A stretch of DNA of 39,261 nucleotides, taken from assembly GCA_011388305.1 (NCBI GenBank), contig DSAF01000088.1:1-39261 (forward strand), written 5' to 3'. A model generated the notes under the pieces. The model searched no databases, was not told the origin of the DNA, and saw only the letters and a list, made by a program, of their open reading frames with translations. Origin of the DNA: Candidatus Zixiibacteriota bacterium. Its GTDB lineage: Bacteria; UBP14; UBA6098. A program made the translations under genes and the position numbers. Below are positions 1 through 39,261 of the stretch, piece after piece (position 1 is the stretch's first letter; each line of letters opens with the position of its first letter).

Positions 1-217
1 GAATTCAAATATATTGAATTGTTGAACCGCAAATTGAAAACATGGAGACCTTTAAGAGCGATAAGTCGTGCAAAACCCTTCTTCAGCTCAGGTTCGATAC
101 TCAAATTATGAAAGAAAATTATTCGATAATGTCAACTAAACTCACTCACATAGACCCATTTAGTGCAAAGCTACCCTGAAATCATTGAAATTTACTAATC
201 TAAGACTGGAGGAAAAC

Positions 218-817
218 ATGAAGAACGTCCTATTAACAATCCTATGCGCCCTGATTATCGTCACGGGATGCAATGGCGAGGAAGCAAAAGCCCCGGAAGG
301 AGAAACACAACAAATGGCCGAAACAACCGACAGACCAATCGTCGTTATCAAAACCGAGCACGGCGACATCAAAATAGAGCTGAGGCCGGACAAAGCGCCG
401 AAGACAGTCGAGAATTTCCTCAAACTCACGAACGAGGGCTTTTATGACTCGCTGACCTTCCACCGCATCGTCCCGGGCTTTGTAGTTCAGGGCGGCGACC
501 CCAAGGGCGACGGCACCGGCGGCCCCGGATACACAGTCCCCGCGGAGATTTCGCCCGACCTCAAGCACGTCCCCGGCGCGGTGGCGACCGCCCGCCAAGG
601 CGATCAGGTCAATCCCGAGAGAGCATCAAGCGGAAGCCAGTTCTACATCGTCCTCAAGCCCGCGCCGCACCTCGACAATCAATACACGATTTTCGGCAAT
701 GTCATCGAGGGCATGGACGCCGTCTATGAAATCGAAAAGACGCCGCTCGCCGACCCGCGCATGGGTCGTCCGCAAAACCCAATATATATCCTCAAAGCCG
801 AGGAAGTGACGGAGTAG
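218..817 (+). CDS. Cyclophilin-type peptidyl-prolyl cis-trans isomerase, probable lipoprotein
   Basis: Cyclophilin motifs APKTVENF, FHRIVPGFVVQGGDP, SGSQFYI, HLDNQYTIFG; SD GGAGG before ATG 218; N-terminal hydrophobic stretch ending in lipobox-like VTGC. Confidence 0.95.
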   Translation: MKNVLLTILCALIIVTGCNGEEAKAPEGETQQMAETTDRPIVVIKTEHGDIKIELRPDKAPKTVENFLKLTNEGFYDSLTFHRIVPGFVVQGGDPKGDGTGGPGYTVPAEISPDLKHVPGAVATARQGDQVNPERASSGSQFYIVLKPAPHLDNQYTIFGNVIEGMDAVYEIEKTPLADPRMGRPQNPIYILKAEEVTE

Positions 818-820
818 CCT

Positions 821-1465
821 ATGAGGCAAGCTATCATTGCGATACTTTTATTATCAATGGTAGCCATGGGACAGATAATTCAACTTCCACCGCCGCCCGG
901 CAACGACATCGACCTGCACTCGGCAATCGAGAGCAGGAGGAGCCGGCGCACGTTCGGCGACGGCGCAGTGACGTTCGAGCAAATCAGCGAGCTATTGTGG
1001 TCGTCCGCGGGTATCACCGACCCCGGCGGAAGGCTCCGCGCGGCCCCGAGCGCGGGCGCGACATACCCCGTCGATACTTACATCCTCGTAGAGCGCGCCG
1101 AGGGCCTTGCCCCGGGGCTTTATCGATATATCGAGAAAGACCACGCGCTGGAGCTTATCGAGGAGGGCAATTTAGCGGGGAAACTCTCCGAAGCATCGCT
1201 CGGCCAGAACTCCGTCCGCACTGCGGCGGTCTCGATATTGCTCTATGTGATAGTCGAGAGAACCGCATCGCGCTACGGCGACCGCGCTGATCGCTATGTG
1301 AACATGGAGGTCGGCCACATCGCGCAGAATATATACCTTACAGCCGAGGGGCTGAACCTCAGCACGGTAGCGATTGGCGCGTTCGATGATGACGCGGTGG
1401 CACAGCTCTTCGAAGTTGACGGCGCCCTGCGCTATTACATGGCAATCGGCACAAGGCCGGAGTAA
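821..1465 (+). CDS. SagB/ThcOx-family nitroreductase-like flavoprotein with N-terminal signal peptide
   Basis: Motifs RRSRRTF, RAAPSAGATYP, RYGDRADRY, EVGHIAQNIYL, AIGAFDDD; starts 3 nt after the cyclophilin stop. Confidence 0.88.
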   Translation: MRQAIIAILLLSMVAMGQIIQLPPPPGNDIDLHSAIESRRSRRTFGDGAVTFEQISELLWSSAGITDPGGRLRAAPSAGATYPVDTYILVERAEGLAPGLYRYIEKDHALELIEEGNLAGKLSEASLGQNSVRTAAVSILLYVIVERTASRYGDRADRYVNMEVGHIAQNIYLTAEGLNLSTVAIGAFDDDAVAQLFEVDGALRYYMAIGTRPE

Positions 1466-1512
1466 TCTTTTCGAGTTAATCCATGGGGGCGCACGGTCGT
1501 GTGCCCCTATCT

Positions 1513-2583
1513 CTATCCAATATCTTTAAGCGCATCCTCTTTGTCCGCTTTGTGCAGAGCTTCGAGGAGGTTATCGAGGTCGCCGTCGAGCACGGCGGGC
1601 AAATTGTGCGCCGAGTATCCGATTCGGTGGTCGGTGACGCGGTTCTGGGGATAGTTGTATGTGCGGATTTTGTCGGAGCGGTCGCCGGAGCCAACTTGAA
1701 GCCTTCGCTCGTTGGCGCGCTCGGCCTTTAGTTCTTCCTGTTGTTTGGCATAAAGCCGGCTTTTAAGCACCACCAATGCCTTCGCCTTGTTCTTGTGTTG
1801 CGATTTCTCGTCTTGGCACGTGACGACAATGCCCGTGGGGATATGCGTTATTCGAATCGCGCTCTCGGTCTTGTTGACATGCTGGCCTCCGGCGCCGGAC
1901 GAGCGATATGTGTCGATTCGCAGGTCTTCCTCGTTGACTTCTATGTCAACATCCTCGACGGCGGGCAGAACGGCCACGGATGCCGCGCTTGTGTGAATTC
2001 GTCCGCCGGACTCCGTCTCCGGCACGCGCTGGACGCGGTGGACGCCGGACTCGAACTTCATCGCAGAATAGGCGTCATCTCCGGAAAGCTCGAAGACGAT
2101 TTCTTTGAAGCCGCCCAGTTCCGTAGGGTTCGAGTCGAGGATGCTTACTGAGAGCCTCTTTCGCTCTGCAAATTTTGAATACATGCGGAATAGGCTACCC
2201 GCGAATAGCGCGGCCTCGTCGCCGCCGGTGCCCGCGCGAATCTCCACGATAACATCTGCGCCCTCGTTAGGGTCGGGCGGGATGAGCGCGAGCGTGAGCT
2301 TCTCTTCAAGTTCTTCGAGGCGCTCGCGGAGGCGCGGAAGTTCTTCGCGGGCGATTTCCTCGAGCATATCGTCGTCGGCCTCGGCGATAATCGCCTCGCT
2401 CTCGGCTATTTCCCCGGAGATTTGCTCATACTCATCGATGAGCGGAAGCGATGCCTCCAGCTCGCGGAACTCTCTGCCGAGACGGGCGGCGGTTCGCGAG
2501 TCGGAGAGCACCTCCGGCTTTGAAAGCTCGCGGGTCAGCTCGTCATATCGTTCGCGAATTTTTATCAGTTTGTCTAATAGCAT
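1513..2583 (-). CDS. prfA: Peptide chain release factor 1
   Basis: EIRAGTGGDEA, ESGVHRVQRVPETESGGRIHTS (RF1 PxT motif), GAGGQHVNK, KIRTYNYPQNRVTDHRI; start placed at MLLDKL (ATG 2583). Confidence 0.97.
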   Translation of the reverse strand: MLLDKLIKIRERYDELTRELSKPEVLSDSRTAARLGREFRELEASLPLIDEYEQISGEIAESEAIIAEADDDMLEEIAREELPRLRERLEELEEKLTLALIPPDPNEGADVIVEIRAGTGGDEAALFAGSLFRMYSKFAERKRLSVSILDSNPTELGGFKEIVFELSGDDAYSAMKFESGVHRVQRVPETESGGRIHTSAASVAVLPAVEDVDIEVNEEDLRIDTYRSSGAGGQHVNKTESAIRITHIPTGIVVTCQDEKSQHKNKAKALVVLKSRLYAKQQEELKAERANERRLQVGSGDRSDKIRTYNYPQNRVTDHRIGYSAHNLPAVLDGDLDNLLEALHKADKEDALKDIG

Positions 2584-2608
2584 ATTATCTCGTTCGATTA
2601 GTTTTATC

Positions 2609-2654
2609 GGGCGGGCGCCCGTGGGGTTTCCTTCGTCCACCGGCTCGCCCCTAC
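2609..2654 (-). repeat. GTAG-type REP-like palindrome upstream of prfA
   Basis: Minus strand reads GTAG-GGGCGAGCCGGTGG...CCACGGGCGCCCGCCC: a GTAG foot followed by an imperfect GC-rich hairpin. Confidence 0.6.
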
Positions 2655-2659
2655 AATTT

Positions 2660-2685
2660 GTCATTTCGTGCGTAGCGAGAAATCT
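2660..2685. repeat. Half copy of the GTCATTTCG...GAGAAATCT palindromic repeat
   Basis: gtcatttcgtgcgtagcgagaaatct matches 25027-25052 at 23 of 26 positions. Confidence 0.7.
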
Positions 2686-2759
2686 TGTTCCGTAATGTCA
2701 ACGCGGGTTTGCCACCGTCAAATACCTACACCCTTTACCTATCGCCTATAACTTAAAAC

Positions 2760-3680
2760 CTACTCCTCCCCGACGGCCTTCTTAAGCGCTTCGATGGCGA
2801 CCTCGACCATGTCGTCGGTGGGTTCGGATGTCGAAATTCTTTGTAGTGCCAGCCCCGGCCAAACCGTGAAGCGCGCCCAGCGGAACCTATCCGAGAGGGC
2901 GGCGGAGAGCTTAAGCACCTCATAGCAAAGCCCCGCCAACAAAGGCCATAGCGCGAGGTGAAAGAGAAAGCGCTCGAGCACATTCGGGACGATGCCCGTC
3001 AAATGTGTCAGGAGGGCGTCCGCGACGGCGAAGAACAATATCGCCACCACCGCTACGATGAGGATGAAGCTCGTTCCGCAACGCGGATGGAACGTGCGGA
3101 ATTTCTGCGCGGACTCAATCGACAACTCCTCGCCGTTTTCGAACGCGAAGATGGACTTGTGTTCTGCGCCGTGATACTGGAAGAGCCGCTTGACATCCGG
3201 CAGAAAACTTATCGCGATGAGATACCCGATGAAAATGGCGATTCTTAAGCCGCCGGCGGCGAGGTTGAACAGAAACGCCTCTCGCTCAAGGCCGAACAGG
3301 TTCGCGACAAATAGCGGCAGGAACACGAAAAGCCCCACGCCAAGCACAAGTCCGAGGAGCATCGCCGGCCATGTGGCGGACTTCTTTTCGTGCTTCTCGC
3401 CGCGCTCCTCGGCTTCGTCCTGCATTGCGATGTCCGCCGACCAGTTGAGCGTCGATACGCCTACGGAGAGCATCTCGATGAGGTTCAGCGCGCCGCGAAT
3501 AATCGGCAGGCCGAAGAGGAAGTTCTTCTTCGACCACGGCGTTTTGCTCTCGACTTTGGTGGTAATCTCGCCGTTTTTACGGCGGACGGCGGTGGCGATG
3601 TTCGCGCCGCAACGCATCATAACGCCCTCGATTACGGCCTGACCGCCGACTTTTGGCCTATTTGAGCAATCCTTTGACAT
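2760..3680 (-). CDS. DUF1385 family membrane protein (putative metal-dependent)
   Basis: VGGQAVIEGVMMR, FQYHGAEHKSI, HPRCGTSF, PGLALQRISTSEP; typical neighbour of prfA. Confidence 0.93.
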   Translation of the reverse strand: MSKDCSNRPKVGGQAVIEGVMMRCGANIATAVRRKNGEITTKVESKTPWSKKNFLFGLPIIRGALNLIEMLSVGVSTLNWSADIAMQDEAEERGEKHEKKSATWPAMLLGLVLGVGLFVFLPLFVANLFGLEREAFLFNLAAGGLRIAIFIGYLIAISFLPDVKRLFQYHGAEHKSIFAFENGEELSIESAQKFRTFHPRCGTSFILIVAVVAILFFAVADALLTHLTGIVPNVLERFLFHLALWPLLAGLCYEVLKLSAALSDRFRWARFTVWPGLALQRISTSEPTDDMVEVAIEALKKAVGEE

Positions 3681-3686
3681 GCGGCA

Positions 3687-3715
3687 AATATACCCGAAAG
3701 CAAGCTATAAGTCAA
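3687..3715 (-). promoter_or_regulatory. Sigma70-like promoter of DUF1385 (TTGACT-17-TATATT), probably leaderless
   Basis: Hexamers read directly; the -10 ends 6 nt before ATG 3680; no SD. Confidence 0.6.
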
Positions 3716-3799
3716 GCGGGGATTTGTGGAGTATCACGCCGCGACACGAAAGTATTACATAATTCTACCATTTCGACGGGGAAGGGGCGCGAAATGCGA

Positions 3800-5158
3800 T
3801 CACTTGCCTATGCAGAAGCCCTCGAGCACGCGCCCGATGATGTCCGCGTTTTGTTCGAGGCCGCCGGCCTCGCGAACGAGCGAAATTGCGGAGGCAAGCT
3901 CGATAGCGGCGGCATCTGACAGGCCGAGCCGGCAGGCATCAATTGCGCTCTGAAGATTCTCGCGAGCCGTCGTGATGCGCTCGATTTGCCATGCTCCCGC
4001 CCAGAGCGGCTCGCTGTCGGGGGGGATAAGCATCTCGGCGACTCTCTCGCGGATTGTCTGCACGCCTTTGCCGGTGAGGGCGCAGGCGCGGATTGCGCCC
4101 GAAAACTCGCGCGCTTGCGGGAGATCGCATTTGTTGAGAACAACGATGTGCGGAATTTCGCCGGTGAGCTTGAGGACGGCCTCCTCGTCGGCAGTTTCGG
4201 GTGAGCTTCCGTCGAGGACGACTATCGCCATATCTGCGTCCGAGAGCCTGCGGTGCGCGAGGTTCACGCCGATAAGCTCGACCTCGTCGGCGGTCTGGCG
4301 AATTCCCGCCGTGTCAACCAAGACCGCCTCGACATCGCCAAACCGGCAGTGCTCCTCGACAAGGTCACGCGTCGTTCCGGGGGCGTGATGGACGATGCTT
4401 CGTCCTGCGCCCAGAAGCGCGTTTGCCAGCGTGGATTTGCCCACATTCGGCGCGCCGGCAATGACGACCACGGCTCGTTGCGTAAGGCTCTCGCTGGATT
4501 TAAGCGCGGACGCCAGCGCGTCGAGTTGGGCGACGGCTTTCGCGAGCAGTTCTGCCGTTTCATCTGAGGACAGTTCGTCGAAATGCTCGGGGAACTCTGT
4601 CTGCGCGGTGTGTTTAAGCTCGATTTCCTCGAGCGCGCCGAGAATCTCGCCGATTTTTTCCGTAAACTCGCCGGACAGCGTCCTTCCGACGGCCTTGAGC
4701 GCGGAGATGCTGATAGCGCCGATAATCGCGTCTATCGCGCCCGCCTCGGCGATCGAGATTTTGCCGTTGAGTATCGCCCGAAGCGTGAATTCTCCGGGCG
4801 CGGACGGCCTCGCGCCAAGTTCGATGAGCCTGTCTCTGAGCGCGGTCAGCAGTATCGGGCTTCCGTGGAGGGTGAACTCGACGGCATCCTCGCCTGTGAA
4901 TGACCTCGGCGCGCGCCAAACCGTGATGACGCCGGTATCTACGATGCCATCTCCAATGCGAATCTCGACAGCTCGCGCCGTTCCGCCGGACAGCGAGTGC
5001 AAGTCGAGCGAACTTTCAAGCACTTTGCCCGCAATATCGAGCGAATCGTCGCCGGACAGCCGGACAATGCCGAGCGCACTTCGCCCCGCGGGAGTGGCAA
5101 TCGCGACGATGGTATCGTCTCGCGGAAAATCGAGAATGCCCCGATATTCGGCCATCAC
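3800..5158 (-). CDS. mnmE: tRNA modification GTPase MnmE
   Basis: DTIVAIATP, SFTGEDAVEF, PGEFTLRA, GAPNVGKS, PGTTRD, DTAG, NKCD and C-terminal FCIGK. Confidence 0.97.
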   Translation of the reverse strand: MMAEYRGILDFPRDDTIVAIATPAGRSALGIVRLSGDDSLDIAGKVLESSLDLHSLSGGTARAVEIRIGDGIVDTGVITVWRAPRSFTGEDAVEFTLHGSPILLTALRDRLIELGARPSAPGEFTLRAILNGKISIAEAGAIDAIIGAISISALKAVGRTLSGEFTEKIGEILGALEEIELKHTAQTEFPEHFDELSSDETAELLAKAVAQLDALASALKSSESLTQRAVVVIAGAPNVGKSTLANALLGAGRSIVHHAPGTTRDLVEEHCRFGDVEAVLVDTAGIRQTADEVELIGVNLAHRRLSDADMAIVVLDGSSPETADEEAVLKLTGEIPHIVVLNKCDLPQAREFSGAIRACALTGKGVQTIRERVAEMLIPPDSEPLWAGAWQIERITTARENLQSAIDACRLGLSDAAAIELASAISLVREAGGLEQNADIIGRVLEGFCIGK

Positions 5159-6870
5159 GCTTTGGCTAAAGCGCTTTCCTGCTTGGATTTATACTCGACC
5201 CACAGCGTCTGGGCGAGCGAGAAGATGTTGAAGCATAGCCAATAGAGCACCAAGCCCGATGGCATATTCCTGAACATGAAAAGGAACAGCAGGGGCATCA
5301 TATAGACCATGGCTTTCTGCTTGGGGTCTTTCATAGTGAGCTTCTGCTGGATGAACATCGAAATCCCCATGAGAATCGGCAGAATATAGTATGGGTCTTT
5401 GGCAGACAGGTCTGTCAGCCATAGCGCGAACGGCGCGCCGCGCAGGGCGAAGGAGTTCCGAAGCATCGCAAACAGCGCGAAGAAGATAGGCATTTGTGGA
5501 ATCATCGGCAGACACCCGCCCAATGGGTTAATCTTCTCCTTCTGATAGAGCTTCATCGTCTCCTCGTTGAGCTTCTTGACGTCCGTCGCGTATTTCTCCT
5601 TAAGCTCATCCAGCTTGGGCTGGAGGTCTTTCATTTTCTTCATGCTCTGCATCTGTTTGCGCGAGAGCGGAAGGAAGGCGATTTTTATCAGAATGCTGAA
5701 GACGATGATGACGAAGCCGTAATTGCCCAAAATGCCGAATAGAAAGTCGAAAATCAGAATAAATATTTTCGTTATCGGCGCGAGCCATCGCCAGCCGAGA
5801 TCGACGGCCTTCTCGAATTTTCTGCCGTATTCGCTCAATAATTTCAAATCGCGCGGGCCGATATAGACGAGGTCGGTTCTCGAGTAAGGAATATTTCCGC
5901 CGTGATAGCTCAGCCCCACGCCTATCGCGGGGATTTGCCTGTTTGAGCCGTCGAATTTATCCGAGGAATACCATACGCCATCGCCGCGGACGCCGAGAGC
6001 ATAGCCTTCCATTGGGGCAATCATCACGGCGAAATATTTATTGAGCGTCGCGACCCAGCCCGCCGAACCCTCGCTGAAGAAGCGCGGACTTTCGCTCGAG
6101 CTGAACTTCTCGCTGTGATAGGTGTCGCCCAGATAATAGCCCGCACGATAGCTCTGCGAAACATTCTGCTTCACTGCGGGGTCGGAAGGCTCGAGGCCCT
6201 TGCGCCACCAGAGGACAGTCTCATCCAAGCGGTCGAATGCGCTGTCTCCGGCGAATAGCGTGGTGTGCTCGAAAGCGTAGTCGTCATAGCGGAAGTGATA
6301 GCGCCGCTGAAGAAGGCCGCCCTCCGGAAGATATGCCACGAATGTGACTGCGCCCTCGTCGTCGAATTCGTTCAAGACGAGCGTGTCCACATCGACGACG
6401 AAGTTCAGCCCCGCCGACGATATGACCTCGCGTCCTCGATAGGCCACGACCTCGAAATTCGGGCCGACTATTTCGCTGTGGCAGAAGTTCATCGGTTCGC
6501 CGAAAACATCGGGGAATTCCCTGCTCGTGAACGACTTGATGTCGCCGCCGCGGGTTGTCAGCTCGATGTCATAGTGTCGCGTTCTGACGAAAACGAGCTT
6601 TTCGGGGATTGTGTCGAGAGCATCATCTATCTCGCCGCCGATTGAGTGCATCGGAAGCAATGTATCGCCGCTGGGGGAAATATCCTGTTGCCGGGGCCTC
6701 TCCTGATGGACTTCTCCACGGCGCTCGTGGCTGGTGCGGTCGGTCTCGGCCTCGCCGGTTTGTTCGGCGGCGACAGGTTCGGGGTCGCCGCTGACGAACT
6801 TCATATAATATGGCGTCAAAATCAGGATGGCCGCAATAATTATTATTCCGATAACCGTTCTCTTGTCCAT
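5155..6870 (-). CDS. yidC: Membrane protein insertase YidC (with periplasmic domain)
   Basis: MDKRTVIG N-terminal TM, VDLGW, GNYG, NPLGGCLP, WLTDLSAKDPYYILP, PSGLVLYW. Confidence 0.97.
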   Translation of the reverse strand: MDKRTVIGIIIIAAILILTPYYMKFVSGDPEPVAAEQTGEAETDRTSHERRGEVHQERPRQQDISPSGDTLLPMHSIGGEIDDALDTIPEKLVFVRTRHYDIELTTRGGDIKSFTSREFPDVFGEPMNFCHSEIVGPNFEVVAYRGREVISSAGLNFVVDVDTLVLNEFDDEGAVTFVAYLPEGGLLQRRYHFRYDDYAFEHTTLFAGDSAFDRLDETVLWWRKGLEPSDPAVKQNVSQSYRAGYYLGDTYHSEKFSSSESPRFFSEGSAGWVATLNKYFAVMIAPMEGYALGVRGDGVWYSSDKFDGSNRQIPAIGVGLSYHGGNIPYSRTDLVYIGPRDLKLLSEYGRKFEKAVDLGWRWLAPITKIFILIFDFLFGILGNYGFVIIVFSILIKIAFLPLSRKQMQSMKKMKDLQPKLDELKEKYATDVKKLNEETMKLYQKEKINPLGGCLPMIPQMPIFFALFAMLRNSFALRGAPFALWLTDLSAKDPYYILPILMGISMFIQQKLTMKDPKQKAMVYMMPLLFLFMFRNMPSGLVLYWLCFNIFSLAQTLWVEYKSKQESALAKA

Positions 6871-7115
6871 TATTTTCCTTTAAGCTCGGGCACAGGGTCA
6901 TATCCGCCCGGGTTGAACGGATGGCACCGGACGATTCTCTTGACTGTCAGCCATCCTCCGCGTAGCGCGCCGTGTTTGTGGATTGCCTCGAACGCATATT
7001 GACTGCAGGTCGGATAAAACCGGCAAGACGGCGGCATAACTGCGCCGAGAGTAAGTTGATATAGCTTAATTGCGGCCAAAAACGGCCATCTCGATATCTT
7101 TCCCGCCTCACTCAT
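6870..7115 (-). CDS. yidD: Membrane protein insertion efficiency factor YidD
   Basis: [24 protein letters not shown]; lies between rnpA and yidC; ATG 7115. Confidence 0.95.
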
Positions 7116-7440
7116 CGCGGGGAATCCTCTCGGCGAGCCTGCGAAGTTCCGCGAGCAGAGCACCTTCGTCCGCCGTGGAGTCGCGGACTACAAGCAGATA
7201 ATGCCTTCCGTCGGGGAACATCGCCATGTTGAGCCTGATCCACTCGATTAGCACCCTGCGGAGGCGGTTGCGCCGGACGGCGTTGCCTATGCGCTTGGGC
7301 ACGGCGATAGCGAACGCTCTTCCATCTTTGCCGCCAACGACTTTCACAGCGAGCGAGCCGCCATGCAAAATTTTTGCACTTGTTCGGAATTCATCGAAGG
7401 CGCGCCTGCCTCTAATGCGGAATTCGAGCGGCAAGGCCAA
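7108..7440 (-). CDS. rnpA: Ribonuclease P protein component
   Basis: [17 protein letters not shown] (RNR motif); canonical position after rpmH; TTG start. Confidence 0.9.
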
Positions 7441-7442
7441 AA

Positions 7443-7604
7443 TTACTGCTTTTTCTCGCCCTTGATAGTCACCTCGACGCAGAGCCTATGGCGGCCCTTC
7501 TTGCGCCGCCGCGATAGAATATCTCTGCCGCTGTGCGACTTCATCCGCGCGCGGAAACCGTGTTTTCTCAAACGCTTTTTGACACTTCTCTTAGTTATAC
7601 GCAT
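7443..7604 (-). CDS. rpmH: 50S ribosomal protein L34 (below the ORF-track cutoff)
   Basis: Manual translation [53 protein letters not shown]; HGFRARM and RRxKGR motifs; SD GAGG upstream. Confidence 0.95.
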
Positions 7605-7641
7605 AATTATCCTCTCTAATTATCGAATCAACAAGGCAGTC

Positions 7642-7669
7642 AATATATACCCATTTATTGATTTGTCAA
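7642..7669 (-). promoter_or_regulatory. Sigma70-like promoter of the rpmH operon (TTGACA-16-TATATT)
   Basis: Near-consensus hexamers ending about 37 nt upstream of the rpmH ATG. Confidence 0.7.
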
Positions 7670-7778
7670 CATCTAAAAGGGCGTGCGAAATTCTGGCTCG
7701 CGGTTGGCCGGCAAAATTTTCATCTCGGCGCGGGTCTCGGTTGATTTCGAAGGTGGCCGCGCCGTCTCGCGAAATCGC

Positions 7779-7806
7779 TTGAATTTTCATCGAAACGGCG
7801 TATTTT
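7779..7806 (+). promoter_or_regulatory. Putative ftsY promoter (TTGAAT-16-TATTTT)
   Basis: Hexamer match upstream of SD AAGGAG and ATG 7832. Confidence 0.5.
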
Positions 7807-7831
7807 AACTGCATAAATAGAAAAGGAGAAC

Positions 7832-8740
7832 ATGGCATTCGAAACTTTTAAGAAAGCGCTCGAGAAGACGCGGAAACTTCTGAACACGCGCGTCGAGGAT
7901 ATATTCGTTGCGGGAAGAACGCTCGAGGAGGACGAGCTTGAAGAACTCGAGGAGGCGCTCATCGCCTCGGATGTCGGCGTCGATGCCGCAAGCAACATAG
8001 TCGAACACATGAAGTCCGTCGCCCGCGCTAACAAAATCCCCGAGGGCGGCCCGATGGCGCTTCTTCGGGATGAAGTCGGCAGGATTATCGGCGAGGGCGT
8101 GTCGGCGAAATTCGCCCTCACCGAAAAGCCGCACGTGATTCTTCTCGTAGGTGTGAACGGCACCGGCAAGACCACCACAGCCGGCAAACTGGCGCGAAGA
8201 ATTCAAAATATGGGCAAGCGTCCGCTTCTCGCGGCCTCGGACACATTTCGCGCCGCGGCCAGCGACCAGCTGGAGATTTGGGCGGAGAGGGCGGGCGTCG
8301 AAATCGTCCGTTCGACATCCGGTGCAGACCCGGCGTCCGTGGCGTTCGATGCCGTATCCAAGGCAGTCGCGGGGAGATTCGACGCGGTAATAGTCGATAC
8401 TGCCGGAAGGCTCCACACCAAGGTCAACCTCATGGAGGAGCTGAAGAAGGTTTCGCGCGTCTGTTCAAAGAAGATTCCCGACGCGCCGCATGACGTTTTC
8501 CTCGTCCTTGATGCCACGACCGGAAACAACGGCATAGCACAGGCGCGAATATTCAATGAGGCGATTGGCCTCACGGGGATAATACTCACCAAGCTCGACA
8601 GCACCGCCAAGGGCGGAATCGCCCTCGCGATTATGCGCGAGATAGGCGTGCCGGTGGTGCTCGTCGGCGTGGGCGAGAAAATCGATGACTTGGTGGATTT
8701 CGAGCCGGAGGGTTTTATCAGCGGCCTCTTCGAGGCATAG
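7832..8740 (+). CDS. ftsY: Signal recognition particle receptor FtsY (NG domain only)
   Basis: ALIASDVG, GVNGTGKTTT, DTFRAAA, DTAGRLHT, TKLDSTAKGG, GVGEKIDDL; no acidic N-terminal domain. Confidence 0.97.
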   Translation: MAFETFKKALEKTRKLLNTRVEDIFVAGRTLEEDELEELEEALIASDVGVDAASNIVEHMKSVARANKIPEGGPMALLRDEVGRIIGEGVSAKFALTEKPHVILLVGVNGTGKTTTAGKLARRIQNMGKRPLLAASDTFRAAASDQLEIWAERAGVEIVRSTSGADPASVAFDAVSKAVAGRFDAVIVDTAGRLHTKVNLMEELKKVSRVCSKKIPDAPHDVFLVLDATTGNNGIAQARIFNEAIGLTGIILTKLDSTAKGGIALAIMREIGVPVVLVGVGEKIDDLVDFEPEGFISGLFEA

Positions 8741-8749
8741 GAGGGAAAA

Positions 8750-9286
8750 ATGGCATTACTCGGAATTGGTCTTTTTGCGGGACTTTTAGTGATAGCCCTG
8801 ACTATCGCCCGCGATGAGGCCGTGAGGCAATGGGCAAGCTCTGATGTTTTCGAGGAGGCGATGGAGTTCGCATCATTCCGCGTCGAGCCGCACCCGATTT
8901 ATCCGCGCAAGGCTCTGCTGTGGATAGCGCTTCTCATGGTCGCAGTGTCGTTTGTGCTACTTTTCACCACGGACATGATATTTCTCGTCACCGGGCTTTT
9001 GGTCATCGGCATGGCGCTGTTTTTTGTCTATGACATTGCCGGCGAAAGAGTTCCCACCGAGATGACAGTTCTCTCCCACGGCCTTCTCTTCGATTCCATC
9101 GGGATAAGCCAGCCGCGCTTTTTTATGCCGTTTGAAAATATTGTTTCGGTCGAGGAGTCGGAGTCAAAATTCACGCTGGTTCTAAAAAAACCGAAATTGG
9201 CCAATCGCTTGCCCCTCAAGTCCCGCCACATCGAAGAGATAACACAGAAAATTGGGGAAGCTATGGAAAAATATAGCGCGGAATAA
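8750..9286 (+). CDS. Hypothetical membrane protein (about 3 TM plus a small C-terminal soluble domain)
   Basis: 178 aa ORF, SD GGAG, 9 nt after the ftsY stop; three hydrophobic segments. Confidence 0.75.
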   Translation: MALLGIGLFAGLLVIALTIARDEAVRQWASSDVFEEAMEFASFRVEPHPIYPRKALLWIALLMVAVSFVLLFTTDMIFLVTGLLVIGMALFFVYDIAGERVPTEMTVLSHGLLFDSIGISQPRFFMPFENIVSVEESESKFTLVLKKPKLANRLPLKSRHIEEITQKIGEAMEKYSAE

Positions 9287-9317
9287 ATAGCAGAAATTCG
9301 CAGAGGTCAAAAAGTTG

Positions 9318-9346
9318 TTGACTGTCTTCGATGCGTTTCATATATT
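9318..9346 (+). promoter_or_regulatory. Sigma70-like promoter (TTGACT-17-TATATT)
   Basis: Hexamers about 50 nt upstream of ATG 9397. Confidence 0.6.
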
Positions 9347-9396
9347 CACATAGTTAGTCGCTTTTCGAATTATATTGAAATTGCAAGGAGCGGAAA

Positions 9397-11409
9397 ATGT
9401 CCGGTAAATTTAGTCCGTTCATCGCTACACTGACGGTGCTCTTCGCCGCCTCTATACTCCTTTTCTCGGGGTGTTCCAAAGATGGCGAGGACGACGGCGC
9501 GATGAAAGATGGTTCCTCATGGGGCCTCGTGAACACTTACTCAATGCAAATCCCCGGCGCTGTGTGGCCCATATCCTCGGGCGTTGTAGTTGTAGGCGCG
9601 AATAACGAACACGTCTATCGTTCTACTAACGCCGGCCGCTCGTGGAGCACTATTGTTCTCGACGAGTCCACCGGCAGAAAGGCGCTGGACATGTTCGCGA
9701 CGCCATCCCGCCTTATTATGGTAGGCGAGCGCGGCATGATATACACCTCTACCGACGATGGCGTCACATGGGTGGATGCGAGCGTTCCGAGCGTTGTGGA
9801 TGAAGATAAAGACCTCGTGAAGATAGTCTATCCCGGCACCGGCGAGTTTAACCCGCTGTTTATCGTCGGCTATAAAGGCGCACTCCTCAAATCCACCAAT
9901 GAAGGCGCCTCATGGACGGAAGTCGATCTTGGCATCGTAGATGCCGAGTCAACGATGATTATTGATGATGACGATACGACGTGGGATCACACGCCGGTCT
10001 ATGTCAATCAGGACATTATCAACTTCACCACCGGATACGCGCCCAATCCTTCGTGGATATATGCGGTCGGCGACACACTCGTCATAGACAGCGAGCTTTA
10101 CTTCTACTATTCGAAGAACGGAGGAGTTGACTGGGATATCCTCACGATTCCTCGCTCTGGCGCTTACCATGCTTGCTATTTCTCCGATGACACCACCGGC
10201 CTTCTTTTCGGCCCCGATGGCGCCGTTTGGAAAGTTTGGACGACCGATGACGCAGTGAGAATGTCCAGCGCGGCAATTCTCGGGAGCGGAAGACATTTCC
10301 AAGAGATTAAATTCGTGACGCCCGATCTGGGATGGGCGGTTGGCGCAGGCGGCACGGTCGCGAAGACTGTTAACGCGGGCAATAACTGGAGCCTCATCAA
10401 TGTCGATGTCACCGGAACCATCTACGACATCAGCTGGCTCAACGCAAATGAGGGCTGGATTGTCGGCGACGATATGTCTCGCGGAACCGCGGCAATCAAA
10501 CATACTACCGACGGCGGCGAGAATTGGTTCTTCCGTAGCTACGGCCTCGGCCTTTCACTAAGTGCCGTGCACTTCATCTCATCCTCCGAAGGCTGGATTG
10601 CAGGTTCCGGCGGAAGAATTGCCAAAACCGAAGACGGCGGAAGAGTTTGGATTCATCAGGATTCATATACCGAGAGAACGATTCAAGACATTTTCTTCCT
10701 TGATGAAAACCGCGGTTGGGCAGTCGGATTTTCGACTAATCAGCTTCTCGATACCCTCATGACAATTCTTTACACCATCGATGGCGGCGGCGAGTGGGCT
10801 TCACTCGAAGGCCTCTCCGGCCAAAGACTAAACAGAGTCAAGTTCGCCGATGCGAATAACGGTTGGACTGTGGGCAACGGCGGCCTTATCCTTCATAGCG
10901 ATGACGGCGGCCAGACATGGGCCGAGCAGAACTCCGGCACGCTTGCAGAGCTTTTCGATATCGATGTTCTTAGCGCGCAGACTGCTTTCGCAGTGGGTCA
11001 ATATGGCACTATCCTCAAGACCACCGACGGCGGCGGCAATTGGACTGAACTCTCAAGCGGCACCGAGCAAGGGCTTACGGGAATCGACATGGTGAACTCC
11101 TCGACAGGCTATGTCTGTGGATCTTTAGGCACCATCCTCAAGACAACTAACGGTGGCAACTCTTGGGAAAAACTCGAACTCCCGCCTTATTCCGGCACGG
11201 TTCTTAAGTCGATCGCATTCGTTAATAGCGAGGTTGGCTGGGCAGTTGGCAAGTTCGGGTATATTCTGCACACCGTCGATGGCGGCGAGACGTGGTATCG
11301 ACAGCAGGCGGGATTCACCGAGGCCGCTCTCAACGATATATTCATCCTCAATGCAAACCGAGCATGGATAGTTGGCGATGCGAGCATTCTCCTCGAGCTT
11401 CATCCCTAA
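9397..11409 (+). CDS. YCF48-related BNR/Asp-box beta-propeller lipoprotein
   Basis: Lipobox FSGC; more than 10 repeats of type GWxVGxxGxIxxTxDGGxxW; SD AAGGAG. Confidence 0.9.
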   Translation: MSGKFSPFIATLTVLFAASILLFSGCSKDGEDDGAMKDGSSWGLVNTYSMQIPGAVWPISSGVVVVGANNEHVYRSTNAGRSWSTIVLDESTGRKALDMFATPSRLIMVGERGMIYTSTDDGVTWVDASVPSVVDEDKDLVKIVYPGTGEFNPLFIVGYKGALLKSTNEGASWTEVDLGIVDAESTMIIDDDDTTWDHTPVYVNQDIINFTTGYAPNPSWIYAVGDTLVIDSELYFYYSKNGGVDWDILTIPRSGAYHACYFSDDTTGLLFGPDGAVWKVWTTDDAVRMSSAAILGSGRHFQEIKFVTPDLGWAVGAGGTVAKTVNAGNNWSLINVDVTGTIYDISWLNANEGWIVGDDMSRGTAAIKHTTDGGENWFFRSYGLGLSLSAVHFISSSEGWIAGSGGRIAKTEDGGRVWIHQDSYTERTIQDIFFLDENRGWAVGFSTNQLLDTLMTILYTIDGGGEWASLEGLSGQRLNRVKFADANNGWTVGNGGLILHSDDGGQTWAEQNSGTLAELFDIDVLSAQTAFAVGQYGTILKTTDGGGNWTELSSGTEQGLTGIDMVNSSTGYVCGSLGTILKTTNGGNSWEKLELPPYSGTVLKSIAFVNSEVGWAVGKFGYILHTVDGGETWYRQQAGFTEAALNDIFILNANRAWIVGDASILLELHP

Positions 11410-11430
11410 TGCGCCGACTTATATCTTTTC

Positions 11431-11462
11431 GAAAAGCCCTCTTCCGAGGGCTTTTCTTTTTT
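11431..11462 (+). terminator. Rho-independent terminator
   Basis: gaaaagccctc-ttcc-gagggcttttc followed by a T run, 21 nt after the stop. Confidence 0.9.
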
Positions 11463-11473
11463 GATGCAAGTCA

Positions 11474-11501
11474 TTGACTTGCGGCGGAATTTGCGTAACT
11501 T
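11474..11501 (+). promoter_or_regulatory. Putative promoter (TTGACT-16-TAACTT) of the polyproline ORF
   Basis: Lies directly after the terminator; the -10 ends 7 nt before ATG 11509. Confidence 0.5.
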
Positions 11502-11508
11502 TGCTATT

Positions 11509-11685
11509 ATGGACGACAAGCGAAAACCGCCGCCTCCGCCGAAGGTTGCCCCCACGCCCGATTACGGCAAGCCTCCGGAGATACCTCCGCCGGGCGCGAT
11601 GCCTCCGCCGCCGGATATGCCGCCCGCCCCGTCAGTTCCCCCGCCGCCGAGAGTTCCCGAAACATTTGAGGAGCATAATGACTGA
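11509..11685 (+). CDS. 58-aa polyproline micro-protein or leader peptide
   Basis: MDDKRKPPPPPKVAPTPDYGKPPEIPPPGAMPPPPDMPPAPSVPPPPRVPETFEEHND; 24 of 58 residues are Pro; overlaps the next ATG (ATGACTGA). Confidence 0.65.
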   Translation: MDDKRKPPPPPKVAPTPDYGKPPEIPPPGAMPPPPDMPPAPSVPPPPRVPETFEEHND

Positions 11686-11944
11686 ACATGAAACGGTAGT
11701 TCTCGAGGTCACTTTTCGCTGGATTGGCGAGATGGTCGCGGAGATATTGCAAAACGAAGGAATCGAAGCGCACCTGATTGGGACGAGCTTTTTGAACACG
11801 GCATATCTGGTTGATTCGGGGCTTCTGAACAACGACGGAGTGGGCTGGCGTCTTGTGGTTCCAAGCTCGCAAGCGGAGAGGGCGCGGATGATTATCGCCG
11901 AGCTGGAGGCCTCCGGCAAGCTGGAGGATTCGGAAATCGAATAA
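11678..11944 (+). CDS. DUF2007-like (PII/GlnB-like fold) small protein
   Basis: GEMVAEILQNEGIEAHL...WRLVVPSSQAERARMII fits the DUF2007 pattern; SD GAGGAG before ATG 11678. Confidence 0.75.
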   Translation: MTEHETVVLEVTFRWIGEMVAEILQNEGIEAHLIGTSFLNTAYLVDSGLLNNDGVGWRLVVPSSQAERARMIIAELEASGKLEDSEIE

Positions 11945-13033
11945 TTAAGTCCATTGTGGATAGCCGATTATCACCATGTCATCGCCGGTTTTGCGGAATC
12001 TCACACGGTCGAGGTCTATGCTTTCTGCCAGACTATTTATGCCTAAATCTCCTATCGCCGGTTTCCCCCCCCCGATGAGCCTCGGCGCGACGGCAATGTG
12101 AATTTTATCCGCGATGCGCGCGCGAATGGCCGTCGTGATTGCCTCGCCGCCGCCCTCCAAAAGAACCGAGCCAATGCCCATATCGAAAATCTTCCGAAGG
12201 AAGATCGGCCAAAAGTCCTCATCTCTGGAGATTTGAACGACCTCGACATGCTCGGGAAGTCTCTCTCCATCGGACGAGGAGCGGACGACTATCGTCCGCA
12301 CATCACCGGCGAGAACGTTGAGCGAGGCTGGAAGCTCGCGGTCTCCGGCGAGGATGACCCGTGCGGGATGATGGCGGCTTCTATATTTGCGGACGGTCAG
12401 GCGCGGGTTATCGACAATCGCCGTGTTGGCTCCGACGGCTACGGCGCCGTGTTCCGCGCGGAGTCTGTGCGCAAATCGCAATGCCCTCTCGCCGGAAATC
12501 CACTGCGAGTTGCCGGTTTTGGTCGCAATGTGGCCATCGGCGGTTTGCGCCCATTTGAGCGAGAGAAACGCGCGGTTTTCCGTGCGCTGGACGCGGTATT
12601 GTTCGATAAGTTCGGTGCCCTCATTTTCGAGGAAGCCGTCGATTACTTCGATGCCCGCCGCCCTCAGCGCGGACATCCCCGCGCCGCAGACTCTGCTGTC
12701 GAAATCGTCTCTGCAAGCGATGAAGACTCTGGCGATTTTTGCCGAGATAATCGCATCGACACATGGCGGCGTCGCGCCGTGATGACAACACGGCTCGAGC
12801 GTGACGAACATCGTCGCGCCATCGGTGTCGTGGCCGGTGTTGCGAGCGCTCTCAATTGCGAGGACTTCGGCGTGTTTATCGCCTTTCGCCCTGTGCCAGC
12901 CGCTTCCGATAATCGCGCCGCGCTTGACCAAAACCGCGCCCACCGGCGGGTTGGGAAACGCCGAGCCTTTGCCTTTTGCCCCCAGAGACAGTGCCTTGCG
13001 CATAAAACGAATGTCCCCTGCGGTGAAGCTCAC
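11945..13033 (-). CDS. ribD: Riboflavin biosynthesis deaminase/reductase RibD
   Basis: PNPPVGAVLV, HAE, TLEPCCHHGATPPC, SQWIS, DNPRLTVR, LLEGGG. Confidence 0.96.
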   Translation of the reverse strand: MSFTAGDIRFMRKALSLGAKGKGSAFPNPPVGAVLVKRGAIIGSGWHRAKGDKHAEVLAIESARNTGHDTDGATMFVTLEPCCHHGATPPCVDAIISAKIARVFIACRDDFDSRVCGAGMSALRAAGIEVIDGFLENEGTELIEQYRVQRTENRAFLSLKWAQTADGHIATKTGNSQWISGERALRFAHRLRAEHGAVAVGANTAIVDNPRLTVRKYRSRHHPARVILAGDRELPASLNVLAGDVRTIVVRSSSDGERLPEHVEVVQISRDEDFWPIFLRKIFDMGIGSVLLEGGGEAITTAIRARIADKIHIAVAPRLIGGGKPAIGDLGINSLAESIDLDRVRFRKTGDDMVIIGYPQWT

Positions 13034-13263
13034 GAATGTCCTTCGTCGAAGGTGGATTGGACATCCTTGAGGGCGGACAGCGTCTCGATCGCATCGCCCT
13101 CGGTGGTTGTGCCTATCGCGAATCCTGCGTGAACGAGCACGAAATCTCCGACCTTAGCATCGGGAAGGAGCATGAGGTTGACCTTCTTGGTGAATCCTCC
13201 GAAATCGATCTCTCCGCTATCGCCTTCGATTGAAACGATTTTCCCGGGATATGCGAGACACAT
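13030..13263 (-). CDS. hypC: HypC/HybG/HupF [NiFe]-hydrogenase maturation chaperone
   Basis: MCLAYPGKIV N-terminus with Cys2; VGDFVLVHAGFAI; SD GAGGAG. Confidence 0.93.
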   Translation of the reverse strand: MCLAYPGKIVSIEGDSGEIDFGGFTKKVNLMLLPDAKVGDFVLVHAGFAIGTTTEGDAIETLSALKDVQSTFDEGHS

Positions 13264-13321
13264 CAGTCTCTCCTCTCTAAAACTTTGATATTCATTGCGT
13301 TAGCACAGTTGCGCCTGTCCA

Positions 13322-14872
13322 TCAGTCCTCGATGATGTGGAATTCTGTGCGGCGATTGAGCCTCCGCCCCTCCTCGGTGATATTGTCGCCGATGGGTTCC
13401 GAGGTGCCATATCCTTTCGCGGCGAGGCGGCGGACTTCGATTCCGTTCTCGACGAGATATTTAAGCACATTGAACGCCCTTCGATGGGAGAGGTCGATGT
13501 TGTATTCCTCTGCGCCGATGGCGTCGGTGTGTCCTCGAATCTCGATTTGAAGCGACGGGTTGTCCTCTAAGAGTTTTACCGCGCGGTTAAGCTCTGGGAT
13601 GGACTCCGAGCGGATAGAGTCGGAATCGAAATCGAAGAAGATATTGCGTATCTCGAACGTCTCGCCGGCGACGAGGCGCGACAGCTTGAAGTCCATCTTC
13701 AGCTCCTGATAGCCTTCTTCGACGGGGATGTCGTATCTTTCGCTGGAGAATGCGTATCCCTCGGCGGAGACGCTGATGCCGTATGTCTCGCCGGCTGGAA
13801 GCACGATGAAGAACTCGCCGGTCTCGGGATTGGTTCGCGGGCTGGCGAGCACCTCGCCGGTGGCGATTCGCTCGACGGTAATCTCCGCCGACAGCGGGAG
13901 GCCTGTCTCCTTGTCGCTGACCGAGCCGGATAGCGTCGCGACGACTTTCGGGCGCAGAGCCTCGGACAACGGCAGATAGTAAATGTCGAATCCGCCGTAT
14001 CCGCCGGCGCGGTCGCTGGAGAAGAATATCAAATCGCCCTTGGCGGGTATGCTGAAGAAGTAGTCCGAGTCGGGCGTGTTCACCGGCGGGCCGAGGTTCA
14101 AAGGCTCGCTCCATCTTCCCAATGAGTCCATCTCCGATTTGAAGACATCGAGCATTCCGAGGCCGCCATGGCCGGCGCTGGAGAAGTAAAGCGTGACGCC
14201 GTCGGGATGGATGAACGGGCTGGCCTGATCGCGGGCGTTGTTTATTGGAAATCCAATATTCTCCGCCCGGCTCCAGCCTCGGTCTGTCTTGCGGGAGAGC
14301 CAGATGTCCCTCCCGCCGAAGCCGCCGAAACGGTCGCTCGAAAAGAACAGCGTCTTGCCATCGGCGGACAGCGAGGGATGTCCGTCCCATCCCCTGCTGT
14401 TGACGTTCCTGCCGAGATTGCGCGGCTCGCTCCAGCCTTCCGCCACGCGCTCGGAGATGTATAGGTCGCAGGTGCCGTATGCGTCCTTTCTTCCGCAGGC
14501 GGTGAAGATTATCGTGTTGCCGTCAACGGAGACGGCCATGCTCCCCTCGTTGGCATCGGTGTTGATTGGCGCGCCGAGCGGAGTTGGCGTCTGCCAGCGG
14601 TTGCTCTGAAACTCCGAGACATAGAAATCCTCGATGCCGTTTCGGCGGTTGCTGGAAAAGTAAAGCCTCTGGCCGTCCGCCGAGACATAGGGCGCGAAAT
14701 CCGAATAGATGGAATTTACCATCGTGAGGTTTGTCGGTGCGACCATATCTGCCAATAAATCGGCTCGAGCCTCCTCTACAAGCTCCTCGATGGCTGTATC
14801 GGTGGTATCGGCCGTATCGGCGAAAGACGTAATAGACAAGACGATTATAAAACCTATCGCAAATATTTTCAT
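13322..14872 (-). CDS. OmpA-family peptidoglycan-binding protein with PD40 (WD40-like) repeats and a carboxypeptidase-regulatory-like domain
   Basis: Signal peptide; repeated PxxSxDGxxLYFSSxR/GGxDIY units; C-terminal NIFFDFDS, GHTD, YNIDLSHRRA, GYG, NRRTEF. Confidence 0.92.
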   Translation of the reverse strand: MKIFAIGFIIVLSITSFADTADTTDTAIEELVEEARADLLADMVAPTNLTMVNSIYSDFAPYVSADGQRLYFSSNRRNGIEDFYVSEFQSNRWQTPTPLGAPINTDANEGSMAVSVDGNTIIFTACGRKDAYGTCDLYISERVAEGWSEPRNLGRNVNSRGWDGHPSLSADGKTLFFSSDRFGGFGGRDIWLSRKTDRGWSRAENIGFPINNARDQASPFIHPDGVTLYFSSAGHGGLGMLDVFKSEMDSLGRWSEPLNLGPPVNTPDSDYFFSIPAKGDLIFFSSDRAGGYGGFDIYYLPLSEALRPKVVATLSGSVSDKETGLPLSAEITVERIATGEVLASPRTNPETGEFFIVLPAGETYGISVSAEGYAFSSERYDIPVEEGYQELKMDFKLSRLVAGETFEIRNIFFDFDSDSIRSESIPELNRAVKLLEDNPSLQIEIRGHTDAIGAEEYNIDLSHRRAFNVLKYLVENGIEVRRLAAKGYGTSEPIGDNITEEGRRLNRRTEFHIIED

Positions 14873-14969
14873 GTTGAAACCATTTTATTTGTTCGCATCA
14901 GCATTTTCTCAATCATTGATTAAAATGTTGTCAAAACCAGCCTAAATATTCAACAGTTTTCGGGCCAAA

Positions 14970-16304
14970 CTACACCTCGGCTTTCGGAAAAGCTATCTCG
15001 AAAGCGCACCCGCCAAGCTCCGATTTTTTCAGGCACAGTTCGCCGCCGGCATCCTCGATAATCTTCTTGGCGAGAGTGAGGCCTATGCCCGTGCCCTCGG
15101 GCTTGGTGGTGAAGAACGGCTCGAATATGCGCGCGGCCTGCTTTCGGCTCACGCCCTTGCCGTCGTCCTCGATTACGAGGAGCACTCGGGTGCCCTCGTC
15201 GAGCGAGCGGATGCGTATCGTTCCCCCGTCGGGGAGTGCCTCGACGGCATTTGCGAGAATGTTGATTATCGCCCGTCGGATTGCGCCCGCCGGCGCGGAA
15301 ATTTTCGCATTGCCCTCCCAGCTCGCCTTAAGGGTAGTCGCTTTGTGCCCGTCTCCTGCGAAGAAGCTCCCTGCGACCTCCTCGGCCAAACCGCCGAGCG
15401 AGAAGACCGACTCGTCCTTGGAATGCGGCCTCGCCATCGCGAGGTATTCCTCGACCGTGCCATCGATTCGCGCGACCTCCTCGACAATCGATTCGACAAG
15501 CCCTTCGCGCCTCTCCGGCGAGGATTTCGCCAGCCGCTCCGCCGATGCGCGGATTATCGACAGCGGGTTGCGCAAATCATGTGCGACTCCCGCCGCCATT
15601 TGTCCCATGGTCGCCATCTTCGAGATGTTGAGGATTCGCCGCTCCATCCTCCTCAGAATCATCATGGTAGAGAGGAGAATCGCCCCGCCGGCAATCGCCA
15701 CAACAATCGACAGAATCGCGAAGATGAGGAGATTTCTCCGCAACAGCGCAAGAACCTCGTAATATTCCGCGCCCGCCTCGACCGCAAGCACCCAGCGCGT
15801 CGCGCCCAGCTCGTCGGCGATTGGCGCGTAAGTTCCGCGGAATTGCCTCCCGCCGACGCGGTAGAGTTCACCGCCGGAAGTCGCGCCTCCAAGCGCGGTG
15901 TTGAACGCCATGCGGTCGCTCTCGATATATGGGTAAAAATCCCCTCGCGCGTAAGCTCTTTGCGTCGAATGGACGATGTTCCCAAGCGTGTCGAGAATCG
16001 TTATCGAGGCGAACGAGCCGTCCTCGGCGTATCGGTCGATTTGCTCGGCGAGAAGCGCCGCGTATATGCCCGATGAGTCCACGGCCATCGAGCGGACTCT
16101 CGCCGGCCGAATCGCCTCGGCGATGGCGCGGGTTTCGAGAGCTTGGCCGTCCGCTATCTTCTCGGATAGAATTGGCTCTATGCGCTTGTATTGCAGGAAG
16201 TTAATGAGGTTGAAGCCCAGCAGAATAACCGCCACAGCAACGGCCGCCCACTTCATAAGGACGCCGAATGTGCCACCGGCGAGGCGGTGTTCCGTATTGG
16301 ACAT
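14970..16304 (-). CDS. Membrane sensor histidine kinase (2 TM, extracytoplasmic sensor domain)
   Basis: H-box AHDLRNPL, N-box NILANAVEA, DDGKG, FEPFFTTKPEGTGIGL. Confidence 0.94.
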   Translation of the reverse strand: MSNTEHRLAGGTFGVLMKWAAVAVAVILLGFNLINFLQYKRIEPILSEKIADGQALETRAIAEAIRPARVRSMAVDSSGIYAALLAEQIDRYAEDGSFASITILDTLGNIVHSTQRAYARGDFYPYIESDRMAFNTALGGATSGGELYRVGGRQFRGTYAPIADELGATRWVLAVEAGAEYYEVLALLRRNLLIFAILSIVVAIAGGAILLSTMMILRRMERRILNISKMATMGQMAAGVAHDLRNPLSIIRASAERLAKSSPERREGLVESIVEEVARIDGTVEEYLAMARPHSKDESVFSLGGLAEEVAGSFFAGDGHKATTLKASWEGNAKISAPAGAIRRAIINILANAVEALPDGGTIRIRSLDEGTRVLLVIEDDGKGVSRKQAARIFEPFFTTKPEGTGIGLTLAKKIIEDAGGELCLKKSELGGCAFEIAFPKAEV

Positions 16305-16307
16305 GGG

Positions 16308-17060
16308 CTATTTTCCCCGAAGCTGGACGAGTTTTCTCTGCGTCTCTTGCGCGTCAGGTGCCGCCGGGAAGAGGCGAAGATATTCCTCGAGCATGTCGAT
16401 GGCCATGTCGAAATCGCCGCGCTGATAGTAGGCCGTCGCGAGATTGGCGAACGGCACGGGATACAGCGGGTTAAGCTCCCTCGCGAGCGACAGCTCGGCT
16501 ATCGCCTCCTCATACATGCCCATGAAATAATATACGCCGCCCAAGTCGTTGTGGAACAACGGGTTCTCCGGGTCGAGGTCGATGGCTTTGTTAAAGTAGC
16601 TCACCGCCGTCTCATAGTCGCTCCGTTTGAACGACACCCATCCGAGGCCGAAGTGCCCCCAAGGGCTTTTCTCATCGAGCTGAACGGTGCGCTGATAGAC
16701 GGCCTCCTGCTTCTCGATATCTGCCAACAGTCGGCCATAGAGGAAGTGGAATCGCGCGTCGCTTTGGTTTTGCTTAAGAAGCCGGTCATATTCGTCGAGA
16801 AGCTCCTTAGGCTCGATTTCTCTGGCGCGGATAACCTGATAGTGTATATGCGCTTCGGTGAATTCGGGGTATTTCTCCAGTGCCAGCAGAATCTCCTCTT
16901 TGGCCTGCGCGACCTTTCCCTCGCGATAATATGCCAAACTTGCCTCATAGTTAGGCTTGGCCAGAAGATGTTGCTTCTCGGATTGGCTCGTCCAGCAACC
17001 TGTGAAGAGGCCAGCCAGAATCGCCGAAAGAACTGCCGTTAGGGCTAATTTTTTCGCCAT
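16308..17060 (-). CDS. Tetratricopeptide repeat lipoprotein
   Basis: Lipobox FTGC; several TPR units (e.g. AVSYFNKAIDLDPENP); SD GAGGAG before ATG 17060. Confidence 0.88.
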   Translation of the reverse strand: MAKKLALTAVLSAILAGLFTGCWTSQSEKQHLLAKPNYEASLAYYREGKVAQAKEEILLALEKYPEFTEAHIHYQVIRAREIEPKELLDEYDRLLKQNQSDARFHFLYGRLLADIEKQEAVYQRTVQLDEKSPWGHFGLGWVSFKRSDYETAVSYFNKAIDLDPENPLFHNDLGGVYYFMGMYEEAIAELSLARELNPLYPVPFANLATAYYQRGDFDMAIDMLEEYLRLFPAAPDAQETQRKLVQLRGK

Positions 17061-17071
17061 AATGTGGCTCC

Positions 17072-18331
17072 TCAATCGCAAATTTTGCCCTCGAGATCGG
17101 GGTGAATAAAGAAGAACTCCGTCTTTTCTTGGGCAGTGGGCAAGAACTGGTCGAGATAGCGCATCTTCATGCGGGCGACATCGCCCCAGCGGTCGCAGTC
17201 CCCACGGTTGACAGCCCTGCTGTATATTTCATAGCAACACTCGAAGCGAAGTTTCTCGCGCACTCCGACGCCCTCCTCGGGGACGGCGGCACGGGCGCGG
17301 CCTACGCAGATGTCCCCCTCCACGACTATCGCCTGACAGGAGTTGCGATCTTGCTGGCGTGCCTTATTAAGGTATTGCGTCGCCTGATCGAATCTCTTCA
17401 TCTGAATATATGTGTCCGCGATGTCCAATAGCAGGCGAACATTCGTAGGCGCAAGCTTCTCCGCATCTATGAAAGACCTCTGGGCGAGGTCGTATCGCTC
17501 CTTGGCGGCGTGAACAAGCCCCATGTATTGGTAACCTCGATAGTCCTCGGGATTGGACACGATGTATGCTTCGAGCGTGGCGACGGCGTCCTCGTAATCG
17601 CCGGTGTTTGCCTGTGCCCTTCCGAGGTTAAGGGCATACTCCGTGTTCGTTGGGTCGATTCGAGCGAGATTACGATACGCCTCTCGAACGCCTTCCCAAT
17701 TCCCACGGACGAGGTAGAGGTCGGCCATTTTGAGCCATGTATCGGTTTGATTGGGATCCGCCTCGACAGACCTTGTGAACCACACCAAAGAGGAATCGAG
17801 CATGCCACGGGAGAGCAAAACCATGCCGATTTGCGTCGGGGAGTAGGCATCGGTATTGTCCAGCTCATAAGCTATAATGTATGATGCAATTGCGCTGTCC
17901 AACAGCTCCGGCTGGCCTTCGGCGGCTTTTCGTTGGTATAGCATAGCCAGCCCGCGGTGAAGGAATGCAATTTCCGGAAAGCGCTGGATTCCCTCGGCAT
18001 AGACTGCAAATGCGCTATCGTGCTCGCCCATGCGGAAATAGCTGTCGGCAAGGTATCTCCAGCCTCGGTTATCCATCGGGTCGAGTTCTTCGACCATCTG
18101 CTTGAAATAGCGAATCGCGTCCGCATATTGGGTGTTTTTGTAATACTCCATTCCCAAAGACCAAGCTATTCGCACTTCCTGCTCGAGCGAGTCGCTTCGA
18201 GCTTCTTTCGCTTCTTGACGGGCGCGCTCCTGCTCTTCGAGTTGCTGGGGCGAAGGCCCCGCCGTAGCACACGCGAAAACGGTCACTAACAAAGCCACAG
18301 CGAAAATAGCGAGGGGAATAAATTTCTTCAT
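17072..18331 (-). CDS. Tetratricopeptide repeat lipoprotein with Cys-rich C-terminus
   Basis: Lipobox-like VFAC; about 8 TPR-like units; SD GAGG. Confidence 0.88.
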   Translation of the reverse strand: MKKFIPLAIFAVALLVTVFACATAGPSPQQLEEQERARQEAKEARSDSLEQEVRIAWSLGMEYYKNTQYADAIRYFKQMVEELDPMDNRGWRYLADSYFRMGEHDSAFAVYAEGIQRFPEIAFLHRGLAMLYQRKAAEGQPELLDSAIASYIIAYELDNTDAYSPTQIGMVLLSRGMLDSSLVWFTRSVEADPNQTDTWLKMADLYLVRGNWEGVREAYRNLARIDPTNTEYALNLGRAQANTGDYEDAVATLEAYIVSNPEDYRGYQYMGLVHAAKERYDLAQRSFIDAEKLAPTNVRLLLDIADTYIQMKRFDQATQYLNKARQQDRNSCQAIVVEGDICVGRARAAVPEEGVGVREKLRFECCYEIYSRAVNRGDCDRWGDVARMKMRYLDQFLPTAQEKTEFFFIHPDLEGKICD

Positions 18332-18413
18332 GTCTCTTCCTCGGTTTGAGTCAATTTTAATGCAAAAAAGTCAGCGCATTGGCCCTATAATACTATAGGC
18401 CTATAACTATACA

Positions 18414-18441
18414 ATTATATTTACGATACTCAATATGTCAA
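18414..18441 (-). promoter_or_regulatory. Consensus promoter TTGACA-16-TATAAT for the TPR-TPR-HK operon
   Basis: Both hexamers are perfect on the minus strand, about 83 nt upstream of ATG 18331. Confidence 0.8.
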
Positions 18442-18464
18442 TACTCGAATTCTAACTTGTTGCA

Positions 18465-18665
18465 CTGCAAAGGGAAATCGGCTTGTCTAACCCGATTCGA
18501 TGTCGGGGTTAGTCCTTCAGAAACAGAAATATCGATTTCCCTCCTGCATTTCTTCTTGACCTTATCTCGCACGGATCTTCTCACAATAAGCCTCGGCGTG
18601 GCGATTGACTTTTAGCGTCCTTGGGGGATTTTCTACCACAGGGGCGCTCATGCGCCCCTTTTTTT
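18465..18665 (+). ncRNA. Candidate structured small RNA (unassigned family)
   Basis: No convincing ORF; several stems; ends in a plus-strand intrinsic terminator although both flanking genes are on the minus strand. Confidence 0.35.
18640..18665 (+). terminator. Rho-independent terminator (plus strand, no upstream plus-strand CDS)
   Basis: aggggcgc-tcat-gcgcccct followed by a T run. Confidence 0.8.
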
Positions 18666-18669
18666 ATAT

Positions 18670-18696
18670 AAAAAAAAGGCGCCGCAAGCGACGCCT
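18670..18696 (-). terminator. Rho-independent terminator of the His/Cys-rich gene
   Basis: Minus strand aggcgtcgc-tt-gcggcgcct followed by a T run, 24 nt past the stop. Confidence 0.85.
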
Positions 18697-18720
18697 CCGA
18701 AAAAACGAGTTTTCTTCGAG

Positions 18721-19179
18721 CTAATTTTTCGACCCGCCACAGCCGAGGCTACGGACGGCGGGCTTAGTTTCGGTATTGGTCTCGCCGGCGCTCTTGGATG
18801 CTACTGAGCAACATGAGCTTTTGTCGCCGGTCACCTTACAGCAGTTCTCGCCGCAGGGGGCGCCGTCTTTGCCGTGGCCGCACTTATGTTCGCCGGCGGC
18901 ATGAGTGCACTTGTGTTCGCCTTTTTCGGCGGACTTGGCGGAGCAGTTGTGTCCCTCTGCCTTGGAGTGCGGACATTCATGTTTCTGGCTTTGAACCTGT
19001 GCGCGATGAGGGCAACCGGTTGCTTTTGGTGCGGTCGTTGCGGTCTGGGCGGGTTGTTCCGCCTGCTGAACGTTTTCCGTTGCGGCTTGGGGGGCGTTCT
19101 CGGCAGTGGTTTCCGTGATGGCGAAGAGCGCTATCGCAGAAAGTGCTACGGCGAGGATAACGGGTAGTGCCTTTTTCAT
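18721..19179 (-). CDS. Secreted low-complexity His/Cys-rich protein (metallothionein-like or metallophore candidate)
   Basis: SD AAGGAG; Sec-type signal MKKALPVILAVALSAIALFA; 11 Cys and 8 His in the C-terminal ~105 aa; own promoter and terminator. Confidence 0.8.
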   Translation of the reverse strand: MKKALPVILAVALSAIALFAITETTAENAPQAATENVQQAEQPAQTATTAPKATGCPHRAQVQSQKHECPHSKAEGHNCSAKSAEKGEHKCTHAAGEHKCGHGKDGAPCGENCCKVTGDKSSCCSVASKSAGETNTETKPAVRSLGCGGSKN

Positions 19180-19218
19180 TTTACTCCTTAATCGAGTTTG
19201 AATTTTCAATTCTGCATT

Positions 19219-19246
19219 AAAATATGAACTATAGACAGAATGTCAA
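19219..19246 (-). promoter_or_regulatory. Promoter TTGACA-16-TATTTT of the His/Cys-rich gene
   Basis: Hexamers end about 40 nt upstream of ATG 19179. Confidence 0.6.
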
Positions 19247-19437
19247 GTTTTGAAAACATTGTTCTTTCTTCATCATTTCAGTTTTATGATTGTGCAGAAT
19301 TCATTCCACTTTGTGATTTCCGAAGAAACAATTTTGCAATTTTCCGGCGCGAGGTTTTTGGAATGAAAACTGCAATATCAATTCTTAAAGCGATATTCTC
19401 CCCTTTCGCCTATAACGTCGAGGGGAAATGTTTAATG

Positions 19438-19465
19438 TTGACATCGACGAAGTAGTTTATATATT
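19438..19465 (+). promoter_or_regulatory. Promoter TTGACA-16-TATATT of the GT2 gene
   Basis: The -10 ends 9 nt before ATG 19475; no SD. Confidence 0.65.
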
Positions 19466-19474
19466 GACCAATCT

Positions 19475-20566
19475 ATGTCTGAAGAAAAGACACAATTAGA
19501 GGCGCCTGTTTGCGCCGAGGGAATAAGCACCGAGGGCGTTTCGCCGCCTTCTGTGTCTGTTGTCATTCCCGTGCGGAACGAGGAGAAATATCTCGCAAGG
19601 TGCCTCGATTCTGTCGCTCGGCAGACATATCCGCACGAGCTTATCGAGATTCTCATTGTCGATGGCTGTTCCTCGGACGCGACAATGGAGATTGCGAGGT
19701 CGTTCGCCGAGAGAAGCGATATCGAGCTTCGCATTCTCGACAATCCCAAAGGCAACACGCCCTGCGGCCTCAACACCGGATACAAGAACGCCCGCGGCGA
19801 TGTGTTCATTCACTTCATCGGCCACGCGATGATGTCCGACAACTTTATCGAGAAGGAAATCGAATTTCTCGAGAAGACCGGCGCGGACGCAGTCGGGGGG
19901 CTGATAATCAGCACCTGCAACGATGAGAGGACCGTCCCGCAGGGGATTGGATACGCGCTCAACAGCGTGTTCGGCCTCGGCGGCGTGACGGCCAGAACCG
20001 GCAACAAGCCCCAATATATCGATAATCCGAGTTTTGCGGCATATCGAAGAGAGCTTTTCGACAAATTCGGGTATATCGACGAGCGCCTCACGCGTAATCA
20101 GGATTACGAGTTTAACCAGCGGATTACCGCCGGCGGCGCGAGGATTTACTTCTCGCCGGAAATCAAAAGCCTGTATTTCAACCGGCCGACATACGCGAGC
20201 CTCTGGAAAGAGTATTTCAAGGCCGCGAAGTGGCGGACATTCATGATTGGCCGCTTCGTGAACGCCGTCCGCAAGCGGCATCTCGTGCCGCCACTTTTCG
20301 TTCTGGCGGTGGTCGCGCTGGGGATTGCGAGCTTTTTCTCAGCGCCGGCGCTGTATGCTCTTCTCGCGCTGGCGGGAATTTATTCTGTCGCCGCGATAGG
20401 CTCCGCGTTGAAAATCGCTTTCAAGCACGGTTTCAGATACATCCCCGCGGCCTTGCTGAGCTTCCTCGTTATTCACTTCGGCTATGGTTTGGGATTCATG
20501 TGGGGTGTTATTTACTTCTGGATATTCCGTAAAGCGCGAAAAATCCGCATCGCCGAGGCGCAATAG
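19475..20566 (+). CDS. Family 2 glycosyltransferase (ExoA-like) with C-terminal TM helices
   Basis: SVVIPVRNEE, VDGCSSDAT, RNQDYEFNQRI, RHLVPPLFV, HFGYGLGF; the expected DxH position reads FIGH. Confidence 0.92.
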   Translation: MSEEKTQLEAPVCAEGISTEGVSPPSVSVVIPVRNEEKYLARCLDSVARQTYPHELIEILIVDGCSSDATMEIARSFAERSDIELRILDNPKGNTPCGLNTGYKNARGDVFIHFIGHAMMSDNFIEKEIEFLEKTGADAVGGLIISTCNDERTVPQGIGYALNSVFGLGGVTARTGNKPQYIDNPSFAAYRRELFDKFGYIDERLTRNQDYEFNQRITAGGARIYFSPEIKSLYFNRPTYASLWKEYFKAAKWRTFMIGRFVNAVRKRHLVPPLFVLAVVALGIASFFSAPALYALLALAGIYSVAAIGSALKIAFKHGFRYIPAALLSFLVIHFGYGLGFMWGVIYFWIFRKARKIRIAEAQ

Positions 20567-20599
20567 CGCCCGTATCCCCGTTATTGCATTTCAGATGAA

Positions 20600-20752
20600 G
20601 CTCGCTCCGGCGGCGTCGGCGCAACCGAAGGTTGCTTCGGCGAACCGGAATGATGTCTTATGCTTTTGGCACAGAGCTTCCGCTCCGGTTCGCCGCTACG
20701 CATAGCTACGCTTGCGTAGCTATGCGAGCCGACGCCGCCGGAAAGCGCGAGC
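20600..20752. repeat. Four-way-junction palindromic element, copy 1
   Basis: P1 20606-20620/20728-20742 (15 bp); short hairpin 20621-20635; P3 20638-20649/20684-20695 with a 34-nt loop; long hairpin 20699-20726. Confidence 0.8.
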
Positions 20753-20753
20753 C

Positions 20754-20785
20754 AAAGAAAAGGCCGAACCCGCGGGTTCGGCCTT
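20754..20785 (-). terminator. Terminator of the RND operon (possibly bidirectional)
   Basis: Palindrome aaggccgaacc-cgcg-ggttcggcctt, followed on the minus strand by ttcttt. Confidence 0.75.
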
Positions 20786-20809
20786 CGTTAGTTATTATTG
20801 ACTTATCGA

Positions 20810-23800
20810 CTACTCCGGCGCAAGCTCGCAACTATTATCGGTTTGGGCGAGGCCGTTAGCTTCTTCCTCGCCATGGACGAGTGCTACGAAGTTTTTCTGC
20901 GCGCGAATCGAGAGCTTATCTGCGATTGAATAGAACACGGGGACGAAGTATAGTGTCAAGAAAGTCGCCGAGATAAGGCCGCCGATGACAGTGAGCGCCA
21001 TGGGCGAACGAAGCTCTGCGCCATCGCCGCGGGCAATAGCCATAGGGAGCATGCCGATAATCGTCGTGAGCGCAGTGATGAGCACCGGCCGAATGCGGTC
21101 ATAGCCCGCTTGAACGAGTGCGTCCTCTTTGCAGAGGCCGTTTCGGCGGAGCTGATTCGTATGGTCAACCAGCACAATCCCGTTGTTCACCACAATTCCG
21201 GCGAGGATGATCACCCCCACGAAGGACACAACGGACAGCGTCGAGCCGGAGATAAGGAAAATCCATACTACGCCGATTGCGGCCAGCGGAAGCGCCACCA
21301 TTATCACAAGCGGCTGAACGAGCGATTCGAACAGCGCGGCCATGATTGCATATACGACGATAATCGCCAAAAGCATGGCAATGGCCAAATCTTGGAATGC
21401 GTCCTTCATCTGCTCCTGTTCACCGGAAATTTCATAGTCATATCCCGGCTCGAAATTCGCCACGATGGGCGCGATTCGTTCCTCGATGTCTTTCACGATG
21501 CTCCCGAGGTCTCTTCCTCTGCGGTTGCCATAGACGTGGACGAGACGCGTCTGCATCTCGCGTTCGATGCGCACCGGCCCTTCGGCCTCGATGAAATCGG
21601 CGACCTCCTTCAGCGGAACGAAGCCCATGGGCGTTGAGATGGGCATGTTCATAATGTCCTCGATGTCCAGCCGTTCGTCCTCGCGGAGGCGCACGCGGAT
21701 GTCGGTCTCCTCGCCAGCGCGGTCGCGGAGGCGCGTGGCGACAGCGCCGAGCGTGAGCGTGCGTATTTGGTTCGCCAGAAGGTATGTCGGAACGCCGAGG
21801 CGGGACGCTTTCTGCTTGTTAATGCGAATCTCAATCTCGGGCTTGCCCTGTTCCACGCTGGAGCGCACATCGGCAAAGCCGGGAATATCACGGGTTACAT
21901 CGGCAATCACCAGAGAGTATTCTCTCAATCGGTCGTTGTCTTCGCCGAAAATCTTGATATCGATGTCGCCTTCGCCGGAACTCATCATGTTCATCTCTGT
22001 AAGCTCAAGTTCCACACCCTCGAAGTCCGGGAATCGCTCCGTTATCTCATCGGCGATTTCGCCGCTTTTGCGCCTTCTGCTGGGGTCGAGGACTACCATC
22101 ATCATAGCCTCATTCGAGCCTTTCGGCCCGAAACCCATCTGTGCCTCCGAGCCGACCATTGTCATCGCGCGGTCAACCTCCGGAATGCTGAAGACGATGT
22201 CCTCAAGAAACATAGCCTTCTCGTCCGTCACGCCCACGCGCGTGCCAACGGGCAGTCTCATGTTGATAGTTACCATATCGTCATCGGCCTTCGGGAAAAA
22301 TTCGCTTCCCACAAACGTGAAAACCCCCGCCGACACGGCCAGAACCACAATGAGAATCAATACCATAGCGCCTTTATGGTAAATCGCCCATTCGAGCGAC
22401 TTGCGGTATTTCGCTCGAACCCTGTCGAAGATGCCGAGCTTGGTCTTTTTTATTGTCTTCTCGCGCCGGAAAAGCAGAGACGCGACCATCGGAACAATCG
22501 ACAGAGAGACAACAAGCGAGCATATCAGCGCGAACGAGATTGTCATTGCAAGTCCCCGCGTGAGTTGGCCGGCAAGCCCCGCAGAGAACACCATAGGGAG
22601 GAAAACCGCGATTGTAGTGAGCGTGCTGGCGGTGATCGCCATCCCGACCTGATTCGCGCCGACTTTCGATGCCTCCCCACGATGTTTGCCAAGCTCGATG
22701 TTTCGATATATGTTCTCGATAACGACAACCGCGTTATCGACAAGCATGCCCACGCCGAGCGCTAAACCTCCCAGTGTCATGATGTTGAGCGTATATCCGG
22801 CGAGCCGGAGCGGGATGAATGTCGCCACCACGGAGAGAGGAATCGCCAGCGCAATCGCGAATGTAGGCCGCCAGTTTCGCAGGAAAATCCAAATCATAAG
22901 GACTGCCAGAACGCCGCCGATTATCGCGTTCATCGATGTGGCATTGCCCACGCGAGTGATGCTGTCGGCCATATCAAGCCCAAAAGTGTATTCGATGTTG
23001 TCGGGCATGTCCGTCCATAGTGCATCGAGTGCTTTTTTCACGCGGTTTCCCACGGCGACGCTGTTCGAGTTCGATTGCTTAAAGACAATCATCACGACGC
23101 CCTGTTTGCGGTTTCCGCGGATGAAAGAACGCGTTTCCTTTATCGCGTCCCTCACATCGGCGATTTCGGCAAGGTGAATCGGCTGGCCAAACTGCGTCGC
23201 GCCGACGACTATCTCGCCGACCTCCTCGACGCTCCCAAACTCGCCGATTGTGCGCAGAAGATATTCCTCTTCGCCAATATTGATAAGCCCTGCGGGCATG
23301 TTGATGTTCTGCACCATTATTGCGTTCTGGACATCCGATGGCGAAATGCCCAGTTCACGCATCTTGAGGCCATCGAGGAAGACCTGCACCTCGCGCTCGT
23401 CGCCGCCGAAGACAAGTATGCTCGCCACACCGTCGATGCGCTTAAGCGGCGCGGCAATTTGGTCTTCGACCAACTGTCTCAGCGCCCTCGTGTCGTCCAT
23501 TCCGGTGATTGGGATGGTCATAACCGGCATCTGGCCGATGTCGAACTTCGACACGAACGGCCTGCGGGCGTCCTCCGGCAGAAAGTCTAACGCTTCGTCC
23601 AGCGATGCGCGGACATCCTGTGCGGCGAAATCGATGTTTGTCCCCCACTCGAATTCGAGAATGAGCATGGATAAGTTTTCGCGGGAAACGGAGCGCACCT
23701 TCTTGAGATTGCTCACCGTCCCGACATAGCCCTCCAGCGGCTCGGTGACGTTCTTCTCGACCTCTTCGCTACCTGCGCCGGGATATACCGTTGTCACGGT

Positions 23801-23935
23801 GACCATGGGAAATTCGATGTCGGGGAACAAGTCGAGACCAAGCCCCCACAACGCCCAAATCCCCATCACCACGAGGATAAGGGCGAACATGGATATTGTC
23901 ACTCGCCGCTTGACTGAAAATTCAGGGATTGTCAC
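20810..23935 (-). CDS. RND efflux permease subunit (AcrB/SwrC/MdtB-like)
   Basis: 1041 aa; LDLFPDIEFP, GMLVDNAVVVIENI, GIVVNNGIVLVD, RIRPVLITALTT; GTGA overlap with the MFP gene. Confidence 0.96.
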   Translation of the reverse strand: MTIPEFSVKRRVTISMFALILVVMGIWALWGLGLDLFPDIEFPMVTVTTVYPGAGSEEVEKNVTEPLEGYVGTVSNLKKVRSVSRENLSMLILEFEWGTNIDFAAQDVRASLDEALDFLPEDARRPFVSKFDIGQMPVMTIPITGMDDTRALRQLVEDQIAAPLKRIDGVASILVFGGDEREVQVFLDGLKMRELGISPSDVQNAIMVQNINMPAGLINIGEEEYLLRTIGEFGSVEEVGEIVVGATQFGQPIHLAEIADVRDAIKETRSFIRGNRKQGVVMIVFKQSNSNSVAVGNRVKKALDALWTDMPDNIEYTFGLDMADSITRVGNATSMNAIIGGVLAVLMIWIFLRNWRPTFAIALAIPLSVVATFIPLRLAGYTLNIMTLGGLALGVGMLVDNAVVVIENIYRNIELGKHRGEASKVGANQVGMAITASTLTTIAVFLPMVFSAGLAGQLTRGLAMTISFALICSLVVSLSIVPMVASLLFRREKTIKKTKLGIFDRVRAKYRKSLEWAIYHKGAMVLILIVVLAVSAGVFTFVGSEFFPKADDDMVTINMRLPVGTRVGVTDEKAMFLEDIVFSIPEVDRAMTMVGSEAQMGFGPKGSNEAMMMVVLDPSRRRKSGEIADEITERFPDFEGVELELTEMNMMSSGEGDIDIKIFGEDNDRLREYSLVIADVTRDIPGFADVRSSVEQGKPEIEIRINKQKASRLGVPTYLLANQIRTLTLGAVATRLRDRAGEETDIRVRLREDERLDIEDIMNMPISTPMGFVPLKEVADFIEAEGPVRIEREMQTRLVHVYGNRRGRDLGSIVKDIEERIAPIVANFEPGYDYEISGEQEQMKDAFQDLAIAMLLAIIVVYAIMAALFESLVQPLVIMVALPLAAIGVVWIFLISGSTLSVVSFVGVIILAGIVVNNGIVLVDHTNQLRRNGLCKEDALVQAGYDRIRPVLITALTTIIGMLPMAIARGDGAELRSPMALTVIGGLISATFLTLYFVPVFYSIADKLSIRAQKNFVALVHGEEEANGLAQTDNSCELAPE

Positions 23936-24954
23936 TTTCCAACCTCCCCCGCGACATGGACTTCGAGGCCGTCGCGAAGACCAACCGCCCCTCTGCTGAC
24001 GACCATCTCGCCGGCCTTAACGCCCGAAGTAAGTTGCACGATTCTGCTCGTCATGAGTCCCGTCTCGACAACTCGGCGCTCGACTTTGCCTCCGCTGAAC
24101 ACGAAAGCGATGCTGTCGGCGACGATGGAGGTTCGCGGAACAACGAGGGCGTTGTCGATTACATTCACGATTACCTCTGCCTCGACAAAAACCCCCACGG
24201 GAAGCCTCCCGCCCTTGTTTTCGAGTATGATATCGCCGGAGAAGAGGCCTGTTATTGGGTCGGCGCCGGGGGAGAGGTGATCGAGTTTGCCGTCGAAAGT
24301 TGTATCGGGGAAGACTTCGCAAGTGATGCGCGCCGACATTCCCGGAGAAAGTCTCCGGAAATCCTTCGCGGCGATAGTCACGGGAAGCTTGAGGCGTTCG
24401 GTGGTTGCGAGGCGGACGATTCCGCGCATCCCCGGGGCATAGACATCGTGCTCGTTGAAATATTTCCCCACGATAGTGCCAGCAAAGGGCGCCCTAAGCT
24501 CGGTGTTGTCGAGCACTTGGTGGTATCCGGCCTTTGCGGCGAGATAGCCCGCTCGCGCCTGATCATAGCTCTGCGGGGCGATGAGGCTATCTTCGTAAAG
24601 CGATTTCATGCGCTCGTATGTCTGCTCGGCGGCCTCGAATTGGGCTTGCGCCTGCTGGAGCGTCTCGCCTTTCATGCGAACGAGAAGGCGTCCCTGCGGG
24701 ACTTTCTCGCCCACATCGACGAAGATTCGCTCGATTGTTCCCGGCATCTGGGGGAATACCATGATGTCCATCTCGCCCTCGAGCCTGCCGGTGAACTTGA
24801 CCGTCTCCTCGAGGTCGGTCTGTTCAACCTCATGCAGGACGACGGAAACTCTTTCGCGGATAAATCCGACCTTTTCGGATTGGTCTTTGCCGCAACCTAT
24901 AAGGCCAATCGTGGCCATCGCGATTACTAATGCAAAAAATATCTTCCTTGTCAT
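23932..24954 (-). CDS. RND periplasmic adaptor (membrane fusion) lipoprotein
   Basis: Lipobox LIGC; GEKVPQG, ELRAPFAGTI, LPVGVFV, LVVPRTSI, VETGL. Confidence 0.94.
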   Translation of the reverse strand: MTRKIFFALVIAMATIGLIGCGKDQSEKVGFIRERVSVVLHEVEQTDLEETVKFTGRLEGEMDIMVFPQMPGTIERIFVDVGEKVPQGRLLVRMKGETLQQAQAQFEAAEQTYERMKSLYEDSLIAPQSYDQARAGYLAAKAGYHQVLDNTELRAPFAGTIVGKYFNEHDVYAPGMRGIVRLATTERLKLPVTIAAKDFRRLSPGMSARITCEVFPDTTFDGKLDHLSPGADPITGLFSGDIILENKGGRLPVGVFVEAEVIVNVIDNALVVPRTSIVADSIAFVFSGGKVERRVVETGLMTSRIVQLTSGVKAGEMVVSRGAVGLRDGLEVHVAGEVGK

Positions 24955-25026
24955 CTTTGACTCCTTATTTGTTCAGACAGCTAAATTTCAAAACATTGGT
25001 CGGTGATTGACGCTTTCGTCCCGTTA

Positions 25027-25107
25027 GTCATTTCGCGCCAAGCGAGAAATCTCGCTATTCTTGGGCGGCTGAGATTTCTCGTCGAGCTTCGCTCTCCTCG
25101 AAATGAC
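25027..25107. repeat. GTCATTTCG...CGAAATGAC REP/MITE-like palindromic element
   Basis: Terminal 9-bp inverted repeat; internal cgagaaatctc/gagatttctcg stem; half copy at 2660-2685. Confidence 0.8.
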
Positions 25108-25159
25108 AGAAAAGAGGCGCGAGATTCCATCTTATGGGTAAAGCGAAGCATATCTTGCC

Positions 25160-26458
25160 TTACTCCGTCACCACTGCGCCGATGGCGGCCTCGTATTCGA
25201 TTGCGGCGATTTTCAAATCGGCGATGGCCGAGATGTATTCGGCCTGCGCCTGAATAAGCGTGCTGTTCGCGTCGAGGATGTTCGTGTTCGTGACCAGCCC
25301 CGTCTCGAACTCGGCGACTGCTACGCGGTATGCCTCGTTGGCCTGTTCGAGCCGCCTTCTCGATACTTCGAGGGCTTTTTCGGCCTCATCGAGGGCGTTG
25401 AACTGGTTGCGGATTTGCATCTCGGCGGCGCGGGTAGCCATATCGAGGGTCTCGGCGGTTTGTCGTCTGTTAAATCGGGCTTTGCGGACGGAGAAAATCC
25501 TCTCGCCGAAGGAGATAAGCGACCAACTTGCCGCGATCGTGACGTTCCAAGAGTCGTAGAATTCCTCCTCCAAGGCCTGATTGGGGCGCTGATATGTCCA
25601 GTTGAACATCCCGACGACATCTGGCGCGAAAGCTCCCCACGAGATAGCCTCGACGGCGCGTGTCGCACTGACGCCAAGCTCCAGCATGCGGATATCCGGA
25701 CGCCATGAGAGGCCGTATTCGATGCCGTCGCTCAGCGCAGGCCATGCGACATTCGCCGATGATGTGTCCGGCTCGAGCGCGAGCATGGTGTCCGAGGGGA
25801 AATTGAGCAGGAAGTTCAGCCCGAGGCGAGTGGCGTTGACGGCGTTGTTCGCGCGGATTATCAGGAGGTCGATTTCCGAGCTTGCCACGCGCGTTTGGAG
25901 CAGGTCGTTGCGCGAAACCATTCCCTGCGCAAACATGCCCTCGATAACGGCGAGATGGCCGTCCATTCGCTCGCGGGCTTGTTGCATGTTCTCCAAAAAA
26001 AGCTCGGCCTTGACCACGCCGTAGTATGCTTGCGCGATATTCACGACGGTGGATGTCTTCTCGCTGAGGAGGTTTTGCTCCTGCATGAGCGCGCTAAACC
26101 GCGCCGCGCGATAACCCTGAACGATTTTCCCGCCGGTGAAAATCGGCTGTTGGACGCCGACATTCAGCCTATAATTATCCTGCTTGCCCATCTCGATAGT
26201 CATGCCGCCGAACATGGGCGGCATTTGGATGACCGGCACCTCGCCGAGGCGCGTGTATGAGCCTTCGGCTTTGGCGCGCGGGAGGAAGTTGGTTAGCGCA
26301 ATCTTCGCGTCCTCGCGGGCGGAATCTCGGCCATATTGCGCAATCTTGACCTGCGCGTTGGCCTCCAGCCCGCGCTCGATTGCGTCATCCAGAGTGAGCG
26401 CTCCGGCGAACTGCGCCGCCGTGAGCGCGACTAATAATAATGTAATAATAGTTTTCAT
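25160..26458 (-). CDS. TolC-family outer membrane efflux protein
   Basis: Signal peptide; LTLDDAIERGLEAN, QQPIFTGG, RPDIR, FETGLVTNTNILDA; SD AAGGA before ATG 26458. Confidence 0.93.
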   Translation of the reverse strand: MKTIITLLLVALTAAQFAGALTLDDAIERGLEANAQVKIAQYGRDSAREDAKIALTNFLPRAKAEGSYTRLGEVPVIQMPPMFGGMTIEMGKQDNYRLNVGVQQPIFTGGKIVQGYRAARFSALMQEQNLLSEKTSTVVNIAQAYYGVVKAELFLENMQQARERMDGHLAVIEGMFAQGMVSRNDLLQTRVASSEIDLLIIRANNAVNATRLGLNFLLNFPSDTMLALEPDTSSANVAWPALSDGIEYGLSWRPDIRMLELGVSATRAVEAISWGAFAPDVVGMFNWTYQRPNQALEEEFYDSWNVTIAASWSLISFGERIFSVRKARFNRRQTAETLDMATRAAEMQIRNQFNALDEAEKALEVSRRRLEQANEAYRVAVAEFETGLVTNTNILDANSTLIQAQAEYISAIADLKIAAIEYEAAIGAVVTE

Positions 26459-26482
26459 CTGCGTCCTTTTGAACAAATCTTT

Positions 26483-27088
26483 TCAGCTAACTTTCGCCGC
26501 GCCGTGCAGGAACAGCTCTAAAACGTCTTTCCTTTTGGACATAATGTCGAAATCTTTACACAGCAATCCCATCTCGCTGGCATATCCGCCTATCATCGTC
26601 ATGAGCATCAGCGCCAAATCCTCCGTAGCGATGTTCGGGTTCGCCTTATCGCGATGCTTTTCAAAGAAGGCCGTCAGGCTCATTCGAAGATTCTGCAATC
26701 CCTCGAAAACATTGGGGTGTATAATGTTATGGACTAACTCGGAGTGGTGCATTCCGTCGGCCATCATCATTCTAAAGAGTGTGGTATTTCGTTGGAAATA
26801 CTCAAAAGACAGCGTGATGTAGTCGAATATGCCCTCCTCGAGCGTGTTCTCGCGAGAGAAAATCTCATTGGCGCTTTCGAGAAGGCTACGAAATTTTTCC
26901 TGAATAAGCTCGACTAAAAGGTGATCCTTGCCGCCGAAGTAATTGTATATGGTGGCTTTGGAAAAGCCCGCGCGCTCGGCGATTTCCTCGATTGTCGTGC
27001 CGGAGTAGCCCTTTTGCTCGAAAAGCTCCTCCGCAGAACTTAGGAACAGCCTTTTGTTGCGAAGTTTATCCAGTTCGCGTCTTCTCAT
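26483..27088 (-). CDS. TetR/AcrR family transcriptional regulator
   Basis: AEELFEQKGYSGTTIEEIAERAGFSKATIYNYF HTH; SD GGAGG; first gene of the efflux operon. Confidence 0.95.
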   Translation of the reverse strand: MRRRELDKLRNKRLFLSSAEELFEQKGYSGTTIEEIAERAGFSKATIYNYFGGKDHLLVELIQEKFRSLLESANEIFSRENTLEEGIFDYITLSFEYFQRNTTLFRMMMADGMHHSELVHNIIHPNVFEGLQNLRMSLTAFFEKHRDKANPNIATEDLALMLMTMIGGYASEMGLLCKDFDIMSKRKDVLELFLHGAAKVS

Positions 27089-27130
27089 ATATCCTCCGAA
27101 AGTTAGGCTCGCTAAAAACTCATGTTAATT

Positions 27131-27186
27131 TTACGACCAAGAGTCTAATCTCTGAAAGATATTATACAGCATATCAAAATTTTCAA
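27131..27186 (-). promoter_or_regulatory. tetR-operon promoter (TTGAAA-16-TAATAT) with possible operator TTAGAC-tcttg-GTCGTAA
   Basis: Hexamers at 27181-27186 and 27159-27164; imperfect palindrome at 27131-27148 just downstream of the predicted start site. Confidence 0.45.
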
Positions 27187-27243
27187 GTTATTTTGTAATT
27201 TTTTTTGCGAATTTCAGCCAATGCGCAAAATTCCCATATCCGA

Positions 27244-27381
27244 GCGCGGGGGCGTCGGCCCCTCCTGCGATTTGTCAAATCGCAGGAGGGAGCGAAGTAG
27301 TCGGTGGGAAGACTCTGCACTAAGCGCCAATCCCGCCCCGACTACTTCGCTGGCCGTCCACGGCCGCCGACGCCCCCGCGC
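27244..27381. repeat. Four-way-junction palindromic element, copy 2 (inverted relative to copy 1)
   Basis: P1 27244-27259/27366-27381 (16 bp); long hairpin 27260-27290; P3 27291-27304/27338-27351 with a 33-nt loop; short hairpin 27352-27365. Confidence 0.8.
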
Positions 27382-27515
27382 GAACTACAAGCAAAATCTT
27401 TTGCCAATATGACAAACACCCACTATCCCGTCTCGATCGATCAAATCGCTACTGAGGCGCATAAATACGCTATTTTGCGTGGTTTGGCATTTCGCTTGCA
27501 TTTATTAAATGCGCG

Positions 27516-27905
27516 ATGATGAAGATTAGAAAAATACTGATTCTGGAGGATGACCGCGCGGCTTCGGAAACGCTGACCGACTTTTTATCGGGCTTCGGCG
27601 TCGAATGCGAGTGCATCAAGAACGCCGATGATTTCGCTTCCGTTTTCTCACCGTCATTCGACGCGGCAATCATCGACATCAATATTGAGGGCGAATTTGA
27701 CGGACTGCATATTCTCCGCCAGATTAAATCTCGCCATTCGACAATATACACAATAGTAGTAACCGCAAAGGACATTGACGACAACCGCCGGCGAAGCATC
27801 GCCATGGGCGCGGATTCTTTTTTCGGCAAGCCGCTCGATCTCTCTCAAATTGCCGATGCCCTCGATCTTCGCGCTCCGGCAGACAGCCGAGAGGGGACGA
27901 TATGA
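27516..27905 (+). CDS. Single-domain response regulator (CheY-like receiver)
   Basis: ILILEDD, phospho-acceptor IIDINI, DG, VVTA, GADSFFGKP; no output domain. Confidence 0.88.
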   Translation: MMKIRKILILEDDRAASETLTDFLSGFGVECECIKNADDFASVFSPSFDAAIIDINIEGEFDGLHILRQIKSRHSTIYTIVVTAKDIDDNRRRSIAMGADSFFGKPLDLSQIADALDLRAPADSREGTI

Positions 27906-29392
27906 GCATACTTAAGCGCACCACGGCGTTGACCGCCACGCTCATTATATCGGGCTTTCTTTTGGGGGTCATCGCGACGGCCAACTGGGACGCCCTTTTC
28001 CGCGCGGGCAAAGTCGAGGTATCCACCTCAGGGGCGCAGGAACGCCCATCGCCCCGAAATGGCATCATGCTCCCGAACTTCGCGGACATCGCCGAGGAGA
28101 TCATGCCGACCGTCGTCACGGTTTACTCCGAGCAAGTCATACGCATCCGGAGGCCGAGCTTCGGCTTCGACGACGAGTTCTTCCGGCGCTTTTTCGGATT
28201 GCCAGACAGTCCCCGCGACCGCGAGCCTCAATACGACGAGTTCCGCCAGCAGGGACTGGGAAGCGGCGTCATCGTCACGACCGACGGATATATTCTCACA
28301 AACAATCACGTCATAGCCAACGCCGATGACATCCGCGTCAAGGCCGGCGATAGAACATTCGACGCCGAGGTGGTCGGCACAGACATCAAAACCGACCTCG
28401 CAGTGCTCAAAATCGAGCCGGACGGACCGCTCTCCGCTATCAAGCTGGGCGATTCGGACAAGATTCGCATAGGCGAATGGGTGCTGGCAGTCGGCCATCC
28501 GTTCAACCTCGACCATACCGTGACGGCGGGAATTCTCTCGGCGAAAGGCAGAAACCGCGTGGGAATCACCGATTATGAGGATTTCCTCCAGACCGACGCG
28601 GCAATCAATCCGGGCAACTCCGGCGGCGCGCTGGTCAACATGAACGGCGAGCTTATCGGAATTAACACGGCGATAGCCACGCGCACAGGATCGTCCGCCG
28701 GCGTAGGGTTCGCCATCCCGAGCAACATGGCGAAAGCCGTCATGGATCAGCTCATCGAGCACGGCAAAGTCCGGCGCGGCTATGTCGGCATCAACATACA
28801 AGACCTTACGCCCGAACTGGCCGATGCTATGGGCATCGACAGGACGGACGGCGTTATTATAACTCATGTCGTTTCCGGGCAGGCGGGCGATAAAGCCGGC
28901 CTCAAAGCATCCGACCTCGTGATTTCAATAGATGGCAGGCCGGTGAAAACCTCATCGGAGCTGAGAAATGTTATCGCTTCCAATCCCCCGGGCACCAAGA
29001 TTTCTCTCGAAATTATCCGCGATGGAAGAGTGAGAACTATCGACATCGTTTTGGGCGATTCACCCGATGCGGTGGCGGAACTGAAGCCCGAGCCGGAGAA
29101 ATCCCCGGACATCGGCATCGAACTCGAGCCGGCGGAGCCGTCCGACCTCGTGCAGTTCGGCTATTCCAAAGGCCTCATCGTCAAATCCGTAGAGCCAGGC
29201 TCCCCCGCAGACCGCGCGGGGATTATGCCCGGCGACATCGTGTTCGAGGTCAATCGCAGTGAGGTCGGCAAAATCGATGAATTCAACCGTCAGCTTCAAA
29301 AAACACCATCGGGGAGGCCGCTACTTCTCCTCGTCGGAAGAGGCGACGGGATGATGTATGTTGCATTGAATTTACACGATGACAAACGATAG
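27902..29392 (+). CDS. degP: DegP/DegQ (HtrA) periplasmic serine protease with 2 PDZ domains
   Basis: GSGVIV, TNNHV, DLAVLKI, QTDAAINPGNSGGAL, two PDZ domains. Confidence 0.95.
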   Translation: MSILKRTTALTATLIISGFLLGVIATANWDALFRAGKVEVSTSGAQERPSPRNGIMLPNFADIAEEIMPTVVTVYSEQVIRIRRPSFGFDDEFFRRFFGLPDSPRDREPQYDEFRQQGLGSGVIVTTDGYILTNNHVIANADDIRVKAGDRTFDAEVVGTDIKTDLAVLKIEPDGPLSAIKLGDSDKIRIGEWVLAVGHPFNLDHTVTAGILSAKGRNRVGITDYEDFLQTDAAINPGNSGGALVNMNGELIGINTAIATRTGSSAGVGFAIPSNMAKAVMDQLIEHGKVRRGYVGINIQDLTPELADAMGIDRTDGVIITHVVSGQAGDKAGLKASDLVISIDGRPVKTSSELRNVIASNPPGTKISLEIIRDGRVRTIDIVLGDSPDAVAELKPEPEKSPDIGIELEPAEPSDLVQFGYSKGLIVKSVEPGSPADRAGIMPGDIVFEVNRSEVGKIDEFNRQLQKTPSGRPLLLLVGRGDGMMYVALNLHDDKR

Positions 29393-29407
29393 CTCGTTCG
29401 CACCTTA

Positions 29408-29541
29408 CCTCCTTGGGGAACTTCGGGCTATCAAATATCGGGAATGCCGCTTCCGAGCGGCGAGTAAAATGAGGATTGCGAAAGATGCGGCGGACGCGAT
29501 CAACATTTGTCAAAGCTCGGAGCGGTTTCCCCCGAATGAGG
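29408..29541 (+). other. About 135-nt rod-like imperfect hairpin between degP and the bat/moxR operon
   Basis: Stacked stems cctc/gagg, ggggaa/ttcccc, cttcgggct/agctcggag (2 G-U), caaat/atttg, atcg/cgat, gccgc/gcggc. Confidence 0.55.
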
Positions 29542-29564
29542 AAATATAGGCCTCGGAGGTCGAT

Positions 29565-30470
29565 ATGGCCATTATCTATGTTTTGATTATTTTAGCGTCC
29601 GGCATTCTCGCGCAGGAGGCCGAGGCGACTTCCGTTCCCGAGTGGGGCGACATCGAGATTGAAAGCTCGCTCTCGGCGGACTCAGTCGCCCAAAACGATA
29701 CGCTTGTTTTCACGATGAAGCTCAAACTTCGTGGCAACCCCGACGACTACGCAATCGCCGAGCCGGGTTCGCCGCCGGTGAGCAATCTCACCCTCGTGGC
29801 AACATCGCAGGCAAACCGCACGGAGCGCCGCGACGGCGGCACCGAGTTAATCAAAGAATACCGATACAGCTACACGCCGATTTCGATAGGCATGGCATAT
29901 TTCAACCCGCTTCGGGTGCAGTATGTCTTCGTTCCGAACGGCGAGAGCAGGTCGCTGACGACGAGCCGCCTCGAAATCAAGGTCACCGAGCCGGTTCTCC
30001 CTAAGGAGAGCGCCGATTGGCTGGTCATTCTCATCGTCGTGGCGATTGTCATTGCGGGGGCGGCTATCGCATTCGTTCTCTCGAAAAAAACGCCGGTGGA
30101 GGCTTCGCCTGAGCAAATCCCCGACCCGCCGGAGAAGACCGCCCGCGAGCGGCTCGCCAAACTCAAGCCCCAGAGAGAGTCTGATATGGCGGCCTACATC
30201 GATGGAATCACGCGAATTCTTTACAACTATATATTCGACAGATACGCCATCGACACATCCAAGCTCTCGAAACGGGAGATGGTCTCCGCGCTGGAAGACA
30301 AAGGCGTCTCGTCGGTGAGAAGCATCGACATGGCTCTGGGGATTTGCGACGAAGTGCGCTTCGCCGCCCATAAGCCCACGCCAGACGACCGCGACGCAAT
30401 CGAGACGGCGCTCGAAGGCCTGCTCACTTTCGGCGAAAAGAGATTTGCCCCCGAGGAAGAGCCATCGTAA
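29565..30470 (+). CDS. BatD-like Ig-fold membrane protein
   Basis: Signal peptide; beta-rich domain (LSADSV...YRYSYTP...LEIKV); TM; C-terminal helical domain ending CDEVRFA; SD GGAGG. Confidence 0.7.
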   Translation: MAIIYVLIILASGILAQEAEATSVPEWGDIEIESSLSADSVAQNDTLVFTMKLKLRGNPDDYAIAEPGSPPVSNLTLVATSQANRTERRDGGTELIKEYRYSYTPISIGMAYFNPLRVQYVFVPNGESRSLTTSRLEIKVTEPVLPKESADWLVILIVVAIVIAGAAIAFVLSKKTPVEASPEQIPDPPEKTARERLAKLKPQRESDMAAYIDGITRILYNYIFDRYAIDTSKLSKREMVSALEDKGVSSVRSIDMALGICDEVRFAAHKPTPDDRDAIETALEGLLTFGEKRFAPEEEPS

Positions 30471-30506
30471 AACGACAAAGAATAACTATACAAAAAGCGA
30501 GGTGAT

Positions 30507-31496
30507 ATGAACGAAGAAATCATGCGCTTGAACGAGCGAATCGCCGAGGAGTCGCGCTTCGTGGAGGACATGCGAGCCGAATTCTCCAAGGTAATCGTCG
30601 GCCAAAAACTACTTATCGACCGCTTAATTATCGGACTTCTGGCCAACGGACACGTCCTTCTCGAGGGTGTCCCGGGAATCGCGAAAACGCTCTCTGTGCA
30701 GACATTGGCGAACATCGTGCAGGCCGAGTTCCAGCGGATTCAATTCACGCCGGATCTTCTGCCGGCGGACATAGTTGGGACTTTGGTCTATAATCAAGCC
30801 AAAGGCACATTCACCACGAAGCAAGGCCCGATTTTTGCCAACATCATTCTCGCCGATGAAATCAACCGCGCGCCGGCGAAAGTCCAGTCCGCGCTTCTGG
30901 AGGCGATGCAAGAGCGGCAGGTGACTATCGGCGAGGAGACATTCCCACTGCCGAACCCGTTCATGGTGCTCGCTACCCAGAACCCAATCGAGCAACAGGG
31001 GACATATCCCCTTCCCGAGGCGCAGGTTGACCGCTTCCTTCTCAAAGTCATCGTGGAATACCCCGAGCGAGAGGAGGAGCGCGAGGTGATGCGCATTCAC
31101 GGCAAAATCCAGCCGCCGAGAGCCTCCGCGACCGTCAAACCCGAGGACATCGTCAAGGCGCGGGCAACCGTCAGGGACATCTATGTTGACGAGAAAATCG
31201 AATCGTATATACTCGATTTAGTTTTCGCAACGAGAAAGCCCTCGCAATATGGCCTCGACGAGCTTGAGGAGCTAATCCAATACGGCGCCAGCCCCCGCGC
31301 AACGCTCTATCTGCGAAGTTGCGCGCAGGCACGCGCATTCATGCAACACCGTGGATATGTCACCCCCGAGGATGTCCGCACAATCGCGATGGACGTGCTT
31401 CGCCACCGGGTGATTCCCACATACGAGGCCGAGGCTGAGGAGATTACATCGGAGGACATCGTTCGCAAAGTTCTCGGTGCCGTCGAGGTGCCTTGA
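30507..31496 (+). CDS. moxR: MoxR-family AAA+ ATPase
   Basis: HVLLEGVPGIAKT, RIQFTPDLLPAD, LADEINRAPAKVQSALLEAM, ATQNPIE, GASPRA. Confidence 0.96.
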   Translation: MNEEIMRLNERIAEESRFVEDMRAEFSKVIVGQKLLIDRLIIGLLANGHVLLEGVPGIAKTLSVQTLANIVQAEFQRIQFTPDLLPADIVGTLVYNQAKGTFTTKQGPIFANIILADEINRAPAKVQSALLEAMQERQVTIGEETFPLPNPFMVLATQNPIEQQGTYPLPEAQVDRFLLKVIVEYPEREEEREVMRIHGKIQPPRASATVKPEDIVKARATVRDIYVDEKIESYILDLVFATRKPSQYGLDELEELIQYGASPRATLYLRSCAQARAFMQHRGYVTPEDVRTIAMDVLRHRVIPTYEAEAEEITSEDIVRKVLGAVEVP

Positions 31497-31519
31497 TGAC
31501 GATATGTCGAGAGAGGTAG

Positions 31520-32299
31520 ATGAACAAAGCCGCCGAAAATAAAAAGCGCAAAGAGAGCGACTGGGACCGCGCATTCATGGAGCTTGTCGAATCTCCGGAC
31601 AGTTTGTCCGGCATTCGGACGCCGCTTATGGTGCAGTGGCTCATAGGAATCTGCGTTGTGCTCTTCGCCCTGCTGTTCTTTCTTGGGCAGGTGCTTCCGG
31701 CGGAGAAGTCCGGCCTATATTTGCTCATCTCGGCGCTGTCGATATTGGCGATTGGGATTTTTGGGATGTTCGCGCTGTCGAGGGCCGCAAACCAGTCGCG
31801 CAAACTCAAAGACCTGCTCGACATTGACCGCGCGACAGGCCTATATAGCTCGATATTCCTCATGGAGGAGCTTGACCGCCTGACATCGGCAGGCAAGGGC
31901 GAATTGTCGGTAATTTTCATCGACCTCGACGAGCTGAAGCAATATAACGATAAATACGGCCACCGCAGGGGAGACCAGCTCATCCGAAGCGCGGGACAGG
32001 CAATCAAATCCGCCATCGCGGGGCACGGGACGGGATTCAGATACGGCGGCGACGAGTTCGTGGCGATTCTTCAGAATGTGCTACCAGAGACCGCCGTGCA
32101 AATTGCCAAGAGAGTGCAGAAATCTTTCGAGGATAGCGGAATCTCCGCATCGATAGGCATCTGCAGGTGGCGCCCGGGGATGTCATCGGACGAGCTAATC
32201 GACTCCGCCGACAAGGCCATGTATATGGCCAAACGAGCCGGCAAAGGCAGGCTTTTCATTCCGGATTTGGCCGGAGGATTTTCTAAAGGAGAAAAATGA
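31520..32299 (+). CDS. Membrane-anchored diguanylate cyclase (2 TM + GGDEF)
   Basis: FIDLDELKQYNDKYGHRRGD, RYGGDEF, SIG, ADKAMYMAKRAGK. Confidence 0.93.
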   Translation: MNKAAENKKRKESDWDRAFMELVESPDSLSGIRTPLMVQWLIGICVVLFALLFFLGQVLPAEKSGLYLLISALSILAIGIFGMFALSRAANQSRKLKDLLDIDRATGLYSSIFLMEELDRLTSAGKGELSVIFIDLDELKQYNDKYGHRRGDQLIRSAGQAIKSAIAGHGTGFRYGGDEFVAILQNVLPETAVQIAKRVQKSFEDSGISASIGICRWRPGMSSDELIDSADKAMYMAKRAGKGRLFIPDLAGGFSKGEK

Positions 32300-32859
32300 A
32301 GAAAGCGCTTCTACTCGTGTTGCTTATTGCTATTACACTCTCGGCCGCCGAGGATGTGACGGAAAGCACGCCGCCGAGACTCGGCCCGGCGGTTGGCATA
32401 ATGAACGCGCCGCTGGCCATAGGATACCGCATTCCCACTTCGGGGTATCGGAGCATCGATTTCGCTGTGCGCATTCCCGAGTTCTACAAAAACGACACCG
32501 GCGGCGTGGGCTTCTCGCTCGGCGCGCTCGCAGGATATAATATCCCCATGCGCATCGAGGAGAACATCGCTTTCGTGGTGAAGCCGCAGTTCGACATCGC
32601 GTTCTCCGCAGAGGATTTCAAAGCCGGCGATGATAGCTATCATACGAATACGATAAGCCTCAGGCCGGGGGCGTTCATGGGCGTCGAAGTCTTCCTCGAG
32701 GAGGTCGGCGTTAGCGATGTGAATATCGCGCTGGGATTCACGACCGGCATGGAACTTAACATCGTCGATAGCGGCTCGTCCTCTGCGGTATCGACTTTTC
32801 ATGTCCCAAAAGCGACATGGCCGTTCGGCGCAACAGTTGCGGTATGGTGGTATTTTTAG
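32296..32859 (+). CDS. Exported protein, probable small outer-membrane beta-barrel
   Basis: Signal peptide; amphipathic beta-strand pattern; C-terminal aromatic WWYF; ATGA overlap with the GGDEF gene. Confidence 0.65.
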   Translation: MKKALLLVLLIAITLSAAEDVTESTPPRLGPAVGIMNAPLAIGYRIPTSGYRSIDFAVRIPEFYKNDTGGVGFSLGALAGYNIPMRIEENIAFVVKPQFDIAFSAEDFKAGDDSYHTNTISLRPGAFMGVEVFLEEVGVSDVNIALGFTTGMELNIVDSGSSSAVSTFHVPKATWPFGATVAVWWYF

Positions 32860-32935
32860 ATTTGAGATTTGAAAGTTGAGAGTGGAGAGTGAACTACCTA
32901 AAACCTATAACCCATAACCCAAAACCTATACCAAC
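32859..32935. repeat. Degenerate 7-bp tandem arrays upstream of DUF58
   Basis: gatttga gatttga aagttga gagtgga gagtgaa, then acctaaa acctata acccata acccaaa acctata. Confidence 0.8.
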
Positions 32936-33811
32936 ATGATACCCAAGGAGATATTTAGGAAAATCCGCCGCCTCGACATCCGGACGAACAAGGTTGTCAA
33001 GGACATCTTCTCCGGCAAATATCACTCGGTGTTCAAAGGCCGAGGCATGGAGTTCACCGAGGTGCGCGAGTATGTCGTCGGCGATGATATTCGCAATATC
33101 GACTGGAACGTGACGGCGAGAACCGGAGAGCCTTATGTCAAGATTTTCGAGGAGGAGCGCGAACTGACCGTCATGCTCATGGTCGATGTGTCCAGCTCGG
33201 GCGAGTTCGGCACCGCAACGAGCATGAAGCGCGACATCGCCCTCGAAATCTGCGCGCTATTGGCGTTCTCGGCAATCGACAACAACGACCTCGTCGGCCT
33301 CATCATGTTCACCGACAAAATTGAGCGATGCATAATGCCCAAAAAGGGCAAGCGCCATGTCCTTCGCATTTTGCGAGAATTGCTCTACTTCAAGCCCGAG
33401 GACACGCAGACAGACCTCGCGCTCCCTTTGGATTATCTGAACAAAATCACCAAACGGAGCGCAATCGCGTTCATGATAAGCGATTTTATCGGCGAGGGAT
33501 ACGAGAAGGCAATGGCCGTCACCGCCAAAAAACATGACCTCGTGCCGATAGTCATTACCGACCCGCGCGAGCTTGAAATGCCCGGCATAGGCCTTGTAGA
33601 GATGGAGGACGCCGAGACCGGCACAACCGTCCTCATAGATACATCCGACCCGCAACTTCGGTCGAAGTTCGGCCTCAATGTATCCGAGGCACAGCTTAAG
33701 CGCGAGAAAGTTTTCAAGAGCATCGGCGTGGACAAAATCGACATTCGTATCGACAAGCCGTATATAGACGAGTTGATAGCGTTCTTTAAGAAAAGGGCGG
33801 CGAGATATTAG
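32936..33811 (+). CDS. DUF58 family protein (MoxR-associated, vWA-like)
   Basis: GKYHSVFKGRGMEFTEVREY, GDDIRNIDWNVTAR, FEEERE, DVSSS, ISDF. Confidence 0.95.
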   Translation: MIPKEIFRKIRRLDIRTNKVVKDIFSGKYHSVFKGRGMEFTEVREYVVGDDIRNIDWNVTARTGEPYVKIFEEERELTVMLMVDVSSSGEFGTATSMKRDIALEICALLAFSAIDNNDLVGLIMFTDKIERCIMPKKGKRHVLRILRELLYFKPEDTQTDLALPLDYLNKITKRSAIAFMISDFIGEGYEKAMAVTAKKHDLVPIVITDPRELEMPGIGLVEMEDAETGTTVLIDTSDPQLRSKFGLNVSEAQLKREKVFKSIGVDKIDIRIDKPYIDELIAFFKKRAARY

Positions 33812-33813
33812 GT

Positions 33814-33855
33814 GTTGGATTATGGGTTATAGGTTATGGGTATTAGGTATAAGGG
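33814..33855. repeat. 7-bp tandem array, reverse complement of the array upstream of DUF58
   Basis: tatgggt tataggt tatgggt attaggt ataaggg; 33820-33835 is the exact reverse complement of 32902-32917. Confidence 0.8.
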
Positions 33856-33870
33856 ACAAGGTGATAAGCT

Positions 33871-34824
33871 ATGGATAAGACAGGCGATCCGAGTAAAACG
33901 ATAAGAATTGCCCTAATCATAAGCCTCGCGGGCACACTCTGCACCGCGATCGCGCTGATTATTATGATAGCCATGCCACAGCGCAAGCCCATGAGCCTCG
34001 ACGAGGCCAGAAGCTACGCCGCCAAGCTCGCCAACGCGGAACTGTATGAGCAGGCCGTCGATGAATATGAGCGGATTTTCGCCGAATATCGCCTCTCCGA
34101 CCGCGACGCGGGGAGCATTCTCTACCAAGTCGGCACAATCTCCGGCGAGAAGCTCCATCAGCCGGCGAGAGCAATGGCGGCGTTCCTCAAGTTTCAAGAG
34201 CTTTACCCTATGCACCCGCTCATCGACGATGTGAACCGCAAAGCAGTCGCACAGCTCGACAGAATGGGCAAGTCGCGGCAGGCACAGAGCCTGCTTAGGC
34301 GAAGCGTCTCGCTCGGCAAGCCCGCAGACGAGGCCGACGACCCATCGCGGATAGTCGCGAAAATCGGCGATAGAGTAATCACCGCCGAAGAGGTAGAAAG
34401 CGCGCTGGAGGAACTTCCGAGGGAGGTATCGGCACAGCTCGGCGATGCCGTCGGGAAACAGCGATTCCTGCAAGAATATATTGGCCAACAGCTTATATAT
34501 AACGCCGCAATCCGCGCCGGATACGACCAACGGCCGGAAATTCTCGATCAACTCGAATCGGCGCAGATGAATATCATCGTCGCGGCGTTCTTCAAGGAGA
34601 GAATCGCCGATAGAGTGCAAATCTCCTCATCGGACATTGAAGTTTATTATAACATGAACAAGGCAAATTTTGGCGATAGGCCGCTCGAGGAGGTTCGTTC
34701 GCAAGTCGAACAGAAACTCCGATATCAGAAGATGGCCGAGCTTCAAGGCAAGATTTTCGAAGAACTAATGGAAACCGAGAACGTTCAGCTATTTCCGGAG
34801 AACCTGAGCAAACCCGAAGAATAG
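33871..34824 (+). CDS. Membrane-anchored TPR plus SurA/PrsA-like chaperone-domain protein (no parvulin core seen)
   Basis: N-terminal TM; TPR-like helices; IVAKIGDRVITAEEV, LIYNAA, SDIEVYY, PLEEVRSQV. Confidence 0.7.
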   Translation: MDKTGDPSKTIRIALIISLAGTLCTAIALIIMIAMPQRKPMSLDEARSYAAKLANAELYEQAVDEYERIFAEYRLSDRDAGSILYQVGTISGEKLHQPARAMAAFLKFQELYPMHPLIDDVNRKAVAQLDRMGKSRQAQSLLRRSVSLGKPADEADDPSRIVAKIGDRVITAEEVESALEELPREVSAQLGDAVGKQRFLQEYIGQQLIYNAAIRAGYDQRPEILDQLESAQMNIIVAAFFKERIADRVQISSSDIEVYYNMNKANFGDRPLEEVRSQVEQKLRYQKMAELQGKIFEELMETENVQLFPENLSKPEE

Positions 34825-34828
34825 TAGC

Positions 34829-35911
34829 ATGAAATGGCGTAGTATATTATTGATTATCGCATTGGCAACGATGGCCTCGTTGGCGCAGAAGGCATCCATT
34901 CAGACATCGGCCGAGCCGACGACTATTACTATCGGCGATTTGATAACCTACACGGTCGAGATTGTCCGCGAGCCTGATATTACAATACACTGGCCGGGTG
35001 CCGCCGCAGAGCTTGGGCAGTTCCAGATTGTTGATTTCGAGCCGGTCGATCGCACCCCCCTCGACGATGGGCGCCAGTGCGAGGCAATGACTTATTACAT
35101 AAGCACTTATGATGTCGGAGATTGGATAATTCCGCCAACGGCCATCGCATATTTCGACTCATCCGATGACACGACAGTTTTCCTCCGCACCGAGCCGATT
35201 CCCATCACGGTCAAATCTCTGCTCTCCGAGGCCGATTGGGAGCGCATCCGCGCAATCACCGAGATGGACACGACTTATGCGGGCATGGAGAAACAAATCG
35301 CCGCCGGCAGAGTCCTCCAGATGGCCAAGGATGACCTTCTGCGAGACATCACCTCGCCCAAGCGCATCAAACGCCCTGCGCGTTTCTGGATTGGGCTTGC
35401 CGTCGTCGCGATTATCATTGCGGGATTGATAGTCGGCTTTTTGTATTGGCGTAAACGGCGAAATATCCCCGGCGCGATACTCAGCTTCTCCGCGCCGGCG
35501 GTTCCGCCTCGCGAGTGGGCTTTGGGCGAAATCGCCGCCCTCGTCGCGGGGGATTGGCTCTCCCGCAGAGAATTCAAGTTGTTCTACTCGCGCCTCTCCG
35601 ATATCGTCCGAGAGTATATCGAGAGGCAGATGGGCGTCCGAGCACTCGAACTTTCGACAGGCGAAACGATGGAGAACCTCTCGGCATCGGCATATCCTAT
35701 TGTTGAGGACGACGAAAAGCTTCTTCTGGATATTCTCGAGCGTTGCGACCTCGTAAAGTTCGCCAAGTTCGTTCCGCCGGAGGACTGGCATTACAATCTA
35801 ATTGACCGTGCGAAGGACTTCGTAGAGCACACAACGCCGCCCGAACCCGAACCATCACCGGAGACCGCGCCCAATGTCGAGGAACTCCCCGCCGGAAAGG
35901 AGGCCGAATGA
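34829..35911 (+). CDS. BatD/DUF4381-like protein upstream of batA
   Basis: Signal peptide; ITIGDLITY; TM with WRKRR; FYSRLSDIVREYIE, ALELSTGE, CDLVKFAK. Confidence 0.8.
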   Translation: MKWRSILLIIALATMASLAQKASIQTSAEPTTITIGDLITYTVEIVREPDITIHWPGAAAELGQFQIVDFEPVDRTPLDDGRQCEAMTYYISTYDVGDWIIPPTAIAYFDSSDDTTVFLRTEPIPITVKSLLSEADWERIRAITEMDTTYAGMEKQIAAGRVLQMAKDDLLRDITSPKRIKRPARFWIGLAVVAIIIAGLIVGFLYWRKRRNIPGAILSFSAPAVPPREWALGEIAALVAGDWLSRREFKLFYSRLSDIVREYIERQMGVRALELSTGETMENLSASAYPIVEDDEKLLLDILERCDLVKFAKFVPPEDWHYNLIDRAKDFVEHTTPPEPEPSPETAPNVEELPAGKEAE

Positions 35912-36951
35912 TAGGCGATTTCATTAACAGAACCGCGAATGTCATCTTCGGGCCTCTGGTTGACGGCTTCTTAGATTTCGCTTCGCCGTGGTGGTTCCTG
36001 CTGATTCCTGTTGTCCTCGCACTTTTTGTGTGGCGTCGTCGTCGTCGCGGAGGCTCACTAAGATACTCGAATGTCGGCCTTCTGAAAGGCGCACGCCCAT
36101 CGGCGAGGGTGATGATTTTTGGCGCGCTGGCGTGGCTGGAGTTATTCGGCCTAATTTTTCTTTCTCTCGCCGCGGCGAGGCCCCGGGCGGGCAGTGTCCG
36201 TCAAACAACGTTCACCGAGGGCATAGATATTATGATAGTGCTCGACATATCCGGCTCGATGCGCGCCCTCGATTTCAAACCCAAAAACCGGATTGAGGCA
36301 TCGAAGATGGTCGCGGGAGAATTCATCAAAGGCAGGTCGAATGACAGAATCGGCCTCGTCGTTTTTGCGGGGAGGGCTTTCACGCAATGCCCGCTAACGC
36401 TCGACTACGGAGTCCTTCTCGAGTTCCTCGACGGCGTGGAGATTGGCCAAATCGAGGATGGAACCGCAATCGGAACGGCAATAGCCACCGGCGCTGACCG
36501 CCTTCGAGATTCAAGTGCAAAATCGAAGGTTATCATTCTTCTCACCGATGGTGTCAACAATCGCGGAGAGATCGACCCGATGACAGCCGCTCAGCTCGCT
36601 AAGGCACTGGGCATAAAGGTTTACACTATCGGCGCAGGACGCCCGGGACATGCGATGTTCCCCGTTGAGGACCCAATTTTCGGCACGCGGCACGTCCGTA
36701 TGGATGTCGAAATCGATGAAGAGAGCCTTACACAAATTGCGAGTCTCACAGGCGGCCAATACTTCCGGGCAACGGACACCGACGGATTGAGGAAAATATT
36801 TGGGGAAATCGACCAGATGGAGAAAACTAAAATAGAAGTGGATGAGTTCACTCAATATCGTGAGCTTTTCCCTTTCTTCCTCGTGATTGGCGCACTATTG
36901 TTGCTGGCCGATATTTTCTTGAGCAACACGCTATTCAGGAAGTTGCCGTAA
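35908..36951 (+). CDS. batA: BatA vWA-domain protein
   Basis: FASPWW, AARP, MIDAS DISGSM, DRIGLVVFAG, GTAIGTAI, LLTDGVNN, TGGQYFRA. Confidence 0.93.
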   Translation: MIGDFINRTANVIFGPLVDGFLDFASPWWFLLIPVVLALFVWRRRRRGGSLRYSNVGLLKGARPSARVMIFGALAWLELFGLIFLSLAAARPRAGSVRQTTFTEGIDIMIVLDISGSMRALDFKPKNRIEASKMVAGEFIKGRSNDRIGLVVFAGRAFTQCPLTLDYGVLLEFLDGVEIGQIEDGTAIGTAIATGADRLRDSSAKSKVIILLTDGVNNRGEIDPMTAAQLAKALGIKVYTIGAGRPGHAMFPVEDPIFGTRHVRMDVEIDEESLTQIASLTGGQYFRATDTDGLRKIFGEIDQMEKTKIEVDEFTQYRELFPFFLVIGALLLLADIFLSNTLFRKLP

Positions 36952-37769
36952 TGAGACTGTCCCAAGCTGAAATAGAGCGCTTTTTCGACAATCCGCTCAA
37001 GCGGAGGGAGCACGAACGCGAGCACGACGCCCGTGAGGCCGAGCATTTTGATGCCGAGGCGGATAGATTTATCGCAGATGAAAGCGAGCGAGCGCTTTAT
37101 GTCGATTTCGATGAACCCCTGCCGCCGAGGCACAGGGCGTTTTGGATTGCCGTCGGGCGTGTCGAGGGCAAGCGCGTTCTGGATGTCGGTTGCGGATACG
37201 GCTATGCGTCTGCGAGGCTTGCGCTCTGTGGCGCGGAGGTGACCGCAATCGATGTGTCGCCGAAGATGTGTGAGCTGACGCGCCGCTCCGCCGAGCTTAA
37301 CGGCGTGGATGTCGATGTTCTCTGCGCCAGCGCGTCGGACACCGGCCTTCAGGATGAATCGTTCGACCTTGTCGTGGGGCAAGTTTCGTTGCACCATCTA
37401 ACGCTCGAAACGGCGGGGCCGGAACTGGCGCGCGTTCTGCGCCCGGGAGGAAGGGCGATATTCCTCGAGCCTTTGCAGGTGGGGAAGTTCTTCCTCAAAC
37501 TGCGTAGTCTCGTGCCCGTGCCATGCAAGGAATCCCCCGGCGGCGGCGCGCTCCGGCGTGAAGAAATCGCCGCTCTCGGGGAAATCTTCGGCGATGTGAA
37601 AATGCGCCCCTTCGGCATTGTCGAGAGGCTTCGGCGCGTGAAAGCGCTATCTGCCTTATCACCGCTATTATACGCCGTTGACGGCGCGCTGTTAGCTATT
37701 CCCGGCGCGAATAAGTTCGCCGCTCAAGCATTGATAGTGTTCACCAAAAACCATAACGAACATGTTTAG
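36951..37769 (+). CDS. Class I SAM-dependent methyltransferase
   Basis: VLDVGCGYG, IDVS, FDLVVG, LHHL, RVLRPGG; overlaps batA (TAATG) and batB. Confidence 0.92.
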   Translation: MRLSQAEIERFFDNPLKRREHEREHDAREAEHFDAEADRFIADESERALYVDFDEPLPPRHRAFWIAVGRVEGKRVLDVGCGYGYASARLALCGAEVTAIDVSPKMCELTRRSAELNGVDVDVLCASASDTGLQDESFDLVVGQVSLHHLTLETAGPELARVLRPGGRAIFLEPLQVGKFFLKLRSLVPVPCKESPGGGALRREEIAALGEIFGDVKMRPFGIVERLRRVKALSALSPLLYAVDGALLAIPGANKFAAQALIVFTKNHNEHV

Positions 37770-38811
37770 ATTTGCAAGTCAATCGGCTTTCTTTTTTCTT
37801 TTGGGCGTGCCGCTATTGGTGATATTCTTCTGGCTCGTCGAGCTTCGCAAACGAAGCCTTCTGGCGCGTTTCGGCGAAATCGAACTCGTTCAGAGGCTCA
37901 CCGCCAGCCGAAGCCGCGGGCTACTCATCGCGCGGAGGACGCTATTCATTGCAGGATATGCACTTCTCGTCCTCGCCATGGCAAGACCGCAACTCGGCAC
38001 GCGCCTCGAGGAAGTCAAGCGTGAGGGTATCGACATCATCGTGGCGATTGATGTCTCGCGCTCGATGCATGCCGAGGACATCGCCCCGAGCAGAATGGCC
38101 AAGGCGCGGTTCGAGCTGAAAAATCTGATAGATAAATTGCGAGGCGATAGGATAGGCATAGTCCCGTTCGCCGGCGATGCCTTCTTGCAATGCCCGCTGA
38201 CCACCGACTACGGCACCGCCAAGATGATACTCGACGCCATCGATGTCGGCGTCATTCCGGAGCCGGGGACGGCTATAGGCAGGGCAATCGAAATCGCAAG
38301 CAAGGGCTTTACGACATCCGAAGGCCGCGCTAAGGTCATCCTACTGCTCACCGACGGCGAGGACAACGAGGGCAGTGCGCTCCCTGCCGCGAAGGCCGCC
38401 GCCGAGGAGGGCATAATAATTTACACTATCGGTATCGGCACGCCAACGGGCGTCCCCATTCCAACATTTGACCGCTACGGCAATCGCACGGGTTATATCC
38501 GCAATTCTGCCGGCGAGATAGTCACCAGCAGGCTCGACGAGGAAACGCTCCAGCGAATCGCGATGGAGACCGGCGGCAAGTATTATCCGGCGCGCCCCGG
38601 TTCGGCGGAGCTTAACGAAATTATCAAAGCCATATCCGGCATGGAGAAGTCCGAAATCGACGCGAGAATTTTCACAAACTATGAGGATCGTTTCCAATGG
38701 TTTCTCATTCCGGCATTACTGCTCTTTCTAATCGCGGGGGCTTTGCCGGAACGGCGCAAGGTCAAGCCGGAAATGCTCTCTCGCTGGGCAGATGCAAACA
38801 CGACCGAATAG
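37762..38811 (+). CDS. batB: BatB vWA-domain protein
   Basis: MFRFA, MARPQLG, DVSRSMHAEDIAPSR, FAGDAFLQCPLTTDY, LTDGED, IGTPTGVPIP, VTSRLDE. Confidence 0.93.
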   Translation: MFRFASQSAFFFLLGVPLLVIFFWLVELRKRSLLARFGEIELVQRLTASRSRGLLIARRTLFIAGYALLVLAMARPQLGTRLEEVKREGIDIIVAIDVSRSMHAEDIAPSRMAKARFELKNLIDKLRGDRIGIVPFAGDAFLQCPLTTDYGTAKMILDAIDVGVIPEPGTAIGRAIEIASKGFTTSEGRAKVILLLTDGEDNEGSALPAAKAAAEEGIIIYTIGIGTPTGVPIPTFDRYGNRTGYIRNSAGEIVTSRLDEETLQRIAMETGGKYYPARPGSAELNEIIKAISGMEKSEIDARIFTNYEDRFQWFLIPALLLFLIAGALPERRKVKPEMLSRWADANTTE

Positions 38812-38817
38812 AGGTTA

Positions 38818-39261
38818 ATGAGTATCCAAAACAGCATAAAAAACTGGGCGATAGACACTTATAAAACCACTATGCGTATTTATAAGCGCTTCACCGCCGA
38901 TGACGGCATGACGACCGCCGGAGCTTTGAGCTTCTATTTTCTTATGAGCATCCTCCCGATGACGCTACTTGGGCTTTCGATCTTTGGGTATATTCTCGGA
39001 AGCCCGACGGCGGCGGTTTCCGCGATAACGACCTTTGGCAAAATCGACCAGATTTTCCCCGAAGGGACGCTGGATGTCGAGGGAATCCTCGCCGATTTGG
39101 TGATGGGCAAGCAAGTAATCGGAATAATCGGGCTTCTTATGTTGCTGTGGTTCTCCGGAAGCGTGTTCGAGACGGTGGAACACACTGTCAACAGGGTTTT
39201 CAGAGTGACGGTCAAGCGCGGCTTCATCCGAAGAACACTCATTATATACTCTTTCTTGCTC
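38818..39261 (+). CDS. YihY/BrkB family inner membrane protein, truncated by the window end
   Basis: Manual translation MSIQNSIKNW...DDGMTTAGALSFYFLMSILP...LLWFSGSVFETVEHTVNRVF; open to the end; SD GAGG. Confidence 0.85.
   Translation, partial: MSIQNSIKNWAIDTYKTTMRIYKRFTADDGMTTAGALSFYFLMSILPMTLLGLSIFGYILGSPTAAVSAITTFGKIDQIFPEGTLDVEGILADLVMGKQVIGIIGLLMLLWFSGSVFETVEHTVNRVFRVTVKRGFIRRTLIIYSFLL

Follow-up and report, generated by a model that had tools for sequence, protein, structure and literature searches.

A dispersed family of palindromic repeats with a predicted four-way-junction fold, probably REPIN/MITE-like DNA elements, in a Candidatus Zixiibacteriota bacterium

Bacterial MITEs such as Correia, ERIC, and RUP are small, non-coding, intergenic elements that occur in many copies, carry terminal inverted repeats, and can adopt stable secondary structure. 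We know of no ordinary decaying MITE in which pairing in all arms is maintained by compensation. The subterminal hairpins of IS200/IS605 elements are read by a Y1 TnpA on single-stranded DNA, with a conserved foot beside the hairpin and no target duplication. REPINs, the REP doublets associated with RAYT transposases, have conserved inverted ends and a spacer; as set out by Bertels and Rainey (2011, PMC3116915), length and hairpin capacity are critical in them and compensatory changes are common. CGTC-tagged REPs, as characterized by Di Nocera, De Gregorio and Rocco (2013, PMC3733652), consist of an unpaired tag and a hairpin, with a stem of 8-9 bp that begins with two A/T positions and a loop of 4-5 nt, followed by a CCA tail.

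A preliminary description had proposed two four-way-junction elements of one family in the window, the whole stretch of 39,261 nucleotides that we analyzed, and the sequence together with DNA folds bore out their positions and anatomy. Copy 1 (20600-20752, + strand; sequence, DNA fold, and covariance model R1) carries its arms in the order short hairpin, middle stem-loop, long hairpin. In its outer stem, 20600-20620 (GCTCGC followed by TCCGGCGGCGTCGGC) pairs with 20728-20752 (GCCGACGCCGCCGGA, AAGC, and GCGAGC), the AAGC forming a 4-nt bulge. Inside this stem lie a 6-bp short hairpin with a GAA loop (20621-20635; GCAACC-GAA-GGTTGC), a middle arm (20638-20695) whose 12-bp stem, 20638-20649 with 20684-20695, closes a 34-nt loop (20650-20683) with the terminal letters CAGAGCTTCC, and a 13-bp long hairpin with a TT loop (20699-20726). 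As single-stranded DNA, copy 1 is predicted to form a four-way junction at -66.7 kcal/mol (z -9.2), and 0 of 200 shuffles were as stable.

Copy 2 (27244-27381; sequence, DNA fold, and model R1) lies on the − strand, where its arm order is identical to that of copy 1; its hairpin order had been noted earlier as reversed. The outer stem pairs 27244-27259 (GCGCGGGGGCGTCGGC on the + strand) with 27366-27381 (GCCGACGCCCCCGCGC on the + strand). It encloses a 14-bp long hairpin with a 3-nt loop (27260-27290), in which the 6 bp nearest the junction are the family's hypervariable, always-compensated part; a middle arm (27291-27351) in which a 14-bp stem, AGCGAAGTAGTCGG/CCGACTACTTCGCT at 27291-27304 and 27338-27351, closes a 33-nt loop (27305-27337); and a 5-bp short hairpin (27352-27365; GGCCG-TCCA-CGGCC on the + strand). 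A possible outer terminal motif, GATTTTGC on the − strand (27391-27398), is weakly assigned; the ATTTTC/GAAAAT about 23 nt outside the core is present in about a fifth of copies. Folded as single-stranded DNA, copy 2 also gives a four-way junction (-66.6 kcal/mol, z -11.3; 0 of 200 shuffles as stable). The outer-stem core GGCGTCGGC/GCCGACGCC is indeed shared by both elements, and the window holds two occurrences of GGCGTCGGC-N(90-120)-GCCGACGCC, versus 0.00 expected from 100 shuffles. The three inner arms of copy 1 are unlike those of copy 2, yet all stems are Watson-Crick.

A single covariance model, R1, scores both elements, in agreement with the proposal of one family. In this bacterium's 2.15 Mb draft genome (G000), R1 at 100 bits or more found at least 56 distinct places, all intergenic; a regex search found 52, and one additional truncated copy sits at a contig start. 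Copy 2 scores 150 bits and has the canonical form of the family; the score of copy 1, 100 bits, is the lowest of the 56, and this copy is a divergent singleton whose arms have no other match anywhere in the genome. The repeat core spans about 122-150 bp, or about 180 bp including weakly conserved outer inverted repeats. Its architecture is an outer stem, with the invariant GGCGTCGGC/GCCGACGCC core, around the short hairpin, a middle arm of constant length (56-63 nt) with a large loop, and the long hairpin. At the foot of each terminal hairpin is a conserved CGTC (GG-CGTC-GGC plus hairpin, on both strands).

We assessed covariation in 22 of the 56 copies, picked for diversity. In this set 92.4% of cells were paired and 30 of 49 pairs had changed on both sides, a result that 0 of 500 shuffles matched, while slid controls paired in 36-47% of cells. 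The long hairpin had 99.3% of cells paired, 11 of 14 pairs compensatory, and none changed on one side only. Minimum-energy folds of all 56 copies contained 3078 Watson-Crick versus 39 G-T pairs (G-T 1.3%). With so few G-T pairs, the two strands fold equally well, and by these predictions either DNA strand can form the four-way junction. Identity between copies was 87-89% in the stems, 63% in the middle loop, and 55% at the loop center. The middle loops fall into visibly related groups located at different loci, which, as far as sequence can tell, indicates descent by copying.

Such perfect arms could also be produced without a dedicated transposase, if the palindromes maintained themselves by polymerase template switching between arms (quasipalindrome correction) and spread mainly by inter-copy recombination. 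Template switching is reported to homogenize inverted-repeat arms and to invert spacers (PMC8604942, PMC7202029), and half-compensated states are nearly absent from our repeats: the long-hairpin base shows 12 variants and a single mismatch over 50 copies. Apical loops also occur as mutual reverse complements (GTGGAC/GTCCAC and GTGAAC/GTTCAC), as spacer inversion predicts, but these are 4-nt loops, and point changes could yield the same. Inter-copy recombination would agree with the position of elements at synteny breaks, with gene adjacency kept across 1 of 22 elements of a congener (G001) versus 24 of 27 pairs within their flanks. Template switching accounts for the perfect arms but not for copies at new loci, and it leaves unexplained both the stem likeness over 50 copies and the invariance of the 9-nt core across genomes. 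We regard this explanation as distinctly unlikely.

Set against the described systems, the repeat resembles REPINs. By the published description (PMC3116915), it is like them in occurring outside genes in tens of copies, in having two conserved, inverted ends that pair with each other, and in being predicted to fold as single-stranded DNA; in the interior of both, compensatory changes keep length and hairpin capacity and not sequence. Unlike REPINs as described there, which form one long hairpin and lie downstream of genes, it has an interior of three separate hairpins that makes a four-way junction, is 2-3 times longer than a REP doublet, and is enriched in divergent, promoter-side spacers. 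With the CGTC-tagged REPs (PMC3733652) it has in common the CGTC at the foot of the terminal hairpins, the head-to-head, inverted arrangement, and the lack of a known dedicated transposase, none having been found for our repeat. However, its CGTC is base-paired inside the outer stem, its terminal hairpins differ in length (5 bp and 14 bp), and a third arm of about 60 nt lies between them; going by the descriptions in that account, it is none of the four CGTC families.

Likeness to bacterial MITEs such as Correia, ERIC, and RUP extends to small size, lack of coding sequence, intergenic location, copy number, terminal inverted repeats, and ability to fold. All arms here keep pairing by compensation, unlike those of ordinary decaying MITEs, and we detected neither a target-site duplication nor a related autonomous IS with the same ends. 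The recognition logic that we propose below, a folded single strand in which a conserved foot adjoins a hairpin, resembles that of IS200/IS605, but no transposase lies between the repeat ends, and element strand relative to GC skew shows only a weak trend (Fisher P = 0.068). Rfam returned no match for the repeat at gathering or at E <= 1, and the family looks undescribed. The earlier suggestion of an unnamed, non-autonomous REPIN/MITE-like element with structure kept at the DNA level is thus upheld by the many copies, the strong covariation, the absence of an Rfam match, and the lack of an enzyme gene in the window.

Four helices supported by covariation, with an architecture and middle-arm length conserved across genera, would also be expected if the repeats encoded a structured non-coding RNA or a cis-regulatory RNA motif at many loci. 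The scarcity of G-T pairs and the equal folding of both strands speak against this, as does the Rfam result. Copies occur alike in divergent (19), tandem (21), and convergent (10) spacers, and transcription leads away from the element in 64 of 106 flanking genes (P = 0.04), counts that rest on gene calls from a crude longest-ORF caller. In tandem spacers, antisense and sense copies number 13 and 8 (P = 0.38), so no orientation bias with respect to transcription is seen. A search for promoter-like sites found none in or at copy 1 and none directed outward from copy 2. We consider an RNA very improbable; near-pure Watson-Crick pairing, covariation, the lack of orientation bias, and the lack of an Rfam match fit a REPIN/MITE-like DNA element.

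The two elements lie in inverted orientation at the ends of a TetR-OEP-MFP-RND operon (20810-27088, − strand; Pfam), as first noted, copy 1 just outside the RND stop codon and copy 2 just upstream of the TetR start. The − strand genes are RND (20810-23935), MFP (23932-24954), OEP/TolC-like (25160-26476), and TetR (26483-27088). Outside the element, a terminator-like GC hairpin (20760-20785) separates copy 1 from the RND stop codon; this hairpin has a counterpart in the congener. This arrangement had raised the possibility that the copies are recombination boundaries of a mobile efflux cassette of about 6.5 kb, and inverted orientation is seen in 6 of the genome's 7 close pairs. However, that proportion is not significant (P = 0.125), and 7 adjacent pairs at most 7 kb apart compare with 6.3 +/- 2.2 under random placement (P = 0.45). 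As also stated in the preliminary description, the window encodes no cognate enzyme; no recombinase or transposase was found among the 36 ORFs scanned. Relatives lacking the operon, with a junction at the elements, had been envisaged, but in the congener synteny extends over the operon and its upstream glycosyltransferase gene (69-75% identity at the DNA level), and neither flank of the operon holds a full element. The spacer corresponding to copy 1 there holds a remnant only. The counterpart of copy 2 lies upstream of a response-regulator ortholog, which is followed by an ortholog of 29565-30470, and its left neighbor differs; on sequence comparison it goes with the response-regulator side and not with the operon. 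A mobile efflux cassette is already contradicted by these data and has next to no probability. Many scattered copies together with a syntenic operon are the outcome that, according to the preliminary description, would reduce the flanking to coincidence. Because at least 56 copies are scattered through the genome, the bracketing of the RND operon is coincidental.

Beyond this genome, the search found copies in 5 of 7 others from its own family-level clade (f1), but in 0 of 18 genomes from other families of the class and 0 of 33 genomes outside f1 in a wider sample of relatives. Of 31 copies from relatives, 28 fold as an outer stem with three branches, with arms wholly unlike those in G000 in both sequence and length. 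When we compared the flanks of the congener's elements with G000, 8 of 48 genes also carried an element at the same end (3.3% expected, P = 2e-4), 7 of these 8 sites being at gene 5′ ends. Instead of moving freely, elements at these shared sites could have stayed in place for a long time or could have a function for the host. One such function would be that of structural or regulatory DNA sites, no longer mobile and kept at their loci by host selection, for instance binding or cruciform sites upstream of genes for a nucleoid, topology, or regulatory protein. The richness in divergent spacers, the excess of flanking genes that read away, and the drift of loops against conserved stem sequences agree with host sites. 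Yet orientation is not kept at the shared sites (5 same, 3 opposite) and is unrelated to the neighboring genes, and 38 of the 48 flanks have no element at the matching end in G000, with 2 more reaching contig ends. Genome-specific arm sequences, the restriction of the family to part of one family-level clade, and related loop lineages at unrelated loci are likewise at odds with host-retained sites, which we judge unlikely.

With regard to mobility, neither a transposition event nor an empty site or target-site duplication was seen; at the boundary of the outer stem, none of the 56 copies had an exact direct repeat of 4 nt, and 3 had one of 3 nt. In about 37 near-identical metagenome loci the same sites were occupied, with no polymorphism, and changes showed no excess inside elements (5 in 5,443 nt versus 59 in 81,974 nt). 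An autonomous parent with the same ends was not found in G000, where solo cores are almost entirely inside coding sequence. The lack of polymorphism and the absence of a mobilizing enzyme tied to the family agree with host sites as well, and long persistence within a lineage is also described for REPINs (PMC3116915). We infer mobility of the repeat from the related loop lineages at different sites and from the differences in position between species.

The only HUH candidate in the genome is a single-copy Y1 transposase-like gene (Y1_Tnp), and a single-copy, vertically inherited Y1 gene is a further likeness to REPINs, as far as their published description goes. A look for RAYT, Y1, or other nuclease genes beside the repeats had been proposed; this gene lies elsewhere in G000 and is flanked by no repeat. 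Unlike the situation for REPINs and their RAYTs, the Y1 gene is adjacent to an element in just 1 of the 8 family genomes and falls far short of the NCBIfam model for REP-associated transposases (15.8, cut-off 80). Within the class, 20 of 26 genomes carry it, among them 11 of 12 from another family (f4), where the element was not found. We therefore consider it a weak and tentative candidate for the mobilizing enzyme.

Both elements belong to a palindromic, probably REPIN/MITE-like family of DNA repeats dispersed between genes, and these two copies bracket the efflux operon by coincidence. The repeat would be non-autonomous DNA, most likely REPIN/MITE-like in behavior, that an enzyme supplied in trans copies to new intergenic sites. 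We likewise infer this enzyme and its recognition of a folded single strand, which may be read as such or as an extruded cruciform. Either only copies with intact hairpins would propagate, or arm-templated repair would re-perfect the hairpins; under this proposal, that is why arms change by paired Watson-Crick substitutions while loops drift.

Both stretches that the preliminary description had read as four-way junctions, copy 1 at 20600-20752 on the plus strand and copy 2 at 27244-27381 on the minus strand, were found there with the anatomy claimed for them, and the arm order of copy 1 is that of copy 2 read on the opposite strand. As read from the sequence, each copy comprises an outer stem that terminates in GGCGTCGGC / GCCGACGCC, a short hairpin of 5-6 bp, a middle arm whose 12-14 bp stem closes a loop of 33-34 nt, and a long hairpin of 13-14 bp with a 2-3 nt loop. 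Upon folding as single-stranded DNA, we obtained exactly this four-way junction for both copies, with energies of -66.7 kcal/mol (z-score -9.2) for copy 1 and -66.6 kcal/mol (z-score -11.3) for copy 2, and none of 200 shuffled sequences was as stable. Two instances of the core pattern lie in the window, versus an expectation of 0.00.

The two copies belong to one family, as the preliminary description had proposed, and that family is a large one. A simple regular expression applied to G000, the draft genome from which the window derives (2.15 Mb, 217 contigs, 92.5% complete), returned 52 elements. We then trained a covariance model of the family, R1, on 22 copies, prescribing the four helices; it matched 56 distinct places in G000 at 100-156 bits, along with one extra truncated copy at a contig start. 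Copy 2 is a canonical member (150 bits). The lowest score among full members is that of copy 1 (100 bits), none of whose three inner arms was found elsewhere in G000. The copies are intergenic, lying in 19 divergent, 21 tandem, and 10 convergent spacers according to a crude longest-ORF gene call. The core 8-mer also occurs alone 144 times in G000, nearly always within coding sequence, and a search of that genome for an autonomous parent revealed no distant core pairs around an ORF. The outer stem is 12-19 bp long and constitutes the terminal inverted repeats expected of a MITE; past the core it continues for an additional 2-10 bp that are specific to each copy and compensated. Approximately 23 nt farther out, ATTTTC was present on one side in 12 of the 56 copies and GAAAAT on the other side in 12 of 56, against a background of ∼3%. 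This implies that the complete unit is an imperfect palindrome of ∼180 bp. No target-site duplication was evident at the outer-stem boundary of the 56 copies, where direct repeats of 4 nt (0/56), 3 nt (3/56), and 2 nt (7/56 versus 3.5 expected) were counted with the true ends of the element uncertain.

The fold of the family is under constraint. In an alignment of 22 copies, which were selected for diversity and hence over-represent variation, standard pairs make up 92.4% of cells, compared with 83% after shuffling and 36-47% when the partner was slid by 1-3 columns. Changes on both sides were found in 30 of the 49 pairs, a number reached by none of 500 shuffles. The long hairpin has 99.3% of cells paired, 11 of 14 pairs compensatory, and none varying on one side alone. 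The six base pairs of this hairpin nearest the junction take 12 variants in 50 copies (among them CCTTCC, CCCACC, and CTCCTC), and a single mismatch was counted overall. Minimum-energy folds of all 56 copies contain 3078 Watson-Crick pairs and 39 G-T pairs. Identity between copies is 87-89% in the stem arms, 63% in the middle loop, and 55% at the loop center, and the middle loops fall into recognizably related groups that sit at unrelated loci, as descent by copying predicts. The 4-6 nt at the apex of the short hairpin come, in different copies, in versions that are reverse complements of each other (GTGGAC in 10 copies and GTCCAC in three; GTGAAC in five and GTTCAC in one or two). Template switching between the arms of inverted repeats is a documented mutational process that homogenizes arms and inverts spacers (PMC8604942, PMC7202029). 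Such switching could be the source of both the near absence of half-compensated states and the reverse-complementary apical loops. A guide-target function for the middle loop was considered and rejected, since loops matched their own flanks no better than the flanks of other copies by identity or complementarity (mean longest match 6.2 versus 6.18).

Since the pairing is almost purely Watson-Crick, either strand folds in the same way. Of the copies in tandem contexts, 13 run antisense and eight sense to transcription (P = 0.38), and no association of element orientation with either neighboring gene was found in G000. Rfam at the gathering threshold gave no match in the whole window; relaxing the threshold to E ≤ 1 for five element loci gave chance-level matches only (E 0.34-0.98), to two miRNA families and the YenS sRNA. 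We find the identification of the family as a DNA rather than an RNA entity to be supported. A correlation between element orientation and GC skew would signal insertion into single-stranded DNA at replication forks. The trend that we observed was weak (Fisher P = 0.068; P = 0.025 by Mann-Whitney), the skew of the genome is very weak and its contigs are short, and we place no weight on this trend.

Beyond G000, R1 matched five of the seven other genomes of its family-level clade, f1 (G001, G002, G003, G004, and G007, the last with one match). No element was found in the 18 genomes that sample the remaining five families of the class, nor in any of the 33 genomes outside f1 in a wider sample. 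The copies of the relatives, 131-195 nt long, have arms of wholly different sequence and outer hairpins of varying length. Nonetheless, an outer stem with three branches formed in 28 of the 31 copies folded, the GGCGTCGG / CCGACGCC core is retained, and the middle arm is invariably 56-63 nt. We also scanned named genome records with the 10-nt core, and 80 of the 103 matching stretches were listed and scored with R1. Among the matches listed, seven scored at least 49 bits, six in the MAG bacterium UBP14_UBA6098, which NCBI places among unclassified candidate phyla, and one in an uncultured-bacterium MAG; six more scored 25-37 bits, and 67 had no match at E ≤ 0.001. The latter two groups, 73 listed loci, were read as chance cores since they come mostly from actinobacterial, proteobacterial, and other G+C-rich records. 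A scan of viral contigs gave one match, which was rejected as a family member. In metagenome contigs, the canonical middle-stem motif was found at 44 loci, 40 of which match G000 contigs at 99.2-100% identity, some over part of their length. Among these 40 we found no empty sites. The remaining four are unrelated long perfect palindromes, three of them at contig ends.

The preliminary description had also offered the two copies in the window as paired sites delimiting an efflux cassette of ∼6.5 kb. Between them, all on the minus strand, lie genes assigned by Pfam to a TetR regulator, an outer-membrane efflux protein (OEP), a membrane-fusion protein (MFP), and an RND pump; a GT2 glycosyltransferase gene precedes copy 1, and genes for a response regulator and an HtrA-like protease follow copy 2. 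The spacing of the pair is that of chance: seven adjacent element pairs fall within 7 kb of each other in G000, against 6.3 ± 2.2 under random placement (P = 0.45), and although six of the seven are mutually inverted, this is not significant (P = 0.125). In the congener G001, the glycosyltransferase, RND, MFP, OEP, and TetR genes are syntenic at 69-75% DNA identity, and a filter-free model search around the operon found no element in G001, G002, G003, or G005. The 233-nt spacer of G001 that corresponds in position to copy 1 holds just a fragment, in which a 6-bp stem capped by a GAA loop precedes CCGACGCCCC. Since a 10-mer like CCGACGCCCC occurs once outside elements in G000, its chance presence in a spacer of this size is ∼1e-4, and the fragment looks like a decayed copy. 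The G001 counterpart of copy 2 lies upstream of the response-regulator ortholog (46% identity), which is followed by the ortholog of 29565-30470 of the window (61% identity), and its left neighbor is a different gene. This implies that copy 2 belongs with the regulator side and not with the efflux operon. The cassette reading therefore fails, the operon being syntenic in G001 without the element and the spacing being at chance level, and the flanking of the operon by the two copies is a coincidence. The efflux operon is ordinary chromosomal DNA rather than a cassette between special sites, and a tempting wrong reading is thereby removed.

At the matching G001 locus, L171, the HtrA/DegP-like protease gene (27902-29392 in the window) is missing, and the regulator stands directly before the 29565-30470 ortholog. 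Farther along, 30507-38811 holds an operon resembling the aerotolerance type, with a MoxR AAA ATPase, a GGDEF protein, a DUF58 protein, several ORFs without assignment, a pair of VWA/BatA-like proteins, and a methyltransferase, and is ordinary context. No transposase, integrase, or nuclease was found among the 36 ORFs scanned in the window, which otherwise encodes housekeeping genes, in agreement with the original statement that no cognate enzyme is encoded there. Within the efflux operon, a second structured repeat (25027-25110) lies between MFP and OEP; its outer stem, GTCATTTCG...CGAAATGAC, encloses a hairpin, GCGAGAAATCTC...GAGATTTCTCG. One 11-mer from the inner arm was counted 33 times in G000 over both strands, and the stretch has many matches in G004 and in G005 and a single one in G002. 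Other abundant repeat words in G000 are GCAACCCGCGCGCC / CGCAACCCCCGTGCCAGC (∼30 each), CCGAACCCGTTCAA (31), and GAGGCATGCCTCGCC (26). In all, no fewer than four or five families of repeats are present in this small genome; the GCAACCCGCGCGCC / CGCAACCCCCGTGCCAGC family directly adjoins four-way elements in several places (flanks on contigs C12, C24, and C134).

Gene order was compared between G001 and G000. The flanking genes of 25 G001 elements (including L153-L172, L022, L027, and L032) were mapped onto G000, and 48 flanks were matched. At eight of the 48, G000 has an element at the same gene end, compared with 3.3% expected (P = 2e-4), and seven of these eight shared sites are gene 5′ ends. 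Relative to the shared gene, five elements have the same orientation and three the opposite, as read from arm order. The gene on the far side of the element is nearly always different between the two genomes. Automatic flags gave conserved adjacency for 1 of 17 pairs across elements and 24 of 32 within flanks; upon inspection, five of the eight nonadjacent within-flank rows in fact straddle an element. After this correction, adjacency is kept across 1 of 22 elements versus 24 of 27 within-flank pairs (Fisher P = 1e-9). It is also kept in five of six element-free spacers longer than 80 nt (P = 4e-4 versus elements), a small control set. Since only two flanks meet G000 contig ends, assembly gaps are not the cause of the lost adjacency. 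Either rearrangements break the chromosome where elements sit, or the elements favor the borders of operons, at which gene order changes in any case. At the G000 ortholog of one G001 element site (L167), C108:2451-2682, the spacer is a different one and contains a palindrome of the GTAG type, GTAGGGGCAAT...ATTGCCCCTAC; this 11-mer occurs 11 times in G000.

Taken together, the copy number, the fold, the compensation, and the absence of an Rfam match support the other option offered at the outset, an unnamed REPIN/MITE-like element, and in the open-access literature searched we found neither an intergenic repeat with a four-way junction nor any account of repeats in this lineage. REPINs are the closest functional analogue. 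They are described as having conserved inverted ends and an interior whose length and hairpin capacity matter and in which compensatory changes are common (PMC3116915). The element resembles them in its 56 intergenic copies and in conserved inverted ends that pair as the outer stem, but its interior forms three hairpins, not one. As for MITEs, the terminal inverted repeats are present, but a related autonomous insertion sequence with the same ends was not found in G000. A further likeness is to the CGTC-tagged REPs (Di Nocera 2013), which are described as having an unpaired terminal tag, a stem of 8-9 bp whose first pairs are A/T, a 4-5 nt loop, and a CCA tail, and for which no transposase is known (PMC3733652). 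A conserved CGTC likewise stands at the foot of both terminal hairpins of the element. Here, however, the invariant CGTC is paired and the adjacent stems are 5 bp and 14 bp long and G/C-rich, so the defining features of that class are lacking.

A candidate enzyme lies outside the window, at C39:9548-9946 of G000, where a single-copy gene encodes a 133-aa protein assigned by Pfam to Y1_Tnp (HUH) at 52.7 bits (cut-off 23). The protein scores below the NCBIfam cut-offs for REP_Tyr_transpos (15.8 versus 80) and transpos_IS200 (42.5 versus 55). Its identity tracks relatedness (66% within the genus, 48-59% within the family, and 28-39% beyond), which, in a single-copy gene, is RAYT-like behavior. 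In REPIN-RAYT systems the cognate gene is flanked by the repeats (a REPtron), an arrangement that we did not find for the Y1 gene of G000, and the Y1 protein falls outside the REP-associated family model. The gene behaves like a domesticated one. All eight family genomes have a single-copy ortholog, as do 20 of the 26 in the class, compared with the element in G000 and five of seven family relatives and in 0 of 18 others; in family f4, 11 of 12 genomes have the Y1 gene, and the element was not found. Genomes negative for the element may carry other repeat families. Neither the element nor any other repeat was found within ±1.5 kb of the G000 Y1 gene. Around Y1 in G001, G002, and G004 the model search detected no element, and in G005-G007 folding of 260-300 nt on each side of Y1 revealed none. 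In G003 only, an element, the best-scoring copy of that genome, lies 51 nt downstream of the Y1 gene. We regard the Y1 protein as a possible, though rather doubtful, enzyme of the element.

It is conceivable, if quite improbable in our judgment, that the family represents a novel type of bacterial DNA element whose defining trait is its four-way, Holliday-junction-like fold and not its sequence. In such an element only a 9-bp junction-proximal core and the arm geometry would be fixed, and arms would be continually rewritten yet kept perfectly complementary through arm-templated synthesis. Copies would stay at, or come back to, the same sites near genes in different species, would invert in situ, and would be favored breakpoints of genome rearrangement, and a junction- or hairpin-specific enzyme other than a canonical RAYT would handle them. 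As a REPIN-like repeat, the family stands out for a design with three hairpins and a four-way junction, which is unusual, and comes from an uncultured lineage that has hardly been studied. With at least 56 copies in one small genome and diverged versions in sister genera, it offers a clean natural data set on the integrity of hairpins in repeated DNA, whether kept by selection at element replication or by templated correction, and the family could address whether repeats of the CGTC type, whose transposase is not known, use a Y1 enzyme. Lastly, the link between elements and breakpoints suggests that these repeats shape genome order in this clade.
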